Shown here piece by piece: positions 1-64,000 of a stretch of 64,000 bases of DNA. The stretch is taken from contig JBBITT010000001.1 of NCBI GenBank assembly GCA_037440625.1, positions 133,913 to 197,912 on the forward strand. The letters are read 5' to 3'. A model generated the notes under the pieces. That model saw only the letters and a list, made by a program, of their open reading frames with translations, had not been told where the DNA came from and searched no databases. Position 1 is the stretch's first letter; each line of letters begins with the position of its first letter. The DNA is from Chloroflexota bacterium. Its GTDB lineage: Bacteria; Chloroflexota; Anaerolineae; UBA4142. The translations under genes were made by a program, and so were the position numbers.

Positions 1-723
1 CGCTTTTTGGTCGGCGAAACGTTGGACGATCATATCATTGATCAAGCCGCTCTGCTCGCGATGCAAGCCGCGCGCCCCATTGATGATATTCGCGGCACCG
101 CCGATTATCGCCGCGAGATGGTGCGCGTGTTGGTGGCGCGCGCGTTGCGTCAATTGCGCGATGGGACGGAACGCGCCGATTTCCCAGCCACGCCGGTGAT
201 GTTGTGGGGCAAAACCGATGGCAGGTTCCAAGTTCAAGGTTCCAAGTTAAGGGTTGCAAGCCCGGACGTGATTGAGACGATTGTGAATGGCAAGCGATAT
301 GAGATTCGCGGTGCACACGATAAATCTTTGTTGCGTTTGTTGCGCGAAGACATCGGTTTGCAAGGAACCAAGGAAGGTTGCGCAGAAGGGGAATGCGGCG
401 CGTGCACCGTGTTACTCGATGGCATCGCGGTGATGAGTTGCCTTGTCCCGGCGCCACGCGCGCACGGTGCCGAAATCGTAACGGTTGAAGGATTGCAGCA
501 CGACGATCGTTTGCATCCCTTGCAACAAGCGTTCATCGAAACGGGTGCGGTGCAATGCGGTTATTGCACGCCGGGTTTCATTATGAGTGGCGCCGCTCTG
601 TTGGATGAACAGCCGCACCCCACGCGCGACGATATTCGACACGCGCTTACCGGAAACTTGTGTCGCTGCACCGGCTATTATAAAATCATCGAGGCGGTGG
701 AGCGCGCGCTTTTGACGCAATGA
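1..723 (+). CDS. CoxM/XdhB-type FAD-binding subunit C-terminus fused to CoxS-type [2Fe-2S] subunit (5' partial)
   Basis: Frame is open to the window edge. [13 protein letters not shown] matches the C-terminal CO-dehydrogenase flavoprotein domain. [11 protein letters not shown] and CGYCTPG...CRCTGY are the two [2Fe-2S] motifs. Confidence 0.8.
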
Positions 724-1253
724 TCGAGTGGATGTGGCGTGCGCTGTTGCATCCATCGTTGAGTGTGTTTCAAGACGCGCGTGCCCATGCGAACCTTGGA
801 CACGTGATCACTACGACACTCGCACTGGGCATCGTTACCGGTTTCATCGGTGGCATCCTCAATTTCATTTCTGTTGGCGATTCACTTGTCGAGGTGATTA
901 CGCTAACGCTCATCACGCCTTTTCGCTTGATGTTCGCACTCGTCGTGATGAACGCGTTGTGGCTGATGGTGTTACGCCCAATGGGTGCGCATGGCGATTT
1001 TGCAACGCAAACTTGGTTGAGCGCGTTAACAATGATGCCGATGATCGCATTGGCAAGTTTGCTCGCCGCGATTCCAACGATCGGTGCGGTGCTGGCAATC
1101 GGTGCGCTGGGGTACGGGAGTGTGGTGAACGCGTTTGCCTTGCGCGTAGCGCACGCCGAGTCATTATCGCGTGCATCGAACTTGGTTTTGGCGGCAGTGT
1201 CGTTGAGCGGCGGCATTTTGGGCTGGCTCGCAATGTCGAGTATTCCGCAATAG
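720..1253 (+). CDS. Polytopic membrane protein (Yip1-like topology)
   Basis: ATG overlaps the upstream stop (ATGA at 720-723). About 5 hydrophobic helices. Family assignment is weak. Confidence 0.5.
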
Positions 1254-1263
1254 GAGGTGAGCA

Positions 1264-1770
1264 ATGCGCGTGGTGCAAACAACCTTTGGACTAGCCCTGG
1301 TCCTGTTTGGCGGCGTGCTGGTCTTGCTCACGAGTGGAATGATTACGTTGACGCTGCTGGGATTTGTAGGCATCTCACTGGTCTTGAGCGGATTGGTGTT
1401 TAGCGTGGCGGGGATCGCATCGCGTAAACAAATGGTGTGGTTGACCGTGCTTTTTGTGCCGGGCGCGCTCGCATTTGCGATGGGTGGAGTCTTGATGTAC
1501 ACTGAGAGTGCCGGTGTCCAAGCATGGGCGTACTTGTGGACCGTGCCGGTCATTGCGTTGGGCTTGGCTTTCCTGGGAATGTATTGGCTTGGTCCGCGCG
1601 TGGGGTGGTTGCGTTGGATCGGTACGCTCATCGGCGGCGTGGGCGTTTTGTTGTTTGCCTTGTTTTTCACCGCACTCTCGCCAGAGCCATTCGCGCGCAT
1701 CATTGGGCCCGCGGTGTTGATTGGACTAGGTTTAGTGTTTGCGGTCGGTGCGCTGGTACCGCAACGCTGA
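1264..1770 (+). CDS. Hypothetical polytopic membrane protein
   Basis: GGAGG at 1253-1257 precedes the ATG. Sequence is almost entirely hydrophobic helices. No recognisable motif. Confidence 0.5.
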   Translation: MRVVQTTFGLALVLFGGVLVLLTSGMITLTLLGFVGISLVLSGLVFSVAGIASRKQMVWLTVLFVPGALAFAMGGVLMYTESAGVQAWAYLWTVPVIALGLAFLGMYWLGPRVGWLRWIGTLIGGVGVLLFALFFTALSPEPFARIIGPAVLIGLGLVFAVGALVPQR

Positions 1771-1787
1771 TTCACGGAGGAATCGAA

Positions 1788-2132
1788 ATGGACGAGTTAC
1801 AACGCACGACAAACAAAAAGTTGGAAACGGTTGCGTGGGGCGCGTTCTTTATTTGGTGGGGTGTCACTGCGTTGCTGACCTTCTTGCCAGCGGGCATCAA
1901 CACCATCGGTATCGGGTTGATCTTGGTGGGCTTGAACGTGGCGCGCTATTATCTCCAAATCCCCACCAGCGGTTTTACCATGGTGCTGGGTGTCATCGCG
2001 TTGGTGCTGGGTGGCTTTGAGTTCATCAAAACCGTGTTTGCTTTGCCCTTCCAGGTGGATGTATTGCCGATTTTGCTGATCGTGTTGGGGGTTGTCCTGC
2101 TCGGACGTGAATTGATGCGCGGGAGAGACTAG
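1788..2132 (+). CDS. Hypothetical small membrane protein
   Basis: In-frame ATG at 1788 with GGAGG at 1777-1781 (the ORF-track start 1524 overlaps the previous gene). 3-4 TM helices. Confidence 0.5.
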   Translation: MDELQRTTNKKLETVAWGAFFIWWGVTALLTFLPAGINTIGIGLILVGLNVARYYLQIPTSGFTMVLGVIALVLGGFEFIKTVFALPFQVDVLPILLIVLGVVLLGRELMRGRD

Positions 2133-2134
2133 GG

Positions 2135-2374
2135 ATGCCAAAAGCCAAACCAGAATCGTTTGAAAAACTGTTTGCCGAACTAGAAGAAACGATTGCCAAA
2201 CTGGAAGCCGGCGATCTCTCGCTCGATGAATCGCTGGCACTGTATCAACGCGGAATGGAACTCGCCAAGCAATGTGGTGATTTACTCGATCAAGCGGAAT
2301 TGCGCATCAAGGTTCTAGCGCCGCAAGGGAACGAATTGATCGAAGCCGATTTAGACGAAGCAGAAGAGGACTAG
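2135..2374 (+). CDS. xseB: Exodeoxyribonuclease VII small subunit
   Basis: 79 aa. FEKLFAELEETIAKLEAGDLSLDESLALYQRGMELAKQC is the typical XseB helical hairpin. Confidence 0.85.
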   Translation: MPKAKPESFEKLFAELEETIAKLEAGDLSLDESLALYQRGMELAKQCGDLLDQAELRIKVLAPQGNELIEADLDEAEED

Positions 2375-2385
2375 TACGCGAGATT

Positions 2386-2826
2386 ATGGACGAGTTTTTT
2401 TCGAATCGTGTATTGCAAGCCATTTTTATCCCATGGGCAATCGCACAAATTTCTAAACCGATTATCGAGTACATTCGCAAGCGTAAACTGAATTTGCGTT
2501 TGCTGACGACCGCCGGCGGAATGCCCTCGTCGCATTCAGCGTTGGTGTGCGCGTTGGCGGCGGCCGTGGGTATCCGCGAGGGTTTGTCTTCCACCTTGTT
2601 TGCGGTCGCCTTTGCGCTTGCTGTCATTGTAATGTACGACGCCGCCGGCGTGCGCCGCGCCGCGAGTATGCAGGCGCGGATTCTCAATCAAATCATTGAT
2701 GAACTTTTTCAAGGACATCCGATCAGCGAAACCCGTTTGCGCGAACTCTTGGGTCATACCCCCATCGAAGTGGTGGTGGGTGCGTTATTAGGCATCTTGG
2801 GTGCGTGGTGGTGGATGACGCGCTAA
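2386..2826 (+). CDS. Divergent PAP2 / DUF212 (YuiD-like) membrane protein
   Basis: GGMPSSHSALV, MYDAAGVRR and GHTPIEVVVGALLG are family hallmarks. Confidence 0.8.
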   Translation: MDEFFSNRVLQAIFIPWAIAQISKPIIEYIRKRKLNLRLLTTAGGMPSSHSALVCALAAAVGIREGLSSTLFAVAFALAVIVMYDAAGVRRAASMQARILNQIIDELFQGHPISETRLRELLGHTPIEVVVGALLGILGAWWWMTR

Positions 2827-2905
2827 CTTGCTTTGTAACCCGATTCTGACTTGGTTTGGACTGTCCCCGGTACACCCGCCGATTAAGATAACGAGGAACT
2901 GACAA

Positions 2906-2923
2906 CTAGTCACTAGTGACTAG
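2906..2923. promoter_or_regulatory. Perfect 18-bp palindrome CTAGTCACTAGTGACTAG upstream of the DUF362 gene (candidate operator)
   Basis: Self-complementary over all 18 nt, 23 nt upstream of the ATG at 2946. The RBS GGAGGTGAG follows it. Confidence 0.4.
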
Positions 2924-2945
2924 CGCCTAGTCTGGAGGTGAGAGT

Positions 2946-4007
2946 ATGCTTTCTCGCCGCGAGTTTCTACGATTATCTGTCCTCTATACCATCGGCGCGC
3001 TGACTGGCTGTACTTCACCGGCACTGTCGCCCACGTCAACAACACAACCGACCTCTGCGTCCACCGTTGTGCCAACGGCTACGTTGATTCCGCCAACCGC
3101 AACCCCCGTAGCGCGCGCCACCCCAGTGCTGACCTCGACGGCTGTCCCCGTTGTTGTTCCCACGATGACGGCGACGCCGATTCCGCCCTCCGCTGGGCAA
3201 CCCTATCTTGTGGTTGCACGCGGAGCAAGCCCTGCCGCCATCACCCGTGCCGCCATCGAGGCATTGGGGGGAATGCGCAAGTTTGTCAAGCCGGGCAATG
3301 ATGTGATTCTCAAACCCAACATCTGCAACGCGCAAAATACCTTCGAGTACGCCTCCACGACCAATCCCGAAGTGCTGGCCGAACTGGTACGCTTGTGTCT
3401 GGACGCCGGCGCCAAGCGTGTACGCGTGATGGATCAGCCCTTTAGCGGAACTGCCGATGCGGCTTATAAACGAAGCGGAATCAAAGAGGCGGTGGAAAAA
3501 GCCGGCGGTCAAATGGAAATTATGATGAACGCCAAATATGTCGAGACGCCACTGCCGAACGGACGCAGTCTTAAATCGAGCCGCATCTATCAGGACATTC
3601 TCAACGCCGATGTGGTGATCAACGTGCCGATTGCCAAACATCACGGCTCAGCCCAAGTGACGCTGGCGATGAAGGGCTTGATGGGGGTGATCTTGAATCG
3701 CAACGAGATTCATACCGCGCTCGATCAACGTATCGCCGATTTGAGTACTGTCATCAAACCGACCCTTCATCTTATTGATGCCGTGCGCGTCCTGATGTCG
3801 CATGGACCGACCGGCGGTTCGCTCGATTATGTGAGGATGGGCAACACGGTGATTGCCAGCCACGACCCGGTTGCCGCCGACGGTTATGCCGCGCAACTCT
3901 TGTTCAACAAAAGACCACCAGAGATTGGGTACATCAAGTTTGGTGCAGAGATGGGGCTAGGGCGGTACGACTTTGATCGGCTCGTCGTGAAAGAGGTAAC
4001 CGTCTAA
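2946..4007 (+). CDS. DUF362 domain protein with Tat signal, lipobox and PT-rich linker
   Basis: SRREFLRL twin-arginine motif, LTGC lipobox and a ~60-aa T/P/A linker. DUF362 hallmarks VILKPN, AKHHGSAQVTLAMKGLMG, MSHGPTGG, DPVAAD. Confidence 0.75.
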   Translation: MLSRREFLRLSVLYTIGALTGCTSPALSPTSTTQPTSASTVVPTATLIPPTATPVARATPVLTSTAVPVVVPTMTATPIPPSAGQPYLVVARGASPAAITRAAIEALGGMRKFVKPGNDVILKPNICNAQNTFEYASTTNPEVLAELVRLCLDAGAKRVRVMDQPFSGTADAAYKRSGIKEAVEKAGGQMEIMMNAKYVETPLPNGRSLKSSRIYQDILNADVVINVPIAKHHGSAQVTLAMKGLMGVILNRNEIHTALDQRIADLSTVIKPTLHLIDAVRVLMSHGPTGGSLDYVRMGNTVIASHDPVAADGYAAQLLFNKRPPEIGYIKFGAEMGLGRYDFDRLVVKEVTV

Positions 4008-4008
4008 G

Positions 4009-5553
4009 ATGCCGGCAACTCGTTGGCGACGTGCTCGCCAAATCACCCAACTCATCAGCGTCATCTTGTTTTTCTGGCTCGCCTTGCTCACCTTTCGCGA
4101 CGCCGCATCACTCATCCCCCTCGATCTATATTTCCGCCTTGATCCTCTGGTTGCATTCGCTGCGATGATGGCTTCACGCGCGATTATCCCGGCAATGTTG
4201 CTTGCACTGGCGATGATTGTCTTGGGCTTGGTATTGGGGCGCGCGTGGTGTGGTTGGCTTTGTCCACTCGGTGCCCTCCTGGATTGGTTTTCGCCGCGGC
4301 AGTGGCGTGTGCCGGAAACGTGGCGGACTTGGAAAGGGATCAAGTACGTTCTTCTCATCATCATTGCTTGCGCCGCGTTGTTGGGCAACCTCTCCCTCAT
4401 CATTTTCGATCCGATCACGATTCTCAATCGCACGTTCGGTAGCGTGGTGATGCCGGCGTTCAACGTCATTCTTGTTTCCATCGAGACGGCGTTGTATTCG
4501 ATTGTGCCACCCTTGCAACCGGTATTCGATCTCATCGAACAAAATTTCCGCGGCACGATCTTGCCGGCGCAACAAACACACTATCAACTGGGATTGCTCT
4601 TGGCGATTGTTTTTGTCGCGCTGGTTGGCTTGAACTGGGTCGTGCCGCGATTCTGGTGTCGTTATCTGTGTCCGCTGGGTGCGGTGTATGCATTACAAGC
4701 CAAAATTTCGTGGCTGCGCCCACGCGCCGTAAAAGCTTGCAGTCATTGCGCCGCGTGTATGCGGGCGTGCCCGATGGGCGCCATCGCTGTTACCAAACAA
4801 GGATTCAACGTTGACCCGGCGGAATGCGTGGTGTGTATGGATTGCGTGGTCGAATGTCCGGAATCGGTGATTGCGCTCACCTTTGGCGGCCGTCGCGAAC
4901 GGGATAGCGCGTCGTTCGATCTTTCGCGCCGGCATTTGATTGGGGGTGCGCTTGCCGGCGTGAGCGCGATTGCTTTGTTCAAATCGGCGCCCGCCGCGCG
5001 TCGCGACGATGCATGGTTGGTGCGTCCGCCTGGCGCGCGCGAAAATAATTTTCTGGCCAAGTGTATCCGTTGCGCCGAATGCACCAAAGTGTGTCCCACC
5101 GGCGGTTTGCAACCGAGTTTGTTTGAAGCCGGCTTGGAAGGATTCTGGTCACCGGTGTTGATCGCGCGGCTGGGGTATTGCGATTACTCGTGCAATGCGT
5201 GCGGACAGATTTGTCCTACGGGTGCCATTCCGCCATTGACGCTTGAGCAAAAACGTCAACAGGTCATCGGCATTGCGTACATTGATCAGCATCGGTGCAT
5301 TCCTTGGACTAGTTATCGTCCGTGCGTGGTGTGCGAAGAAATGTGTCCGGTGCCGGAAAAAGCCATTCGGATGGATGTGGTGGATGTGATAACACCGGAG
5401 GGCAAGCCCGTGCGCTTGCAACGTCCGCGTGTGGTGTACGATCTGTGCATCGGTTGCGGGATTTGCGAGTATCAGTGTCCGCTGGTTGGTCCCGCCGCGA
5501 TTCGGGTGTACGCGCCCACTCACTTGCCACCCATCACGCCTGTCTCATCATAG
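4009..5553 (+). CDS. NapH/MauN-like membrane polyferredoxin (multiple 4Fe-4S)
   Basis: Two membrane CxxxCP motifs (WCGWLCPLG, WCRYLCPLG). Six CxxCxxCxxxCP-type ferredoxin motifs. Starts 2 nt after the DUF362 stop. Confidence 0.8.
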   Translation: MPATRWRRARQITQLISVILFFWLALLTFRDAASLIPLDLYFRLDPLVAFAAMMASRAIIPAMLLALAMIVLGLVLGRAWCGWLCPLGALLDWFSPRQWRVPETWRTWKGIKYVLLIIIACAALLGNLSLIIFDPITILNRTFGSVVMPAFNVILVSIETALYSIVPPLQPVFDLIEQNFRGTILPAQQTHYQLGLLLAIVFVALVGLNWVVPRFWCRYLCPLGAVYALQAKISWLRPRAVKACSHCAACMRACPMGAIAVTKQGFNVDPAECVVCMDCVVECPESVIALTFGGRRERDSASFDLSRRHLIGGALAGVSAIALFKSAPAARRDDAWLVRPPGARENNFLAKCIRCAECTKVCPTGGLQPSLFEAGLEGFWSPVLIARLGYCDYSCNACGQICPTGAIPPLTLEQKRQQVIGIAYIDQHRCIPWTSYRPCVVCEEMCPVPEKAIRMDVVDVITPEGKPVRLQRPRVVYDLCIGCGICEYQCPLVGPAAIRVYAPTHLPPITPVSS

Positions 5554-5594
5554 ATGAGTTTTTGCATCGAGGTCGCTTTGACGAAGGTGAGCGT

Positions 5595-7529
5595 ATGAGT
5601 TTGCAGACAAAATTTGGTCTAGCCATCCTTGCCGTGTTTACGATCTTGGCGGTGAGTATCGCCATCGTCAGTTTTGTGTGGGTAGATCAAAATACCATTC
5701 GCGATGCGCAACAACGCGTTCAACTCTACATTCAAGGTAGTTGGGAAATCTACAACGCCAAACTAGAGCGAATGGAATCGGCTTTGGATATTCTGGCGCG
5801 GAACGATCAAATTCACGCGTTGCTCAAGAATCCCAGCGATACGGCGCTTGCCTTGAATGTTCGCGCGTCCTTAGAGTCCATTCGCCAATCGCAAAATATG
5901 GATGTGTTGAATCTGATGGACGCGCAGGGCAAGGTGGTTTTGCGCACGCGTCCGCCTTACAACAAGGGTGATTCGGTTACTGATGATCCGGTTGTCCAGC
6001 GCGCGATGACATCCCGCAAGAATAGCAGTGGCACGGTGATCTTGTTGCAAGATCGTCTAGTGCGCGGCGGCGATGGCTTGCTGGAACGTTGTTTGGAATT
6101 TGGCGGCGAACCGCGTGGAATGATGCTCACGGTTGCCGTGCCGATTATGGTGGACAATCAATTGATGGGCATCTTGCAGATTGGCAATTTGCTCAACGGT
6201 TCAGTGGATAAGGTGGATCGCATTCGCGACACGGTCTTTAAGAATGAAACGTACGCTGGCAAGCCGTTGGGCACGGCAACGATTTTTATGGGTGATCTAC
6301 GCATCTCGACGAATGTGCTCGATAGTCGCGGCAATCGTGCCATCGGTACGCGCGCCTCCTCCGAAGTTACCCAGCAAGTTTTGGTCAAGGGGCAACCGTG
6401 GACCGGGCGCGCCTGGGTGGTGGATCGGTGGTATCTGGCGCAGTATGATCCCATCCGCGATCCGAATGGTAATGTGATTGGCATGCTCTACGTAGGCGAG
6501 TTGGAACAAAAATATCTCGACCTGCGTACGCAAGCGTTGATCTTGTTCTTGTTAGTGATTCTTGCTGGGATGGTGGTGGCGTTGGCAATCTTTTTCGTGT
6601 TGGCACGCAACATTGTGACGCCGATTCATCAACTCTCGTACGCCACCAAGCGGATCGCCGAGGGGGATTTTGCGTACCGCGTGAATGGAGCGGTGAGTAC
6701 GACAACCCAAGACGAAGTCAAGAAACTAGCCATTGCGTTCGATGAAATGGCGGAACAGTTGCAACAACAACGCGAGCAAATCCAACATGATCATCAAGCG
6801 TTAGAGAAACTCAATCAAGAGTTGCAAACGACCAATCGCAATTATATGGAGATGCTGGGATTTGTCGCGCACGAACTCAAAAACCCGCTCTCGTCGGCGA
6901 TTCTGAATGTGGGGACGGTCAAAGATGGCTATGTGGGACCCGTAAATGAAAAACAAAAAGAAGCGTTGGAATCGGCGGCGCGCAGTCTGCACTATTTCAA
7001 GGAAATGATTGCCAACTATCTCGATCTCTCGCGTTTGGAAAAAGGCGAATTGGTGGTCGTGGCAACACCGACGAATCTGCACGCCGAGGTGATTCAGCCA
7101 GCGTTGGACAGTTTTGCGCGTGCCATCGCCGAAAAGAAGATGACGCTAGAGAATCACACCGCGAGCACCATCACCGTGAACGCCGATCGCAATCTGCTCC
7201 GCATCGTGTACGATAATCTCTTATCGAATGCCATCAAGTATGGTCGTGCCGGTGGGCGCATTGTGTTGGATGCTCAAGCACGCGATGGACAAATCGTTTT
7301 GAGCGTGTGCAACGAAGGCGAGGGAATTCCGCCGAACAAGGTGCCTTTGCTGTTCAAGAAATTTAGCCGCCTGACCGGTCCCGAGACTGCACGCAAAAAA
7401 GGAACGGGCTTGGGTTTATACATTTGCAAAGAGATTGTGGAAAAACATGGCGGCACAATTTGGGTGGAATCCCCGCCGGGCAAATGGACAAGTTTTCTGT
7501 TCACCCTGCCCGGCGGCAACGGAGCCTAG
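5595..7529 (+). CDS. Sensor histidine kinase (TM, Cache-like periplasmic domain, HAMP, HisKA, HATPase_c)
   Basis: ATG at 5595 with GAAGGTGAG RBS (the track start 5322 overlaps the polyferredoxin). H-box FVAHELKNPLSS; N and G boxes NLLSNAIKYG and GTGLGLYICKEIVEKHGG. No response regulator is adjacent. Confidence 0.85.
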   Translation: MSLQTKFGLAILAVFTILAVSIAIVSFVWVDQNTIRDAQQRVQLYIQGSWEIYNAKLERMESALDILARNDQIHALLKNPSDTALALNVRASLESIRQSQNMDVLNLMDAQGKVVLRTRPPYNKGDSVTDDPVVQRAMTSRKNSSGTVILLQDRLVRGGDGLLERCLEFGGEPRGMMLTVAVPIMVDNQLMGILQIGNLLNGSVDKVDRIRDTVFKNETYAGKPLGTATIFMGDLRISTNVLDSRGNRAIGTRASSEVTQQVLVKGQPWTGRAWVVDRWYLAQYDPIRDPNGNVIGMLYVGELEQKYLDLRTQALILFLLVILAGMVVALAIFFVLARNIVTPIHQLSYATKRIAEGDFAYRVNGAVSTTTQDEVKKLAIAFDEMAEQLQQQREQIQHDHQALEKLNQELQTTNRNYMEMLGFVAHELKNPLSSAILNVGTVKDGYVGPVNEKQKEALESAARSLHYFKEMIANYLDLSRLEKGELVVVATPTNLHAEVIQPALDSFARAIAEKKMTLENHTASTITVNADRNLLRIVYDNLLSNAIKYGRAGGRIVLDAQARDGQIVLSVCNEGEGIPPNKVPLLFKKFSRLTGPETARKKGTGLGLYICKEIVEKHGGTIWVESPPGKWTSFLFTLPGGNGA

Positions 7530-7614
7530 ATTTCGCATCTGTGCCGTCAAATAGACCATGTGGCTAGTCCAATCGGTCAGGCTAGCGTGCGAAAGCGAGT
7601 CTGAGTGAATGCAT

Positions 7615-7651
7615 CATCGGCGACCGATTCATCTCGGTCGCCGATGGTTTT
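7615..7651 (+). terminator. Intrinsic terminator between the convergent kinase and decarboxylase genes
   Basis: Perfect 13-bp stem CATCGGCGACCGA/TCGGTCGCCGATG with a 6-nt loop, followed by GTTTT. Confidence 0.7.
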
Positions 7652-8687
7652 AAAATAAATGCTCGTCGCTCAAGCGTGCGGCGCCGCCTGGCGCATTCAC
7701 CAACACCTGTTGCACATCCTCGATGCTTTGCGCAAGTTCGGCGACTTGGGGAGCATCTCTGGCTTCGCAAATCAAATGCACATTCGGTCCCGCATCCAAC
7801 GTGAAATAGACGGCGATGCCTTCCGCGCGCCAATGTTGCACGGCTTGAATGACCCGGACCATTCCCGGCGTCCAATAAAAAATGGGCGGCACCGAAGTCA
7901 TAGCAATCAAATGCAATTCGATTGCGTCTTCTTCGATGGCGGGTCCCAGCATCGCCAAATCTTTGCTGAGAATCGCACGCCGAACGCGATGAAAGCGTGC
8001 GGGCAAGGTACGGATGCGTTCCGTGAGAAAGTGACTGGTGTGTGCGGCGAGGTGCCCATCACTAGAGCCGATTTTCTTTTCCGTTGTGCTGACAATCGCG
8101 ATTACATCGCGCAAATCCCAGTGTTCCGGCGGAGCGATGCTCATCGCGTACGATTCCGCGCTAGACCCGCCGGCAATCCATTCGACAAAGCCGGCCGGAA
8201 TAGAACGGCACGCCGAACCGGAACCTTGACGTGCCAGGATAGATAATTCGCGTTCGGTCAGCGTTAACCCCGCGGCGTGTGTAGCGGCGAGCGAGAGTGC
8301 GGCAAACGCGCTTGCACTCGAAGCCATCCCCACGCCGGTGGGAAAACTATTTTGCGAATGCACTCGCGCTTTGATTTCGATTTTTGCCAGCGCGCGTACG
8401 CGATCGAGATGAGCGATCACACGCTTGGCGGTAACCTCGTTGGCTGGCACGCCGCCAACGATAACGTGATCTTCGTTGAGATTCGCATCAAACTCGACGG
8501 TGGTCGTTGTGGTCGCGTTACTCAAATTCATCGAAACGGAATCGTTGAGCGGGATGCGTAACGCCGCATCGCGATTGCCCCAGTATTTGATGAACGCAAT
8601 ATTCGAACAACTCAGCGCAGTCGCTTTAAGCATAGGTTTTCTGTCGCCTTGAGATTCTTGCAACAGTATACCATGCCCATCGTACAA
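7650..8687 (-). CDS. mvaD: Diphosphomevalonate decarboxylase family (possibly phosphomevalonate decarboxylase)
   Basis: NIAFIKYWGNRD, GMASSASAFAAL and GSGSACRS are GHMP-kinase/MVD motifs. An alternative start is at 8633 (MLKATAL). Confidence 0.85.
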   Translation of the reverse strand: MYDGHGILLQESQGDRKPMLKATALSCSNIAFIKYWGNRDAALRIPLNDSVSMNLSNATTTTTVEFDANLNEDHVIVGGVPANEVTAKRVIAHLDRVRALAKIEIKARVHSQNSFPTGVGMASSASAFAALSLAATHAAGLTLTERELSILARQGSGSACRSIPAGFVEWIAGGSSAESYAMSIAPPEHWDLRDVIAIVSTTEKKIGSSDGHLAAHTSHFLTERIRTLPARFHRVRRAILSKDLAMLGPAIEEDAIELHLIAMTSVPPIFYWTPGMVRVIQAVQHWRAEGIAVYFTLDAGPNVHLICEARDAPQVAELAQSIEDVQQVLVNAPGGAARLSDEHLF

Positions 8688-8705
8688 GACAAAATGCGGA
8701 TGTTT

Positions 8706-10133
8706 TTACGCTAGATCGTGCAGCGCAAGACGCGCGGCGTGATAGCCGCACATGCCATGCACGCCGCCGCCCGGCGGCGTTGACGACGAGCAAAGATAAA
8801 TGCCTTTTGCCGGCGTACGATAGGGGTGCAAACTCCATGTGGGCCGTGTGTAGAGTTGCCGCAAGTCTGCCGCGCCGCCATTAATGTCGCCGCCGATGTA
8901 GTTGTTGTTGTGTGTTTCGAGCCACGCCGGCGTCATCGTATGTTGCGCCATAATGCGATCACGAAACCCCGGCGCAAATCGTTCGATTTGTGCGATCATT
9001 CGCTCGGTCATATCGAAGGTCGAACCGTTGGGCACGTGGCAGTATGCCCAAACGGTGTGCTTGCCAGCCGGCGCGCGCGTTTGATCGAACAGTGTTTGTT
9101 GCACGACGAGGATGTACGGTTTTTCCGGCGGCTTGCCCTCCGCCGTCTCGCGTTCTGATTGCGCAATCTCGGCGAGGGTGCCGCCCACATGCACAGTCCC
9201 CGCGCGTTTGCATGTCTCCGCTTTCCACGGGATCGGACCGTCCAACGCAAAATCGAGTTTGAACACCCCCGCGCCGTACCGGAATTTTTCAAGCGTGCGA
9301 CGATAACCATCGGGCAAGCGCTTGCCCGCAATCTTGAGCAACTGCTTGGGCGTTACGTCGAACAAGTATGCGCGCGCGTTGGGTAATTCATCAATGGATT
9401 CAACGCGATGATTCACCACGATTTCGCCGCCGAGCGATTGAAAATATTTGCCCAGCGCGTTCGCCAGATTTTGCGAACCGCCTTTGATGAGGGGCCAGCC
9501 GGAAACGTGGGCGGCAACGCCTAACGCCAAGCCATATGCGGCGGTCGTCAAATTTTCCAACGGCAACATGGTATGCGCGGCGATGCCGGCAAACAAACCG
9601 CGCGCGTGTTCATCGCTGAAAAGAAATTCCGCAAGCAGGCGCGCCGGCACGATAGCAGGGAGTGCAAAACGCGCAAATGTGAACGGATGACGCGGCGGAA
9701 GCGGCAAGGGTCCTAGCAAATCTTGATTCAACTTGTCGGACTCGCGGACGAGCGGCTCGATCAAGCGACGATAATTCGCTCCATCCTTACCGAGCGTGGC
9801 GCATGTTGCCTCAATCGAACGATAAAGTACCGCCGCCGTACCATCGTCGAGCGGGTGGGCGAGTGCGGCATCGGGATAGATCAACTCGACGCCCTGGTCG
9901 GCGAGCGGAATCGTTTTGAAAAATGGCGAGACAACGGTGAGCGCCTGCACGGTCGAACACATATCGTGAACGAAACCTGGGAGCGTCAACTCAGCGGAGC
10001 GAATGCCACCGCCAATTGTTTCGTTCGCTTCGTATACCACGACCGAATGTCCCGCGCGCGCGAGGGTAATCGCGGCGGCAAGCCCATTCGGTCCCGCGCC
10101 GATGATGATAGCGTCATATTTTTCGCGTGACAT
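8706..10133 (-). CDS. Phytoene-desaturase-family (CrtI-like, COG1233) NAD(P)/FAD oxidoreductase
   Basis: YDAIIIGAGPNGLAAAITLARAGHSVVVYEANETIGGG dinucleotide fold and C-terminal GGGVHGMCGY. ATG at 10133 is preferred over TTG at 10172. Confidence 0.75.
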   Translation of the reverse strand: MSREKYDAIIIGAGPNGLAAAITLARAGHSVVVYEANETIGGGIRSAELTLPGFVHDMCSTVQALTVVSPFFKTIPLADQGVELIYPDAALAHPLDDGTAAVLYRSIEATCATLGKDGANYRRLIEPLVRESDKLNQDLLGPLPLPPRHPFTFARFALPAIVPARLLAEFLFSDEHARGLFAGIAAHTMLPLENLTTAAYGLALGVAAHVSGWPLIKGGSQNLANALGKYFQSLGGEIVVNHRVESIDELPNARAYLFDVTPKQLLKIAGKRLPDGYRRTLEKFRYGAGVFKLDFALDGPIPWKAETCKRAGTVHVGGTLAEIAQSERETAEGKPPEKPYILVVQQTLFDQTRAPAGKHTVWAYCHVPNGSTFDMTERMIAQIERFAPGFRDRIMAQHTMTPAWLETHNNNYIGGDINGGAADLRQLYTRPTWSLHPYRTPAKGIYLCSSSTPPGGGVHGMCGYHAARLALHDLA

Positions 10134-10184
10134 TTTCAGATTGGATTTTATGCTGATTCTTTCTAACCGCAAATAAAGAGCAAA

Positions 10185-11384
10185 TTATTTTTTCTTCAAC
10201 CACAAACTCACACTTGCTGGTTGCATCGTTTCGTTCACCACGTTCAATAATTCCCCAGTCAACTTTTCCAACTCGACTTCATCGCGCACGGTCACCGCAA
10301 AACTTTCCAAGACTTTTTGTGCGTCGTACTTGCGGCGATAAAAGCGATGGTCAATGGTGTCTTGCACGCGGTTACGCAACGGGTTGAACAAGGCGGCAAT
10401 CACGAGTGTCGAGATGATAATCGCCAAATCGTCGCCAGCGCCCGTTATTGTGCGGAAAATTTGTTGCAGAACGACGACTGCGCCGAAATAAAATAACGCC
10501 AGTGTCGCGGTAATGATGGAGTAAATCAGGGTGCGGCGAATGAGGATGTCGATGTCAAAGAGTTGGTGGCGCACAATAGCGATGCCGATCGAGACCGGGA
10601 GAATGGAAAACGCAAGCGCCTCTTTGACACTCTCCCAGACACCGGGCAATTCATAGATGATGTCGCTAACTAGATACACGCCGAACAAGAGCGTTCCAAA
10701 GAAAAACCACTTGAGCTGTTTTCGTTCGACGCGGGTCGATTTGCGATAACGCACGATGATGGACAAAACTCCCACAAAGAGACTTGCAAAGAGCGTATAC
10801 ACGGCAACATTCGTCAACAGGGTGACAATCTCGCCGACCCACCCCTCAATGCCAAAGGGGTTTTCGATTGGAACCATCCCCGAAATCCCCGGCATCGCCC
10901 AACCGAGTCCAAGCGCGATGGCTAATGCCGCTAATGCAATCCAAGCGACCGGACGCCAGCGCCGCGAAGGAAGTTCTCCCGTCGGGAAAAGGTATAGCAC
11001 GAAAGAAAACATGGCAATCCCTAGAACCCATCCGATTCCCGCGAATGCCAATGCTTCTGCCGCCATCGGCAACGAACCCGGCTCAATCAGCATGCCATGC
11101 GTCACATAGGCAATCCCAAAGTTTTCCAAACAAAAACCTAATCCCAATGTGAGCCAAATCCAGCCATAAAGGTTGCGCGGCATCTTGAACGCAATCACCA
11201 TTCCAACGAGAACAGCTGGTAGTGCCGACAGTGCATAAACCAGGCGCGAATCGGTTTGATTGAATGCCTCAACCGTCAAAGTGGCTTCGCGCCCCATCCA
11301 GATCAAAACAATCGTTGCGCCGACCAGCAGAAAAGATACCGCTGTCAGCCCAACTACAAACGTGCGACGGTTTCGTTCCATCAT
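10185..11384 (-). CDS. Sensor-like polytopic membrane protein, paralog copy 1 (no kinase/output domain)
   Basis: Start moved to ATG 11384 (AGGAGAG 5 nt upstream). FPTGELPSRRWRP, ERKQLKW, DIDILIRRTLIYS, FNPLRNRVQDTIDHRFYRRKYDAQ and ETMQPASVSLWLKKK are shared with copies 2-4. Confidence 0.8.
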   Translation of the reverse strand: MMERNRRTFVVGLTAVSFLLVGATIVLIWMGREATLTVEAFNQTDSRLVYALSALPAVLVGMVIAFKMPRNLYGWIWLTLGLGFCLENFGIAYVTHGMLIEPGSLPMAAEALAFAGIGWVLGIAMFSFVLYLFPTGELPSRRWRPVAWIALAALAIALGLGWAMPGISGMVPIENPFGIEGWVGEIVTLLTNVAVYTLFASLFVGVLSIIVRYRKSTRVERKQLKWFFFGTLLFGVYLVSDIIYELPGVWESVKEALAFSILPVSIGIAIVRHQLFDIDILIRRTLIYSIITATLALFYFGAVVVLQQIFRTITGAGDDLAIIISTLVIAALFNPLRNRVQDTIDHRFYRRKYDAQKVLESFAVTVRDEVELEKLTGELLNVVNETMQPASVSLWLKKK

Positions 11385-11397
11385 TGTTTCTCTCCTG

Positions 11398-11452
11398 TCT
11401 TCTTGAGCCACAAACTCACACTTGCTGGTTGGGTGGTTTTGCACCAGTCAAC
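11398..11452 (-). pseudogene. Solo 3'-end remnant of a fifth paralog directly upstream of copy 1
   Basis: 11408-11431 is 24/24 identical to 10200-10223, the 3' coding end of copy 1. It reads QPASVSLWLKKT in another frame. CCAGTCAAC further upstream also matches, with an internal deletion between. Confidence 0.6.
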
Positions 11453-11525
11453 GGACAAGCGCGGCGAGGATGAGTGAAATCATCATCACCGCGCTGAATT
11501 GCAAACCCACTCAGTATCACACTTA

Positions 11526-12287
11526 TTACTTCTGCATCCCACGCTTGAACACATTGGCGAGCCACCGAAACGGCGTGAGCAACAAATAGACGACGGTCCA
11601 AAACGCGGCGTTCTTGAAAATGTTGGTCCACTTGCCCCACTGAACTTTGGGGTCGATGACATCTTTCTTCGCTTCGACGCGTGCTTCAACGCCAAGATGT
11701 TTCGCCAGCGCGGTCAACACGTGTGTCCACGTTTTGTCCTGCTGCTGCGATGAGCCAAAGAATCGATAAAAGAGTTCGTACAGCGGGTCGCTGGCGCGCA
11801 CCATTGGTTGGACTTGCGCGAACGCGACGCCGTCTTCCTCAAACGCGCTGAACGTGTTCCACCCGGCTTCGGGAAATCCTTCCGGCGTCATCACCGTGAA
11901 TGAGGTGTCGTCCGCGTAGAGAATCATCACGCCCGCGGCGACCGGCATTATCGCGGGCATTCCCGGAAACGGCGGAACCTTGCCGTCGATAAGAATGATG
12001 CTTCCCGGCTTGATGCCTTGCATCGATGGATAGAAATGATTTTCCGGCGGCTGGAACTTGGGAAAGTTTTCCTTCCACACTTGCATCACTTGCGCCGCCG
12101 ACATCTTGACACCATCGAGTCGGACGCGGTACGTTTTTTGCACGAGTTGTCCAAAGCCCTGAAGCGGACTCTGAACTTGGTGCCCATCGACGTTTATATT
12201 TGTCGCGCCCGCCGGCACGTCGGTCACTTTTAACTTATCGACCGGTTGCGCCCAGTTGCCGGCATCGCGCGGTTGATTTTGAGTCAT
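11526..12287 (-). CDS. Hypothetical protein with C-terminal TM helix (possibly DUF1990-like)
   Basis: 253-aa ORF on the operon strand, ATG at 12287. C-terminal hydrophobic helix AAFWTVVYLLLTPF. Family assignment is uncertain. Confidence 0.5.
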   Translation of the reverse strand: MTQNQPRDAGNWAQPVDKLKVTDVPAGATNINVDGHQVQSPLQGFGQLVQKTYRVRLDGVKMSAAQVMQVWKENFPKFQPPENHFYPSMQGIKPGSIILIDGKVPPFPGMPAIMPVAAGVMILYADDTSFTVMTPEGFPEAGWNTFSAFEEDGVAFAQVQPMVRASDPLYELFYRFFGSSQQQDKTWTHVLTALAKHLGVEARVEAKKDVIDPKVQWGKWTNIFKNAAFWTVVYLLLTPFRWLANVFKRGMQK

Positions 12288-12304
12288 TAGTTTTTCCTGT
12301 TTCT

Positions 12305-12350
12305 GCCACAGGCAGAGAGCGCAAAGTTTTTTCTTTGTGATCCCTGTGGC
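12305..12350. repeat. Degenerate copy of the CCACAGnGATCACA hairpin element
   Basis: 8-bp inverted termini GCCACAGG/CCTGTGGC. On the reverse strand CCACAGGGATCACAAAG resembles CCACAGAGATCACAGAA at 24583-24599. Confidence 0.4.
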
Positions 12351-12736
12351 TAATCTGCTTTGAGCCGTATCAACCCGCCGATGTAATGCGGATCGACCTT
12401 GAACGTAATTCCCGATCCCGCGATCTTGCTCATCTTTTCTAGCGTCGCGGGATTCGGCGTTCCAAAAATCTCGATACTGATTGGCTCGATAAACTCGTAC
12501 GTTTTCTTCGAACGTTTGTCCGCGCCTTGCAACTGCTGATCGAGCGCATCCGCGTTTGGAAAAACACGTACGATGGTTACTTCGGTCGCATCGGCGTTTT
12601 CGTAGGCGAGTTGCGCGAGCGTGTTGGATTTGTTCGCTTCGATAGTCGGCACGCTGTTGTGATAGTGCGTCCGAAACTCATCGGCCTTGTCTGGCTTGAT
12701 ACGATTGCGGCTGATGAACACGATTGGGGCAGTCAT
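12350..12736 (-). CDS. Hypothetical small protein (possible ABM / dimeric alpha-beta-barrel fold)
   Basis: 128 aa, starting 6 nt after the SRPBCC stop. The pattern resembles antibiotic-biosynthesis-monooxygenase-like domains. Weak call. Confidence 0.45.
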   Translation of the reverse strand: MTAPIVFISRNRIKPDKADEFRTHYHNSVPTIEANKSNTLAQLAYENADATEVTIVRVFPNADALDQQLQGADKRSKKTYEFIEPISIEIFGTPNPATLEKMSKIAGSGITFKVDPHYIGGLIRLKAD

Positions 12737-12742
12737 CTGTGC

Positions 12743-13183
12743 CTACATTTCGGATTCGATCAACTGCTTGATGTTACGCGCGCTCCGCTCCACCATACCT
12801 GTAATCCAACTCTTCATCGATTCATCCATATCGGGAAACTCTGCGTGGATCGTGAGCGTTGTTTGCTTTTCGTTTTCAACCTTAAAGGTCACCCACCCGC
12901 GCGTCACGCTCGGACCGTCGTGAATTTTCACTCCGATAATTTTGTTGCGTTCAAATTCCACGACCTCCATCGTGCCATCAACGGGCGTCCCGCTGTGAGT
13001 GTTGCGTCTACGAATGACCGTCCCGACGCCGATTGGTCCCTCAGATATTTGTTCGAGTTGCATGTCGGGATCCCAGCGCGGATGATTGCGGACATGCTCA
13101 TCGGCGTAGAAATGAAACACCTTGTCGATGGGGCGGTCGATCACTTGCGAAACTTGAAGTTGGACTGGCATATATTTCTCCAT
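12743..13183 (-). CDS. SRPBCC (polyketide cyclase/START-like) ligand-binding protein
   Basis: 146 aa. IDRPIDKVFHFYADEHVRNHPRWDP is the typical SRPBCC N-terminus. The start overlaps the STAS stop (TAATG). Confidence 0.7.
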   Translation of the reverse strand: MEKYMPVQLQVSQVIDRPIDKVFHFYADEHVRNHPRWDPDMQLEQISEGPIGVGTVIRRRNTHSGTPVDGTMEVVEFERNKIIGVKIHDGPSVTRGWVTFKVENEKQTTLTIHAEFPDMDESMKSWITGMVERSARNIKQLIESEM

Positions 13184-13527
13184 TACACATTTGCAACGGC
13201 TTGCGCTTCGGAATCGAAAATCTTGATCGCTTCGTTGAGCCGCGTCAGCGCAAAGATTTGCTTGTAATGATCGTTCAAGCCGTACGCCAGCAATTTTTGC
13301 TTCAGACGATTGGCGCGGATTAACATCGTTACCAGCAAGCCGATGCCGGAACTGTTCATATATTCCAGTCCACTAAAGTTCAAGACGACGCCGCGTGTGC
13401 CGTTACTCGCTTGAGTGTACGCATCGGTCAAGATGTTTTCGGCGGCGGCGGTTACCTCGCCTTGGATGTCAATGATGCCCACTGCGCCCACTTGCCGTAC
13501 GTTCATCAATACTTTGGCATTTGCCAT
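13183..13527 (-). CDS. STAS-domain anti-sigma-factor antagonist (SpoIIAA/RsbV-like), copy 1
   Basis: VLNFSGLEYMNSSGIGLLV contains the phosphorylatable Ser context. 114 aa. Confidence 0.8.
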   Translation of the reverse strand: MANAKVLMNVRQVGAVGIIDIQGEVTAAAENILTDAYTQASNGTRGVVLNFSGLEYMNSSGIGLLVTMLIRANRLKQKLLAYGLNDHYKQIFALTRLNEAIKIFDSEAQAVANV

Positions 13528-13602
13528 TTTGCTCCTCTCCCGGAATTGGAATTTGTTGTGCTCGAATTTTTTCTTGATCCATCAGAACGCAAGTCAAAGT
13601 AG

Positions 13603-13643
13603 GAAGGCGGAAGTATGAAAGATTTTTTCATACGTCATCCTTC
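13603..13643 (-). other. Composite hairpin in the 121-nt spacer between the two STAS genes
   Basis: GAAGG/CCTTC outer stem plus GTATGAAA/TTTCATAC inner stem with a 5x5 internal loop. Lies 5 nt after the STAS-2 stop. No clear U-tract. Confidence 0.3.
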
Positions 13644-13648
13644 TGAAT

Positions 13649-14002
13649 TCATTCTTTATTTCCCAGCGCCGACGCTTCATCGGGAAAGACGGTCATAAAA
13701 TCCGAAAGGCGCGTGATTCTGAAAATCTCTTGGTAATGCTCACTCAAGCCGTAAACTAACAAACGAATGCCAGCGCGCCGCGCATTCGCCAGGATGCCGA
13801 CGATGAGCGCGATCCCTTTACTGTTGATGTAATCCACGTCGGTAAAATTCAAGATGATGGTTTGGGGGTTTTCGCGGGTGGCTTGGGTGTACGCTTGATT
13901 CAGCAAGGGTTCTTCGGCAAAGGCATCAATTTCACCGTGCAAATCAATGATGGCGGTGTGATTGACATACCGCACCTGGGCGCGAAATTCTCTAGTTTGC
14001 AT
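13649..14002 (-). CDS. STAS-domain anti-sigma-factor antagonist, copy 2
   Basis: ILNFTDVDYINSKGIALIV retains the Ser. The start overlaps the PP2C-kinase stop by 11 nt. Confidence 0.8.
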   Translation of the reverse strand: MQTREFRAQVRYVNHTAIIDLHGEIDAFAEEPLLNQAYTQATRENPQTIILNFTDVDYINSKGIALIVGILANARRAGIRLLVYGLSEHYQEIFRITRLSDFMTVFPDEASALGNKE

Positions 14003-15602
14003 ATTTACCTTCTTTCAAATTTAGCACGAGTTCAAAGGTGTTGCTATCGTCGCTAGGAATGATATTCATTTCGTCTACCAGATTCTTGATGAGGAACAAA
14101 CCCCAGCCACGCGGCGATTGCAAGCCGGCAAGTTTCGCTTCCAAATCTGGGGTGGGGGTGTTGGGGATTTCTTGCCGCCCGCCTTGATCGGTGATGCGAA
14201 CTGCCAATTGCCCGGCTGATTTCATCACGCGAATCGTCACCACCAAGTCGCCCCGATTTTGGTTGCCATATTCGATGGCGTTCATGGTAGCTTCGGCGAC
14301 GGCCGTCTTGAGTCGTTCGAGGCGCTCGGTGGATAGACCCAGGGGGCTCACCGCTTCTTCGACGCCCCGCATCGCGATGCGTTCATTGCCCGGCTCGCTG
14401 GGAATTGTAAAATCGGCGATGGTGATCCAATCGCGCGCCGCTTGCGCGCGCTGGCTTGGCGCACGATGATCGTGTCGCACGGCGACGAGTGTCACATCGT
14501 CTTCCTGTTCCCAGCCGGGTTCGGTGAAACTTGCCAGATCGTCCAACAACGAACGAATCAACGCCGTGCCCTCGTGATCGCGAATCGTGACCAATAATTT
14601 TTGCAATCGCGGAAAACCGTACATTTCGCGTTGGGGGTTGTGCGCTTCAACCAAGCCGTCGGTGTACATCAACAAACTATCGCCCGGTTCTAGCACCGTT
14701 TCTTTTTCTTCGTACTTCATTCCCGGCATCAAACCGAGCGGCATGCCGGTCGCGCGCAACTCTTCGACCTGCTCACGGCAGCGACGGTACGGCAGATCGT
14801 GTCCCGCGTTGGCGTATTGCAATTTGCCGGTGGACGGATCGAGAATGGCGTAGAGGCAAGTGATGAACATCGACGGCGGAATTTCCGGGCAAATCAAATC
14901 GTTTGAGCGTTCGAGCGCCGCACCGGGCGATAACATCCGGCGCGATGCGCCGCGCAAAATTGCGCGCGTCGTCGCCATCACGAGCGCGGCGGGCACGCCT
15001 TTGTCCGTCACATCGCCGATGACGATGACGAGCCGTCCGTCCGGGCGTTCGTAGCAATCGTAGAAATCGCCGCCGACCGCGCGCGCGGGTTGATAATGCG
15101 TGGCGATTTGCCAGCCGTCGATCTTCGGCAATTCTTTCGGCAAAAGTGTTTGCTGAATCAAACGCGCGACTTGAAGTTCTTGCGCCAAGCGCTCCATCTC
15201 GCGTGCTTCGATTTGTTGTTGCCGCACGAGTTGCGCCACGCGCACGGCGGGCCCGGCTTGACTGGCGAGGTTGTTGAGCAACCCGCGATCATCGCTGGAG
15301 TAATCTTGCTCGCTGAGACGCGGACCCAGATTCAACAACCCGACGAGTTCGCCTTGACTGACAAGTGGCACTGCCAAACGAACGCCGGCAGTCTTGAGCG
15401 CACGCAACATCGGCGAATCAAAGTTGAGACCCGCCGCATCGAACACGCCGGGATGACCTTGTAAAAAAATCGTGAGCGGATCGTTCGGCGTAATGTCGAA
15501 CGCGCGGATAGCGTCCGGTGGTAATGGACGCGGCGGCGGCGTGGGTGACGATACCATTTCTTGGGAATTGGTTTTGGAAAATCGAGTAATGTTTTTTATC
15601 AT
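13992..15602 (-). CDS. GAF-like / PP2C (SpoIIE) phosphatase / RsbW-type HATPase fusion protein
   Basis: VPLVSQGELVGLLNLG (GAF-like), AVGGDFYD...VIGDVTDKGVPAAL...TDGLVEA (PP2C) and C-terminal EATMNAIEYGN...VRITDQG (anti-sigma kinase fold). Confidence 0.8.
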   Translation of the reverse strand: MIKNITRFSKTNSQEMVSSPTPPPRPLPPDAIRAFDITPNDPLTIFLQGHPGVFDAAGLNFDSPMLRALKTAGVRLAVPLVSQGELVGLLNLGPRLSEQDYSSDDRGLLNNLASQAGPAVRVAQLVRQQQIEAREMERLAQELQVARLIQQTLLPKELPKIDGWQIATHYQPARAVGGDFYDCYERPDGRLVIVIGDVTDKGVPAALVMATTRAILRGASRRMLSPGAALERSNDLICPEIPPSMFITCLYAILDPSTGKLQYANAGHDLPYRRCREQVEELRATGMPLGLMPGMKYEEKETVLEPGDSLLMYTDGLVEAHNPQREMYGFPRLQKLLVTIRDHEGTALIRSLLDDLASFTEPGWEQEDDVTLVAVRHDHRAPSQRAQAARDWITIADFTIPSEPGNERIAMRGVEEAVSPLGLSTERLERLKTAVAEATMNAIEYGNQNRGDLVVTIRVMKSAGQLAVRITDQGGRQEIPNTPTPDLEAKLAGLQSPRGWGLFLIKNLVDEMNIIPSDDSNTFELVLNLKEGKYAN

Positions 15603-15611
15603 CTTGCCTCT

Positions 15612-15656
15612 CTTGTACCAAACTATCGTTCAGAAAACGTTACGGAAAGCGTTACG
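15612..15656 (-). promoter_or_regulatory. Triple-heptamer direct repeat plus TA-hexamer in front of the PP2C operon (candidate SARP operator/promoter), site A
   Basis: Plus strand: CGTTCAG 15627-33, CGTTACG 15638-44, CGTTACG 15650-56 (spacing 11 and 12 nt). TACAAG on the minus strand (15612-17) lies 9 nt beyond the last heptamer. 28/36 identical to site B. Confidence 0.55.
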
Positions 15657-15683
15657 GGAATTTAGTTCAATAGTTGAAAAGTT

Positions 15684-15756
15684 CGATAGTGCGATAGTTG
15701 CTTGGTCGTATCCTTAACCATCAAACGATTGCACTAACGCACTATTGCACTATTTT
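15684..15756 (-). repeat. ATAGT/ACTAT octamer palindromic element straddling the stop codon of paralog 2
   Basis: Tandem octamers TCGATAGT-GCGATAGT pair (8+4 bp) with ACTAACGC-ACTATTGC-ACTATTTT. Same architecture as 21554-21630. On the minus strand CTTTTC follows. Confidence 0.55.
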
Positions 15757-17006
15757 TTAAGCCACAAACTGACATGCGTCGGTTGCATCGTTTCATCAAC
15801 GACGCGCAGTAACTCGCCCGCCAATTTTTCCAATTCGACTTCGTCGCGTACCGTCGCCGCAAATTGGGCGAGGATTTTCTGTGCATCGTACTTGTGGCGA
15901 TAGAATCGCTGGTCAATCCAATTTTGCACCCGCTCACGGAGTGGGTTGAACAACGCGGCGATAACGAGCGTTGAAATGATGATTGCCAAATCGGATGATT
16001 GTCCAGTGAGGATACGGAACACTTGCTGTAGCAAAATGATGATTGCCATGTAGACAATGACCAAGTTCGCGGTCAGCACACCATAGATCAAGGTGCGGCG
16101 GATAATAATGTCAATGTCCCACAGCCGATAGCGCAGAATGGAAAATCCAAGCGCGATAGGAATTAGCAGAATAGACCAAGCAAATAACGGTACGCCGATG
16201 AGGTGGTACAAAATATGCGCGCTGCCCGGCGTTTGTAAAGCCGGGATGACCAACGCGGAACCGATGTACATTGAAATACCGGTGGCAGATCCGGCAAACG
16301 CAAACACTACCCACTTGGTCTGCTGGCGTTCGGTGGGGGTTGCCATATACCGATAACGATACAATTGCACGATCACGCCACTGATAAACATGAGGGCAAA
16401 AGCCGAAACGGAAAAACGGACATCCAGATCGAACAAGTTGATGCGGCGGTCGAACAGCGAGAGAAACGAATAGGTGAGGAGGATTGGCGCGGCAAAGCGG
16501 GTAATGCGCGGGACAAACTGACCATCGGGAAAAAGATAGAAACAGATAAAGAACGCACTCCATCCGAACGCTTGGAGCGCGTGCACCGGTGTCTCCAAAA
16601 TCGAACCGGGGACATCGAGGGCGCGGATCGTGCTGGGAATGATTGCGCCAAAGACGATGAGTGTCAGCGAGGCAAAGAGTGCAAGGGGTTCATCGGTCTT
16701 GCGCCAAAAGATCATCAAGCCGATGCTGCTAAAGGCAAGCAGAAACAGACATTCCAGCACTATAAAGTACCACGCGTACGCTTCGAGGGGGATGCTCAAG
16801 CGGGCTAACAATACCGCTTCGTACGCCGCGAGTTGGGCATTCCAATCATTGCCCACGGGCGTTGTCGTCAAGAGTTGTTTCCAACGGGCGGGAAGCGCGA
16901 GGATGAACAAACTATACGTCGTGACGACAAGGGTGGCCCAAACGCCGCGGGCTAGGATGAGACGCCAACCACGCAAATGAATTGTTACCCCATCACGAAA
17001 AAACAT
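15750..17006 (-). CDS. Sensor-like polytopic membrane protein, paralog copy 2
   Basis: ATG at 17006 with GAGGGGGAG RBS. IFWRKTDE, FPDGQFVPRITRF, ERQQTKW, RYRLWDIDIIIRRTLIYG, FNPLRERVQNWIDQRFYRHKYDAQ, ETMQPTHVSLWLKK. Confidence 0.85.
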   Translation of the reverse strand: MFFRDGVTIHLRGWRLILARGVWATLVVTTYSLFILALPARWKQLLTTTPVGNDWNAQLAAYEAVLLARLSIPLEAYAWYFIVLECLFLLAFSSIGLMIFWRKTDEPLALFASLTLIVFGAIIPSTIRALDVPGSILETPVHALQAFGWSAFFICFYLFPDGQFVPRITRFAAPILLTYSFLSLFDRRINLFDLDVRFSVSAFALMFISGVIVQLYRYRYMATPTERQQTKWVVFAFAGSATGISMYIGSALVIPALQTPGSAHILYHLIGVPLFAWSILLIPIALGFSILRYRLWDIDIIIRRTLIYGVLTANLVIVYMAIIILLQQVFRILTGQSSDLAIIISTLVIAALFNPLRERVQNWIDQRFYRHKYDAQKILAQFAATVRDEVELEKLAGELLRVVDETMQPTHVSLWLKK

Positions 17007-17019
17007 TGCTCCCCCTCGC

Positions 17020-18462
17020 TTATTCGGTGCGCGCTTCCCATTCAGCGCGAGGTATCTCTCCCAGCATACGCCATGGCGGAGCGAGCGGCAGCACGCCTAA
17101 TTCTTTGACGATGCGCCGTGCGGCAATCCCGACGATTGCCGCGTACGTGGGATACGCGATTTCCAATTCGGCCAATTGCTCCACCCAAATATCCGCCGCC
17201 ATTCCCGCCGCAATCAATTGCACAATTTCAACGGCTTGTTCACCGACGACGTGAGCACCTAGAATGCGATGCGTTTCGGTTGAGACGATGAGTTTGCAAA
17301 ACCCTTCGATGTGATCGTCAATCACCGCCCGATCCACATCGGCATAGGGCACCTCCGTGATGATACAGTCCGTTTGCGCACGGGCGCGTGCTTCAGTCAA
17401 GCCAACGCCGGCATATTCCGGATCCGTGAATCCGCCGTGGGGTACGAGCAAATGTTGGTACGGCAAACCCAGACCCAGCACCGCGTTCTCCGCCGCGATG
17501 CGTCCTTCGTAACTTGCGCTTTGGACTAGCATCATTCGTCCGGTGATGTCGCCCGCCGCAAAAATATTTTCCGCCGATGTTTGTTGATAATCGTTCACGG
17601 CGATGTAGCCGCGTTCGGTGGTTTGCACGTTCGCCGCGGCGAGATTCAAGTTTTCGATATTCCCCACCCAGCCGATGGCTTGGAGGACGCCTTCTGTTTT
17701 GAGCGTCGTGGTTTCGCCGTTATGTGCATACTCGACGTGAAATTCATTCCCGATTTTGTTGATGCGTTGCACGGTGACATTGGTCGTGATGGCGATTCCC
17801 CGCCGGTGAAACGCTTGCGTGATCGAGCGCGGAATCATTTCATCTTCTGTCCCAAGAATTTGCGGGTGTGCTTCGAGAATATGCACGGGCGCGCCGAATG
17901 CGGCGACGATAGAGGCAAGTTGACACCCCGTGGCTGCCCCACCAATGACGACAACCGAGCGCGGCAAATTTTTCATCGCCCAGACCTGGCTGTGGGTGAG
18001 CGCGTGTTCGCCGCCGGAAATTTTTAACTGGCGGGCATGCCCACCCGCGCAGATGATAAAGCGGTCCGCGTGGAAACGCGCGCCATCATCCAATTGAATC
18101 GTTTGCGTGTTGATGAATTGAACATTGCCGACACTTTCCAAGACACGAATCCCGGTGCGTTGAAAATGGCTGAGCAATTGTTTCTTTTCGTGTAAACGAT
18201 ACACCTTTTGTTGCGCGTTCGATAACGCGCGTGCGAAATCAATGGTCGGCGCGTCGGCATACAGACCATATTCGGCAAAATGATTCGCTTCGCGCGCTAG
18301 CCGTGCGGCTTTTGCCAGCACGCGCGTTGGCGCACAACCATCGTTCGTACAAGTCCCGCCCAACCGGCCGCGTTCGATGAGTGTGACATTCGCGCCGAGT
18401 TCACGCGCGCGCAATGCGGCAGTTACACCACCGGGTCCACCACCGATAACGATAACATCCAT
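17020..18462 (-). CDS. Pyridine nucleotide-disulfide oxidoreductase (class I, dihydrolipoyl-dehydrogenase-like, atypical)
   Basis: ATG at 18462 (GAGGA RBS). VIVIGGGPGG; redox-active GGTCTNDGC (CxxxxC). The C-terminal dimerisation region reads AYPTYAA where lipoamide dehydrogenases have HPTLSE. Confidence 0.8.
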   Translation of the reverse strand: MDVIVIGGGPGGVTAALRARELGANVTLIERGRLGGTCTNDGCAPTRVLAKAARLAREANHFAEYGLYADAPTIDFARALSNAQQKVYRLHEKKQLLSHFQRTGIRVLESVGNVQFINTQTIQLDDGARFHADRFIICAGGHARQLKISGGEHALTHSQVWAMKNLPRSVVVIGGAATGCQLASIVAAFGAPVHILEAHPQILGTEDEMIPRSITQAFHRRGIAITTNVTVQRINKIGNEFHVEYAHNGETTTLKTEGVLQAIGWVGNIENLNLAAANVQTTERGYIAVNDYQQTSAENIFAAGDITGRMMLVQSASYEGRIAAENAVLGLGLPYQHLLVPHGGFTDPEYAGVGLTEARARAQTDCIITEVPYADVDRAVIDDHIEGFCKLIVSTETHRILGAHVVGEQAVEIVQLIAAGMAADIWVEQLAELEIAYPTYAAIVGIAARRIVKELGVLPLAPPWRMLGEIPRAEWEARTE

Positions 18463-18519
18463 ACTCTTATCCTCGAATAAACCGGGAATCAAGGGAAATG
18501 AAGGAAGCGGCGGGTTCCC

Positions 18520-19707
18520 CTAGTTCCCTTGTTTCTTCAACCACAAACTCACCGTGGTCGGTTGCATCGTCTCGGTCACGACGCGCAACAATTCGCCCAC
18601 CAACTTTTCCAGTTCGACTTCATCGCGCGCGGTTGCCGCAAATCGTTCGAGGACTTGTTGCGCATCGTACTTGCGGCGATAGAAACGGTGGTCAATCGTA
18701 TCTTGCACGCGATGGCGCAGCGGATTGAACAATGCAGCAATCGCCCAAGTCGAAACGATGATTGCTAGATCATCGCCGGCGCCGGTGAGCGAACGGAAAA
18801 GTTGTTGCAGGACAATAACACTGCCGAAATAAAACAGCGCGAGCAAGGCGGTAATGATCGAATAGATCAGCGTGCGACGAATGAGAATATCAATCTCGAA
18901 CAGACGATAGCGTAGGATCGCGAGCGTGAACGCGAGTGGCTGGATGCTCAACGCAACCCACCAACCCACGCCGTTCAACACCGCCCACCACGGGATTTCA
19001 CTTGGCGGCAAGTTTTGCACGTAATAGTACGGGATGCTTACGAGCGTCAGCAAACCATATGATAGCGCAAAACCGTACACGACCCATTTGGTCTGTTGAC
19101 GTTCGAGCAAATCGTACACCCGGCGATAGCGGTAGAATTGAATGCCGAGCGCAAGGATCAACATGGCGGCGATAATGGCATACATGATTTGTGCCGCAAG
19201 CGAATTCACGCGAATGATTTCATCGGCATCGGGAATGACGACGAACGCCGACAACGCGACTAGTACGGTGAGCGGAACGAGCCAGCGGGTCCAACGCGGC
19301 GCAAATCGTCCGTTGGGAAAAACGAGAATCAGAATTAACGTGGGCAGTGGGAAGCTTGCCGCTTGGATGACCAGCGCGAGATTTTCTGCGGAAGCAAACC
19401 AGAACGGCAGGAACATTTCAAGGGGACCCGCCAGAAATACCCCATACATCAATAAATACCAGGCGAGGAACAATGCCATCGCATCATTCGGTTTTCTGAC
19501 AAACAACAGCCCTGCCAGCGCAAGGCACAGCACCGCGCAACCAACCGACACGGACACACCCAGCCACGTCGCAAATAGTTGAATGGCAGAGAATTCAGCG
19601 GTCAAGTTAATCTCATTCACATGCTTCCAATACCCAGGAAGCGAACCGAACAAGATCGCCAACGATGCGATGAAGGTCGTACGCCACAACCAACGCGCAA
19701 TCTTCAC
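18520..19707 (-). CDS. Sensor-like polytopic membrane protein, paralog copy 3
   Basis: GTG start abuts the cNMP-protein stop (TAAGTG), with AAGGTGG RBS. FPNGRFAPRWTRW, ERQQTKW, RYRLFEIDILIRRTLIYS, ETMQPTTVSLWLKK. Confidence 0.85.
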   Translation of the reverse strand: MKIARWLWRTTFIASLAILFGSLPGYWKHVNEINLTAEFSAIQLFATWLGVSVSVGCAVLCLALAGLLFVRKPNDAMALFLAWYLLMYGVFLAGPLEMFLPFWFASAENLALVIQAASFPLPTLILILVFPNGRFAPRWTRWLVPLTVLVALSAFVVIPDADEIIRVNSLAAQIMYAIIAAMLILALGIQFYRYRRVYDLLERQQTKWVVYGFALSYGLLTLVSIPYYYVQNLPPSEIPWWAVLNGVGWWVALSIQPLAFTLAILRYRLFEIDILIRRTLIYSIITALLALFYFGSVIVLQQLFRSLTGAGDDLAIIVSTWAIAALFNPLRHRVQDTIDHRFYRRKYDAQQVLERFAATARDEVELEKLVGELLRVVTETMQPTTVSLWLKKQGN

Positions 19708-20121
19708 TTATCCACCTTCGGCATTCGTCTCGCCTTTTTCCGTCAAGTGATCTAATTCTTGTTTGAGTAATGTCATCTCCTGACTCAGCTCGCGGATGCG
19801 GCGCGACATCAATTGAAACAAGCGATACGCGAGCGACGGGTCTTCGTGGATGCGGCGCATGAAATTTTTCTTGTCGATGGTTAAGGCGCGCACTTGGCTC
19901 AACGCGCGCGCCGTCGCGTGTTGCACTTCTTTCTCAAAGATCGCCATTTCGCCCAGAAACTCGCCCGCGCTCCGCACGCCGAGAAACGTCTCTTGTCCAT
20001 TTTGCTCGCGCACGAGCGCAATCTGTCCTTCTTGAATGACGAACATACACTCGCCCACCTCGCCTTGACGAATCAAGATGTCACCCGGCTGGTACAATTT
20101 GCCCAACGTGTTTTGTTCCAT
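19708..20121 (-). CDS. Stand-alone cyclic-nucleotide-binding domain protein (no HTH)
   Basis: ATG at 20121 with GGAGGAG RBS. GDILIRQGEVGECMFVIQEG...GEFLGEMAIF...ATARA is the CNB beta-barrel. Only a ~35-aa helix follows it. Confidence 0.8.
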   Translation of the reverse strand: MEQNTLGKLYQPGDILIRQGEVGECMFVIQEGQIALVREQNGQETFLGVRSAGEFLGEMAIFEKEVQHATARALSQVRALTIDKKNFMRRIHEDPSLAYRLFQLMSRRIRELSQEMTLLKQELDHLTEKGETNAEGG

Positions 20122-20175
20122 CGACTCCTCCACTGCGTAACGGTAGCCTGCGATGGGCAATCACACTGGATTGCC

Positions 20176-21543
20176 CTACACGTTCTCATGCTTGCTGGTC
20201 CACGTGCCGACCTGTTCGCGCGGATGGATGAGCGCGACAAATAAATCCCAGATCAGACGCACGATGAACAAGGGATGCAACATCCGCACAAAAATTTCCT
20301 TGTACGGTGCGCTCCCTGTGAACATATCCCACATCACCATACTCATTCGCTTGGGGCGCTCGGTTTTCTTTTGCTCGTACGCGGTCATTCGCACCAGCGC
20401 GCGGCGCGCAAATGCCCATTGCTGAAGAATGCTCGTCACGAAGAAAATAAATTTGCCGATCAAGTTATCGTTTTCGATCCGCCGACACGCGGGCGCATAG
20501 TAACGCTGAAAATCTTCTTTGGCAATGCCCTCGAAAATTGCGGTGGTCGCGGCGGCTTTGGCGGCGCGATACGCCGCGCCGATGCCGTCTTTGTACAAGC
20601 GGGTCACGCCGCAATCGCCGATGAACACGATGCGGTCGCCGAACGGTTGCGTCGCGCCATCGACGGTCATCCGCGGCTGGCACTGGCACGGCGGTGAATC
20701 GAGTGCGACGCCCGGCGGCATCAAGTTGGCGAACGTTGGGCTGTGCACAAATGCTTTGACGAGATCGTTATCAATTTCGTGACCCAGCATCGCGAGCGTC
20801 ACATAATCGCCTTTCGGGACAAGCATCGCAAATTCCAGACGCGGCAAGTTGAGTAGAAAGACGTGCATCGAACTGCCGAGATATTTCGCGATCGTTTCCT
20901 CGCCGAGTTTATATTCGCGGATGAACGTTTTAGTCGTGCGCGGCGGTTTGTATTCGATGCCTAGTTTCTCGATCAATTTGAGTGCGGCGGTGTTCACGCC
21001 GGTCGTCACCGCAATCAAATCGTACATTTGCGTGTTGCCTTTTGCTGTGACAGCGAGCCGGTCTTCTTGCCGTTCGATGTTTTCGACGCGCGCGCGAATC
21101 ATCTGCGCGCCTTTGTCCATCGCCAGTTTCTGCAAATGCCCGTCGAAACTTTCCCAGCGAAATTCTTTGAGATCGCGCGGACCCGGACCGCGAAAGACCG
21201 ACGCGATTCTTTTTTCGCGCAACGGCGTGTCAATGCGAACCGAGCCGGTGTCGGTGTGAAGCACGTACGAATCAACGCCGCGCTGAACGACGTTCGTCGG
21301 CAGGATGATGCCCTCGGTCGAAAGATTTTGCACGAGCGATTCGGAAATCACGCCGCCGCACATATTGCAACCGGGCGGACCGGGAATTGTGAAATCGCGC
21401 GGCTCGTAAACATTGACGTGAAGGTCCAAGCCAACGCGCTCCGCCATATCGAGCAAAAAGTAGGTGAAGAAGGAACCGGCAGGACCGCACCCCATCACCG
21501 CCACGTGCGAGCCGTCGGTTAGTTTGAAATTTTCGTTGGTCAT
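20176..21543 (-). CDS. FAD-dependent oxidoreductase (geranylgeranyl-reductase-like fold) with hydrophobic C-terminal extension
   Basis: VAVMGCGPAGS dinucleotide motif, CNMCGGVIS and FIGDCGVTRLYKDGIG. GGAGG RBS at 21548-21552. Confidence 0.7.
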   Translation of the reverse strand: MTNENFKLTDGSHVAVMGCGPAGSFFTYFLLDMAERVGLDLHVNVYEPRDFTIPGPPGCNMCGGVISESLVQNLSTEGIILPTNVVQRGVDSYVLHTDTGSVRIDTPLREKRIASVFRGPGPRDLKEFRWESFDGHLQKLAMDKGAQMIRARVENIERQEDRLAVTAKGNTQMYDLIAVTTGVNTAALKLIEKLGIEYKPPRTTKTFIREYKLGEETIAKYLGSSMHVFLLNLPRLEFAMLVPKGDYVTLAMLGHEIDNDLVKAFVHSPTFANLMPPGVALDSPPCQCQPRMTVDGATQPFGDRIVFIGDCGVTRLYKDGIGAAYRAAKAAATTAIFEGIAKEDFQRYYAPACRRIENDNLIGKFIFFVTSILQQWAFARRALVRMTAYEQKKTERPKRMSMVMWDMFTGSAPYKEIFVRMLHPLFIVRLIWDLFVALIHPREQVGTWTSKHENV

Positions 21544-21553
21544 TGTTCCTCCG

Positions 21554-21630
21554 AGTGCAATAGTTCGATAGTGTGTTAGTGCGATAATTGAAAACTCGCA
21601 CGTCTAACTATCGAACTATTGCACTATTTA
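21554..21630 (-). repeat. ATAGT/ACTAT octamer palindromic element straddling the stop codon of paralog 4
   Basis: Perfect 19-bp inverted repeat 21554-21572 / 21607-21625 with an inner 6-bp stem GTGCGA/TCGCAC. The downstream arm ends 2 nt from the RBS of the next gene. Confidence 0.65.
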
Positions 21631-22886
21631 ACTTTCTTGAGCCACAAATTCACGCTCGTCGGTTGCATCGTCTCGCTCACCACGTTCAGTAACTCGCCGG
21701 TCAACTTTTCCAACTCGACTTCATCGCGCGCAGTGATCGCAAATCGTTCCAACACTTTTTGCGCGTCGTACTTGCGGCGATAAAAGCGATGGTCAATGGC
21801 ATCTTGCACGCGATGGCGCAGCGGATTGAACAACGCGGCAATCGCCAAAGTCGAAACAATGATTGCTAGATCATCGCCTGCCCCCGTAAGCGCGCGCAAG
21901 AATTGTTGCAAGATGACGACTGCGCCAATGTAAAACAGCGCAAGCAACGCCGTCAGAATCGAATAGATCAACGTGCGGCGAATGAGGATGTCGATATCCC
22001 AGAGGCGATAGCGCAAAATCGCTATAGCGATTCCGAGCGCAAGCGCGAGATAACTTGCCAAGCCAGTCGGAAAAACCACTAGAAGCATGAACGCGAGTCG
22101 CTCGGGGGACGGTTGTGACGGAGCGTAGATCGTAGAGGTGAAGGTGAACGGTACGAGTCCAAGAATTGGCGCCAAGAGACTTCCCATCAGCCATTTGGTT
22201 TGCTGTCGCTCGATCGCATTCGAAATCCGCGCATACCGATAGATGATGGAGTAAATCGCCGCGCAAAACCAAACCGCGCCCCCCACCAAAATTCCGAACG
22301 AAGCCATCGGATTCTCTTTCTCACCCAAAGTGGTGATAATCATTTGCGGGACAAGCGAAATGACAAGGATCGGAACAAATATCCACCGCGTCCAGCGCGG
22401 CTCAAAGCGGCCGGTCGGAAAAACAAACGGCAAAAGATAGTAACCGATTGCGGCAATGGGATACAGTGCATACACAATAATTTGAAATACGCCGAGATTT
22501 TGCACCCCTTCTACCGCAAACGAAACCAGTGTCAGGGACAAGAGCCACGCGAGCCAATCATCGGAACGGCGCCAGAAAATAATCAAACCGATAACGATAA
22601 ACGCTCCATACGTTAGGATACTTCTCCCAAAGTACATCATCCGAATCAGCGCTTCTGACATCCCCATTTTTTGCGCGATCCCCACGTCTTCTTGACTGAG
22701 ACTCCAGGGTCCGCAAGCGGCTTCAAGAGTCGTACAGTGTGGCAAGGGCTCGCCCAACGCGATGCCCATACTCGCGATGAACGCCGTGATCGCCACGCCG
22801 GCGCACACAAACCACGCCGCGCGTGCGATACTAAGCCAGGGCTGATGCAAAGTTGTGTTGGATTGACTCACCTTACATCGCTCCAT
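21624..22886 (-). CDS. Sensor-like polytopic membrane protein, paralog copy 4
   Basis: ATG at 22886 overlaps the methyltransferase 3' end by 14 nt (alternative GTG at 22871). IFWRRSDD, FPTGRFEPRWTRW, ERQQTKW, RYRLWDIDILIRRTLIYS, ETMQPTSVNLWLKK. Confidence 0.85.
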   Translation of the reverse strand: MERCKVSQSNTTLHQPWLSIARAAWFVCAGVAITAFIASMGIALGEPLPHCTTLEAACGPWSLSQEDVGIAQKMGMSEALIRMMYFGRSILTYGAFIVIGLIIFWRRSDDWLAWLLSLTLVSFAVEGVQNLGVFQIIVYALYPIAAIGYYLLPFVFPTGRFEPRWTRWIFVPILVISLVPQMIITTLGEKENPMASFGILVGGAVWFCAAIYSIIYRYARISNAIERQQTKWLMGSLLAPILGLVPFTFTSTIYAPSQPSPERLAFMLLVVFPTGLASYLALALGIAIAILRYRLWDIDILIRRTLIYSILTALLALFYIGAVVILQQFLRALTGAGDDLAIIVSTLAIAALFNPLRHRVQDAIDHRFYRRKYDAQKVLERFAITARDEVELEKLTGELLNVVSETMQPTSVNLWLKKVK

Positions 22887-23478
22887 TTTCGCGCGTCATC
22901 AAATACGCCGCTTCGCCGCGGAGCCAGCCACTCGCGTTCTGCCGCGCCATCACTTGCTCAATCGAAAAGAAATCGCCGAACCGGCGTTGCGCTTCACCCG
23001 GCTCTAGTGCCATTCGTTCGTGAATGCCGAACGCGCGCTCCCACCAACGCGGCGTCCACTCGAAACAATAGAGTAAGAACTGACTGCCCGGGTGCGTCAG
23101 TGGCAAAATATTTTTCACGTACAGATCGCGGTCTCGGTTCGGCAAATCGTCCAGCACGCCGTAATCAATGAGCAGATCGAACGTGCCGCTAACGTAGCGC
23201 AAATTCGTGAGATCGTCTACAACAAAAGTCGCGTTGACACCGGCGTCGTGCGCGCGTTTACGTCCCAAGGCGATTGCCGCTTGCGCGAAATCAACGCCGG
23301 TCACATCGAACCCACGTTGCGCGAGAAAGAGGGCGTTGCTTGCCGTGCCGCTTCCCAAGTCAATCGCGCGGCACGGTTTCAGGCGTCCGCTTTCGACGAG
23401 TTGCACAAGTTCCGCGCGCGGTCCAATATCCCACGGCGCGCGGAATCGGCTGTACAAAATTTCGTAGAACCATTTCAT
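22873..23478 (-). CDS. Class I SAM-dependent methyltransferase
   Basis: ATG at 23478 with GGAGG RBS. Motif I AIDLGSGTASNA, then DVTGVDF. Confidence 0.75.
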   Translation of the reverse strand: MKWFYEILYSRFRAPWDIGPRAELVQLVESGRLKPCRAIDLGSGTASNALFLAQRGFDVTGVDFAQAAIALGRKRAHDAGVNATFVVDDLTNLRYVSGTFDLLIDYGVLDDLPNRDRDLYVKNILPLTHPGSQFLLYCFEWTPRWWERAFGIHERMALEPGEAQRRFGDFFSIEQVMARQNASGWLRGEAAYLMTRENGAM

Positions 23479-23527
23479 CACGCACCTCCCAGAGACCAGG
23501 TTTCTTGAGGACACCCCGTCTTGAGAC

Positions 23528-23965
23528 TTACTGGTCGGCTTCCAATAACTCTTTGAGTTTCTGGTAATCAGACTCGAATTGTTTCTTGGATTGGCTGACC
23601 ACCATTCCTTCTGCCAATTTGAAAAACCCGCCCAATTCGGCGATCGTGGTTACTTTGACGGTCGTCGAACCACCGATGGATTCAAGTGTGGTGGTTTCTT
23701 CCATTGGGAAGGGACCCTTGAGCGACTTCCAGGCGTACCGCTTGGGTGGATCGTACTCGGTCACCTCGCCTTCGCTTTCGATCTTTTGTCCCAGAAACGT
23801 CGAAACAAACCGGTACTGACTGCCGACGCCCATCGGCGCGGGGGTGAGGATTTTGGATTCGATGACGCCGGTCATCCAACTCTTGTACGAATCGAAATTC
23901 GTCAGCGCCTTGAAGACATCGGCAGCAGGACGATGGATGGTAATACTAAATTCGAACGTTGCCAT
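23528..23965 (-). CDS. SRPBCC family ligand-binding protein
   Basis: 145 aa. FEFSITIHRPAADVFKALTNFDSYKSWM is the typical SRPBCC N-terminus. Confidence 0.7.
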   Translation of the reverse strand: MATFEFSITIHRPAADVFKALTNFDSYKSWMTGVIESKILTPAPMGVGSQYRFVSTFLGQKIESEGEVTEYDPPKRYAWKSLKGPFPMEETTTLESIGGSTTVKVTTIAELGGFFKLAEGMVVSQSKKQFESDYQKLKELLEADQ

Positions 23966-23986
23966 TTGAAATCTCCTTGTGGTTCA

Positions 23987-24017
23987 GACCTAAAGGTTTT
24001 CAGAAACCTTTAGGGTC
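23987..24017 (-). other. Intercistronic hairpin (11-bp stem)
   Basis: CCTAAAGGTTT/AAACCTTTAGG with a 4-nt loop, between the stop at 24027 and the start at 23965. No U-tract. Confidence 0.4.
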
Positions 24018-24026
24018 TTGGTATTC

Positions 24027-24530
24027 TTAGAACGGTTTGAACATCATCAGCCACGCGACGATGGCAATGCCGCCCAAGCCGATGGTCGTAAGCAAATGCG
24101 GATTGCTTTGCCCTAGCAACGCATCAATTTCTTGGGGGCTTGCCGGCGCAACTGCCGGTTGCTGTTTGCCGCGTTCAAAGTACGGCAACCCCAATGCTTT
24201 GCGCAACCTCCCCAGTTTGTTCGAGCCAAGCAGTGTCATTGCCACGATGATCGCGATCAGCAAGAGAAGCGATCCCCAAATCCACCCGCGTCCCCACCAA
24301 TCGCCCAGAATACCGGTGACGATGCCGGTCACAAGCAGCACGAGCAACGACAAGTACATTACGGGGTAAGAACCGGCAGACAAGGTCAAGAGCGTACGTA
24401 CGCGTTCGTGATCGCGTTCCTGCCGCAACGCGAAGGCCACGCTTGCCGATGCCCCGTGCGCAAGCAAGAAACCAAACACGCCGAGAATGTGTAGTAGCGC
24501 GAGCCATTGATACATCAGTTCAATCTCCAT
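24027..24530 (-). CDS. Integral membrane protein (DUF2269/CopD-like, weak)
   Basis: 4 TM helices, with LLHILGVFGFLLAHG in the first helix. Confidence 0.5.
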   Translation of the reverse strand: MEIELMYQWLALLHILGVFGFLLAHGASASVAFALRQERDHERVRTLLTLSAGSYPVMYLSLLVLLVTGIVTGILGDWWGRGWIWGSLLLLIAIIVAMTLLGSNKLGRLRKALGLPYFERGKQQPAVAPASPQEIDALLGQSNPHLLTTIGLGGIAIVAWLMMFKPF

Positions 24531-24572
24531 TCAGACCCCGAAGGTCTGGGTAACTCGTGTCACGCGGTCAAC

Positions 24573-24647
24573 ATTTTGTTTACCACAGAGATCACAGAAT
24601 TCACCGAGAGTTCTATGTTCTCCGTGGGCTCTGTGGTAAATTTTGTT
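24573..24647. mobile_element. MITE-like 59-bp element with terminal inverted repeats and an 8-bp flanking direct repeat
   Basis: TACCACAGAG (24581-90) / CTCTGTGGTA (24629-38), flanked by ATTTTGTT at 24573-80 and 24640-47. Intergenic, with no coding capacity. Confidence 0.45.
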
Positions 24648-25605
24648 ACGGATTTGCCTTGAGATATTCGTACAACGCACTCAGGTCCGTGTCGTCCATC
24701 CGCGATGCGTTCACCCACGGCATTCGCGCCGGAAATGCTTGCCCCGTCGGTTTGACGCCGGTGCGCATCGTTTGAATGAATTGCTCGCGGGTCCACGTGC
24801 CCACGAGTGGGCGCGGATTGGGCACGCCGGCTGGATCAACGTTGCTGGGGGGCGTGCCGGTCATATTGGGACCGTGACAGCCGCGGCATTCGCCAAACGT
24901 GGCGACGTACTTGCCGTACCCGGCGTTCACACCTTTTGCCGGCGCGACAACCGGAATTGGGTTGATTGGATCGGGTGTGGGTAACAGCCCGGCGCCAAAG
25001 AGAATGGCTGCCACCAGATTCAGATCATCACCCCCGTTGGTTTTCGTTTCGACAGCGGGTTGCGAACGCAAGAACGCGATGAGCGCTTTGATGTCGTCAT
25101 CGCTTAATTGGCGGTACGGCATAAATGACATCATCACCGATAGGGTACCATCTTTGGCAATGCCGTGCCGAAGCACGCGGAACAACTCACCATCGGTACG
25201 ATCCTTCAACGCGCCGCCCGGCGTAAGATTGGCAGACACCATTGCGCCAATCGGCAAAGGAATATCGTTGGCGAGATCAAAACCGCCACTCAGTGGAAAT
25301 TCACCTTTATTGCCGTGACAACCGGTGCAACCGATATATGCAATATACTTGCCGCGCGCGATTTGCTCCGGCGTTCCTTCGACTTTGAGATGGGGTGCCG
25401 GTTCTGATGCCGGGAAATATGCCATGGCGATACCTTTCCCAGCCAGAAATGCCACCAGTAGAAATACCAGGGCGAGCAAGCCCGCCAAAATCACACCGGG
25501 CCATTTGACGAACCACCGTTTCGCGCCCCACGCGCGTTTGGCAAGCCAGCCAAACAACACGACGAGCGCGACGAGCACAAGCAAGCCAACCATGTTACCG
25601 AACAT
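24646..25605 (-). CDS. Membrane-anchored dihaem c-type cytochrome
   Basis: Two CxxCH motifs (CTGCH, CRGCH) and two N-terminal TM helices. Confidence 0.8.
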   Translation of the reverse strand: MFGNMVGLLVLVALVVLFGWLAKRAWGAKRWFVKWPGVILAGLLALVFLLVAFLAGKGIAMAYFPASEPAPHLKVEGTPEQIARGKYIAYIGCTGCHGNKGEFPLSGGFDLANDIPLPIGAMVSANLTPGGALKDRTDGELFRVLRHGIAKDGTLSVMMSFMPYRQLSDDDIKALIAFLRSQPAVETKTNGGDDLNLVAAILFGAGLLPTPDPINPIPVVAPAKGVNAGYGKYVATFGECRGCHGPNMTGTPPSNVDPAGVPNPRPLVGTWTREQFIQTMRTGVKPTGQAFPARMPWVNASRMDDTDLSALYEYLKANP

Positions 25606-25650
25606 TGTTCTCCCTCCCCAGAGAATTTTTTCTTACGCTACCCACAACGA

Positions 25651-26166
25651 TTAGAGATAGCGTGCCAGCGACATGCCTAACAATGCCGCAATCATCAACA
25701 CAGCCACAATGCGTCCACCTTGACGGAGTTTCTCTTGCAACGCTTGCAGGTGCGCCAATTTCTCCGGCGCCGGGGGTCCCCCGGCCGCCGCGATTTCCTT
25801 GCCCAGCGCTGACATCTGCGCCACCGCACGCGCGTTCACTCCAAACCCAACGATGGCGGCAAGTAAACCGCACAGTCCGCCCAACGTGAAAGTGATTCCT
25901 GTGCCGGTGGTGATCCATACCCACTGCAGCCCGCCGGAATCGCGCCAATACAACAAGCCCCCCGCGAGCACATTCGCAATTGCTGCGATACTCATGGTAT
26001 GCGCAAAACCACTTTGCCCGGCAAAGCGTTGCATAAATTTGCCGCCGTCCGGTCCTAACGCGCGAACGGTGGGTTCGATATATCCGGCGAGCATCAATAC
26101 ACCTCCCGCCCAAACCACGCCTCCCAAGATGTGCAAAAGGCGCAGCCCAAGCACAACGATATCCAT
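25651..26166 (-). CDS. Integral membrane protein (DUF2269/CopD-like, weak)
   Basis: LRLLHILGGVVWAGG in the first helix. 4 TM helices plus an amphipathic insert. Confidence 0.5.
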   Translation of the reverse strand: MDIVVLGLRLLHILGGVVWAGGVLMLAGYIEPTVRALGPDGGKFMQRFAGQSGFAHTMSIAAIANVLAGGLLYWRDSGGLQWVWITTGTGITFTLGGLCGLLAAIVGFGVNARAVAQMSALGKEIAAAGGPPAPEKLAHLQALQEKLRQGGRIVAVLMIAALLGMSLARYL

Positions 26167-26176
26167 TGTTTACCTC

Positions 26177-26617
26177 CTAAGGTTTTGAATTTTGGCGGAC
26201 GCGCCATCCCAACACTAGCCCATAGATGACGTGCGCCAATCCAAAATGGATCAAGGAAATTTCAGCCAGCGGCGAACGACGGCTGGGTAACAACACACCT
26301 TCCGCCAGGATGGAAAGCGCAATGCCGTATCCCAGTCCAACGAAGACTGCCGGCACGTTCAAACGTCGCACATACTTCCAAGCGATACCGAACATTGCGC
26401 CATACACTCCCGAAACGGCAAGGTGCAACAGTGTGCCGAGGAACGGCGACGCACCGTCCGGATCAAATCGTGCTAGGACGGCAATTCCTTCGCCAGCGAT
26501 GAGGTTCACAACGACCAAATATGCCGCCATCGCTCCGCCTGCCACGACTCCGCCCAGCAAACCATCCACTGCCGCATCGCCTATCGGGCTGTGACTTGCT
26601 GTCATCTGTTTCATCAT
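26177..26617 (-). CDS. Hypothetical membrane protein
   Basis: 146 aa, 4 glycine-rich TM helices. GAGGAG RBS upstream of the ATG at 26617. Confidence 0.5.
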   Translation of the reverse strand: MMKQMTASHSPIGDAAVDGLLGGVVAGGAMAAYLVVVNLIAGEGIAVLARFDPDGASPFLGTLLHLAVSGVYGAMFGIAWKYVRRLNVPAVFVGLGYGIALSILAEGVLLPSRRSPLAEISLIHFGLAHVIYGLVLGWRVRQNSKP

Positions 26618-26646
26618 CGCTCCTCGCTATCCCGATCTTCAATGCC

Positions 26647-26691
26647 AATTTACCTCACGATCGTTCCGGTATCGTTACGAAAAGCGTTACG
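26647..26691 (-). promoter_or_regulatory. Triple-heptamer direct repeat plus TAAATT -10-like hexamer (candidate SARP operator/promoter), site B
   Basis: Plus strand: CGTTCCG 26662-68, CGTTACG 26673-79, CGTTACG 26685-91 (spacing 11 and 12 nt). TAAATT on the minus strand (26647-52) lies 9 nt beyond. The ATG at 26617 is ~30 nt further. Confidence 0.55.
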
Positions 26692-26777
26692 AAAGAATGG
26701 GTTTGCTCGTTGGTTAGGGCGCATGCCGCAACGGCGAACCCCATTAACAAATTATCAACCATCGAACAGACCCACCC

Positions 26778-26807
26778 TAGACAATGTTTGTCTACTTGCG
26801 TTATAAT
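26778..26807 (+). promoter_or_regulatory. Candidate sigma-70 promoter giving a leaderless SARP transcript
   Basis: TAGACA-18 nt-TATAAT. The ATG at 26815 starts 7 nt after the -10 and has no Shine-Dalgarno. Confidence 0.45.
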
Positions 26808-26814
26808 TCCGGCA

Positions 26815-29688
26815 ATGTTCAGTTTGGTCTTGTTTGGCACCCCGCACCTTGAGCGCAAAGGCAAGGCGATTGACTTTGACACCCGCAAAGCCATCGCACT
26901 TTTGGCGTACCTCGCCGTGACCCGGCAAAGCCACAGCCGCGACACGCTTGCCGCGCTCTTTTACCCCGATGCCGATCAGACTCGCGCACGCGCCTCGTTA
27001 CGTCGCACCCTCTCAACCCTCAACGCCGAACTGGATGCCGGTATGCTTGAAATTGATCGCGAGACGATTGGGTTGAACCGGCGCGCCGCGCTCACCGTTG
27101 ACGTGGTCGAGTTTGAGCGCATTAACAATGAATGTGGCAAGCACAATCATTCCGACGCTCATCTGTGCGACCAATGCGTCCAACTCTTGCAGCACGCCGC
27201 CGAGTTGTATCGCGGCGATTTTATGGCGGGCTTTAATCTACGCGCCAGTCCCAACTTTGACGATTGGCAATTTTTCACCGCCGAAAATTTGCGTCGCCAG
27301 ATCGCCGGCATCTTGGAAAAATTGGTGAGTTATTACAGCGATCAACAGATGTACGCCCCCGCCATCGAATATGCGCGACGCTGGCTCGCGCTGGATCCCT
27401 TGCACGAACCGGCGCATCGTCAACTGATCCAGTTGTACGCCTTGCATCATCAACGCGCGGCGGCGCTCCGCCAATATCACGAATGCGTTCGCATCCTCAA
27501 GCAAGAATTGGGCGTCGCCCCCTTGGAAGAAACAACCCGCTTGTTTGATCAAGTGCGGGATAATCGCTTGGTGCCGACCAAAAGCCGGTGGAACGAGATT
27601 CCCGTCAGAGGAACCGCAACGGCTGATCGTCAATGGCCGGCTGAAAAATATCCGTTCGTGGGGCGCGCCCACGAACTAGGCGCTCTGCAACACGTTTACA
27701 CCAGCCTTCGCGCGGATGGCTATTTGATCGCCATCGAAGGCGAAGCCGGCATTGGCAAAACCCGGCTCGCCGAAGAATTTTTGAATGCGCTCCCAGCCGA
27801 TACCGTTGTTTTACGCGGCCGCGCCTACGAAGGTGAAACCAATCTGGCGTACGGTATCTTTATCGAAGCGTTGCGAGTGTTGATTGATCAGCAACCTTTG
27901 CGCAGAAAAATCCCCCCGGCGTGGCTGGGTCAAGTGGCGCGGCTGGTGCCGGAAATCGGCGATGCGCCGGCATTGACGCCGCTCAACACTCCCACCGCGC
28001 GAGGTCAATTTTTTGAAGGAATCAGCCAAACGATCTTGGCGCTCACACGCAACCATCATCCCGGCATTCTCTTTCTCGATGATCTGCAATGGGCAGACAG
28101 TGCCTCGCTCGAACTGTTGGCGTATCTGGTTCAACGGTTGCGTGGACGATCCTTGTGCTTCCTCGCCACGTGGCGCACCGAACACGGCGCCGCAATCGAA
28201 CCATTACGCCGCATGGTTGCGCAAGCGCAACGTGCCCAGCACGCTTTGTTGATGACCTTGACCCGTTTGACGCCAACCGCGATTACTCAACTGGTCGCTT
28301 CGATTGTGGGCGAGGCGGCAACGATTACCCAACACATCAGCACCCGCCTGCATACCGAAACAGAAGGTCTGCCATTTTTTGTCATCGAATATCTGAACGC
28401 TCTAGATCGAGGCAACGCCGAGGTCATGGATTGGTCGCTGCCCAACGGTGTGCGCGATTTGTTGCACGCACGTCTCGCCATCGCGAGTGAAACCGGTAAG
28501 CAAGTGTTGAACGCGGCGGCGGTGATTGGCCGTTCATTCGATTTTGAAATTTTGCGCGAGGTGAGCGGGCGCACTGAGGATGAGACGATCCGCGCCATCG
28601 AAGAGTTGATGGCGCAAGGTTTGATCAAAGAAATCGCCGCCGAAAATCTGCGGTACGATTTTGCGCACGAGAAATTGCGCGAGTTGGCATACGCGGAAAC
28701 GAGCGCGGCGCGACGGCGCTTGTTGCATCGTCGTGTTGCTGAGGTATTGGTGAATCGGGGGCGTGCGCGGCGTGAGATAGGCGTGTGGGCCAATCAGATC
28801 GCGCGGCATTATCAACTTGCGGGGGAGGAGGCTCACGCCGCCGAATATTTCAAACTCGCTGGCGATCACGCACGAATGTTGTATGCTAACGCCGAAGCAC
28901 TGGTGCATTATCGCGCTGCGCTGTCGCTGGGTCATCCCAATGAGGCGGTCTTGCACGAATCAATCGGCGATGTGCAAACCTTGTTGGGCGATTATGCTGG
29001 CGCGCTTGCCAGTTACGCCACGGCGGCGACGCTCTGTCTGCCGGATGCACTCGCGCGCATCGAACACAAACGTGGCAATGTGCAACATCGGCGCGGCGAG
29101 TACGCGCTGGCAATGAGTCATTTTCAAATCACCCTCCATACCTTCGTCGAACAGACTGCCCCGGCGGAACGCGCCCGCTTGTTTGCGGATTGGAGTCTGG
29201 CGATGCACGCGTTGGGACAAGAGGATCGCGCGCAGGCCATGGCTTCCCGCGCACTGACGTTGGCGGAAACCGCACACGATATTTTTGCGTTGGCACAGGC
29301 GCACAATATTCTGGGAATTCTCGCGCGCCATCGGGACGATCCGCATCAGGCGCGTTATCATCTGGAGCAAAGTTGTGCCATCGCCGAAACATTGTCCGAT
29401 CCAAGTGTCCGTATTGCCGCGCTGAATAATCTGGCACTCGTCTGCCGCGATACGAACGAAATCGAACGGGCGATCAAACTGACTGAAACGTCGCTAGCGT
29501 TGTGTGTCACGCAAGGGGATCGGCATCACCAAGCGGCGTTGCACAACAACCTCGCCGATTTGTTGCACGGGATCGGCAGAGATTCAGAAGCGATGAGGCA
29601 CCTGGAGCAAAGTGTTGCCATCTTGGCAGATATTGGCGCCGATGCGACCACGCTGCAACCGGAGATTTGGAAACTGGTCGAGTGGTAG
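26815..29688 (+). CDS. SARP/BTAD-family transcriptional activator fused to AAA (STAND) ATPase and TPR repeats
   Basis: Start moved to MFSLVLFGTPHLE. The OmpR-like wHTH plus BTAD is marked by KAIALLAYLAV, LYRGDFMAG and HRQLIQLY. Walker A is GEAGIGKT and the C-terminal half is TPR-like. Confidence 0.85.
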   Translation: MFSLVLFGTPHLERKGKAIDFDTRKAIALLAYLAVTRQSHSRDTLAALFYPDADQTRARASLRRTLSTLNAELDAGMLEIDRETIGLNRRAALTVDVVEFERINNECGKHNHSDAHLCDQCVQLLQHAAELYRGDFMAGFNLRASPNFDDWQFFTAENLRRQIAGILEKLVSYYSDQQMYAPAIEYARRWLALDPLHEPAHRQLIQLYALHHQRAAALRQYHECVRILKQELGVAPLEETTRLFDQVRDNRLVPTKSRWNEIPVRGTATADRQWPAEKYPFVGRAHELGALQHVYTSLRADGYLIAIEGEAGIGKTRLAEEFLNALPADTVVLRGRAYEGETNLAYGIFIEALRVLIDQQPLRRKIPPAWLGQVARLVPEIGDAPALTPLNTPTARGQFFEGISQTILALTRNHHPGILFLDDLQWADSASLELLAYLVQRLRGRSLCFLATWRTEHGAAIEPLRRMVAQAQRAQHALLMTLTRLTPTAITQLVASIVGEAATITQHISTRLHTETEGLPFFVIEYLNALDRGNAEVMDWSLPNGVRDLLHARLAIASETGKQVLNAAAVIGRSFDFEILREVSGRTEDETIRAIEELMAQGLIKEIAAENLRYDFAHEKLRELAYAETSAARRRLLHRRVAEVLVNRGRARREIGVWANQIARHYQLAGEEAHAAEYFKLAGDHARMLYANAEALVHYRAALSLGHPNEAVLHESIGDVQTLLGDYAGALASYATAATLCLPDALARIEHKRGNVQHRRGEYALAMSHFQITLHTFVEQTAPAERARLFADWSLAMHALGQEDRAQAMASRALTLAETAHDIFALAQAHNILGILARHRDDPHQARYHLEQSCAIAETLSDPSVRIAALNNLALVCRDTNEIERAIKLTETSLALCVTQGDRHHQAALHNNLADLLHGIGRDSEAMRHLEQSVAILADIGADATTLQPEIWKLVEW

Positions 29689-29699
29689 AGGGGCGATGG

Positions 29700-29735
29700 A
29701 AATGCCGGGAGATTGCTCCCGGCATTTTTATTTTT
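29700..29735 (+). terminator. Intrinsic terminator after the SARP gene
   Basis: 12-bp stem AAATGCCGGGAG/CTCCCGGCATTT with a 4-nt loop, then TTATTTTT. Confidence 0.75.
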
Positions 29736-31287
29736 GAATCAACGGCAGGAAACTGAATCGGTTCAGCGGGGTGGAGAAAATGGCGGTAATCGTCTTGTTG
29801 GAGTTCATCGTTACGTTAGCGGGGTTTGTGGTGCCAGATAGATCACCACTCCAAAGGAAGAAGAAATAACCGCTGTTCGCCGTTGCGGTCAAGGTTACCG
29901 TGGTCCCGGCATTATACTGGGTACCATTGCAATTGGGCGCCGGGTTGGCGCTGACACTCCCGCCACCATTTGGGCTGGCGGTCTTGGTCAACGTATAGCA
30001 TTGCACGACAAAGTTGGCAGTGACACTCTGGTTGGCGTTCATCGTTATCGTTGTGGGATTGGCACTGCCGCTCGCATCGCCGCTCCAACTGCTAAACGCG
30101 TAACCCAGGTTGGGATTTGCCGTCAGCGTAACGACCGTGCCAGCGGAATATTGTGTGCCGTTGCAGTTGGGGGATGGATTGGCGTTCACGCTCCCCGTGC
30201 CGCCGGGATTGACGCCAGTCGTCAAGGTGTAACACGAAGCGGGCTGCCAGCCAATATCTTTCATGATTCCATTTGTGACCGGACCGGGATCGTGAATGGA
30301 CGAGCCCGAAGAAATCGCGTACACCATCAAACGATTGATGGTGTAACGATAGGTATTGTAATCGAGGTGTGAATAACTAGAGCCAGATGACCATGATGAT
30401 GGGGCATAGAGCGGCACACGCGAACCACCATTCGCGGCGTTGGCATTCGTGCCGCTAAAATACACGGCGTTGCTTTTGAGTGCGTTGCCCAGCGCTAGCG
30501 AGGGATTGGGATAAAGGCCGGTGTTCAGCAAACTGTTTCCCGCTGAATCTTGCGCAAAGCGGTCGTAACTCGTCGGATAGCCCGTAGCCCATCCCCAACA
30601 ACCGTATCCACTGATGCCGTTGCATTCGCTATAACCGGTCTCGACCTCCATTGAACCCAAGAATCCCAAACCGTGCCCAATTTCGTGCAAGGCGACAGTG
30701 ACCAAATCATACTGTCCGGCGGGGGTGGCGCCATCCGTCCCATAGTACCAACTAAACGTACTACTCAAAGCAAGATAGATTTCTGCGGTTGAGCCATTAA
30801 GGTCGGAACCACTCCGTGAGTTTGCCAACGCCACGGCATACCATGTATTAGCAACCGGGGCTCCTGTAAAGTTGCGATAAAAACCTAATGCGCCGCCATG
30901 CCCCAGCACCCCGCCGGGCAAGTTCGTCGCCCAGCACGCATCAATCGTTACCGGCACCGGCGAATACAGCAAGGCCGCCCAAATGCTGGCGGCGTACGCA
31001 AAGGCGGATTGCGCTTGAGGCGACCACGACGTGCATACATCACCCCAGCGGGGTGTCGGAGAAAAATTGACGTTGACCGCCATCATCGGGGCGCGTGTTG
31101 TAGAGGAGAACGCGGGTGCGGGAATGCGTACCGTATCCACGTTGGAATCGGCAAGGACTTGAACAGGGCGACGGGGGAGGGCAGCTTGGGTCGCCGGCGC
31201 AGCAACCGATGTGGGCGGACTTGGATTCAACCCCCAACCCATGCCGAGGACAACCAATGCGACCAATACTTTGGAAAACCAGCGCAT
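29728..31287 (-). CDS. Secreted zinc metalloprotease (HExxHxxG) with two tandem InlB-B-repeat-like C-terminal domains
   Basis: Start moved to MRWFSKVLVALVVLG (signal peptide). VALHEIGHGLGF is the zinc motif. Two ~80-aa repeats read NCNGTQY.AGT.VTLTA...GY.F..WSGD.SG..NP..(I/V)TMN.N...TA.F. Confidence 0.7.
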   Translation of the reverse strand: MRWFSKVLVALVVLGMGWGLNPSPPTSVAAPATQAALPRRPVQVLADSNVDTVRIPAPAFSSTTRAPMMAVNVNFSPTPRWGDVCTSWSPQAQSAFAYAASIWAALLYSPVPVTIDACWATNLPGGVLGHGGALGFYRNFTGAPVANTWYAVALANSRSGSDLNGSTAEIYLALSSTFSWYYGTDGATPAGQYDLVTVALHEIGHGLGFLGSMEVETGYSECNGISGYGCWGWATGYPTSYDRFAQDSAGNSLLNTGLYPNPSLALGNALKSNAVYFSGTNANAANGGSRVPLYAPSSWSSGSSYSHLDYNTYRYTINRLMVYAISSGSSIHDPGPVTNGIMKDIGWQPASCYTLTTGVNPGGTGSVNANPSPNCNGTQYSAGTVVTLTANPNLGYAFSSWSGDASGSANPTTITMNANQSVTANFVVQCYTLTKTASPNGGGSVSANPAPNCNGTQYNAGTTVTLTATANSGYFFFLWSGDLSGTTNPANVTMNSNKTITAIFSTPLNRFSFLPLIQK

Positions 31288-31465
31288 GCCCAACTCCAAT
31301 TTTTCAGTGAATCCAATCATCGCCAGTAGTGCACCAACATGAAAGTGCGTAGTGGAAACTTGATACTTGGCCGTCTCGGTAACCATTTTTCCATCGGTCT
31401 GGTACGCAACTATTTCATGTTGTTGCACTAGTATAGCACAAGGCAAGCAAACGCAGAATAGTACT

Positions 31466-31495
31466 TTGCGCCGATGGCTAGATGTTTGGTATAAT
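31466..31495 (+). promoter_or_regulatory. Candidate sigma-70 promoter for the SIS-isomerase gene
   Basis: TTGCGC-18 nt-TGgTATAAT (extended -10), ~20 nt upstream of the ATG at 31515, which has a GGAGG RBS. Confidence 0.5.
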
Positions 31496-31514
31496 CCAAG
31501 TACGGAGGCAACCC

Positions 31515-32078
31515 ATGAATTCAATCCAAGACTATGTGGAAACCGAAATGCGCTTGCTCAACCAGATCGCGTTCGATCGGGTGGATCAAGTGATCGCCAA
31601 ACTCGAAGCCGCGCGCGTACAGGGCCAGCGCATCTTTTTGTTTGGCAATGGCGGCAGTGCGTCCACCGCCTCACACTTTGCGTGTGATCTTGGTAAAGGC
31701 ACCATCAAACCGAATCGTCCGCGCTTCAAAGTGATTGCGCTCAACGATGCGATGCCGGTGCTGACGGCGTATGCCAACGATGTGGGCTACGACGCCGTCT
31801 TTGCCGAGCCGCTGATCACTCACGCCGAGCGCGGCGATATTGCGATTGCCTTCAGCGGGAGCGGCAACTCGCCGAATGTTGTGCGCGCCATGGAAACGGC
31901 GGGGAAACTAGGGCTGGTAACGATTGGGTTCACCGGTTTTGAAGGGGGCAAACTCAAAGATTACGTGGAGCTGCACATCAACGTCCCATCGCCGTTGATG
32001 CCACAAATCGAAGACGTGCACTTGATGCTCACGCACGCAATTTGCGAGATGTTGAAGTTGGAGCATCCGCCGCATTAA
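31515..32078 (+). CDS. gmhA: SIS-domain D-sedoheptulose-7-phosphate isomerase
   Basis: RIFLFGNGGSASTASHFACDLGKG and AFSGSGNSPNV. ATG at 31515 with GGAGG RBS. Confidence 0.7.
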   Translation: MNSIQDYVETEMRLLNQIAFDRVDQVIAKLEAARVQGQRIFLFGNGGSASTASHFACDLGKGTIKPNRPRFKVIALNDAMPVLTAYANDVGYDAVFAEPLITHAERGDIAIAFSGSGNSPNVVRAMETAGKLGLVTIGFTGFEGGKLKDYVELHINVPSPLMPQIEDVHLMLTHAICEMLKLEHPPH

Positions 32079-32859
32079 GCCACGCTCCAAGTTCGCCGAT
32101 GTTTTCAAAGACGTAATCCGGCGTGATGGGCGCGTGCGCCAACTGTTCGCGCCGCGTAACGCCGGTCAAAACAAGTGCGGTGCGCGCGCCAGCGGCGTGC
32201 CCCATCACAATGTCGGTTTCTAAGCGATCCCCCACCACCAGACATTCGTCGGCGCGTACCTTGATCTGTGCCAAGCCGGTTTGAATCATCAACGGCGAGG
32301 GTTTGCCGGCAACAAACTCGACCTTTTTCCCGGTTGTGGCTTCCAGCGCGGCGATGATGCCAGCACAATCCGGAATTTCGCCGCCAGCCACCGGGCACGA
32401 CTTGTCCGCGTTTGTCGCAACAAAATGCGCGTGGTGGAACTTGATCGCCTGAAACGCAACCTTCAATTTGCGATAATCGAACGTGCGGTCAAACGCGGCG
32501 ATGACGTACTCGATCTGGCTGGGTTCATCGGTCAAGCCCAAACCAGCGCGCTGCAACTCGTCAAGCAAGGGCGGCTCGCCGATGACAAACACCCGCGCGC
32601 GCGGGGCGTGCTGTTGAAAGTAATGGATCAGTACGGTGACAGAGGTCATCACCTCAGCGGGCAAGGTGGGGATGCCAAGCCGGGTAAGTTTCTGCGCATA
32701 TGCACTTGCCGGTTCAAGCGGCTTGTTGGAAATGAACAACGTTTTCGCCCCGCGCGCGCGAATCGCCGCCATGGTTTCCACCGCACCGGGCAACGCGTGA
32801 TCGCCGAGGTAAACCGTACCGTCCAGATCGAAGATGAAACCGTGAAATGAGTTGTTCAT
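32029..32859 (-). CDS. HAD-IIA family hydrolase (NagD-like sugar phosphatase)
   Basis: FIFDLDGTVYLG, FISNK and VVGDRLETDIVMG. Confidence 0.8.
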   Translation of the reverse strand: MNNSFHGFIFDLDGTVYLGDHALPGAVETMAAIRARGAKTLFISNKPLEPASAYAQKLTRLGIPTLPAEVMTSVTVLIHYFQQHAPRARVFVIGEPPLLDELQRAGLGLTDEPSQIEYVIAAFDRTFDYRKLKVAFQAIKFHHAHFVATNADKSCPVAGGEIPDCAGIIAALEATTGKKVEFVAGKPSPLMIQTGLAQIKVRADECLVVGDRLETDIVMGHAAGARTALVLTGVTRREQLAHAPITPDYVFENIGELGAWLNAADAPTSTSRKLRA

Positions 32860-34949
32860 TTAGCCGGTAATGCAAAATATTTTTCCACAATCTCGCGCAC
32901 AATCGGCGCGGCGGTGGTTGAACCTTCGCTGCCATGTTCCGCAAATACCACCACCGCGATCTTGGGCTGATCGGCAGGCGCATACGCGGCAAACCACGAA
33001 TGCGGCTCGCCAGTTTTGAGAACTTCGGCTGTCCCGGTTTTACCCGCGACTGTAATCTTGGATCCCTTGAACGCGTTGTATGCCGTACCATCTTTATCGG
33101 TCGTTACTCGCAACAGGGCTTGACGCAACGATGCCAACGTTCCCGCCGAAATCGGCAACTTGCCGCGCACTTCGGTGGGGAAAATTTTTTCGGTTCCGTC
33201 GGCAAGACTGCTGATCTTGGACACCAACTTGGGACGGTAGAGGGTTCCCCCATTCGCAATCGCCGCCATCATATCGGCGATTTGCAAAGGCGAGGCGAGT
33301 AAGGTGCCTTGACCGATGACAAGGTTGATTGGATCGCCGGGACGCCACACTCCTTGATTGGGATCGGGCACGATGCCGGGCGATTCGGCGATTTCGATGC
33401 CCGTTTCCGTGCCCAATCCAAAGGCGCGGGCAAAATTCGGTAACAAGTTGCGATCAATCTGATCGAGTTTTTGTCCCACCTGATAAAAGGTTACGTTGCA
33501 CGAAACCGTCAGCGCCATTGATAGCGAAAGAGTGCCGTGTCCTTTTTGGGTGAGGGGCCATGTCCAACAATATTTGCGAAAGTTGGGACCCAAGCCATCC
33601 CAATAGCCGGGGTCGTTAAACAACGTATTTGCCGACAGGCCGCCTTTTTCCAGAGCCGCCGCGTATGCAACGATCTTGAACACCGAGCCGGGGGGAAATG
33701 CGCTTTGCGCCGCGCGATTCACCAACGGATCACGTGGATCGTTGATGAGCGCACGAAAATCGGCGGCAGTCATTCGTTGCGATAACTTGTTGGGGTCCCA
33801 GGTTGGATGACTTGCCATCGCCAACACGTTGCCGTTCGAAACATCCATCACCACCGCCGCGCCGGTACGGTCGCCCAAGGCTTTTTCCACGATGGCTTGG
33901 ACGTCCACATCGAGCGTGGTGTAAATGTTCTGGCTTTGTTTTGCCGGAATATCGGCGAGCGTTGCGGTAATGACGCCGTTGGGTGAGAGGATGGTGAGTT
34001 TGCCGCCGCGCGTGCCGGCAAGGTATTGTTCGCCCCAGTACTCCAAGCCGGCTTTGCCGATGCGATCGCCTTCGCGGTATCCTTTGACTTGGAGGCGTTC
34101 CAGTTCTTCGGCATTCACTTGACCCACATAACCGATGACGTGAGCCGCCAGGGTGCCTTGCGGATATGTTCGAATCTCTTGCGTTTTGTCAATGCGAATC
34201 CCGGGCTGGCTCAACGCATCGAAATTCGCTTTGACTTGCTCCGGCGTCAGCGTGCCGATGGGGGTGCGCCAATCGCCGGGATATTTGCTGTACATCGCCT
34301 TGATCGCACTGATGGATTGGTTGAAGAGTTTGGAAAGCGTGAGCAGGACCGCATTCTCGTTCTTGAATTCTACGGGCACCACTTCGACAACGATGAGCGT
34401 TTGCGGTTGCGTAAACGGTTTGCTCTTGCGATCAAAAATATCCGCACGTGCCGAGACCAGGGGGAAAAATTTGACTGTCCCGCCGGCGGCAAGCGGCGGG
34501 AAAATCAAGCCGGGATTCCACAGCACACCCCAACGATTATTTTCCCGGCGCAAGAGCATCTTGTTATCGTGTTGCAAGTTGCCGACCGCGTACGTTTCCA
34601 TCGTAACAGTGTAGGTTACTTCGGCTTCGTTGCCTTCTTCGTGGACGGTGTTGACAACCGGTTTGACGGAGCGGATGGTGGCTTCTAACGTAATGTTCTG
34701 GTAGCGTGTAACGAATTGTTCGGCGGTGATCGTTTCCTGCCGGCTTGGCGCCAGCATTGTGTACATCGCGCTGTAATCGCCTTCGCTCCACGCTTTGAGA
34801 AACGCGCGCGCGGTATCTTCGGCAAAGACGACTGGCGTGGGCGTGGCAACGGGAGTCGGGGTGGAGTTACCGGGCAAGATACTACAGCCAACGATCAAGA
34901 GGAGGAGGGTGACGACGACCAGCGGGAGATATTTTAAAGTGTGCTTCAT
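32856..34949 (-). CDS. Penicillin-binding protein 2-type transpeptidase lipoprotein with NTF2-like N-domain
   Basis: Lipobox IVGC plus a PT linker. SVFK (SxxK) and KTGTA motifs. Confidence 0.85.
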   Translation of the reverse strand: MKHTLKYLPLVVVTLLLLIVGCSILPGNSTPTPVATPTPVVFAEDTARAFLKAWSEGDYSAMYTMLAPSRQETITAEQFVTRYQNITLEATIRSVKPVVNTVHEEGNEAEVTYTVTMETYAVGNLQHDNKMLLRRENNRWGVLWNPGLIFPPLAAGGTVKFFPLVSARADIFDRKSKPFTQPQTLIVVEVVPVEFKNENAVLLTLSKLFNQSISAIKAMYSKYPGDWRTPIGTLTPEQVKANFDALSQPGIRIDKTQEIRTYPQGTLAAHVIGYVGQVNAEELERLQVKGYREGDRIGKAGLEYWGEQYLAGTRGGKLTILSPNGVITATLADIPAKQSQNIYTTLDVDVQAIVEKALGDRTGAAVVMDVSNGNVLAMASHPTWDPNKLSQRMTAADFRALINDPRDPLVNRAAQSAFPPGSVFKIVAYAAALEKGGLSANTLFNDPGYWDGLGPNFRKYCWTWPLTQKGHGTLSLSMALTVSCNVTFYQVGQKLDQIDRNLLPNFARAFGLGTETGIEIAESPGIVPDPNQGVWRPGDPINLVIGQGTLLASPLQIADMMAAIANGGTLYRPKLVSKISSLADGTEKIFPTEVRGKLPISAGTLASLRQALLRVTTDKDGTAYNAFKGSKITVAGKTGTAEVLKTGEPHSWFAAYAPADQPKIAVVVFAEHGSEGSTTAAPIVREIVEKYFALPAK

Positions 34950-35008
34950 CTTTCACCTGCGCTGATTATAACCGAGTTGATGATAGCGTCAAACCGCATG
35001 CCTACCGA

Positions 35009-35036
35009 TTGACACGACGGGCAATCGGGTTAGAAT
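35009..35036 (+). promoter_or_regulatory. Candidate sigma-70 promoter for the HD gene
   Basis: TTGACA-16 nt-TAGAAT, 14 nt upstream of the ATG at 35051. Confidence 0.5.
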
Positions 35037-35050
35037 GCGCGCGGAGGTCA

Positions 35051-35635
35051 ATGATGAGTCAATTGGCAAAATACTTGCACGAGGTTGGCATGCTTAATGA
35101 AACGCCGCGCAGTGGTTTTGCCTTCTTGGGGACGGGGCAACAATCGGTCGCGGAGCATACGTATCGGATGATGCACGTGGCGTTTCTGCTGGCGCGGACC
35201 AGTGAGACGCCGGTGGATGAATTACGCTTGATGCGGCTGGTGATGTTTCATGATTTACCGGAAGCACGCACAGGCGATCACAACTATGTGAATCGAAAAT
35301 ATGTGATGGAAGATTTGGAAAAGGTTTTGGACGATGGCGCACGCGAATGGCCCTTTGGGGCCGAGATCGCTGCCTATGTCCGGGAGTTTGAAGCCGGCGT
35401 CACCCTCGAAGCGCAACTTGCCAAAGATGCCGATCAATTGGAATTGTTGTTGATGTTGAAGAAACTAGGCGACTTGGGCAATCCGCATGTGAGCGATTGG
35501 ATCACGCCACTTTTGGCGCGGCTCAAGACCGATGCCGGCAAACGCTTGGCGGAGGAGATTCTTGCCACGCGTTGGGACGAGTGGTGGTTCAATAACAAAC
35601 ATGACCCGCACTGGATCGAGGGGAAGAAGCGGTAA
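35051..35635 (+). CDS. HD-domain phosphohydrolase (YfbR-like 5'-deoxynucleotidase)
   Basis: SVAEHTYRM...MFHDLPEARTGD...AKDADQLE. GGAGG RBS at 35043-47. Confidence 0.75.
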   Translation: MMSQLAKYLHEVGMLNETPRSGFAFLGTGQQSVAEHTYRMMHVAFLLARTSETPVDELRLMRLVMFHDLPEARTGDHNYVNRKYVMEDLEKVLDDGAREWPFGAEIAAYVREFEAGVTLEAQLAKDADQLELLLMLKKLGDLGNPHVSDWITPLLARLKTDAGKRLAEEILATRWDEWWFNNKHDPHWIEGKKR

Positions 35636-35674
35636 AACTGATGCGACCACCTTGGTGTGTGTCGCATCAGTTTT
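35634..35674. terminator. Bidirectional intrinsic terminator
   Basis: AAAACTGATGCGAC / GTCGCATCAGTTTT: an 11-bp GC-containing stem flanked by A4 and T4, between convergent genes. Confidence 0.75.
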
Positions 35675-35676
35675 GT

Positions 35677-36525
35677 TCAGGCATCCTCAGGGTTCGGTTC
35701 TTCGATGGGGCGCGTGGTGGAATTGAGCATCTTGACTGCCTCTACGGGCAGGGTCGCGTTGGTCCCATCCTCAAACTGCACCGTAACGTTTTCCTTCAGC
35801 ACGTTCCGTGCAACCACACGCCCTATTCCACGCTCGGTCAACACACTCTCACCAATTCGCGGAATCCGTCCCTTGGCTGCTTGGTACGTTGGTTGTTCGT
35901 AGGCGAGACAGCACAACGGTCGCCCGCACAAACCGGTGGCGGCATTGGGACCCAGCGGCATATCCTGATCCTTTGCCATCTTGATCGTTGACTTGGGAAA
36001 CTCGCTCAAGAATTTTTCACAACAAATTTCTTGGCCACAGGGGGCTAGTCCCCCCACCAATTTCGCGCGGTCGCGGGGTCCAATTTGCCACAGTTCCACC
36101 CGCGCCGGAAAAATGACTGCTAGGTCTTTGACCAGCGCGCGGAAATCTACGCGCCCCTCTGCCGTGAAATAGAAGGTGAGGTGACTGCCATCAAAGTTAT
36201 ATTCCGCTTCCAACAAGCGCATTGGCAAATTGTGTTTTGCCACTTGCTCTTTGCATTGCGCCAAAGCCAGTGGTTCTTGCAAGCGCAATTCTTGCCATTG
36301 CGCTAGATCGAGCGCCGTCGCACGGCGCAGAATGGGACGCAGGGGGGTCTCGGAGGGGAATGATGCGCGGGGCGTGGGCGCAATGACCACCCGCGCGGCT
36401 TGACGACATTTATCGGTATCTACAATGACGTACTCGTTGATGACGAGATCGGAAAAATCAGTAGCATCGTAATAAACGATTTGAGGCACGCGCTTGATGC
36501 GTACGCCAGCAACTAGGACGGCCAT
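35677..36525 (-). CDS. ricT: PSP1-domain protein (YaaT/RicT-like)
   Basis: The cysteine cluster CGQEICCEKF...GLCGRPLCCLAYE marks the PSP1 domain. Position next to holB is classic. Confidence 0.75.
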   Translation of the reverse strand: MAVLVAGVRIKRVPQIVYYDATDFSDLVINEYVIVDTDKCRQAARVVIAPTPRASFPSETPLRPILRRATALDLAQWQELRLQEPLALAQCKEQVAKHNLPMRLLEAEYNFDGSHLTFYFTAEGRVDFRALVKDLAVIFPARVELWQIGPRDRAKLVGGLAPCGQEICCEKFLSEFPKSTIKMAKDQDMPLGPNAATGLCGRPLCCLAYEQPTYQAAKGRIPRIGESVLTERGIGRVVARNVLKENVTVQFEDGTNATLPVEAVKMLNSTTRPIEEPNPEDA

Positions 36526-36578
36526 GGGGCAAACTCCTATATCAACGGATTTTGTAGAGAGGGAGCATAATGCCCTCT

Positions 36579-37634
36579 TTACACTACCGGTAGATTTAAC
36601 AACAACACTTCGAGGGCAAGCCGCGCGTTGACGTTTTGAGTCAGATAACGCGCGGTCACCCGAATTGCCTGCAAGGTGTTTTTGATCTGGGCAAGGGAAT
36701 AGCGAGTGGCTTGCTCGTCCAACTGTGATTGGCGATCAACGTTGGTGATCCGAGCACTCTCGCCATGATGCACGAGCAGGACATCGCGCCACCAACCCAG
36801 CCACACGTCTAACAATTCCGGCAACTCGTCCGATTTTTTGGCGAGCGCTTCGGCGCGCAGCAATCGTTCGGCACGCCCTTCGGTCAAGGCGGTGTTCAAC
36901 GTATCGAGGTACTCACGGCGCGCGTTGAGCATGGTTGGGTTGGCGGCGGCACGCACCGCCCAACCCAAGCGACCGCCGGACAAGTGTGCCAACAAGCGCG
37001 CCGTCTCGTGATCTACTTGGCGTTCGACGAGCGCGGTTTCGATTTGCGCCGGGGTCAGCGGACGCAGCGCAAAAACTTGGCAACGCGAAGCAATCGTAGG
37101 CAAAAGCAAACTCGCATCGCGTGCCGTAAGAATGAGACGGGTGTGCGAGGGCGGTTCTTCGAGGGTCTTGAGAAAAGCGTTCGCCGCTTCTTCATTCGCT
37201 TCTTCAAAGCGACGCAAGATGACCACGCGCCAGCGTCCTTCAAACGGCGCGCGTGAGATATCGTGTTGCACGGCGCGAATCTGATCAATCTTGAGCATGC
37301 GGCGTTCCCAATCGTTTGCCCGGGGAGGTGGCGGTGGCGATTTCTCATCGAACTTGTAACCCACCGGCACCCCTTCGATGATTTGCACATCCGGATGCCG
37401 GTCGCGCGCGATTTTCTGACACGCTACACATTCGCCGCACGGATAAGTCGCACTGGGACAATTCCACGCTTGTGCCAAAGCACGCGCCAAGGTCGTCTTG
37501 CCGATGGCGTGCGGGCCCGTGAACAAGTACGCGTGCGTTGTGCGCTCGTTCACCAGACTGCTCGCCAAAGCGCGCACTGCCCACTCGTGCCCAACTAATC
37601 TCCAATCGGTTTTTACTTGACGCGTTGCCATCAC
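36579..37634 (-). CDS. holB: DNA polymerase III subunit delta'
   Basis: HAYLFTGPHAIGKTTLA, the zinc module CGECVACQKI, and ILRRFEEANEEAANAFLKTLEEPP. Confidence 0.85.
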   Translation of the reverse strand: MMATRQVKTDWRLVGHEWAVRALASSLVNERTTHAYLFTGPHAIGKTTLARALAQAWNCPSATYPCGECVACQKIARDRHPDVQIIEGVPVGYKFDEKSPPPPPRANDWERRMLKIDQIRAVQHDISRAPFEGRWRVVILRRFEEANEEAANAFLKTLEEPPSHTRLILTARDASLLLPTIASRCQVFALRPLTPAQIETALVERQVDHETARLLAHLSGGRLGWAVRAAANPTMLNARREYLDTLNTALTEGRAERLLRAEALAKKSDELPELLDVWLGWWRDVLLVHHGESARITNVDRQSQLDEQATRYSLAQIKNTLQAIRVTARYLTQNVNARLALEVLLLNLPVV

Positions 37635-37746
37635 CTTTATATTCTATCACGATTGCACGCCGCACACAAAATTTGAAATCTGCCAGAAATCAGGATATAG
37701 TGGAAAGTGGAGAGGTAGGGTATAGAGGGAAGACTTGAGGCGCAAT

Positions 37747-38679
37747 ATGGTTGAGCCGGCTTATCTCAAATTGCTCCAGACCGGCGAACTTGGCGAGCGG
37801 GTGCGTCAAGCGTACGAACATCTCACGCATTGCGATTTATGCGGGCATCATTGCGGCGTCAATCGGCGGGAGACGATCAAAGGGACCGTGTGCCGCACTG
37901 GCGAACGCGCGGTGGTCTCAAGTTTCCATCCGCACTTTGGCGAAGAAGCGCCGTTGGTTGGACGCGGTGGTTCTGGGACGATTTTCTTTGCATGGTGCAA
38001 CCTGCGTTGCGTGTTTTGCCAAAATTATGAAATTAGCCAACTCGGCGAAGGGAGCCAAGTTGAGCCAGAACACATCGCCGAAATGATGTTGCGCTTGCAA
38101 GCGATGGGGTGTCACAATATCAACTTGGTTAGCCCCAGCCACGTCGTCGCACCGATTCTGGCGGCAACACTCATCGCCGCGCAAGCCGGGTTGCGTCTCC
38201 CGCTCGTGTACAACACCGGCGGGTACGATTCGCTGGAAGCGTTGGCATTGCTCGATGGCATCATTGACATCTATATGCCCGATGTGAAATATGCCGAGGT
38301 AACCTTGGCGCGCCAGTATTCCAAGATTCGCGATTATCCGGCGATCAATCGCGCGGCGGTCAAAGAGATGCATCGTCAAGTGGGTGATTTGCAGATAGAC
38401 GAACAGGGGATTGCCACGCGTGGCTTGCTGGTGCGGCATCTGGTTTTGCCAAACGATCTTGCCGGTACACGTGAAACGCTCGCGTGGTTGGCAAAAGAAA
38501 TCTCACCGAACACGTATCTGAACTTGATGGATCAATATCGGCCCTGCTACAAAGCCAAAGAATATCCAGAACTCAATCGGCGGATCACGCGCGCGGAATT
38601 TGAACACGCGGTGCGCCTTGCGGATCAAGTTGGACTCACAAGATTAGATGAGCGTGTACCATTTCGGATGCTGTGGTGA
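37747..38679 (+). CDS. Radical SAM protein (PflX-like activase family)
   Basis: CNLRCVFCQNYEIS is the CxxxCxxC motif. ATG at 37747 (GAGG RBS) is preferred over TTG at 37735. Confidence 0.75.
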   Translation: MVEPAYLKLLQTGELGERVRQAYEHLTHCDLCGHHCGVNRRETIKGTVCRTGERAVVSSFHPHFGEEAPLVGRGGSGTIFFAWCNLRCVFCQNYEISQLGEGSQVEPEHIAEMMLRLQAMGCHNINLVSPSHVVAPILAATLIAAQAGLRLPLVYNTGGYDSLEALALLDGIIDIYMPDVKYAEVTLARQYSKIRDYPAINRAAVKEMHRQVGDLQIDEQGIATRGLLVRHLVLPNDLAGTRETLAWLAKEISPNTYLNLMDQYRPCYKAKEYPELNRRITRAEFEHAVRLADQVGLTRLDERVPFRMLW

Positions 38680-38702
38680 ACGGGGCGCGTCGCTCGGCGT
38701 GC

Positions 38703-39215
38703 TCATGACGACTTGCGATTTCTCCATTTTGCCAATGCTGCGCGATGCGTTTCAAACGCCAACATCTCGTCCGTGATTTCCGCCGGCGCAAAAAATTGCA
38801 CTTGGACGGAGTCACTCCCCGCGCGCATCGTCCCCCCGCTCACGCGCGCGGTGTACAACACGAGAACGCCCGATGTATCTTTGGGTTGATGATGAAACGA
38901 CCACACGCCCCACAAATCACCCAAGACTATTTCCAGACCGGTTTCCTCCCGGCATTCGCGGCGCGCCGCTTCTTCCACCGTTTCGTCAATCTCCATAAAA
39001 CCGGCGGGCAAACTCCACAACCCCTTGCCCGGATTTTCGCCACGCAAGACTAACGCAATCTTGCCATCGGCACGTTCCGCAATGACGCCCGCCGCAATGG
39101 GCGGATTGAGATAGACGATGAATCCGCACGCCGGGCAAACCGGGCGCCGGCGCTGATCTTCGACCGGGCGCATTTCTAACGTGTGCCCACATTGCGAACA
39201 GAATTTAGGTTGCAT
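38703..39215 (-). CDS. NUDIX hydrolase with N-terminal zinc ribbon
   Basis: CSQCGH...CPACG, and the Nudix box GFMEIDETVEEAARRECREETGLE. ATG at 39215 is preceded by AAGGAG. Confidence 0.8.
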   Translation of the reverse strand: MQPKFCSQCGHTLEMRPVEDQRRRPVCPACGFIVYLNPPIAAGVIAERADGKIALVLRGENPGKGLWSLPAGFMEIDETVEEAARRECREETGLEIVLGDLWGVWSFHHQPKDTSGVLVLYTARVSGGTMRAGSDSVQVQFFAPAEITDEMLAFETHRAALAKWRNRKSS

Positions 39216-39446
39216 ACGCTCCTTCAAAAAGGTGGGACAAATTTCAAATTTGTCCTACACGCGGTCCATTTTCATTCGACCGTTGATACGCTCTCGGCGA
39301 TTGAACGACGCCTTCGAAAAATAGAATACGACCAATGCCAATCACCAAATAGCCGCGCTTGCGCGTTGAGTCAATTCCTCTCCTTGGCTCTTGCATTCTA
39401 TTCTAGCCCGATCATTTGGCAAACAGAAACACCTTGCACAATCATT

Positions 39447-39475
39447 TTGCGCATCATCCCAATTTAAGGTATAAT
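39447..39475 (+). promoter_or_regulatory. Candidate sigma-70 promoter for the rmd-gmd operon
   Basis: TTGCGC-17 nt-TATAAT, ~30 nt upstream of the TTG start at 39505. Confidence 0.5.
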
Positions 39476-39504
39476 GCGCCCGACCTTTGACGAGGAGTTC
39501 ATCG

Positions 39505-40461
39505 TTGCGCGTCCTGATCACTGGAATGAACGGCTTTGCCGGCAGCCATCTTGCCGATTTCTTGTTGACCTTGCCCGAAACAGAAATCTACGGTGTGGGG
39601 GTGGGCAGTCAAGAGAATATCGCGCACCTTGCCGGGCGCGCAACGTTTTATCAAGCCGATCTCACCCAGCCCGATCTTGCCGAAGCGATCTTCACGCAAA
39701 CGCAACCCGATCGTGTGTATCACTTGGCGGGTCAGGCATTCGCACCGATTTCGTGGCAAGACCCCTGGGGCACCATCGAAATCAATTTGCGTGCCCAAGT
39801 CAATGTGCTGAACGCGATGGCGCGTCTTCATTCCTCGGCGCGCATCCTCGTGATCGGTTCGATTGACGAGTACGGTCGGGCGGAACCCAATGCGGTGCCC
39901 GTAACCGAAAACACGCCGTTTTGCCCGGATAGCCCGTACGGCGTGAGCAAAATCGCCCAAGATTTTTTGGGACTGCAATATTTTCTCAGCCATCATTTGC
40001 ACGTCATTCGAGTGCGTCCGTCCAATCACATTGGGCCGCGGCAGAACGAACAATTTGTAACATCGAACTTTGCCAAACAAATTGCAGAAATCGAAGCGGG
40101 CAAGCGGGAGCCCGTTTTGTATGTTGGCAACTTGACGGCCCAACGCGATTTCACCGACGTGCGCGATATGGTGCGTGCGTATCATCTCGCGTTGGAACGT
40201 GGCATCGCCGGCGAAGTGTACAACATCGGTAGTGAACGGGCGGTTGCCATTCACGCCGTCCTCCATCTCATGTTGCAATTCAGTCGAATGCCGATTCAGG
40301 TGCAACGCGACCCCGCGCGCTTTCGTCCTTCCGATACGCCGGTGATGTACTGCGATGCTTCAAAATTCCGCCGCCAAACTGGCTGGCACACGCTCATTCC
40401 TTTGGAACAAAGTTTGCACGATATTCTTGATTACTGGAGAGCCAAAGTAGGAACCGCATGA
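39505..40461 (+). CDS. rmd: GDP-4-dehydro-6-deoxy-D-mannose reductase (SDR)
   Basis: [21 protein letters not shown] and [17 protein letters not shown] at 39505 has GAGGAG 8 nt upstream. Confidence 0.65.
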
Positions 40462-41432
40462 AAAGAAAAGCATTGATCACAGGAGTTACCGGTCAGGACG
40501 GCAGTTATCTCGCCGAATATTTGCTTGAGCAGGGCTATCAAGTGATCGGCATGGTGCGCCGCACTTCCACCATCAATTTTGAACGCATCGCGAACATTCA
40601 AGACAAGATTACCATTGTGCAAGGCGATCTGCTGGATCAAGTATCGCTCATTGACATTATTCGTGAACATCGCCCCACCGAAGTGTACAATCTGGCTGCC
40701 CAATCGTTCATCCCCACCTCGTTCAAGCAACCGGTCCTCACCGGGGAGTTTACTGCGCTCGGGGTCACTCGGATGCTGGAAGCCATTCGCCTGGTTGATC
40801 CGGAAATTCGTTTCTATCAAGCCTCCTCCTCCGAAATGTTCGGCAAAGTGGTGGAGATTCCCCAACGCGAGACGACGCCGTTTCATCCGCGCAGCCCGTA
40901 CGGCGTCGCCAAAGTGTACGGGCATTGGATCACGGTCAACTATCGTGAATCGTACGATTTGTTTGCCGTCTCGGGCATTTTGTTCAATCACGAATCGCCA
41001 CGGCGCGGATTGGAATTTGTAACACACAAGGTGACGTACAATGCCGCCAAAATCGCGCTGGGTCTCGCCGATAAACTGCCAATGGGCAATCTGGATTCGC
41101 AACGCGATTGGGGCTGGGCTCCCGATTATGTGCGAATGATGCACCTGATGCTTCAACAAAACCAGCCGGAAGATTACGTCGTTGCCACGGGGCGCACCCA
41201 TTCGATCAGGCGCTTGTGTGAAGTGGCGTTCGCGTGCGTGGACTTGGATTGGCAACGCTACGTGTACGTGGATGAAGCGTTCTTGCGTCCCGCCGATGTG
41301 GATTTGTTGATTGGCGATGCCAGCAAAGCAAAACAAAAGTTGGGCTGGCAACCCTCCATCACCTTTGAAGAGATGATTCAAAAGATGGTGGAAGCCGACC
41401 TTGCGGCACTCAAGAAACAGTATCATTTGTAG
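40458..41432 (+). CDS. gmd: GDP-mannose 4,6-dehydratase
   Basis: [33 protein letters not shown] and [11 protein letters not shown]. The start overlaps the rmd stop (ATGA). Confidence 0.9.
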
Positions 41433-41819
41433 ATGAAGCCCCGTATTCGCTCGCGCATCAATCAAATTGTTCGTGCGCTCAAACCGTACAACCCCGAGCG
41501 CGTGATCCTGTTTGGTTCAGCCGCGCGCGGTGAGGCGGATCCGTATAGCGATATTGATCTTGTGGTCATCAAGAATACCCACGCCCGTTTTCTGGATCGG
41601 TTAGGGCAGGTGTACGATTTAATTCACGGGGATTTCGCGCTGGATGCACTCGTTTACACCCCTAAAGAATTTGCCGAGATGCAGGCGCGCGAAAATCCAT
41701 TGATCGAGCGCGTGTTAGCGGAAGGGATCATCATTTATGAAAGACCCAAAAGGCGAAGCCGCCAAGTGGTTCGCCCAAGCCGAGTACGATCTACGCGCCG
41801 CACAGACAAACGCGGATAA
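41433..41819 (+). CDS. MNT-type nucleotidyltransferase (putative antitoxin)
   Basis: LFGSAARGEADPYSDIDLVVI is the GSxxRG...DxD motif. The ATG immediately follows the gmd stop. Confidence 0.75.
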   Translation: MKPRIRSRINQIVRALKPYNPERVILFGSAARGEADPYSDIDLVVIKNTHARFLDRLGQVYDLIHGDFALDALVYTPKEFAEMQARENPLIERVLAEGIIIYERPKRRSRQVVRPSRVRSTRRTDKRG

Positions 41820-42141
41820 CGCGTTGTACGCGTATGCCTGCTTTATTGCACAGCAAGCGGCCGAAAAAGCACTCAAGGCATTTTTGTATGGGCAGGGTGA
41901 ACGCCTTGTCCTAGGACATTCGGTCGCAACCCTGTGTGGACGGGCGGCAAAATCAAGAAAGGAATTTGCTGCGCTCGTCCAGCAAGCCCGGCGTTTGGAT
42001 CGTTTTTACATCCCAACGCGTTATCCCAATGGCTTGCCCGATGGGATTCCGGCAGAAGCGTATGATGCGAGTGACGCCCAAGACGCGATTACGTTGGCAC
42101 AAGAATTCTGTAACACGGTTAAGAAATATTTGAATGTCTGA
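41737..42141 (+). CDS. HEPN-domain protein (putative toxin)
   Basis: WFAQAEYDLRAA, RLVLGHS (Rx4H) and YIPTRYP. Overlaps the MNT 3' end. The stop overlaps the glmM start by 8 nt. Confidence 0.75.
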   Translation: MKDPKGEAAKWFAQAEYDLRAAQTNADNALYAYACFIAQQAAEKALKAFLYGQGERLVLGHSVATLCGRAAKSRKEFAALVQQARRLDRFYIPTRYPNGLPDGIPAEAYDASDAQDAITLAQEFCNTVKKYLNV

Positions 42142-43495
42142 TTCGATAAGACTCTTTGGCACGGATGGCATTCGCGGCATCGCGAATCAATTTCCTTTAA
42201 CGCCCGAGTTTGTCACGCACATCGGTTGTGCGATTGGCGCGGTGCTGGGGCACGATAGCAAACATCCGCTCGCTTTGATCGGACGCGACACGCGGCGGAG
42301 TGGCACAATGATCGAAAACGCGCTTGCCGCTGGTTTGATGGCGCAAGGATTCGATACGTTGCATCTGGGAGTCATCACTACGCCCGGCATCGCGTATCTC
42401 ACGCGCACGCTGGGTGCCCGGTGCGGGATTTCGATTTCGGCGTCGCATAATCCCTTCGATTACAATGGCATCAAAGTGTTTGGCAGCGATGGATTCAAAA
42501 TTCCGGACGAGGCGGAAATCGAAATTGAACGCTTGGCGTGCGCGCGACGTGACGACCAAGCGCATCACGCCATCGGTTCGATTGGGCAACGCCGCGATAA
42601 CGTCGCCCAAGTCAATGCTTATCTCGATTTTCTGCTGAACACGGTTGGGCATCAACCGATTCTACGCGGCAAGCGCGTGGTCTTGGATTGCAATCACGGC
42701 GCAACTTTCGATCTTGCGCCGCGTGTCCTGCGCGAACTGGGCGCAGAGATTATCGCTTTGAATGTTCAACCCGATGGCATCAACATCAATCATGGTTACG
42801 ACGCCCTCGAACCCAAGTTATTGCGCGACGTTGTTTTGCGTGAACACGCCGATTGGGGCGTCCAATTTGATGGAGATGGCGACCGGGCGGTGTTTGTGGA
42901 TGCGCGGGGCAACTACGTGGACGGCGATTTTGTGCTGGCGATTCTCGCGCGGGATTTGCAAGCGCGCGGCAAACTCAACGGCAGTGTCGTTGTGTCCACC
43001 GTGATGGCGAACATCGGGTTGGAAAAATCGCTTAACGCCATTGGTGTAACGCTGGAACGTACGGCGGTCGGAGATCGTTGGGTAACCGAGCGAATGCGTG
43101 CACTCGACGCTGTGATCGGCGGCGAACAATCGGGCCATATCGTCTTGTTTGATGGCGGACACACGACCGGCGATGGCATTTACACGGCGGTGCGTTTAGC
43201 AGAGGTGATCGCACGTTCCCCACAATCGTTGGCAGAATTGGCGACGTGTATGACGCGCTATCCGCAAGTGTTGATTAATGTGCGCGTGCCACGCAAACCG
43301 CCCTTTGAACAATTTCCAACGATTCAGGCGCAGATCGAAAAATCGCGTGCGGTGCTGGGTGAGCGTGCCCGCATTTTGCTTCGCTATTCTGGCACAGAAA
43401 ATCTCGCCCGTGTGATGATCGAAGGCACGGATGCAGCGAGCATCGAGCGCGAAGCGAACGCCATTGCGGCGGTGATCCAAGCAACGATTACGTGA
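42134..43495 (+). CDS. glmM: Phosphoglucosamine mutase
   Basis: LFGTDGIRG, active-site SASHNP, DGDGDR and GGEQSGH. Confidence 0.9.
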   Translation: MSDSIRLFGTDGIRGIANQFPLTPEFVTHIGCAIGAVLGHDSKHPLALIGRDTRRSGTMIENALAAGLMAQGFDTLHLGVITTPGIAYLTRTLGARCGISISASHNPFDYNGIKVFGSDGFKIPDEAEIEIERLACARRDDQAHHAIGSIGQRRDNVAQVNAYLDFLLNTVGHQPILRGKRVVLDCNHGATFDLAPRVLRELGAEIIALNVQPDGININHGYDALEPKLLRDVVLREHADWGVQFDGDGDRAVFVDARGNYVDGDFVLAILARDLQARGKLNGSVVVSTVMANIGLEKSLNAIGVTLERTAVGDRWVTERMRALDAVIGGEQSGHIVLFDGGHTTGDGIYTAVRLAEVIARSPQSLAELATCMTRYPQVLINVRVPRKPPFEQFPTIQAQIEKSRAVLGERARILLRYSGTENLARVMIEGTDAASIEREANAIAAVIQATIT

Positions 43496-43575
43496 GCAAT
43501 GAACCAAATGAACAAATGACAAATGGTTTGGCTCATTGGCACATTGGGCAATTGGCTCATTCATTCGAGGGGAAA

Positions 43576-44997
43576 ATGCTGACAAAGATTGTCTTTGGTA
43601 CCGATGGTTGGCGCGGAATTATCGCCGAAGATTACACATTTGAAAATGTCCGGCGTTGTGCGCAAGGGATGGCACACTATCTCATCGCAACGAATCAAAC
43701 GGCGCGCGGCTTGGTCGTTGGCTATGACACACGTTTTGAAGCCGAACTTTTTGCCCAAGCGGTCGCCGAAGTGATCGCCGCGCATAACATCAAAGTGTAC
43801 TTGGTGGATCGCCCCACGCCCACGCCGGTGATTTCATTTGCGATTCTCGATAAAAAAGCGCACGGGGCGGTCAATCTCACTTCATCGCACAACCCGCCAA
43901 TTTGGGGCGGCTTTAAGGTGCGCGCCGATTACGCCGGCGCGATTGCCCCCGAAGGATTGAAACAGATCGAAGCGTTGATTCCTCCGCCGGATCAAATCAA
44001 ACGAATACCGTTTGCCGAGGCGCAAGCCAGGGGTCTCGTCGAAATCTTTGATCCCAAGCCCGCCTTTTTGAAACAACTCGATAAACTCGTAGATCTGAAA
44101 CCATTGCGCCAAGCCGGCTTGACCGTCGCCGTAGATTCAATGTGGGGCGCCGGCATGGGCTGGTTCAAAAGTTTACTTGCCGGCGGGACCACGCGCGTCG
44201 TCGAAATTCACGATCATCGCAATCCGGCATTTCCGGAGATGAACAACCCGGAACCGATCCCACCGAACGTGAATGGCTTGATGGAACTGGTCAAGCGCGA
44301 GCAGGCGCACATCGGCATTGCAACCGATGGCGATGCCGATCGCATTGGCGGTTCGACCGAACAAGGCGTGTTCATCAACCAATTACAAATGTATGCGCTG
44401 CTGGCTCTCTATTTGCTCGAGGTGCGCGGACTGCGGGGCGGCATTGTCAAAACCTTGAACACCACTTCGATGCTAGACAAGTTGGGCAAGTTGTTCAACG
44501 TGCCGGTGTACGAAACGGGCGTGGGATTCAAATACGTGGCGCCCAAGATTTTGGAAACCAACGCGCTCATCGGCGGCGAAGAATCCGGCGGCTATGCCTT
44601 TCGCGGGCACATTCCAGAACGCGATGGGATTGTGGCGGGCTTGTACTTGCTCGATTTTGTGGTGCAGACTGGCAAGACCCCTTCCCAACTCCTTGATCAT
44701 CTTTTTGAATTGGTGGGTCCGCATTACTATGAACGGATTGACACCGATTTTCCGGAAGAACAGCGTGGCGCAATTCTGGCGCGTCTGCAATCCGCCACCC
44801 CCAGTACGATTGCCGGGTTCAAAGTGACCGGCATCAACACCATGGACGGGTTCAAATATTTGCTGGAGGATAGGGGTTGGTTGTGCATTCGTTTCTCGGG
44901 CACGGAACCCATTATGCGCTTTTACGTCGAAACCACTCAAGAAAGCAAACGGCGCGATATTCTCGACGCGGGTTTGAAACTTGCCGGATTAAAGTAA
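43576..44997 (+). CDS. Alpha-D-phosphohexomutase (phosphomannomutase/phosphoglucomutase family)
   Basis: FGTDGWRG, TSSHNP, DGDADR and GGEESGG. ATG at 43576 has a GAGGGG RBS. Confidence 0.8.
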   Translation: MLTKIVFGTDGWRGIIAEDYTFENVRRCAQGMAHYLIATNQTARGLVVGYDTRFEAELFAQAVAEVIAAHNIKVYLVDRPTPTPVISFAILDKKAHGAVNLTSSHNPPIWGGFKVRADYAGAIAPEGLKQIEALIPPPDQIKRIPFAEAQARGLVEIFDPKPAFLKQLDKLVDLKPLRQAGLTVAVDSMWGAGMGWFKSLLAGGTTRVVEIHDHRNPAFPEMNNPEPIPPNVNGLMELVKREQAHIGIATDGDADRIGGSTEQGVFINQLQMYALLALYLLEVRGLRGGIVKTLNTTSMLDKLGKLFNVPVYETGVGFKYVAPKILETNALIGGEESGGYAFRGHIPERDGIVAGLYLLDFVVQTGKTPSQLLDHLFELVGPHYYERIDTDFPEEQRGAILARLQSATPSTIAGFKVTGINTMDGFKYLLEDRGWLCIRFSGTEPIMRFYVETTQESKRRDILDAGLKLAGLK

Positions 44998-44998
44998 A

Positions 44999-45847
44999 AT
45001 GGCTTTGGTCAGAATTGTTACCGATAGTTTAGCGGATATTCCTCTATCGCTCATGAAGGGTTTGGATATTAGTATCGTCCCGTGCGTGCTTCACTTTGGC
45101 GACAAGAGTTATCGCGACAAGATGGATTTGACGATGGCGGAGTTTTATCGGTTGTTGTACGCGAGCCCCAAGCCACCGACAACTTCAACGCCTTCGATGG
45201 GTACGTTTGAGGAGGTGTTTCGCAAACTCGCGCAGACCACGAATCAAATTGTATCCATTCATGTCTCGAGCAAGTTGAGCGGCACGTGGAACACGGCGCG
45301 GCTGGCGGCGCAAAACGTGATGAACGAATTGCCGGTCGAGATTGCCGTGCTGGATTCTCAGCAACTCTCAATGGCACAAGGATGGCAGGTGATTCTCGCC
45401 GCGCGAATGGCGGCACAGGGACATACGCTCGCCGAAATCACCCCAGCTGTTGAAGCCGCACGCGAACGCGCTCAGATTGTTGCAATGCTCGATACCTTGG
45501 AATATGCGCAACGCAGCGGCCGCTTGGGCAAGTCCGCCAGCAAAATCGGTTCCATGCTCAACGTCAAGCCACTCCTTTCACTCACGCGCGGCGAGGTAGT
45601 GCCGATTGGTGCGGCGCGCACGCAACACAGTGCGTTGGAACGCCTGACCGAGATAGCGGTCGAAAAAGGATTGAGCCGCGAAGTGGCAATTGTTCATTGC
45701 TACGCCGATGTCTTGGCGCGTCGGTTGAAACTCTTGTTGATGGAGCATATCCCCGAAGAGCATATCACGGTTACCGAAACGGGGGTGGTCTCTGGCGCGC
45801 ATGTGGGACCCGGGACCATTTGTATCGCCTGGCTCACGGAAAACTGA
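44999..45847 (+). CDS. DegV family fatty-acid-binding protein (copy 1)
   Basis: IVTDSLADIP, TTSTPSMG, HVSSKLSGT and AHVGPGT. Confidence 0.85.
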   Translation: MALVRIVTDSLADIPLSLMKGLDISIVPCVLHFGDKSYRDKMDLTMAEFYRLLYASPKPPTTSTPSMGTFEEVFRKLAQTTNQIVSIHVSSKLSGTWNTARLAAQNVMNELPVEIAVLDSQQLSMAQGWQVILAARMAAQGHTLAEITPAVEAARERAQIVAMLDTLEYAQRSGRLGKSASKIGSMLNVKPLLSLTRGEVVPIGAARTQHSALERLTEIAVEKGLSREVAIVHCYADVLARRLKLLLMEHIPEEHITVTETGVVSGAHVGPGTICIAWLTEN

Positions 45848-46611
45848 TGTGGATTGATGTACACTGTCATCTCGACGATGAACAATTTGCCGGCGATCTC
45901 GATGACGTGATGGCGCGCGCAGAGGCGGCGCGTGTTCAAGCCATCATCACCGCAGGCACGAATGTGATGTCCAGCCGGGTCAGCATCGCGTTGGCGGAAC
46001 GATACCCGATGGTTTATGCGGTAGTGGGAATTCATCCGCAACATGCAGACACGTGGAACGCCGAAACACATGCGGCAATCCGCGACCTTGCTGTGCATCG
46101 TAAAGTAGTGGGGATTGGTGAAATCGGTTTAGATTTCTATTGGTCGAACAATCCACCGCGCGCGGTGCAAGAAAAAGTGTTGATCGCCCAACTTGATTTG
46201 GCAGCCGAACTGGGCAAACCGGTCGTCATTCACAATCGTAATGCCGATGCTGCATTGATGGAAATCCTGCGGCGTTGCAAAGGCAAGCCACGTGGCATTC
46301 TGCATTGTTTTGCTGGCAATCTGGCGATGGCGCGCCAAGCCATCGAACTGGGGTTTTATATTTCGCTGGCGGGCAATGTAACCTTCAAAAACGCTGCTGC
46401 GTTGCAAACCATCGCTGCGGCACTGCCCTTGGATCGAATGACCTTGGAAACCGATGCACCGTACTTGTCGCCGGCGCGCGGTCAACGCAACGAGCCGGCG
46501 AATGTTGCCCGCATCGGTGAAAAATTAGCCAACTTGAAATCGAGCGATCAATCAAGCATCGCTAACGCTACGACCCGGAACAGTCTTGCCCTGTTCGGTC
46601 TGGATAAGTGA
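45847..46611 (+). CDS. TatD family metal-dependent hydrolase
   Basis: MWIDVHCHLDD, GEIGLDFYW, VIHNRNA, LHCFAG and ETDAPYL. The start overlaps the DegV stop (TGATG). Confidence 0.85.
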   Translation: MWIDVHCHLDDEQFAGDLDDVMARAEAARVQAIITAGTNVMSSRVSIALAERYPMVYAVVGIHPQHADTWNAETHAAIRDLAVHRKVVGIGEIGLDFYWSNNPPRAVQEKVLIAQLDLAAELGKPVVIHNRNADAALMEILRRCKGKPRGILHCFAGNLAMARQAIELGFYISLAGNVTFKNAAALQTIAAALPLDRMTLETDAPYLSPARGQRNEPANVARIGEKLANLKSSDQSSIANATTRNSLALFGLDK

Positions 46612-46617
46612 GGACTT

Positions 46618-47568
46618 TTGAGTACGAATTCTATTTTCGCGCCCATTCAAACCGAATTGCAGTTGGTGGAGGCGCGCCTGCGCGAATCGGTACGCATTGA
46701 ATTTGCACCGTTGATGGATGTCTTTGAAATATTGATTGGCAGTGGCGGCAAACGCTTTCGCCCGGCACTAGCGATTCTTGCCAGCAAATTTCATCCCGCC
46801 GATCCCGATAAAGTGATCACGCTGGCTGTCGCGACCGAATTGACGCACGCAGCCACCTTGATTCACGACGATTTGATCGATAAATCGCCGGTGCGGCGTG
46901 GAAGTCCCACCATCAATTCACGTTGGAGTGGTACTGCGACTGTCCTGGCAGGCGATTTTTTGCTGGCCCGCGCGGCGGATATTGCGGCGAGTATTGACGA
47001 TTTGCGCGTGATGAAAATCTTTGCGCGCACACTGATGGTCATTTGCGAAGGTGAGATTCGCCAGGATTTTGCCGGCTCCCATTGGCCCCCCAATCGCATC
47101 GAGTACTATCGCCACATTGAAAGCAAGACCGCCTCGCTCTTTGCCGCCGCCACGGAAGGCGGTGCCATCTTGAGCCGCGCCACCGAAGAGGAAATTGCGG
47201 CGATGCGTGCCTACGGACTCAATCTGGGAATGGCATTCCAAATTGTGGATGATATCCTTGATTTCACCGCCGATCAATCCAATCTGGGTAAGCCAGTGGG
47301 GAGTGATTTGCGCCAAGGAACGTACACCCTGCCGGTGTTTTATTACCTGGAGCGCAATGGACAAATGGCACCCACCGCCGAATTGCTCAAGTCAAACATT
47401 GACGAATTGATTCAAGCCATTCGCACCTCCCCGGCGATTGCGGATGCCAAAGCCGAAGCACGCCAGTTCGCGCAAAAAGCCCAAGACGCGCTCGCGATCT
47501 TTCCGGATAATGTTTATCGTCGCACAATGATCAACCTCGCCGACTATGTCATTGAACGTTCGCTATAA
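46618..47568 (+). CDS. Long-chain polyprenyl diphosphate synthase
   Basis: Motifs LIHDDLIDKSPVRRG and FQIVDDILDF. TTG start with GTGAGGA RBS. Confidence 0.8.
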   Translation: MSTNSIFAPIQTELQLVEARLRESVRIEFAPLMDVFEILIGSGGKRFRPALAILASKFHPADPDKVITLAVATELTHAATLIHDDLIDKSPVRRGSPTINSRWSGTATVLAGDFLLARAADIAASIDDLRVMKIFARTLMVICEGEIRQDFAGSHWPPNRIEYYRHIESKTASLFAAATEGGAILSRATEEEIAAMRAYGLNLGMAFQIVDDILDFTADQSNLGKPVGSDLRQGTYTLPVFYYLERNGQMAPTAELLKSNIDELIQAIRTSPAIADAKAEARQFAQKAQDALAIFPDNVYRRTMINLADYVIERSL

Positions 47569-47572
47569 CCCG

Positions 47573-48529
47573 ATGGACATTTCGATTATCATCATCAGTT
47601 GGAATGTGCGCGATCTGCTTCGCAAGTGCCTCACGTCGGTTTCCAGGTCCAAGTTTCAGGTTACAGGTTCGGATAACGTGAAACCGGAAACCATCCAACT
47701 TGAAACTATCGTCGTGGACAATGCCTCGTCGGATGGGACAGTCGAAATGCTCCGCGCGGAATTGCCAGACGTGCGCGTGATTGCCAACCCAGAAAACGTT
47801 GGCTTTACGCGTGCGAACAATCAAGCCCTCGCCGTTGCGCAAGGGCGTTATTTTTTTCTACTCAATCCCGATACGGAACTGCATCCCGGCGCGCTGCAAA
47901 CGCTGTACGATTACGCGGAAGCGCATCCACACGTCGGCATCCTTGGGCCCCAACTGTTCTATGGCAATGGTACGCCTCAATCTTCGCGCCGTCGTTTTCC
48001 CACGCTGGCAACCGCCTTCCTCGAATCCACCAAACTCCAGCAATGGTTTCCACGCAATCGGGCACTCGTGCGCTACTATATGCTTGATACGCCCGACGAC
48101 GCGACGCAAGAGGTGGACTGGATTACCGGCGCGGCAATGTTCGTTCGGCGCGCGGTGTACGAACAGATCGGCGGACTCGACGAAGGATTCTTTATGTACT
48201 CGGAAGAACTCGATTGGTGCTATCGCGCCAAGCACGCCGGCTGGCGCATCGTTTATTTGCCGACCGCGCGCGTGATTCACTATGAAGGTAAATCGTCGGA
48301 GCAAGTCGTTGCCCAGCGCGACATTTATTTTCATTCGAGCAAGGTGCGCTTTTTCCGCAAGACGCGCGGTGCGTTCATCGCAGAAATGTTGCGTACGTTC
48401 TTGCTCGCAATGTTTGCGTACCAAATCATCGAGGAATCGGCAAAATGGTTGGTGGGGCACAAGCGCGCATTGCGGGTACAGCGGGTGAAGGCGTATTGGC
48501 AAGTTTTGCAATCTCGATTAGAAGGTTGA
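47573..48529 (+). CDS. Family 2 glycosyltransferase
   Basis: ISIIIISWN, VVDNASSDGT, NVGFTRANN and LNPD. ATG lies 5 nt after the upstream stop. Confidence 0.8.
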   Translation: MDISIIIISWNVRDLLRKCLTSVSRSKFQVTGSDNVKPETIQLETIVVDNASSDGTVEMLRAELPDVRVIANPENVGFTRANNQALAVAQGRYFFLLNPDTELHPGALQTLYDYAEAHPHVGILGPQLFYGNGTPQSSRRRFPTLATAFLESTKLQQWFPRNRALVRYYMLDTPDDATQEVDWITGAAMFVRRAVYEQIGGLDEGFFMYSEELDWCYRAKHAGWRIVYLPTARVIHYEGKSSEQVVAQRDIYFHSSKVRFFRKTRGAFIAEMLRTFLLAMFAYQIIEESAKWLVGHKRALRVQRVKAYWQVLQSRLEG

Positions 48530-48538
48530 CCAATAATC

Positions 48539-49708
48539 ATGCGCATCCTCTTTATCACCGGCGAATTTCCGCCAATGCAAGGCGGCGTGGGCGATTGCAC
48601 GAATGAGATCGCCAAAGGACTCGCCGCGCGTGGCGCCGACGTGGGCGTCCTGACGAGTGCCAAAGCCGCCACGCCTCACACCTCACGCCTCACGGTTCTT
48701 CCTCTCATCGAACGCTGGGACTGGTCGAGCCATCGCGTCCTCGCGCGGGTCCTGCACGAGTTTGCGCCGCACATCGCGCACATTCAATATCAAACCGGCG
48801 CGTTCGCGATGCACCCCGCCATCAATTTTGCGCCGCGTCGGCTCAAATCACACACAACAAAATTTGTGACGACGTTTCACGATTTGCGCGTGCCGTACCT
48901 CTTTCCCAAAGCCGGGCGCATCCGCAATTGGGTCACGCACGAACTCGCGCGCTCTAGCGATGCCGTCATCGCCACCAACGACGAAGACTATCTAAAACTT
49001 GAAAACGGTAACCTGAAACTTTTAACTTTAATCCCCATCGGCTCGAATATCCCAATCACCCAGCCCCCGAATTACCAAAGAGACACGTGGCGCGCGCAAC
49101 TGGGTGTACGCGACAATGAAACGTTGTTGTGCTATTTTGGCTTTCTCAACGAAAGCAAAGGTGGCGAGACACTCATCCGCGCGCTCGCACTCATTCCCAA
49201 CGCCAAACTCGTGATGATCGGCGGCAAGGTCGGGGCGAGCGATCCCACCAATGCCATCTACCTTTCCAAAATCGAATCGCTAATCTCCAATCTCCATCTG
49301 ACCGACCGCGTGCTGTGGACCGATTACACCCCACCGGAGATCGTCACTGCGAATTTTTATGCGTCCGATGTGTGCGTGTTGCCGTACCGCGACGGCGCAT
49401 CGTATCGGCGGGGGACGTTGATGGCGGCGCTGGCGCACGGGTGCGCGATTGTAACGACAGTGGGCAGTCGGCAGTTGGCGGTTCGCCGTTGGCAATTGCC
49501 GCTGTTACGCGATGGGGAAAACTGTCTACTCGTGCCGCCGGATGATCCGCGCGCGCTCGCGGACGCGATTCAACGCGCCATCGCATCGCCGGAACTGCGC
49601 GCGAAAATCGGTGCGGGCGCGCGCGCATTGGCACAACATTTCACGTGGGACCAGATTGCGCAACGACATTTGGAACTGTATCGGCGAATAGCGCGTAGCG
49701 AATTATAA
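48539..49708 (+). CDS. GT4-family (GT-B) glycosyltransferase
   Basis: MRILFITGEFPPMQGGVGD, then E-x7-E-type C-terminal region PYRDGASYRRGTLMAALAHG. Confidence 0.75.
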   Translation: MRILFITGEFPPMQGGVGDCTNEIAKGLAARGADVGVLTSAKAATPHTSRLTVLPLIERWDWSSHRVLARVLHEFAPHIAHIQYQTGAFAMHPAINFAPRRLKSHTTKFVTTFHDLRVPYLFPKAGRIRNWVTHELARSSDAVIATNDEDYLKLENGNLKLLTLIPIGSNIPITQPPNYQRDTWRAQLGVRDNETLLCYFGFLNESKGGETLIRALALIPNAKLVMIGGKVGASDPTNAIYLSKIESLISNLHLTDRVLWTDYTPPEIVTANFYASDVCVLPYRDGASYRRGTLMAALAHGCAIVTTVGSRQLAVRRWQLPLLRDGENCLLVPPDDPRALADAIQRAIASPELRAKIGAGARALAQHFTWDQIAQRHLELYRRIARSEL

Positions 49709-49768
49709 AGTGCGCTTTCCGTTTTACTTTTTCCGCTTTACGATTTATAATACAAATGTTCCAATCCT

Positions 49769-52210
49769 ATGGCTACTCGTAAACCGCGCGCGACCACCAA
49801 ATCGAAAGAAAAAGAACCGCCCAAGCCCGCCAAGCCGGCATTCCGCCTCGATCCGGATCGCATCGAAGAAATTATTGCGATTCTGGTCATCATTCTCGCG
49901 GTGCTGACTGCTTTGGGCGCGCTCAATCTTAGCGGAGGGTTTCTGCTGAGTGCGTGGACGCAACTGCTTCAAGCCCTCCTCGGTTGGGGGGTGTACTTTG
50001 CGCCGCTCTTGTTGCTGGGCTTGGGCATCTGGCTCATCCTCGACGCCCTCGACCAAACCTGGACGATTGGCTGGGAACGTCCGATGGCGATTGGGTTGCT
50101 GTACGTGATTCTGCTGGGTGTGTTGCACACCATCGCCCGGTTCGACGATTTGTTGCGTCCCCCGGATGCGTTTCAAGGCGGCGGCTATCTGGGTTTTATG
50201 ATCGCCGCGCTGGTCATCAACGCGTTCGGCGAAATTGGGGCATTCCTCGCGCTCATTGCCTTGACCGGCATCGCCTTGATTTTGCTCTTTAATATCTCCT
50301 TGCCCGAACTCGGCCGCCGCCTCGTTTATCTCGCACGCATCATTCGCCACTTGCCTCAAGAACTCGAACAATTCCGTCATCCCGCGCGCGCCCCCATCGA
50401 ACCGCCGCCAATGCCGCTGATCAATGTGCCACGGACTAGTGCACCCAAGGCATCGCCTAAACCGAGCGTTGAAAAACCGGCGCGCCCAGAACCGCCGCCC
50501 GTGCCGCGCCTCATCGAAGAAGAGGAGGAGCCGGAGTTTCCACCCTTGCCGCAGGGTCCGGTTTCCGCGCGCATCATTGGCGGCGCCAGTCGTCCTGTGG
50601 CGACGCCGGTGATTCAGCGAGAATGGCGATTGCCGGATTGGCAAACGATGTTGGAAGAAAGCGCGGAATCGGAGATCAATCAAAAAGAAATCCGCGAGCG
50701 GGTCCACAAGATCGAAGAGACGTTGGCGCATTTCGGCGTGCCCGCCAAAGTGTTGGAGGTCAACCAAGGTCCTACGATCACCCAGTTTGGGGTGGAGCCG
50801 GGCTTTGTGGAACAAAAGGGTCCCGATGGGCGCGTGCATCGCGTCAAAGTCAAGGTGAGCCGCATCAGTGCGTTGCAACACGATTTGGAACTTGCGCTTG
50901 CCGCCGCGCCCATTCGCATCGAAGCCCCCATTCCCGGCAAGAGTATGGTGGGCATCGAAGTCCCCAACTCGCAGATTGCCGTGGTGAGTCTGCGCGGCGT
51001 GATGGAATCGGACGAGTTTCATAAAATCAAGGCGAAATCCAAACTGGCGATTGCGTTGGGGCAAGACGTGGCGGGGCAACCGATGGTGGATGATCTTGCC
51101 AAAATGCCGCACTTGCTCATCGCGGGTGCGACCGGTTCCGGGAAATCGGTTTCGGTCAATGCGATTATTGCGTGTTTGCTCTGTACCACCACACCCAGCG
51201 AAGTGCAGTTTGTGATGATTGATCCCAAGCGGGTCGAGTTGGTCAACTTTAATGGCATTCCGCATCTGCGCGAGCCGGTCGTGGTCGAAATGGATCAAGC
51301 GGTTGCTGTGTTGCAACAAGTGGTGAGCGAAATGGATCGCCGCTTTAAGGTGTTTGCCCAACAGGGGGCGCGCAATATTGACATTTACAATCATATGATT
51401 GAAGGCAAAGCGGATGCAGAACGCTTGCCCTTTCTCATCGTCATTGTGGACGAGTTGGCAGACTTGATGATGATCTCGCCGGACGAAGTGGAAAAGGCGA
51501 TCACGCGTTTGGCGCAGATGGCACGCGCGACCGGGATTCATCTGATTCTCGCCACGCAACGCCCCTCGGTGGATGTGGTCACGGGCCTCATCAAAGCCAA
51601 CTTTCCGTCGCGGATTTCGTTTGCGGTAACCAGCCAAGTAGATTCGCGTGTGGTGTTGGATACGCCTGGCGCGGAGAAATTGCTCGGGCGCGGCGATATG
51701 TTGTATATGGCGAGTGATTCATCCAAGTTGGTACGCTTGCAAGGATGTTTTGTCTCCGATCGGGAATTGGAAAGATTGGTGGCGTACTGGAAAGAAGCCG
51801 CCCCGCCGCCAGTGTCCGACACGACCGGCAAAGAACCTCTATCCGAAAGCGATTACATCCAAGCGACATTTCTCGAGAATGGCGTATCCCAAAAAGACGC
51901 GTTGGAAGATGACTTGTTGCCCGAAGCGATTGAGGTGGTGCAACAAAGTAAACGTGCTTCGGTATCCTTGTTGCAACGCAAATTAAAAGTGGGCTATTCG
52001 CGCGCGGCGCGTTTGATCGAGTTGTTGGAAGAAAAGGGTTACGTGGGACCCGATGAAGGACCGACCAAAGGGCGCGCGGTGTTGATCAAACCCGATGCAC
52101 CCAAGTTACCGGGCACCAAGACTAGTCCCGCACCCGCGCATCGTGAATTTGCCGAAGACGATTTTGCGGATTGGACGGAAGAAGATTGGGAGGATTTAGA
52201 TAAAGAGTAA
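49769..52210 (+). CDS. ftsK: DNA translocase FtsK
   Basis: 4 N-terminal TM helices and a P/E-rich linker. HLLIAGATGSGKS, IVIVDELADLMM, ATQRPSVDV and the gamma domain SVSLLQRKLKVGYSRAARLIELLE. Confidence 0.9.
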   Translation: MATRKPRATTKSKEKEPPKPAKPAFRLDPDRIEEIIAILVIILAVLTALGALNLSGGFLLSAWTQLLQALLGWGVYFAPLLLLGLGIWLILDALDQTWTIGWERPMAIGLLYVILLGVLHTIARFDDLLRPPDAFQGGGYLGFMIAALVINAFGEIGAFLALIALTGIALILLFNISLPELGRRLVYLARIIRHLPQELEQFRHPARAPIEPPPMPLINVPRTSAPKASPKPSVEKPARPEPPPVPRLIEEEEEPEFPPLPQGPVSARIIGGASRPVATPVIQREWRLPDWQTMLEESAESEINQKEIRERVHKIEETLAHFGVPAKVLEVNQGPTITQFGVEPGFVEQKGPDGRVHRVKVKVSRISALQHDLELALAAAPIRIEAPIPGKSMVGIEVPNSQIAVVSLRGVMESDEFHKIKAKSKLAIALGQDVAGQPMVDDLAKMPHLLIAGATGSGKSVSVNAIIACLLCTTTPSEVQFVMIDPKRVELVNFNGIPHLREPVVVEMDQAVAVLQQVVSEMDRRFKVFAQQGARNIDIYNHMIEGKADAERLPFLIVIVDELADLMMISPDEVEKAITRLAQMARATGIHLILATQRPSVDVVTGLIKANFPSRISFAVTSQVDSRVVLDTPGAEKLLGRGDMLYMASDSSKLVRLQGCFVSDRELERLVAYWKEAAPPPVSDTTGKEPLSESDYIQATFLENGVSQKDALEDDLLPEAIEVVQQSKRASVSLLQRKLKVGYSRAARLIELLEEKGYVGPDEGPTKGRAVLIKPDAPKLPGTKTSPAPAHREFAEDDFADWTEEDWEDLDKE

Positions 52211-52260
52211 TTTTGTTCAATTTGATTTTTGTGCTATAGTTATTACCAGTGATTCAAATG

Positions 52261-52330
52261 ACCGCAGAGGCGCGGACCATCGTGCACAGGGTTGTGCATG
52301 ATCCAGACGATACTCTGCGGTTTGCTTTTG
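52261..52330 (+). terminator. Possible ftsK terminator (long-loop hairpin plus T-rich tail)
   Basis: ACCGCAGAG/CTCTGCGGT 9-bp stem enclosing the TGCACA/TGTGCA stem, then TTGCTTTTG. Confidence 0.35.
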
Positions 52331-52343
52331 CAAAGAAAGGAGA

Positions 52344-53894
52344 ATGTACGTGAGACAAGTTCTGGTTCTGCTCGCCGTGATGGCGCTGGTATTGGTCGTT
52401 GTAGCATGTGCCGCACCTCCCACACCCACGCCGGTGCCATCACCCACACCTCAACCATCGCCCACAGCGGTGCCCACCAAGGTCCCGCCCACCCCCACCG
52501 CAACTCCTGTGCCTCCACTTTCGATGGAAGCACTCAAGAATGCCGAGTACGTCATCGAAGGGCCGGCGGCAGGGAAAGCGAAATTGACTAACGGAACATT
52601 CAAAGAACCCATTCCCAAATCATCCGCATCAGTCACCGTGCAAATGAGCGATGTAAGCGCGGTGGGCGATTTGAATGGCGATGGTGCGCAAGATGCTGCC
52701 GTAATTCTCACCGCCAATACCGGCGGATCGGGCGTGTTCTACTATCTCTACGGCGTCCTCAACAACCAGGGAACCCCCAACCCTCTGGCGCCAGAATTTT
52801 TGGGCGATCGTATCAAGTTGAAAGCGCTTGCCATTCAAGGCAACGAAATCGTCATTGATTTCTTGACGCAAGGTCCCAGAGATTCAATGACGAATCCAAC
52901 ACTTGCGGTTACTCGCAAGTATCAAGCGCGAGACAATAAACTCGTTTCAACCACACCGCCCACCCCCACCGCCGCCGCGCCGACCAAAGCCGCTGTCGTT
53001 GCCACACCTCGCCCAGCCGTCACGGCAACGCCTACCAAACCGCCTCTGCCCAAGGGAAGCATCGCGTTTCACTGGAACGATCAAGGCATTGATCGCTTGT
53101 CCGTGTTGAATGTCGAGAGCAAACAGATTACGCCGTTTGTCGTGACGGGTCCGGTGATGGACATTCAGGTCAACACGAACGCCCACATTGGCGAATGGTC
53201 GCCCGATGGCTCCAAGTTTGCGTACATTTTTGCCGGCACGCTCGGCGCATCGAATATTCTCAGAGTGATGTCGGGGAATAGCACGGCGGACTTGTACTCG
53301 TCCGATGCGAGCGGTGGCTTGTCTAGCCCCACGTGGTCACCGGATGGCAAGCGTATCGCGTTTGTGCGCTTGGGCGGAGATCGTCAAGCCTGGTCTGTCA
53401 TCATCATCAATGCGGATGGCACCAAATGCACGGCAGACAAGTTCGAATGTATGATCAAGCAAGTTGCCGGGGAACAGTATCGCGGCGGGCTCGCGTGGTC
53501 CAAGCAAGGTATCTTTGCCATCGGATTCAACACCACCGGCAAGAATAACGTGTACACAATGTACTCGGATGGAACGCTGGCGAAGAATGTATCAAACCAC
53601 GAGGCGGATGATGGTTCGCCAGCGTGGAGTCCGGACGGCAAGCAAATCGCGTTCACTTCAACGCGCGATGGCAAATCGCAGATTTACATCGTCAATGCGG
53701 ATGGCTCCGGCTTGCGTCGTCTGAGCGATAACCAATTCTCTGATTTCTCGCCGACATGGTCGCCCGATGGTCGCTGGATTGCGTTTGCGTCCACGCGCGG
53801 CGGCGCGACGAATGTTTATATGATGGATGTCAGCGGCGGGAATATAACGCAACTGACCCAGACCGGCGGCGATCATCCAATCTGGTCGCGATAA
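52344..53894 (+). CDS. Lipoprotein with TolB-like (PD40) beta-propeller repeats
   Basis: Lipobox VVAC with PT linkers. Repeated SP(T/A)WSPDG(K/R).IAF motifs. Confidence 0.75.
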   Translation: MYVRQVLVLLAVMALVLVVVACAAPPTPTPVPSPTPQPSPTAVPTKVPPTPTATPVPPLSMEALKNAEYVIEGPAAGKAKLTNGTFKEPIPKSSASVTVQMSDVSAVGDLNGDGAQDAAVILTANTGGSGVFYYLYGVLNNQGTPNPLAPEFLGDRIKLKALAIQGNEIVIDFLTQGPRDSMTNPTLAVTRKYQARDNKLVSTTPPTPTAAAPTKAAVVATPRPAVTATPTKPPLPKGSIAFHWNDQGIDRLSVLNVESKQITPFVVTGPVMDIQVNTNAHIGEWSPDGSKFAYIFAGTLGASNILRVMSGNSTADLYSSDASGGLSSPTWSPDGKRIAFVRLGGDRQAWSVIIINADGTKCTADKFECMIKQVAGEQYRGGLAWSKQGIFAIGFNTTGKNNVYTMYSDGTLAKNVSNHEADDGSPAWSPDGKQIAFTSTRDGKSQIYIVNADGSGLRRLSDNQFSDFSPTWSPDGRWIAFASTRGGATNVYMMDVSGGNITQLTQTGGDHPIWSR

Positions 53895-53899
53895 ATGAG

Positions 53900-53928
53900 G
53901 TAGGGGCGAGTCTCAGACTCGCCCCTAC
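53900..53928. terminator. GC-rich hairpin between convergent genes
   Basis: Perfect 13-bp stem GTAGGGGCGAGTC/GACTCGCCCCTAC with a 3-nt loop. No clear U-tract. Confidence 0.45.
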
Positions 53929-53940
53929 AAACTCTCGCTC

Positions 53941-54837
53941 CTACAAAATAAACCAAATCCCCACAACCGATAACAACGTCCCCACCACAATCTTGGGCGT
54001 TACATTCTCTTTGAGAAAAATTGCCGCCAGCGGTACACCAATGATCGGCGCGGCCGTGTTGATGAGCGATGCGCGTGCGGCACCGGCAAAATCCACCGTC
54101 AATGTCCACACAATCATTCCGATGCCGGTGCTATAGATCGCCAAGCCGACGAGCGCGGGCAAATTCTTGCGATTGTATCCGCGCCACGCCCCCCATCCTT
54201 TTTGACGATATGCGATGAGGGCAGATGCCGCCGCCGCGACCGGCAGACGAATCGCATTGACCACGATCACGTGGGGCGACTCGTTCAAACCGATTTTCAA
54301 CATCGTTATGGCAATCGCCCACGAGAGCGCGGCGGCAACGACGGCGAACATCCCCCAACGTTCAGTGCGCGCATCCGTCCGAATCGTTTTCTCGGTTTGC
54401 GGCGCAAGCAGGTACACCTCACCGATCACCAAAAACGTACCTAGGATGGCTTCGAGCGTGATCGGTTCATTGAGAAGGGGCACTGCGAGCGCCCACGTGA
54501 ACAGCGGATACGTCCCAGAAATCGGCAGGGCGCGCGCCGTGCCAATCTGGGTCATACTCCAAAAGTATAACGTGTCGCCTATGGCAATGCCAATGACCGA
54601 TGAGATTGCCAGCATCAACGTCGCGTTCAATGGCATTTGGACGATGGCTTGGACGCCACCAAAGAAGGGCAGGAGGGCAAGCACAAACAACATTGCCACG
54701 AACATTCGGAATGCGTTGAACGCTGACGTGTCAATGCGATCCGATTGTGCTTGGATGGCGAGACTGGTGGTTGCCCAGATGAACGCGCTGGCAAAGCCCA
54801 GGATAATTCCGATGATCACTTGACTTCCGTTCGCCAT
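53941..54837 (-). CDS. DMT-superfamily (EamA) transporter
   Basis: 10 TM helices arranged as two EamA-like halves. Confidence 0.7.
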   Translation of the reverse strand: MANGSQVIIGIILGFASAFIWATTSLAIQAQSDRIDTSAFNAFRMFVAMLFVLALLPFFGGVQAIVQMPLNATLMLAISSVIGIAIGDTLYFWSMTQIGTARALPISGTYPLFTWALAVPLLNEPITLEAILGTFLVIGEVYLLAPQTEKTIRTDARTERWGMFAVVAAALSWAIAITMLKIGLNESPHVIVVNAIRLPVAAAASALIAYRQKGWGAWRGYNRKNLPALVGLAIYSTGIGMIVWTLTVDFAGAARASLINTAAPIIGVPLAAIFLKENVTPKIVVGTLLSVVGIWFIL

Positions 54838-55736
54838 TCAGGATAGCGTGTGTCAATGCCGCGCACAAGGTCGTGATACAAGGTTTCGATGTGTTGGGTG
54901 ATCGGTCCGATGTTCCCATCGCCCAACGTAAACCGGTCAATCGAAGCGAGCGGAGTGATTTCTGCGCCGGTGCCACACAAGAACGCTTCGCGGGCAACGT
55001 ACAATTCGGTGCGATCAATCTCGCGTTCGATCACGGGAATCTTGAGCACCTCACGGCAAAGTTGGATCAGCGTTTCACGGGTGATGCTTTCCAAGATACC
55101 ACTGGTGACCGGCGGCGTAATGATTTTGCCATCGCGCACGATCATCAAGCATGCGCCCGGCGCTTCGGCGACCTTGCCGTTCGGTTGCAGAATAATTGCC
55201 GCGTCGTAGCCATTCCGTTTGGCTTCTTCCGACGCGAACCGCGAGTTCAAATAATTTGACGAGGCTTTGATGCGCGGCGGCATCACATTATCGGTGATGC
55301 GCGCCCAAGATGAAACGCACGCATGCGCCACCTTGCCACTCTTGAGCCGCGATTCCCACGCTTGCGAACTTTGCACAATGCGTGCCACATTTTCGCCACT
55401 CCCGCTGAACGTGGGCGAATCTACAAAAGCCAGCGGACGGATGTACGCGTCACTCTCGTGTTTGTTCGCGCGCAAGAGATCCAAGAGACCTTGCTTGATG
55501 ACTTGGTTCGGAATGGTTTGCGTCATCCGCATCAAGCGCATGGATTGTGCCAAACGTTCAAGGTGGGTGTCCAAGCGAAAGACAAACAGTTTGTGCGCGG
55601 TAGCGTTCCAATACGCACGAATCCCTTCAAACACCGATGAGACGCTGGCAGTACCGAGTTGAGTGATGTGAACGGTGGCTTGATCCCAGGGTGCAAGTTT
55701 TCCATCTACCCAAACGAATGGTGGATTCTCCGGCAT
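54816..55736 (-). CDS. ilvE: Branched-chain amino acid aminotransferase (class IV)
   Basis: VFEGIRAY, NYLNSRFASEEAKRNGYDAAI, ESITR and CGTGAEITP. Confidence 0.85.
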   Translation of the reverse strand: MPENPPFVWVDGKLAPWDQATVHITQLGTASVSSVFEGIRAYWNATAHKLFVFRLDTHLERLAQSMRLMRMTQTIPNQVIKQGLLDLLRANKHESDAYIRPLAFVDSPTFSGSGENVARIVQSSQAWESRLKSGKVAHACVSSWARITDNVMPPRIKASSNYLNSRFASEEAKRNGYDAAIILQPNGKVAEAPGACLMIVRDGKIITPPVTSGILESITRETLIQLCREVLKIPVIEREIDRTELYVAREAFLCGTGAEITPLASIDRFTLGDGNIGPITQHIETLYHDLVRGIDTRYPEWRTEVK

Positions 55737-55749
55737 GTAATTCTCCTTG

Positions 55750-55803
55750 AAAAAGACGAAGGACGTAGCACAGATTCAACTTTGTGCTACGGCGCTCCGT
55801 CTT
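55750..55803 (-). terminator. Intrinsic terminator between cinA and ilvE
   Basis: On the minus strand: extended hairpin (core CGTAGCACA/TGTGCTACG) followed by CTTTTTC, just before the ilvE RBS. Confidence 0.55.
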
Positions 55804-55814
55804 TTGGCTGTGGT

Positions 55815-57002
55815 CTATGATTTCAATATGGCGCGGCGCACCAGATCGAGGGCGCGGATCATGATCCAGATTTGCGCTTGCTCGCTGATGCCGCCGATCG
55901 TATAGGGATGTGTGATGGTGTGTGAGGCGGTTGCCACGGCAATCGCGCTTTTGCCGGTATCTTCGCCGTACAAATCTTGGCCTGAATTCGTCGTGCCTAA
56001 AACAACCAATGCTATATCCGCATTGGTTACGTTGCGGAATTGTTCCGCCATCGTCGCCGCGTTCTGGTCCGAAATTTCAGTTACGTTATCAAGCAACATG
56101 GCGGACTTGAGAATGCGCGTACCTTCGGGGCGTGCGCGCAAACGCTCGGCGATTTTGCCGGCGGTGTTTGTCTCAGCAATCGCAATACGCCAATTGCGCG
56201 CCGCCAGCAAGCGTGCCACCACTTCTTCCACCGTTTCCGATCCTTCGCCGTAAATCGCAGCGCCCAAGCGTTCGCGCACCTTGGCTTCCATCTCTTTGAT
56301 CAACACTTCGGCTTCGGTGCGCGTATGGGCTTTGGCGGTGATGCGTACATCGGTTTGACCGGGATGCGCCAGCAAGCCCACCGTTGGATTGCTCGATTCT
56401 TCGAGATCGGCAATGAGCGCGTCCACCTGACTTTCGCCGATGGCGCAGGTGCGCAGGGTTTTGCTAAGGATGATCCACTCGCCGCCGGTTTTCTCGCGCA
56501 ACCAAGGCAGGATGCGCGTCTCCATCAAGTACTTCATCTCGCGGGGAACGCCCGGCAACGAGACGATGTACTTGCCTGCGTGTTCGACGATAAAGACCGG
56601 CGCGGTGCCGACCGGATTCTCGATAGGGGTTGCGCCGCGCGGAATGTACGCTTGCCGCACGTTATTCTCGCTCATGGGGCGGCCCCATTTTTCAAAGAGA
56701 CGCCGAATCTGCGCGAGCAAGTTTTCATCCAACACCAGATCGCGATTCGTCGCTTTGGCGACCGCTTCGCGCGTCATATCATCTACGGTTGGACCCAAGC
56801 CGCCGGTCGTGATGATGACATCGGCGCGCGTGAGCGCGTGCTGAATCGCATCCACAATGCGTCCCACGTTATCGCCCACCGTCGTGCGAAAATACAAGTC
56901 CACGCCGACCTCGGAAAGTTTTTCGGCGATCCAGACGGCGTTCGTGTCTATGATTTGTCCCAGCAACAATTCCGTGCCGATGGAGATGGTTTCTGCTTTC
57001 AT
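55815..57002 (-). CDS. cinA: CinA-family protein (MoCF-biosynthesis domain plus PncC-like domain)
   Basis: MKAETISIGTELLLGQIIDTNAVWIAEKL and ITTGGLGPTVDD. Confidence 0.8.
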   Translation of the reverse strand: MKAETISIGTELLLGQIIDTNAVWIAEKLSEVGVDLYFRTTVGDNVGRIVDAIQHALTRADVIITTGGLGPTVDDMTREAVAKATNRDLVLDENLLAQIRRLFEKWGRPMSENNVRQAYIPRGATPIENPVGTAPVFIVEHAGKYIVSLPGVPREMKYLMETRILPWLREKTGGEWIILSKTLRTCAIGESQVDALIADLEESSNPTVGLLAHPGQTDVRITAKAHTRTEAEVLIKEMEAKVRERLGAAIYGEGSETVEEVVARLLAARNWRIAIAETNTAGKIAERLRARPEGTRILKSAMLLDNVTEISDQNAATMAEQFRNVTNADIALVVLGTTNSGQDLYGEDTGKSAIAVATASHTITHPYTIGGISEQAQIWIMIRALDLVRRAILKS

Positions 57003-57006
57003 AAGA

Positions 57007-57936
57007 TTATCTAAAGAGATTGCTGACTAAGAAAATCACATTTGCCGGGCGTTCTGCCAAGCGGCGCATAAAGTACGGATACCAATGGGTTCCAAAAGGC
57101 ACGTAAACACGCATCGTGTATCCTTCCGCAACGAGTTGGCGTTGCAGATCGGAACGGATGCCGTAAAGCATTTGAAATTCAAAACGATTGCGATCCACCT
57201 TGTGTGCTGTCGTGTACTCTTTTGCCCAACGAATGATTTTTTCATCGTGGGTGGCAAGATCGAGATAGGCACCCGTGGGGCTACCGTTGGCATCGAAAAA
57301 GATTTGCGCGAGTTTGATATAGTTGGCGTCCACCTCGGCTTTGCGCGGAAAGGCGACCGTGGGCGGTTCTTTGTACGCGCCTTTGCACAGACGCACGTTC
57401 GCGCCCATCGCATACAACGCTCGCATATCTTGCTCACTGCGATAGAGATAACTCTGAATCACGATGCCCACGTTGTCAAACTCTTCGCGCAACGTCTTAA
57501 AGACATTCAACGTGATTTGCGTATGTTTGGAATCTTCCATATCAATCGTAACCAGTGTGCCGATTTCTTTGGCTTGGCGCAAAATCTGACGCATATTATC
57601 CAAACACAAATCTACGCTAATATCCAAACCCATCTGGGTGAGTTTGACCGAGACCTGGGATTGCACGCGATTCGCGGCAATCGCCTCGAGCGCGCGCAAG
57701 TAGCCATCTTTGGCAGCACGGGCTTCGGATTCCAACGTTACACTTTCGCCCAACTGATCGAAGGTAACTCCCAGACCTTGGGCGTTGAGTTTCTTGACCA
57801 CGGCAATCGCTTCATCCAGCGTTTCGCCCGCGACAAAGCGGCGCGCCACGCGACGCGAGAGCGGAAAGTTCACCACAAAATTCCGCATCATGGCGTTGGT
57901 GGATAAAGCGAGAAAAAGGTCGCGTAGGATTGGCAT
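57007..57936 (-). CDS. Proline dehydrogenase (monofunctional)
   Basis: Start moved to MPILRD (AGGAGG RBS). FVAGETLDEA, VTIDMEDS, RLCKGAY and YVPFG. Confidence 0.8.
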   Translation of the reverse strand: MPILRDLFLALSTNAMMRNFVVNFPLSRRVARRFVAGETLDEAIAVVKKLNAQGLGVTFDQLGESVTLESEARAAKDGYLRALEAIAANRVQSQVSVKLTQMGLDISVDLCLDNMRQILRQAKEIGTLVTIDMEDSKHTQITLNVFKTLREEFDNVGIVIQSYLYRSEQDMRALYAMGANVRLCKGAYKEPPTVAFPRKAEVDANYIKLAQIFFDANGSPTGAYLDLATHDEKIIRWAKEYTTAHKVDRNRFEFQMLYGIRSDLQRQLVAEGYTMRVYVPFGTHWYPYFMRRLAERPANVIFLVSNLFR

Positions 57937-58097
57937 GGATCCTCCTTGATCAATAAACCTCCTCCGCGTAATCGCGAGGGTGTTGCAAGCCGGCGTGGAC
58001 GTCCTTGTCCACGCGCACGAGCGGCAATGAGGTCTCTTGACCGCTCGCCCCAAATATACTCTCAATCAAATAAAAGTCAACCAAAACGTGCAAGCGG

Positions 58098-58127
58098 TTG
58101 GACGCGTTGCCCATTCGGCGTTATAAT
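58098..58127 (+). promoter_or_regulatory. Candidate promoter giving a near-leaderless rsmI transcript
   Basis: TTGGAC-18 nt-TATAAT. The ATG at 58136 lies 8 nt after the -10 and has no SD. Confidence 0.4.
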
Positions 58128-58135
58128 AACGAACG

Positions 58136-58978
58136 ATGGGCACGCTCTATCTTGTCGCCACGCCAATCGGAAATTTGCAAGACATTACGGCACGCGCTCT
58201 GCGCATCTTGCGTGAGGTGTCGCTGATTGCCGCCGAAGATACTCGCACTGCCCGTCATCTCCTCACTCACTTTGAAATCTCCAAGCCGATCACCTCGTAC
58301 TTTGAGCATAACAAACTCACCAAACTCACTCACATTCTTGAAGCCTTGGAGCATGGTGATGTCGCCGTGATCTCCGAAGCCGGGATGCCCGGCTTGTCGG
58401 ATCCTGGCTACGAACTTGTGCGCGCGGCGCTGGCTCACGGTATTCGCGTGGTGCCCATCCCCGGCGTTAGCGCGCTGACCACTGCGCTCGTCGCGTCCGG
58501 CTTGCCCACCGATCAATTTGTGTACGTTGGTTTCTTGCCACGCCAGAAAAGTGCGCGTCGAAAACTTTTACAATCGCTTGCCAATGAACCCCGCACCATC
58601 GTCGCCTACGAAGCCCCGCATCGGGTCTGCGCAAGTTTGGATGACATTGCCGCCGTTTTGGGCAACCGTCTGATGTGTGTGGCGCGCGAGTTGACCAAAC
58701 TGCACGAAGAATTTTTTCGGGGTGATGTGAATGCGGCGCGCGAGCATTTTGCGCATCATCCACCACGCGGCGAGTTTACGTTGGTCATTGCGGGAAAGAC
58801 GGAGGACGAAAGACGGACGACGGACGATGAAAAACAAAATTGGAATGATGCGCGCGTGATTAAAGCCGTGCGTGCGTTGATGGCGCAAGGGGTAACACGA
58901 ACGGAAGCGGTGAAACGAATTGCACGCGAATCGGGCCGCGACCGGCGCGAGGTATATCAATTGGCGATATCCAAATGA
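58136..58978 (+). CDS. rsmI: 16S rRNA (cytidine1402-2'-O)-methyltransferase
   Basis: LYLVATPIGNLQDIT.RAL, IAAEDTR and SEAGMPGLSDPG. Confidence 0.9.
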   Translation: MGTLYLVATPIGNLQDITARALRILREVSLIAAEDTRTARHLLTHFEISKPITSYFEHNKLTKLTHILEALEHGDVAVISEAGMPGLSDPGYELVRAALAHGIRVVPIPGVSALTTALVASGLPTDQFVYVGFLPRQKSARRKLLQSLANEPRTIVAYEAPHRVCASLDDIAAVLGNRLMCVARELTKLHEEFFRGDVNAAREHFAHHPPRGEFTLVIAGKTEDERRTTDDEKQNWNDARVIKAVRALMAQGVTRTEAVKRIARESGRDRREVYQLAISK

Positions 58979-60204
58979 CTCAAGATGGTTTGCCCAATGT
59001 TCCCGCATCGTCCCCAGCCACTGCGTTGACGTGGCGCGGTGTAGTGTTGATGATGATCGCCGTATTGTTCTTGGCGTGTGGAGTGTGTGCCGGCTTGTTC
59101 TACCTTGTTACGCCAATCGTTTCGCGGCGCGCTGAAAATATTGCTGACAATGTTCTCCTTGGTTCGGTAGCGTTACTAGGTAGCGTGTTTGGTGTTATAA
59201 TCTTGTGGCAAGGTATCAACTGGATGCGCGGCAGAGCATCGGGTTCTGCCGCCAGCGCGTTTCCGCCCGTGTTCGTCTTGGCAATGCTCTTTGTAATCGC
59301 GCTGATGCTGGGGACGATAACCTTTGCACTCAAAACGTTGGCGGCGTGGCTCTTTCCAGTGTGGCATTTTATCGCCGCGAGTTGTATTCCGCTAATTTTT
59401 CTTGCTTACGCGGCGCGACGTTTGGGCAAAACGTCTGACTTTCGCGCGCTGTTTGCATCGCTGAGCTGGGGTGCGCTAGGTGTCACACCAATTGTTTTGG
59501 TGAGCGAACTTGTCGTTGGCACCGTGTGCATCTTGCTCATCGCTATCGTTCTGATGCTTGATCCGGAAACGCGCACCATTCTCGATCAATTGGATACGCG
59601 CACGTTGTTGGAACGCGATCCAGCCAATCTGGCAAGCGCGATCCAAATCCTGATTCATCCTTGGGTCATTGTCGTCGTCTTGGTGTACTTTGCATTGATC
59701 GTCCCAGCCATCGAAGAAACGTTCAAAACATTAATTATCGCGTTCGGTGATCCAACCCGGCTCACACTTGCCCGCGCGATGTTGTGGGGCGTTGGGGCGG
59801 GCGCGGGTTTCGCCCTCATCGAAAATATCTTTAACACCAGTGCGCTCCAAATCGTTTGGGCGTTGGCAATGTTGATGCGTGTTGGCGCAACCACGATGCA
59901 TGTGGTGAATGGAGTCATCATGGGACGCGGTTGGTACGCCGCGCGTGTGGAAAGGAGGTGGGGTCAACTCGGAATGGCGTTTGTGATCAGTGTTCTCGTG
60001 CACGGATTATGGAATGCCATCACCATCGCGCTGGGCATCAGTGTGGCTTTTGCAACCCGGACACACTCGCTTGACGTATCCGACTTGATGCAACCGGTTG
60101 GATGGTTCATCGGTGCATTGAGTCTTGGGTTGATGGTTTTGGCATTTGGTGGAATGACATGGTTCGTGTCCGCCGTTCGAGCGGTGCGCGAACCAGCGCT
60201 CTAA
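58975..60204 (+). CDS. PrsW-family intramembrane protease-like protein
   Basis: ~8 TM helices. IEETFK (EExxK) and HGLWN (HxxxN) motifs. The start overlaps the rsmI stop. Confidence 0.6.
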   Translation: MTQDGLPNVPASSPATALTWRGVVLMMIAVLFLACGVCAGLFYLVTPIVSRRAENIADNVLLGSVALLGSVFGVIILWQGINWMRGRASGSAASAFPPVFVLAMLFVIALMLGTITFALKTLAAWLFPVWHFIAASCIPLIFLAYAARRLGKTSDFRALFASLSWGALGVTPIVLVSELVVGTVCILLIAIVLMLDPETRTILDQLDTRTLLERDPANLASAIQILIHPWVIVVVLVYFALIVPAIEETFKTLIIAFGDPTRLTLARAMLWGVGAGAGFALIENIFNTSALQIVWALAMLMRVGATTMHVVNGVIMGRGWYAARVERRWGQLGMAFVISVLVHGLWNAITIALGISVAFATRTHSLDVSDLMQPVGWFIGALSLGLMVLAFGGMTWFVSAVRAVREPAL

Positions 60205-60224
60205 AATTCTAGGAAGGAGCCAGT

Positions 60225-61085
60225 GTGGACAAGAGCGTCCAAATCGTAACCGATTCGTCAATCAATATGCCACAAGCGCTACGGCAAGAACTGGGGCTTG
60301 TGGTTGTGCCGCTCAAAGCGATCTTTGGCACCACCGAATATCGCGACGAGATTGATCTGACGAACGAACAGTTTTACCAGATGCTCCCGAACGCGAAAGA
60401 GCATCCCACAACATCCCAGCCCTCTGCCGGCGATTTCATTCAGGTGTACAAACCGATTATCGAATCGGGCAAGGAGATTGTCTCGCTTCACTTGTCGAGC
60501 AAGTTGAGTGGAACCTACGCTTCGGCGTGTGCTGCCAAAACCGAGTTGGAGAATCAGTTCAAAAAGGCACTGCCCATCACGATTGTGGACACGCCGTGGA
60601 TTTCGATGGCGTTGGGATTGTTGTGTATCGCTGCGGCGCAAGCGGCTGCCGCCGGCAAATCCAGAGATCAGATCGTAGAGACCGTCAATGCGCTCATTCC
60701 CAAACTCAACGTTATCTTTGTCTTGGATACGCTTGAATACCTCAAGCGCGGGGGACGGATCGGCGGGGCAAGCGCGATGCTGGGCACCCTGCTGAATTTC
60801 AAGCCGATGCTTGAAATCAAGAACGGCGTAGTCGAGCCGTTGGAAAAACCGCGCTCGCGCGCCAAAGCCATCCAACGGTTGCTAGAAATTATGCAAGCCC
60901 GGACCGGCGGCAAGCCGGTGCATGTCTCTGTCTTGCATGCGCAGGCACCTGGCGATGCGGCGGCACTCGAAGCAGAGATTCGTCGCCGATTCGAATGCAA
61001 AGAGTTTTATCGGGCAGAGTTGGGACCGGTGCTGGGTGTGCATACGGGCCCGAACGCCTTGGGGTTGGTTTTTTACGCGGATTGA
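60225..61085 (+). CDS. DegV family fatty-acid-binding protein (copy 2)
   Basis: IVTDSSINMP, TTSQPSAG, HLSSKLSGT and VHTGPNA. GTG start with GGAAGGAG RBS. Confidence 0.85.
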   Translation: MDKSVQIVTDSSINMPQALRQELGLVVVPLKAIFGTTEYRDEIDLTNEQFYQMLPNAKEHPTTSQPSAGDFIQVYKPIIESGKEIVSLHLSSKLSGTYASACAAKTELENQFKKALPITIVDTPWISMALGLLCIAAAQAAAAGKSRDQIVETVNALIPKLNVIFVLDTLEYLKRGGRIGGASAMLGTLLNFKPMLEIKNGVVEPLEKPRSRAKAIQRLLEIMQARTGGKPVHVSVLHAQAPGDAAALEAEIRRRFECKEFYRAELGPVLGVHTGPNALGLVFYAD

Positions 61086-61090
61086 GCAGA

Positions 61091-61154
61091 CGCAAGTCAT
61101 CGCCGCAAAGGAGTGCCTGGCGTTTGCTCAAGGCAAATGAGGCGATGACTTGCG
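61091..61154 (+). ncRNA. Unassigned structured element (14-bp stem, 36-nt structured loop)
   Basis: CGCAAGTCATCGCC (61091-104) pairs with GGCGATGACTTGCG (61141-154). Intergenic, upstream of a separate terminator. Confidence 0.3.
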
Positions 61155-61174
61155 CGCATGACGCTAGATCTGTG

Positions 61175-61217
61175 GGGAGCAGAGCGCGCGGATGGATGGC
61201 GATCTGCTCCCGCTTTT
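61175..61217 (+). terminator. Intrinsic terminator downstream of DegV copy 2
   Basis: GGGAGCAGA/TCTGCTCCC 9-bp stem followed by GCTTTTAT. Confidence 0.6.
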
Positions 61218-61276
61218 ATCGTAACTTATCACGCGTCTGTGGGTTTGAATGATCGGACGCGTACGGAGAGTCTTGG

Positions 61277-61822
61277 TTGTCCGAAAGTGAAGCAGCCCTG
61301 ATTGAACGTGCCAAACGCGATCCGGCAGCGTTTGGCGAGTTGTACGAGCGATACGTGGATCGTATCTATAATTACATTTACTATCGCACCAGCGATGTCC
61401 ACGAAGCCGAAGATTTGACCGCGCGGGTTTTTTATCGCGCCTTGAATCATATCGAAGAATACAATCAACGGGGTGCCCCATTTGCCGCGTGGTTGTACCG
61501 CATCGCCCATAACTTGGTGGCAAATTGGCATCGCGACCGGAGCCGGCGCAAGTATGTGCGTTTGGATGATTTGGCAACAGTGCCGGCAAAAGGGAGTGGA
61601 CCCCATCATCACGCCGAACAAAACGAACAAGCCCAAACCTTGCTCGAGGCGATTCGCCGCTTGCCGGCCGAACGGCAGGAATTATTGATTCTGAAATTTG
61701 TGGACGAATTATCCAACGCCGATATTGCCAAGATTATGGGCCGCAGTGAAGGCGCGATCAAATCGTTGTACCATCGCACCCTCATCGCTTTGCGCGATGA
61801 TTTATCCCGGCGCGATGTCTAA
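61277..61822 (+). CDS. ECF-type RNA polymerase sigma-70 family factor
   Basis: Region 2 is FGELYERYVDRIYNYIYYRT...AEDLTARVF...WLYRIAHN. Region 4 is LPAERQELLILKFVDELSNADIAKIMGRSEGAIKSLYHR. Confidence 0.85.
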   Translation: MSESEAALIERAKRDPAAFGELYERYVDRIYNYIYYRTSDVHEAEDLTARVFYRALNHIEEYNQRGAPFAAWLYRIAHNLVANWHRDRSRRKYVRLDDLATVPAKGSGPHHHAEQNEQAQTLLEAIRRLPAERQELLILKFVDELSNADIAKIMGRSEGAIKSLYHRTLIALRDDLSRRDV

Positions 61823-61838
61823 CATCGGAGAAGACAGA

Positions 61839-62702
61839 ATGCCCAACATCAAAATTGTTACCGATTCCTCGTGTGATTTGCCACACGATTACTTTGCGAC
61901 GTACGACATTGGGGTGGTGCCCATCAACATTCGTTTTGGCGACCGCGATTATTTGGAGGGCGAAACGATCCACGCCGCCGAGTTTTATCGGCTGATTGAA
62001 GCGAACGGCGTGTTGCCCAAAACCTCGCAACCTTCGGTCGGTCAATTTGTGGAGCGCTATTTGGAATGGGCGCGTCAAGGATTTGATACGATTCTTTCGA
62101 TTCACGTTGCCAGTACGCTCAGCGGCACACTCAATTCCGCGCGCCTCGCCGCGCTGCAGGTTGCCGACAAGATCAAAGTGATCCCGTTCGATACTCTGTC
62201 CGGTTCGGCGGCGATGGGCTTTATGTGCGTGGAAGCAGCCCAATTGGCGCGGTTGGGCAAAAGTGTGGAAGAGATTGTGGCGCGATTGGATGAGGCACGT
62301 CGTGGGGTGCGCATCGTGCTAACCTTATCCACGCTCAAGTATGCGGCGATGAGCGGACGTATCAGTAATATTCAAGCGTTGTTGGCTTCGCTCTTGAATA
62401 TCAAGCCGATTGTGTTGTTGCACGAAGGGAAACTTTCGGCGGATGAACGCGTGCGTTCGCGTGCCGCCGCGTTGGATCGTTTGATGGAGTTGACGCGCGA
62501 GGCGGCGGGACACGCTGCCGTGAATCTTGCGGTGATTCATAGTCAAGTTCAGAACGAAGCGGAAGAATTGTTGACCCGCGCTAAATCATCGCTCAATGTC
62601 GTGGATGCGTTTGTGGGGGATATGACCATGTCGCTCGCGGTTCATTTTGGACCCGGCGTGATCGGGACGGTGGTGTATCGGCGCGCACAGCCGCGCGAAT
62701 AA
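61839..62702 (+). CDS. DegV family fatty-acid-binding protein (copy 3)
   Basis: Start moved to MPNIKIVTDSSCDLP. TSQPSVG, HVASTLSGT and VHFGPGV. Confidence 0.85.
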   Translation: MPNIKIVTDSSCDLPHDYFATYDIGVVPINIRFGDRDYLEGETIHAAEFYRLIEANGVLPKTSQPSVGQFVERYLEWARQGFDTILSIHVASTLSGTLNSARLAALQVADKIKVIPFDTLSGSAAMGFMCVEAAQLARLGKSVEEIVARLDEARRGVRIVLTLSTLKYAAMSGRISNIQALLASLLNIKPIVLLHEGKLSADERVRSRAAALDRLMELTREAAGHAAVNLAVIHSQVQNEAEELLTRAKSSLNVVDAFVGDMTMSLAVHFGPGVIGTVVYRRAQPRE

Positions 62703-62743
62703 GATGGTTGGCCGAGCCATCCGATTTCTTGGAGGAGGGGGCG

Positions 62744-63592
62744 ATGCACAGGATCAAAGTTCTAACCGATTCAACTTGCGATTTGCCGGCAGATTATTTC
62801 ACCAAGTACGATATTGGTGTGGTGCCCATCAACATCCAATTTGGCAACGAAAGTTTTCAAGAAGGGGTCACGATTGATCAGACCACGTTTTACAAAAAAG
62901 TGGATGCCTTGGGCATTGTTCCGCAAACCTCGCAGCCTTCGGTAGGACAGTTTGCTCAAGTGTATCGGCGTTATGCCCAGCAGGGGTATGACACCATCAT
63001 CTCGCTACACGTCACCGGCAAACTGAGCGGCACCATGAACTCGGCGATGCTGGCGGCGCAAGAAGTGGAAAAAGAAATCCGCGTGGTGCCGTACGATAGT
63101 CTGGCTGGCTCAGCGGCGCTTGGGTATATGTGCGTGGATGCTTCGCAAATGGCGCGCGCCGGCAAAACCGTGGAAGAGATCGTTGCAACCTTGGATCGCA
63201 AACGTCCGCACGTTCGAATTTTCTTGACGCTGGCGACCACCAAATATGCGCAGATGAGCGGGCGGATCAGTCATTTGCAAGGGTTTATCGCCACGTTGTT
63301 GAATGTCAAGCCATTGATTTCACTACAGGACGGAATGTTGTTGCCTAGCGGGCGCGTGCGTTCGCGTCAATCGGCGTTGGCACAATTGCTCGAGTTGACG
63401 AAAGAAGCGGCGGGTGATCAACTCGTTCGCTTGGCGGTCATTCATGGGGAAGCCCGTGCCGAAGCGGAAGCGTTGCTGGAACAAGGCAAACGCGTTTTGC
63501 ATTGCACCGATGCGTTCATTGACGATATAGCCATTTCGCTGGCGGTGCATTTTGGACCTGGGGTGATTGGAACGGTGATCTATCCCGATTGA
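62744..63592 (+). CDS. DegV family fatty-acid-binding protein (copy 4)
   Basis: Start moved to MHRIKVLTDSTCDLP. TSQPSVG, HVTGKLSGT and VHFGPGV. Close paralog of copy 3. Confidence 0.85.
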   Translation: MHRIKVLTDSTCDLPADYFTKYDIGVVPINIQFGNESFQEGVTIDQTTFYKKVDALGIVPQTSQPSVGQFAQVYRRYAQQGYDTIISLHVTGKLSGTMNSAMLAAQEVEKEIRVVPYDSLAGSAALGYMCVDASQMARAGKTVEEIVATLDRKRPHVRIFLTLATTKYAQMSGRISHLQGFIATLLNVKPLISLQDGMLLPSGRVRSRQSALAQLLELTKEAAGDQLVRLAVIHGEARAEAEALLEQGKRVLHCTDAFIDDIAISLAVHFGPGVIGTVIYPD

Positions 63593-63604
63593 TAAGACAC
63601 AAGG

Positions 63605-63901
63605 ATGGCAATGAACGAATTCAAACCACCGGACATTCCACTCGATGCTGTCGAAGGCAATGTGCAACGCACGCTGAAACAGATTGATGCACCCCCAGCA
63701 TTTCGTTCGCATTTGCGTCAAGGATTGATGCTGGCGGCACAACATCGTCAAGCCCAGCGTGTGCCAATAAATCATCCCGCGTCCCGCAATGCTTCATCGT
63801 GGCGATGGGTGTGGGGGGCGATTGTGTTGGGCGCGCTGATCGGGTTTGTGGTCATTCAATTGTATCAACGTCAATCACAAGGGCAGCGTTTTTCAGAATA
63901 G
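63605..63901 (+). CDS. Small single-pass membrane protein (possible anti-sigma factor)
   Basis: 98 aa with a soluble N-part and one C-terminal TM helix WVWGAIVLGALIGFVVIQL. Last gene of the sigma-DegV-DegV string. AAGGA RBS. Confidence 0.45.
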   Translation: MAMNEFKPPDIPLDAVEGNVQRTLKQIDAPPAFRSHLRQGLMLAAQHRQAQRVPINHPASRNASSWRWVWGAIVLGALIGFVVIQLYQRQSQGQRFSE

Positions 63902-64000
63902 GCCTCGAGTCTGTTTGATACATTTCCATCCCAGTACGATTGTCCTATTGTCGTTGCTTTTAGAATCGTGTATATACAAATCAAGGAGGCGAACTATGTA

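Follow-up and report, generated by a model that had tools for sequence, protein, structure and literature searches.

Four minus-strand paralogs of 395–420 aa, here labelled F proteins, are encoded in a 64,000-nt stretch of Chloroflexota DNA (the window) and probably act as membrane-embedded input units, interchangeable with one another, for a partner-switching phosphatase, to which they would be coupled through a split GAF domain. A functional link between the F proteins and this PP2C phosphatase is strongly supported, and the partner supported by adjacency conserved in relatives, by gene fusions that occur naturally and by the complementarity of the domains is a PP2C-HATPase_c_2 phosphatase, together with two STAS proteins. 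The relevant features of the window are as follows.

8706-10172, minus strand: CrtI/amine-oxidase-like FAD enzyme, a conserved cluster member (14 loci)
10185-11384, minus strand: F copy 1 (c1), 399 aa, between U253 and the CrtI-like gene; ORF extendable to a GTG at 11444
11526-12287, minus strand: U253, 253 aa, conserved in 24 loci and often duplicated in relatives
13183-13527, minus strand: STAS protein b (STAS 9e-14), homologs in 22 loci
13649-14002, minus strand: STAS protein a, anti-sigma-antagonist type (STAS 4e-16), start overlapping the PP2C stop, homologs in 22 loci
13992-15602, minus strand: PP2C phosphatase, with headless GAF (Pfam profile 77-133 only), coiled-coil linker, SpoIIE/PP2C domain and HATPase_c_2 (RsbW-like kinase domain)
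15660-15755, minus strand: palindrome between F copy 2 and the PP2C gene, related to that at 21548-21630 and weaker (z -2.7)
15750-17006, minus strand: F copy 2 (c2), 418 aa, 148 nt directly upstream of the headless-GAF phosphatase gene
17020-18492, minus strand: PNDR, class-I pyridine-nucleotide disulfide oxidoreductase, a conserved member (14 loci)
18520-19707, minus strand: F copy 3 (c3), 395 aa, the copy used for the AF2 model
19708-20160, minus strand: cNMP-binding protein, in the trio FAD455-cNMP-F (4 loci)
20176-21543, minus strand: FAD455, geranylgeranyl-reductase-like flavoprotein, in the same trio (same 4 loci)
21548-21630, minus strand: palindrome/hairpin between F copy 4 and FAD455, a perfect 19-bp inverted repeat (dG -37.5 kcal/mol, z -10.6)
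21624-22886, minus strand: F copy 4 (c4), 420 aa, polytopic membrane module with the GAF alpha1-beta1 tail, C-terminal end ...ETMQPTSVNLWLKKVK
24646-25605, minus strand: membrane-anchored dihaem cytochrome c, upstream edge of the conserved cluster (12 loci)
26177-26617, minus strand: TM146, small membrane protein, upstream edge of the cluster (11 loci)
26521-29688, plus strand: BTAD + AAA_16 + TPR regulator, divergently transcribed, recurring beside the cluster

The four F open reading frames reported in an earlier note on this DNA are all present on the minus strand at these positions, and the close packing described there likewise stands: the methyltransferase gene shares 14 nt with the start of c4, the stop of the cNMP-binding protein gene abuts the c3 start, 13 nt separate the PNDR stop from the start of c2, and downstream of c1 come the CrtI-like gene and then MVD. 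The PP2C-HATPase_c_2 gene (13992-15602) and the two STAS genes directly downstream of c2 were passed over in that note.

The other copies align with c1 over the full length at 44-46% identity, as expected of the paralogs they had been taken for, and c4 scores 399 bits against the family HMM. Their polytopic N-termini are divergent, and the C-terminal ~125 aa are strongly conserved; "nearly invariant", as previously put, is somewhat overstated for c2 (71-72%), and the shared motifs quoted with it are present, except that FWRK is missing in c1 and reads FVRK in c3. Across the last 129 codons, protein identity is 71-85% and DNA identity only 68-81%, with dS of 0.84-2.39 and dN/dS of 0.08-0.14, values which indicate purifying selection on old paralogs rather than recent gene conversion or chance. 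Searches of Pfam and NCBIfam detected no kinase, cyclase, transporter or enzyme domain in the F paralogs, in agreement with the first reading, and neither the 7TMR-DISM nor the HisKA_7TM model of Pfam was matched by the window copies. The AF2 model of c3 contains about 10 helices, with the final 14 aa lacking structure when modelled alone, and its Foldseek comparison with the PDB yielded no significant match, to a transporter or enzyme family or otherwise, just a generic 7TM-bundle likeness. The description of these proteins as sensor-like membrane modules without an output domain is supported.

The F family comprises 34,049 cluster representatives, mainly from Chloroflexota and Rubrobacteria, and is uncharacterised. 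The usual setting of its genes is (TM146-cytochrome c)-F×n-(PNDR)-F-[PP2C-HATPase_c_2]-STAS-STAS-U253-(CrtI-like)-F×n, and the window shows the same order, from TM146 to F×n, as its relatives, in which tandem F arrays reach 9-13 copies; far from being orphans, as had been supposed, F proteins form a very large family usually encoded in such arrays within a conserved gene cluster. The PNDR gene usually lies at the end of the F array or just before the PP2C gene, and the BTAD + AAA_16 + TPR regulator was found in 11 loci, on the opposite strand in 10. No match for U253 was obtained in Pfam, NCBIfam or PDB, and the cluster contains no conserved sigma factor or other target.

Among 76 loci sampled from the F side, 25 carry a headless-GAF PP2C gene on the F strand; in 15 of these it is directly downstream of an F gene, at gaps of -76 to 224 nt, a count that includes the c2-PP2C pair of the window itself. 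Conversely, an F gene lies upstream of the headless-GAF PP2C gene in 25/26 cases. When loci were sampled from the PP2C side, F genes were found in all five, with HMM confirmation in the four for which DNA was available, and F was directly upstream in three (L078, L079 and the DNA-less P0340 locus). Only 15 of the 100 arrays with downstream room are directly followed by a PP2C gene.

The GAF domain at the N-terminus of the window phosphatase matches Pfam profile positions 77-133 only, and the headless region is preceded in 120 homologs by 1-52 residues (median 34). Judged from sequence, the F tail is helix α1 and strand β1 of a GAF domain, the two elements that the phosphatase GAF lacks. In natural single-chain fusions, the F stalk and tail continue straight into the headless GAF region and PP2C: a chimeric query was covered over 99-100% in a single alignment by P0244, P0247, P0258, P0262 and others, and the Pfam GAF match in fusions extends over profile positions 1-132, from the tail helix on (residues 103-232 of P0244 and 223-355 of P0258). 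The gene for fusion P0247 directly follows a PNDR homolog, the slot occupied elsewhere by split F-PP2C pairs. When aligned to the PrsK kinase model, F covers positions ~100-347 and the N-terminus of the phosphatase covers 409-475. The F module is also fused to GAF-HisKA_3 kinases (L031, L055 and L064, ~710 aa each) and occurs in F-F-kinase proteins (P0360 and P0364), bearing out, for Chloroflexota, the statement in the earlier note that this module forms the N-terminus of HisKA_3 histidine kinases. The fusion types examined involved HisKA_3 kinases, PP2C phosphatases and other F modules, with the long ORF L066 (F+386) left unclassified, and none among them joined F to a flavoenzyme or cNMP domain.

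When c2 residues 280-418 were joined to phosphatase residues 1-164, AF2 predicted a confident, complete GAF domain, with pLDDT of ~90-94 for the tail helix and strand, which is partly a prediction by homology because the input alignment contained natural fusions. With F modelled alone, the tail had no structure (pLDDT ~50); in the chimera, the first ~18 residues of the phosphatase itself were disordered. All 42 PDB matches of the chimera in Foldseek were GAF domains, with alignment lengths sufficient to cover the tail.

Under the model we favor, one GAF domain is divided over two genes: the C-terminus of F, on the cytoplasmic side, carries the first helix and first strand (...EVELEKLxGELLxVVxETMQPxxVSLWLKK), and the phosphatase begins with about 30 disordered residues, followed by the rest of the GAF domain, the coiled-coil linker and the catalytic domain. 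Docking of the tail onto the headless GAF would physically complement it and complete the fold, tethering the phosphatase to the membrane and ordering or dimerising the linker. RsbU-type PPMs, whose N-terminal GAF, PAS or receiver domains are exchangeable, are activated by dimerisation of the coiled-coil linker (PMC12143880). Whether the protein downstream of c2, the putative output enzyme, works as phosphatase or as kinase on its candidate substrates, the two adjacent STAS proteins, would then depend on the membrane module and its state, such that signals sensed by F would be relayed through phosphatase activation to a downstream target. Since all paralogs of a genome have nearly the same tail but divergent membrane parts, one phosphatase could receive input from many different sensors. 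In support of the model, the tail is conserved better than any other region across the family and evolves under purifying selection, and tails compared at equal N-terminal divergence are more similar within a locus than between loci (0.72 vs 0.57, p<1e-26), a pattern that rapid change of the N-termini after duplication, or partial gene conversion of old date, could also produce. Against it stand the low share of arrays directly followed by a PP2C gene, the mirror-tree analysis, which detected no co-variation of tail and GAF beyond shared phylogeny (partial r -0.10), and the presence of the tail in F-F and F-F-kinase polypeptides that have no adjacent headless GAF, where it may serve a different or a further function, e.g. 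helix-bundle dimerisation. Signalling via a neighboring protein, as anticipated, remains the best reading for the F proteins.

Alternatively, F proteins might assemble in the membrane as hetero-oligomeric co-receptors with each other and with output-bearing homologs, namely F-GAF-HisKA_3 kinases or F-GAF-PP2C fusions, in which case the tail would be a helix for dimerisation and not the missing part of a GAF domain. We consider this unlikely, although several observations fit it. Chains with two F modules (F-F, 917-929 aa), with two and a kinase (F-F-kinase, ~1,080 aa) and with three and a kinase (F-F-F-kinase, 1,457 aa) all occur, and a single metagenome-assembled genome can encode both kinase-fused and stand-alone F proteins (L031 together with L063; L055 together with L030). 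GAF dimer interfaces commonly contain α1 helices. The only partial correlation with the phosphatase GAF, a weak one (r 0.20), was that of the 2TM-plus-stalk region, whose conservation within a genome equals that of the tail. Co-receptor assembly, however, leaves unaccounted for the absence from the adjacent phosphatase of exactly the α1-β1 segment borne by F, as well as the conservation of the strand VSLWL alongside the helix, and the window contains no kinase-fused or PP2C-fused F homolog. The co-receptor and split-GAF models are compatible, and both may hold together.

The earlier note had proposed that each F protein passes its signal to a soluble redox or ligand-binding protein of its own encoded next to it, in repeated sensor-partner cassettes, which now appears improbable. 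Conservation of adjacency, sought by the neighborhood survey, was indeed found: the CrtI-like gene and PNDR (14 loci each) and the FAD455-cNMP pair are conserved cluster members, always on the F strand, the trio FAD455-cNMP-F recurs in 4 loci plus the window, and intergenic spacing in the window is tight. The methyltransferase and MVD, by contrast, never recur in the loci of relatives, where F genes mostly adjoin one another and a whole array has one PNDR or CrtI-like gene; the near-identical tails point to one shared partner rather than four, and the fusions examined include none with a flavoenzyme or cNMP domain. Several redox enzymes and a cytochrome c in the cluster, tandem amplification unusual for sensors and the lack of a known ligand or signal for F would also suit non-signalling proteins, that is, transporters, membrane enzymes or structural components that share a redox or lipid pathway with cytochrome c, PNDR and the CrtI-like enzyme; the GAF-like tail would then be a relic of evolution, and the PP2C module would be no more than co-regulated. 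This explanation is very unlikely, given that neither sequence nor fold matches a transporter or enzyme family, that the tail, the most conserved region (dN/dS ~0.1), does not behave like a remnant, and that the module is also N-terminal in histidine kinases and PP2C phosphatases.

The split-GAF arrangement proposed here has partial counterparts in several known systems. HisKA_3 (NarL/LiaS-type) sensor kinases, including the distant PrsK type (TIGR02916), combine a polytopic N-terminal module with a GAF domain and share with F a homologous membrane module, cytoplasmic motifs, the stalk and the first GAF helix and strand, whereas F ends after GAF β1, without the rest of GAF, HisKA_3 or HATPase_c, and represents a separate, stand-alone and far more numerous architecture. 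Strand complementation between polypeptides operates in chaperone-usher pili (donor-strand complementation) and in engineered split proteins, where, as proposed for F, a β-strand of one protein completes the fold of another, but these are structural assemblies or artificial systems; the literature searched contained no natural case of a sensor domain split so as to couple receptors to a signalling enzyme. The RsbU/RsbV/RsbW system of Bacillus subtilis with its stressosome RsbR paralogs similarly comprises a PP2C phosphatase activated via an N-terminal domain and coiled-coil linker (PMC12143880), STAS substrates, an RsbW-like kinase domain and several paralogous sensors, variable at the N-terminus and conserved at the C-terminus, that serve one phosphatase. 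Unlike the cytosolic globin-STAS RsbR proteins, F sensors are polytopic membrane proteins, and their cluster lacks RsbS, RsbT and a conserved sigma factor, has the kinase domain fused to the phosphatase and is predicted to achieve coupling by completion of a split GAF. Mycobacterium tuberculosis Rv1364c, a PAS-PPM protein fused C-terminally to anti-sigma and anti-anti-sigma domains (PMC12143880), likewise unites a PPM phosphatase and an RsbW-like kinase domain in one chain, but its PAS sensor is complete, a STAS domain is fused to it and it has no partner in the membrane. In SpoIIE, SiaA (SiaABCD) and 7TMR-DISM-PP2C proteins, a PPM phosphatase that acts on a STAS-type partner is under the control of a polytopic membrane domain; the window phosphatase domain weakly matches the SiaA model (3.5e-16), and the F-GAF-PP2C fusions P0247 and P0258 have the same layout as these one-chain receptors, whereas in the split arrangement receptor and phosphatase are separate genes with the break inside a domain, and several to many F receptor genes accompany each phosphatase gene.

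Four minus-strand ORFs encoding a family of polytopic membrane proteins, named F here, are present in the window as the earlier note described them, with the gene spacings that it reported, and a phosphatase gene lies among them:

10185-11384, minus strand: F copy c1
13992-15602, minus strand: phosphatase (PP2C) with a headless GAF domain, coiled-coil linker, SpoIIE/PP2C domain and HATPase_c_2 domain
15750-17006, minus strand: F copy c2
18520-19707, minus strand: F copy c3
21624-22886, minus strand: F copy c4

The four F ORFs align end to end at 44-46% identity. Pfam searches of the four copies returned nothing above noise, with no match at E <= 1 to HisKA_3 (the phospho-acceptor His domain), 7TMR-DISM (PF07695) or HisKA_7TM (PF16927), none to HATPase_c, and none to GAF (PF01590, PF13185, PF13492) in F alone; the copies end 0-3 residues past the LWLKK motif. 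A precomputed PF07695 match was present on a single F homolog (P0096). NCBIfam adds just a weak match of c2-c4 to PrsK, a histidine kinase, over its membrane part (~100-347 of the 679 model positions). The AlphaFold2 (AF2) model of c3 (pLDDT 84) shows a polytopic bundle built of helices alone, those at the C-terminus being long, and leaves the last 14 residues (QPTTVSLWLKKQGN) without structure; a Foldseek search of this model against the PDB produced no significant match, only generic 7TM-bundle resemblance. A transporter or enzyme identity is without support from Pfam, NCBIfam or Foldseek. Given that a simple hydropathy predictor was inconsistent on F (8-11 TM), topology was taken from the AF2 helices and the positive-inside rule; read as 10 TM segments, the helices point to an N-in/C-in arrangement that would place the family-wide basic motifs and the K/R-rich tail all in the cytoplasm.

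A word-indexed search retrieved 6,517 F homologs, the best 120 of which are nearly all 395-450 aa long, lack a Pfam domain, come from Chloroflexota and are annotated as hypothetical. When 1.84 billion cluster representatives were searched exhaustively with a profile, 34,049 matched at E <= 1e-3 and 9,159 at E <= 1e-30. From these lengths and counts, the output-less ~400-aa form is the normal architecture of the family, and local truncation or pseudogene status is ruled out by the thousands of homologs for which ~400 aa ending in LWL(K/R) is the norm. Across 76 loci sampled from species-representative genomes of Anaerolineae, Caldilineae, Ardenticatenia, Ktedonobacteria, Chloroflexia and Rubrobacteria, the family HMM detected 257 F ORFs, as a rule arranged in tandem (L004 has 12 copies, L013 about 13 and L038 9), and nearly all stop just past LWL(K/R) plus a short charged tail. 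Three loci (L031, L055, L064) encode ~710-aa proteins in which the F membrane module is followed by GAF, HisKA_3 and HATPase_c (residues ~25-412 aligned to the family HMM, 335-360 bits), as the earlier note had suggested for HisKA_3-type kinases; HisKA_3 was found in the fused relatives L031 and P0360/P0364. F modules are also concatenated in one chain (P0360, P0364, P0365, P0361, P0362), as F-F-HisKA_3-HATPase_c (~1,080 aa), F-F-F-kinase (1,457 aa) or output-less F-F (917-929 aa), and the existence of F-F, F-F-kinase and F-F-F-kinase chains suggests that F modules also hetero-oligomerise. In these multi-module polypeptides the F tail is retained even where no headless GAF adjoins.

The kinases that carry both an F module and a GAF domain identify the F tail as helix alpha1 and strand beta1 of the kinase GAF. 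The phosphatase ORF, 148 nt downstream of c2, encodes a SpoIIE/PP2C phosphatase with a C-terminal, RsbW-like HATPase_c_2 domain, and its N-terminus matches only positions 77-133 of the Pfam GAF profile; a complete GAF fold (~130-150 aa) within one polypeptide was found by Pfam neither in F alone nor in the phosphatase. On the PrsK model, the phosphatase N-terminus falls at positions 409-475, adjoining the F match without overlap. The headless form is widespread, with 1-52 low-complexity residues (median 34) before the GAF remainder across 120 homologs, which rules out a mis-called start concealing alpha1-beta1. Read-through from c2 into the phosphatase gene was rejected as well: the two ORFs share a frame, yet in-frame stops come after the c2 stop.

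The two parts do occur joined in nature. Searching with only the phosphatase N-terminus brought up mainly short fragments, in which fusions were not detectable; a chimeric Rosetta-stone query (the c2 C-terminal block plus the phosphatase N-terminal half) revealed natural fusions (P0244, P0247, P0258, P0262, P0259, P0261, P0263, P0265, P0271, P0274), each of which aligns with it in one piece, at 99-100% query coverage and 45-59% identity. In P0244 and P0258, the Pfam GAF match spans profile positions 1-132, from the tail helix to AAPAVRVAQL, and therefore one GAF domain is divided between the F tail and the phosphatase N-terminus. P0247, a complete 637-aa protein, lies directly after a homolog of the disulfide oxidoreductase PNDR, the syntenic slot of split F-PP2C pairs.

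An AF2 chimera was modelled from c2 residues 280-418 and phosphatase residues 1-164, with the phosphatase's own disordered N-terminus as linker. Its mean pLDDT was 86, from an alignment of F proteins, headless phosphatases and natural fusions, the last of which bias the model toward a complete GAF. The tail helix (102-117) and VSLWL as a beta-strand (122-126) reached ~90-94, compared with ~50 and no structure for F alone, while the linker stayed below 50 and the remaining GAF and long linker helix scored ~95. Foldseek returned 42 PDB matches at E <= 1e-3, all GAF domains (target-normalised TM-score 0.63-0.69), with alignments of 184-196 columns to single-domain targets of 161-173 aa, too long for the F tail to be left out. 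In this model, the F tail and the phosphatase N-terminus combined are predicted to form a complete GAF fold.

Many headless PP2C orthologs (P0121, P0125, P0189; L003, L010, L015 and others) have, close to the very start of the protein, a short aromatic motif that is conserved (TFWQNLL, SFWQRIFGG or GFWRNFRG, for instance) and leads into a Pro/Ala/Glu-rich disordered stretch; the window phosphatase has MIKNITRFSK in its place. The motif could be a membrane-binding element, an F-binding element, or a cis strand substituting for beta1.

The association of F with the phosphatase recurs. Besides the window, 25 of the 76 loci encode a high-scoring headless-GAF PP2C (133-162 bits) on the strand of the F genes; F lies upstream of it in 25 of these 26, and PP2C is directly downstream of F in 15 cases, the window c2-PP2C pair counted (gaps of -76 to 224 nt). 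Behind most F arrays, the gene directly downstream is not the phosphatase gene. The window neighbours were compared by BLAST with all ORFs of the 76 loci, and those that recur are always on the F strand.

Recurrence of window neighbours of F among the 76 loci
13992-15602, minus strand: PP2C phosphatase, 25 loci
11526-12287, minus strand: U253, a 253-aa protein without annotation, 24 loci
13649-14002, minus strand: STAS a, 22 loci
13183-13527, minus strand: STAS b, 22 loci
8706-10172, minus strand: CrtI-like flavoenzyme, 14 loci
17020-18492, minus strand: disulfide oxidoreductase (PNDR), 14 loci
24646-25605, minus strand: dihaem cytochrome c (Cyt), 12 loci
26177-26617, minus strand: small membrane protein (TM146), 11 loci
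20176-21543 and 19708-20160, minus strand: FAD oxidoreductase (FAD455) and cNMP-binding protein, as a pair, 4 loci
Methyltransferase, mevalonate-pathway decarboxylase (MVD), ABM and SRPBCC1: 0 loci

The consensus order is (TM146-Cyt)-F×n-(PNDR)-F-PP2C-STAS-STAS-U253-(CrtI-like)-F×n, to which the minus strand of the window conforms. Sampling from the phosphatase side recovered the same cluster in all 5 loci, F being HMM-confirmed in the 4 with DNA. F is immediately upstream of PP2C in L078 and L079 and, judging by gene size and position, presumably also at the P0340 locus, which is known without DNA and where PP2C is directly preceded by two genes of ~417-439 aa, of which one weakly matches HisKA_7TM (PF16927). 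PADLOC found no defence model match for F, U253, PP2C, STAS or FAD455 and matched the cNMP protein to generic cNMP-binding regions only, leaving a defence-system reading without a match among the core proteins. The observations of the earlier note hold, and its interpretation, four kinase-less sensors each wired to a different soluble partner, was partly right: the kinase relationship stood, and the methyltransferase that it counted among the partners is not part of the recurring set.

Five window genes look like lineage-specific insertions rather than components of the system:

12350-13183, minus strand: ABM and SRPBCC1, between STAS b and U253
22873-23965, minus strand: methyltransferase and SRPBCC2, upstream of c4
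7650-8687, minus strand: MVD, downstream of the CrtI-like gene

Homologs of the methyltransferase and MVD were found in no related locus, SRPBCC2 has one homolog (L064), and ABM and SRPBCC1 are common only to the closest relative, L078 (67% and 81% identity), a locus obtained later from the phosphatase side. U253 has a hydrophobic C-terminal segment and no match in Pfam, NCBIfam or PDB sequence searches; it directly follows the two STAS genes in 24 loci, often tandemly duplicated, a linkage to the PP2C module as tight as that of the STAS proteins. In L079, a protoglobin-Rieske fusion gene (12058-13368) between U253 and the CrtI-like gene is a further redox or gas-sensing component tied to the cluster. 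PIN-domain toxin-antitoxin pairs are inserted within the cluster of some relatives (L080, 4379-5022, with an NB-ARC/TPR gene; L081, 4736-5526 and 17110-17695).

Two palindromes mark F-to-next-gene junctions on the minus strand: a perfect 19-bp inverted repeat after c4 (21548-21630; AGTGCAATAGTTCGATAGT ... ACTATCGAACTATTGCACT; dG -37.5 kcal/mol, z -10.6, without a U-tract) and a related weaker one after c2 (15660-15755; z -2.7). With <= 1 mismatch allowed, the window contains 12 occurrences of the 10-mer GTGCAATAGT, where 2.7 would be expected; 6 of the 12 are within the c4 and c2 junctions. These palindromes may be RNA processing, stability or attenuation elements, or REP-like repeats. Divergent from the cluster edge, a plus-strand gene (26521-29688) encodes a 1,055-aa SARP/STAND-like regulator (BTAD, AAA_16, TPR), homologs of which adjoin the cluster in L078, in L079 and in 11 of the 76 loci, where 10 of them are on the opposite strand; the protein may regulate the F-PP2C system or be its target. 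On the strand opposite to the cluster and shortly past its edge, an ORF for a sensor histidine kinase of conventional type (5322-7529, plus strand; motifs read by eye in the translation) has a homolog in no related locus and seems unrelated to the system.

Phosphatase, STAS and kinase components of a partner-switching module are present. The phosphatase matches SpoIIE across the full profile (4e-54) and carries the metal-binding motifs GGDFYD, DVTDKG and QEDDVT; its HATPase_c_2 domain (residues 400-525, 7e-20) also weakly matches the SpoIIAB and RsbW models. Each of the two STAS proteins has a Ser in an N-S-x-G motif (INSKG, MNSSG), which, as assigned by eye, would correspond to Ser58 of SpoIIAA. 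The conserved cluster genes of the sampled loci include no sigma factor; a sigma-70 gene is near the cluster in one locus.

The evolutionary pattern of the tail bears on its role. Over the last 129 codons, the four window copies are 71-85% identical in protein although just 68-81% identical in DNA, with dS of 0.84-2.39 and dN/dS of 0.08-0.14, and therefore long-term purifying selection, not chance, lies behind the conserved tail; recent gene conversion is ruled out by tail dS of 0.8-2.4. Among 186 F proteins, alignment columns are best conserved between the RYRLWDIDI motif and the C-terminus (0.56-0.77) and poorly conserved across the N-terminal module (0.2-0.4). For pairs matched in N-terminal divergence (15-35% identity), tail identity is 72-73% when both copies belong to one locus and 57-58% when they come from different loci (p < 1e-26), which fits tails tuned to one in-genome partner; the same pattern could come from duplicates whose N-termini diverge fast, or from partial gene conversion long ago. 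Across 27 F/PP2C pairs in a mirror-tree analysis, the F C-terminus tracks the phosphatase (r 0.3-0.5) whereas the N-terminal module does not (r 0.1-0.2), and with the catalytic domain controlled for, no tail-GAF signal beyond phylogeny was seen in these pairs (partial r -0.10).

In RsbU-type PPM phosphatases, activation comes from a regulatory domain at the N-terminus (GAF, PAS or receiver, each able to take the place of the others) that brings order to a coiled-coil linker and makes the catalytic domains dimerise (PMC12143880), and signalling helices commonly lie between sensor domains and PP2C outputs (PMC1592074). On the basis of this published linker activation, we propose that an F tail would complete the headless GAF; the completed domain would bring the phosphatase to the membrane and govern its linker, the phosphorylation of the two STAS proteins would depend on this linker control, and one phosphatase would be shared by several F paralogs or be an object of competition among them. 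F and PP2C are joined by homology, domain boundaries, fusions and synteny; beyond these, we infer that the two parts complement each other physically, and likewise the activation step, the sensed signals and the target. The fullest form of the proposal, to which we give not quite an even chance, is a natural split sensor domain acting as plug and socket, in which dozens of interchangeable polytopic receptors per genome, each bearing the alpha1-beta1 start of a GAF, compete for a single PP2C/RsbW-type phosphatase-kinase whose headless GAF they complete, and thereby integrate many membrane signals into one output.

Our literature search found no description of the F family, the cluster or a natural split GAF, and the F-PP2C system possibly carries a new coupling principle. 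If plug-and-socket coupling is true, it would be distinct from covalent domain fusion, phosphotransfer and stressosome-type sequestration; completion of a domain split over two genes would couple receptor to output enzyme and explain how many sensors can serve one phosphatase. The proposal, if correct, would also give a role to a very large unannotated membrane-protein family (about 34,000 clusters at 50% identity), whose genes rank with those most highly amplified in many members of the Chloroflexota and Rubrobacteria, and would define a conserved signalling and redox cluster of ~15-20 genes in phyla whose signal transduction is almost unstudied. A natural split-GAF pair could, moreover, serve protein engineers.

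Compared with known systems, F shares a homologous N-terminal membrane module with HisKA_3 sensor histidine kinases but is itself no histidine kinase because HisKA_3 and HATPase_c are missing, and it differs from 7TMR-DISM and HisKA_7TM receptors in that the window copies match neither model. The window genes resemble RsbU/V/W or SpoIIE/AA/AB partner switching in having a PPM/SpoIIE phosphatase, two STAS proteins with a candidate Ser and a HATPase_c_2 kinase domain. As a partner-switching module with membrane-receptor input, the F-PP2C system is akin to SpoIIE, SiaA and 7TMR-DISM-PP2C, and in its many-to-one paralog logic it is akin to the RsbR paralogs of the stressosome.

Follow-up and report, generated by a model that had tools for sequence, protein, structure and literature searches.

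Two promoters on the minus strand of a 64-kb stretch of Chloroflexota DNA (64,000 nucleotides, hereafter the window) carry the same arrangement of three directly repeated heptamers. We consider it highly likely that these blocks are the activator boxes of SARP-dependent promoters, and that the large SARP encoded next to the second of them is their activator. The first-pass annotation had put the pair forward as a candidate SARP regulon signature. Promoter geometry, an association between box and regulator that was found in both directions, and the predicted fold of the regulator together lend comparative support to this reading, while the idea of a signature local to this gene cluster did not hold: the box is common to a large regulator subfamily across two phyla, which makes the interpretation broader than the one proposed. 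With respect to mechanism, the system is a new instance within the known class of SARP boxes and no new kind of mechanism.

Two triple-heptamer blocks at minus-strand promoters

The blocks lie at 15625-15660 (site 1) and 26660-26695 (site 2) and are identical at 28 of 36 positions when counted position by position. On the plus strand, both have the layout CGTTCNG-N4-CGTTACG-N5-CGTTACG, with heptamers starting at 15627, 15638 and 15650 in the one and at 26662, 26673 and 26685 in the other, i.e. with a spacing of 11 and then 12 nt; the 12-nt step, between the two distal heptamers, is a small departure from a strict 11-bp period. The minus strand carries all genes between ~8.7 and 26.6 kb, and in this direction each block reads CGTAACG-N5-CGTAACG-N4-CKGAACG-N9-TAnnnN. 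Since CGTWACG is nearly palindromic, the orientation of the individual protomers cannot be read from the sequence. The hexamers that begin 9 nt past the last heptamer are TACAAG (15617-15612) at site 1 and TAAATT (26652-26647) at site 2, with start codons further downstream at 15602 and 26617, respectively. Identity, layout and spacing of the blocks, as well as the TA-initial hexamer exactly 9 nt on and the start of a minus-strand operon behind it, had all been given in the first-pass annotation, and our coordinates and counts reproduce them.

If the hexamers are set at -12 to -7, the distal heptamer of site 1 (CGTAACG, 15650-15656, minus strand) would fall at about -51 to -45, the middle one (CGTAACG, 15638-15644) at about -39 to -33, the usual position of a -35 element, and the promoter-proximal one (CTGAACG, 15627-15633) at about -28 to -22. 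All three are kept in two orthologous loci, L001 and L059. The putative core promoter of site 1 (15612-15620) is made up of TGG and TACAAG, a -10-like hexamer with a TGn extension that is imperfect in ending with G. At site 2, the window scan and the alignment of orthologs define the minus-strand heptamers CGTAACG (26685-26691), CGTAACG (26673-26679) and CGGAACG (26662-26668), and the predicted -10 hexamer TAAATT occupies the offset at which the promoter family described below has its consensus TAnnnT.

Searched on both strands with up to 3 mismatches, the composite CGTTNNG-N4-CGTTACG-N5-CGTTACG had two matches only in the 64 kb, where 0.02 would be expected (100 shuffles). Relaxed scans for two heptamers, or for a heptamer plus -10 element, brought up no convincing third site in the window, in agreement with the earlier inspection by eye. 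In the same DNA (~55% GC), single CGTTACG heptamers are not enriched (13 found versus 8.8 expected), and the signal therefore resides in the arrangement of the heptamers. The ordinary frequency of the lone heptamer would suit a block that arose by chance, or one that is a short repeat, dispersed or mobile, devoid of regulatory role; the two composites found versus 0.02 expected speak against this, and we return to this possibility with the conservation data.

A scan for consensus promoters and terminators detected no sigma-70-type -35/-10 pair on the minus strand at either site, which would fit activator dependence, albeit weakly when taken alone. At site 2, a leader of ~23 nt with a GAGGAG Shine-Dalgarno sequence separates the predicted -10 hexamer from the ATG at 26617. 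At site 1, the ATG at 15602 begins 9 nt past TACAAG, so that the mRNA is predicted to be leaderless or to have a leader of 2-3 nt. This would be unusual; it is rendered plausible by the regulator's own predicted promoter (TAGACA-18-TATAAT, 26778-26807, plus strand), a near-consensus sigma-70-type element with the same layout in L001, which puts the ATG at 26815 at the 8th nucleotide past the -10 and hence implies a leaderless transcript there, too. Besides, the N-terminal residues of the protein encoded behind site 1, a GAF-PP2C-kinase fusion, are conserved from the first codon.

The gap of only 22 nt between the site 1 block and its ATG could also be taken to mean that the block is a repressor operator or a roadblock, with the true promoter upstream and the repeats in the 5' leader. 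A Shine-Dalgarno-like GAGAGG that precedes the ATG at 15602 and the imperfect TACAAG are in keeping with this idea. However, the minus strand further upstream, where the long imperfect hairpin that ends the neighbouring operon B sits, has no predicted sigma-70-like promoter, and the distance from hexamer to ATG is kept in three orthologs (with TATAAG in L001 and TACAAG in L059). BTAD-containing proteins, moreover, have been activators in every characterised case (PMC10936776, PMC11301090). Together with the invariable position of TAnnnT and the absent -35 element over 74 sites (see the following section), which argue for a core promoter, this makes an operator or roadblock very unlikely. A reading of the block as an RNA element, suggested by its proximity to the site 1 start codon, was dropped, as no Rfam family was found in the window.

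A family of box-bearing promoters

Two strands of one genome per species (185,579 species, 596 Gb) were scanned with the pattern CGTTNNG-N4-CGTTAC-N6-CGTTACG. This yielded 99 stretches, compared to ~17 expected by chance from simple arithmetic on the 18 specified bases. About 25 of the 99 were unrelated and were left out of the profile; they comprise a coding sequence conserved among Thermoguttaceae MAGs and arrays rich in GTAACG that adjoin GATATAGATA repeats (L031, L039/L054, L072, L084). The ~74 unique sites that were kept come from Anaerolineae, Chloroflexia, Ktedonobacteria, Caldilineae and Rubrobacteraceae or other Actinomycetota.

Exactly 9 nt past the third heptamer, these sites share a hexamer TAnnnT, with the first T in 69, the A in 70 and the last T in 67 of the 74. 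As these positions were unconstrained by the search, we regard them as the key independent evidence. The hexamer is followed by a G-rich discriminator and then, frequently, by CA, and at 17 nt before the -10 the 74-site profile shows no -35 consensus. A TAnnnT at fixed distance and a missing -35 mark the block as belonging to a core promoter without a -35 element, which is the signature of an activator-dependent promoter. Start codons with a Shine-Dalgarno sequence come 20-80 nt further on. Within the box, conservation is highest in the two distal heptamers and degeneracy in the proximal one. The boxes sit, in fixed orientation, upstream of genes from a few families that recur; a homolog of the GAF-PP2C-kinase, for instance, is the first gene past the box in 9 other loci. 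The genome-wide search, which the first-pass annotation had linked to the question of a dispersed repeat, hence returned promoters with a recurring set of genes behind them.

Conservation at orthologous positions, likewise raised in the annotation, was found at both promoters in relatives with regulators that share 85% and 65% identity with that of the window. In the former, the Logan contig L001, the loci are syntenic; one box precedes the GAF-PP2C-kinase gene, and the other, at 110 nt from the regulator gene, precedes the divergent DUF6789/cytochrome c operon. In the latter, an Anaerolineae MAG contig (L059/L070), both sites are present as well. Alignments of L001, L059 and L070 show conserved heptamers and core promoters next to diverged upstream intergenic DNA. 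On the other hand, the locus L002 (regulator 75% identical) has neither the divergent operon nor a box within 17.6 kb; a box adjoining the regulator gene is thus not universal.

These data also bear on the notion of a chance resemblance or mobile repeat. It draws some support from the Anaerolineae MAG K_2_bin.73, in which several sites share a longer, repeat-like upstream flank (CCAATATCCAATA...). Yet at orthologous positions the box has been retained while its flanks have diverged, the similarity being confined to box and core promoter, and its relation to the -10 and to start codons is fixed, with the same gene families behind it in two phyla. We consider the notion effectively refuted.

The neighbouring regulator and its association with the box

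The candidate activator (26815-29688, plus strand) is a large SARP of 957 aa whose reading frame starts 119 nt from the site 2 block and is divergent from operon B, matching the SARP-AAA-TPR protein ~120 nt away that the first-pass annotation had pointed out. It comprises a predicted OmpR-type wHTH plus BTA domain (residues 1-250), an AAA_16/STAND NOD and TPRs, with Pfam matches to BTAD (E=9e-21), AAA_16 (E=1e-25) and TPR_12 (E=2e-14). Trans_reg_C was undetected at E<=1e-3, so that the wHTH assignment derives solely from the alignment with AfsR and from the predicted fold. As for the alignment, a phmmer search of the PDB with the first 260 aa gave the AfsR SARP domain (8hvr) as best match (E=1.5e-5, residues 14-238); the full-length protein matched designed TPR proteins only. 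As for the fold, the AlphaFold2 model of residues 1-239 (pLDDT 90.3) consists of beta-strands, three helices and a hairpin, and then further helices, and Foldseek paired it with AfsR in transcription-initiation complexes (8k60/8hvr; TM 0.71-0.74, E ~1e-11) and with EmbR (2fez; TM 0.70), no fold besides these two being found below E=1e-3. The model thereby supports an AfsR/EmbR-type SARP fold for the N-terminus. Against the NCBIfam AfsR equivalog NF053617, the protein scored 69.7 bits, over the TPR part only, compared to a cut-off of 1430, and we therefore class it as a SARP family member and not as an AfsR ortholog. Its closest relatives are found in Chloroflexota/Anaerolineae MAGs, which together with base composition puts the window in the Chloroflexota and probably in the Anaerolineae; exact-sequence look-ups of this regulator and of the GAF-PP2C-kinase returned no entry, and relatives served for the comparison. 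The SARP-AAA-TPR family at large (5790 matches at E<=1e-30) is very large in Chloroflexota; the domain types recur in the Rubrobacterales homolog of locus L018, in which the C-terminal AAA_16 and TPR are present.

A protein other than this one might bind the box, be it an OmpR/PhoB/MtrA-type response regulator encoded elsewhere or a paralogous SARP, in which case the adjacency of the gene at 26815 would be incidental or a matter of co-regulation. PhoB/OmpR boxes such as the Pho box are bound by head-to-tail wHTH protomers on 7-bp direct repeats with 11-bp periodicity and replace the -35 element ~10 bp before the -10; promoter geometry alone therefore does not discriminate between the two families. 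Indeed, a resemblance to OmpR-family binding is pointed out in the AfsR literature itself (PMC11301090). A Cache-HAMP histidine kinase is encoded in the window, and the size of the SARP-AAA-TPR family, combined with a nearly invariant recognition helix, means that several paralogs per genome could share a box.

The association between box and regulator nevertheless speaks for the neighbouring protein. Starting from the motif, tblastn with the first 260 residues, covering the DNA-binding and BTA domains, uncovered a homolog 49-87% identical in 23 of the motif-selected loci. In the Chloroflexota loci, its gene diverges from the box at a distance of 57-350 nt, and in 11 Rubrobacteraceae loci it is convergent, 3.3-4.5 kb away, at the end of the box-driven operon. 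When all ORFs of the 74 box-containing loci were clustered, the SARP-AAA-TPR protein, present in 24 of them, was the only recurrent DNA-binding protein, and no response-regulator family formed a cluster.

In the opposite direction, we took 80 metagenome loci for which homology to the N-terminal domain (51-62% identity) had been the sole ground of selection. A three-heptamer box (<=3/19 mismatches) was present in 34 of the 80, compared to 0 in shuffles, usually divergent and 30-280 nt upstream of the regulator gene; a divergent box within 450 nt was seen in 29 of the 75 loci that have at least 300 nt of upstream DNA. Orientation was strict, the box always pointing away from the regulator or converging on it from downstream. 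More than half of the 80 loci had no recognisable box in the DNA examined. The heptamer recurs in the promoters of the regulators themselves, 29 of 80 having CGTTACG-N22-CGTTGCG-N18-YATAAT with invariant spacing, and this suggests autoregulation.

The recognition helix offers a further comparison. In the regulator of the window it reads ...ARASLRRTLSTL..., and the regulators beside CGTTACG boxes all have ...DTRKA...ALRRTLSxL... at this place. Five variant loci differ in both partners, with LRRNLS adjoining CGTTCCG and CGTTGTG repeats, LRRALS and LRYALA adjoining CGTTGCA, and LRRDLS adjoining GGGAGGG, all at the same 11-12-nt periodicity. The direction of this co-variation, in a sample of only five loci, is the one expected if the helix reads the heptamer.

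Binding by another winged-helix protein appears unlikely in light of the regulator-first result with its strict orientation, the helix that changes along with the repeat, the heptamers in the regulators' own promoters and the single recurrent family among the box-containing loci. Across ~150 related loci, the comparison indicates that the box is probably the binding site of the neighbouring AfsR-like SARP activator.

Proposed activation, known systems and putative target operons

SARP targets consist of directly repeated sequences at a period of 11 or 22 bp, the 3' copy lying 8 bp from the -10 (PMC10936776). In the afs box, which occupies -40 to -19, contacts are made to the first 8 bp of every 11-bp repeat, and the SARP dimer replaces the recognition of a poor -35 element by sigma region 4 (PMC10936776; PMC11301090). 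The first-pass annotation had likened the ~11-nt heptamer repeats over the -35 region to SARP binding architecture, and the geometry does match the published rule (PMC10936776): direct repeats on one face of the DNA, ~11 bp apart, are present at both sites and also in L001, L059 and L070; the 3' repeat is 9 nt from the -10 when measured from the 7-bp core, or 8 nt with an 8-bp repeat as in AfsR; and the box takes the place of the -35 element. Because the proximal and middle heptamers, with the hexamers set at -12 to -7, would coincide with the contacted parts of the afs box, AfsR-like activation is the most likely mechanism.

In the proposed mechanism, the three head-to-tail heptamers CGTAACG, CGTAACG and CnGRACG at about -51 to -22 would serve promoters that have no usable -35. 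The N-terminal domain of the regulator would bind the repeats side by side, most likely with one protomer per heptamer. The two proximal protomers may then sit like AfsR on the afs box (-40 to -19), substituting for -35 recognition and recruiting RNA polymerase that carries the primary sigma factor ('sigma adaptation'), whereas the third, distal protomer may add affinity or a contact to the alpha-CTD. A well-conserved distal pair next to a degenerate proximal heptamer would fit cooperative filling of the weak proximal site. Presumably, the ATPase/TPR part gates the activity of the regulator in response to a signal. We infer activation rather than repression, and the predicted outcome is a co-induction of the GAF-PP2C-kinase/STAS operon and of the operon for membrane proteins, cytochrome c and flavin and disulfide oxidoreductases.

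Among characterised systems, AfsR with the afs box of the Streptomyces coelicolor afsS promoter (8hvr, 8k60, 8jke) is similar in many respects. The order of SARP, NOD/STAND and TPR parts is the same at a length of ~960-990 aa, the fold of the N-terminal 239 aa agrees as described, and the afs box, too, has its repeats on one face, with the proximal repeat 8-9 bp from the -10, the next over the -35, and a -35 that is poor or absent. The differences are that the SARP domains are only ~22% identical; that there are three repeats here instead of two, at 12+11 instead of 11 spacing and with CGTAACG as repeat; and that the positions of the base-contacting residues T88 and R92 of AfsR are R and T in this regulator. 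Moreover, the host is a member of the Chloroflexota instead of an actinomycete, the predicted targets are genes for membrane, redox and partner-switching proteins and not afsS or antibiotic clusters, and no Ser/Thr kinase partner was identified for this regulator.

The small SARPs ActII-ORF4, DnrI and RedD likewise use heptamer repeats at 11 bp that overlap the -35, the last of them lying 8 bp from the -10, and sets of three heptamers are reportedly known from some small-SARP targets, as attributed to Wietzorrek & Bibb in 1997 and Tanaka et al. in 2007. They differ in having no ATPase or TPR part, in their TCGAGCG-type heptamers and in serving a single biosynthetic cluster each, whereas the box described here is common to orthologous regulators across two phyla. 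EmbR from Mycobacterium tuberculosis shares the SARP-domain fold, but has an FHA domain instead of NOD-TPR, and its DNA sites have not been defined as a triple heptamer box. Unlike the Pho box, finally, the box of the window family is accompanied by a protein with BTA domain and STAND ATPase and by no receiver-domain regulator.

In the AfsR papers, SARPs are described as mainly or predominantly actinomycete proteins (PMC11301090), and SARP activators have so far been studied almost solely in Streptomyces, as switches of antibiotic clusters. In a limited literature search, we found no relevant paper on the heptamer (hits were primer or oligonucleotide noise only) and none on non-actinomycete SARP regulons; given the limits of that search, a prior description is possible. 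For a large SARP-STAND subfamily of Chloroflexota and Rubrobacteria, the present comparison offers a candidate box resolved to single base pairs, together with a predicted core promoter and a recurring target set, as a PWM that could be used to annotate promoters and regulons in phyla with little tested transcription. It raises the question whether the sigma adaptation described for AfsR holds outside actinomycetes, provides a candidate helix-to-base specificity code, and links a STAND sensor to a partner-switching module (PP2C/anti-sigma-like kinase/STAS).

A wider interpretation, to which we give slightly less than even chances, is that of an old regulon, spread across Chloroflexota and Rubrobacteria/Actinomycetota and unrelated to antibiotics, in which a near-invariant ..ALRRTLS.. 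helix reads CGTAACG triplets and switches on a stress-type programme. The latter would consist of the GAF-PP2C-kinase/STAS module, disulfide and flavin oxidoreductases, cytochrome c, SRPBCC proteins and multiple sensor-like 420-aa membrane proteins that lack a kinase. Should this be true, the 'Streptomyces antibiotic regulatory proteins' would have arisen late, as specialised members of a general class of signal-gated activators, and the specificity code (T/N/A/D in the helix versus A/C/G at heptamer position 5) would be directly testable and engineerable.

In the window, the gene content of the two operons is as first annotated, with a GAF-PP2C-kinase/STAS operon behind site 1 and a membrane-protein/cytochrome c operon behind site 2. 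Operon A, predicted to be driven by site 1 and to extend over 8706-15602 (minus strand) on the basis of tight same-strand gene packing, begins with the fusion of GAF, PP2C (SpoIIE) and HATPase_c_2 domains (13992-15602, 536 aa), two STAS proteins, an SRPBCC protein and an ABM-like protein, and continues with proteins of 253 and 419 aa, the latter with multiple TM segments (10185-11444), and with an FAD amine-oxidase-like protein (8706-10172). Operon B, whose predicted extent under site 2 is 15750-26617 (minus strand) and which is syntenic in L001, starts with a 146-aa membrane protein that owes its DUF6789-like label to its L001 homolog. It is followed by a 171-aa protein, a dihaem-type cytochrome c, a 167-aa protein, an SRPBCC protein, a methyltransferase, a 420-aa TM protein, an FAD geranylgeranyl-reductase-like protein, a cNMP-binding protein, a 395-aa TM protein, a pyridine-nucleotide-disulfide oxidoreductase and a 418-aa TM protein, the operon holding three further paralogs of the ~420-aa membrane protein of operon A. 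Neither operon contains biosynthetic core enzymes; the regulon is one of membrane, redox and partner-switching genes and not of antibiotic synthesis. The Cache-HAMP histidine kinase mentioned above is encoded at 5322-7529.

Promoter of the regulator gene

Among the 80 loci picked by homology to the candidate SARP-AAA-TPR regulator alone (L102-L181), the regulator promoters of 29, 23 of them unique, carry the arrangement CGTTACG-N22(21)-CGTTGCG-N18-[CT]ATAAT with invariant spacing. It stands 27-47 nt before the regulator start (L116, L127, L149, L164 and 25 others). This arrangement, found mostly in loci that lack a divergent triple box, is probably an autoregulatory site. The promoter of the window regulator lacks this site and reads TAGACA-18-TATAAT (26778-26807, plus strand; ATG at 26815), a near-consensus sequence (11/12). 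In the window, as in the syntenic relative L001, the -10 element is so close to the regulator ATG (the 8th nt after it) that a leaderless mRNA is predicted. Overlapping the -35 element of this promoter is a perfect palindrome, TAGACAA-TGT-TTGTCTA (26778-26794), which has no conserved counterpart in L001. Between the divergent promoters, and adjoining the site-2 box on its upstream side, is an imperfect inverted repeat of 17 nt (26696-26712/26729-26745).

In relatives whose recognition helix is altered (LRRNLS, LRRALS, LRYALA or LRRDLS in place of the LRRTLS found beside CGTTACG boxes; L126, L150, L154, L179, L155), arrays of three to four direct repeats lie upstream of the regulator start. The cores of these repeats differ (CGTTCCG/CGTTGTG, CGTTGCA, GGGAGGG), while their 11-12-nt periodicity is retained. 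The L155 array is oriented towards the regulator gene, with TATACT after it.

Box-containing promoters in other genomes

The box-driven promoter of Rubrobacteraceae has the sequence TAGATTGGGGGCATG... (L004, L018, L030, L075, L082 and others), which places an ATG exactly at the predicted start site; another in-frame ATG, which has a Shine-Dalgarno sequence, lies 30 nt downstream of this first one. The first gene of the operon encodes a membrane protein of ~140 aa, for which Pfam gave no match, and is followed by a gene for a PNPOx-like protein and, in 12 loci, by a homolog of the window disulfide oxidoreductase (17020-18492).

Box sites in the Anaerolineae MAGs K_2_bin.73 and D_2_bin.38 comprise L010, L053, L065 (three sites), L068 and L071, with at least six exact boxes within a single MAG. 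In several of them the similarity extends upstream into a longer common flank, TCYAATCTCCAATAYCCAATATCCACSTTT, and GGCAGAT-type tandem repeats follow some of the boxes. This pattern suggests promoter duplication or an extra upstream element.

The scan matches L039, L054, L031, L072 and L084, GTAACG-rich arrays adjoining GATATAGATA-type tandem repeats, are unrelated to the promoter family. L039 (from a Kosmotogaceae MAG) and L054 (from a WWE3 MAG) are identical across the stretch shown, which suggests a common mobile element or cross-bin contamination.

Genes and repeats around the boxes

The commonest gene family near the box (91 copies in 46 of the 74 box-containing loci, with as many as four tandem copies in L063) encodes multi-TM proteins. 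Its four window paralogs, all on the minus strand and ~400-420 aa long (10185-11444, 15750-17006, 18520-19707, 21624-22886), have no Pfam match and share a highly conserved cytoplasmic C-terminus with the motif ...RFYRRKYDAQKVLE..ELEKL.GELL.VV.ETMQP..VSLWLKK. In NCBIfam they weakly match the PrsK histidine kinase, in its sensor/linker part, but have no kinase domain.

Between the operon B stop and site 1 lies a long imperfect inverted repeat (15669-15706/15717-15754) composed of short ATAGTG/ATAGTT-type direct repeats, whose 38-nt arms are 74% complementary (RNA fold -23.8 kcal/mol, z=-2.6). This repeat may serve as a terminator or insulator separating operons A and B; prediction gave no T-run terminator. 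Just past operon A, a plus-strand ORF (5322-7529) encodes a Cache-HAMP-HisKA-HATPase sensor kinase.
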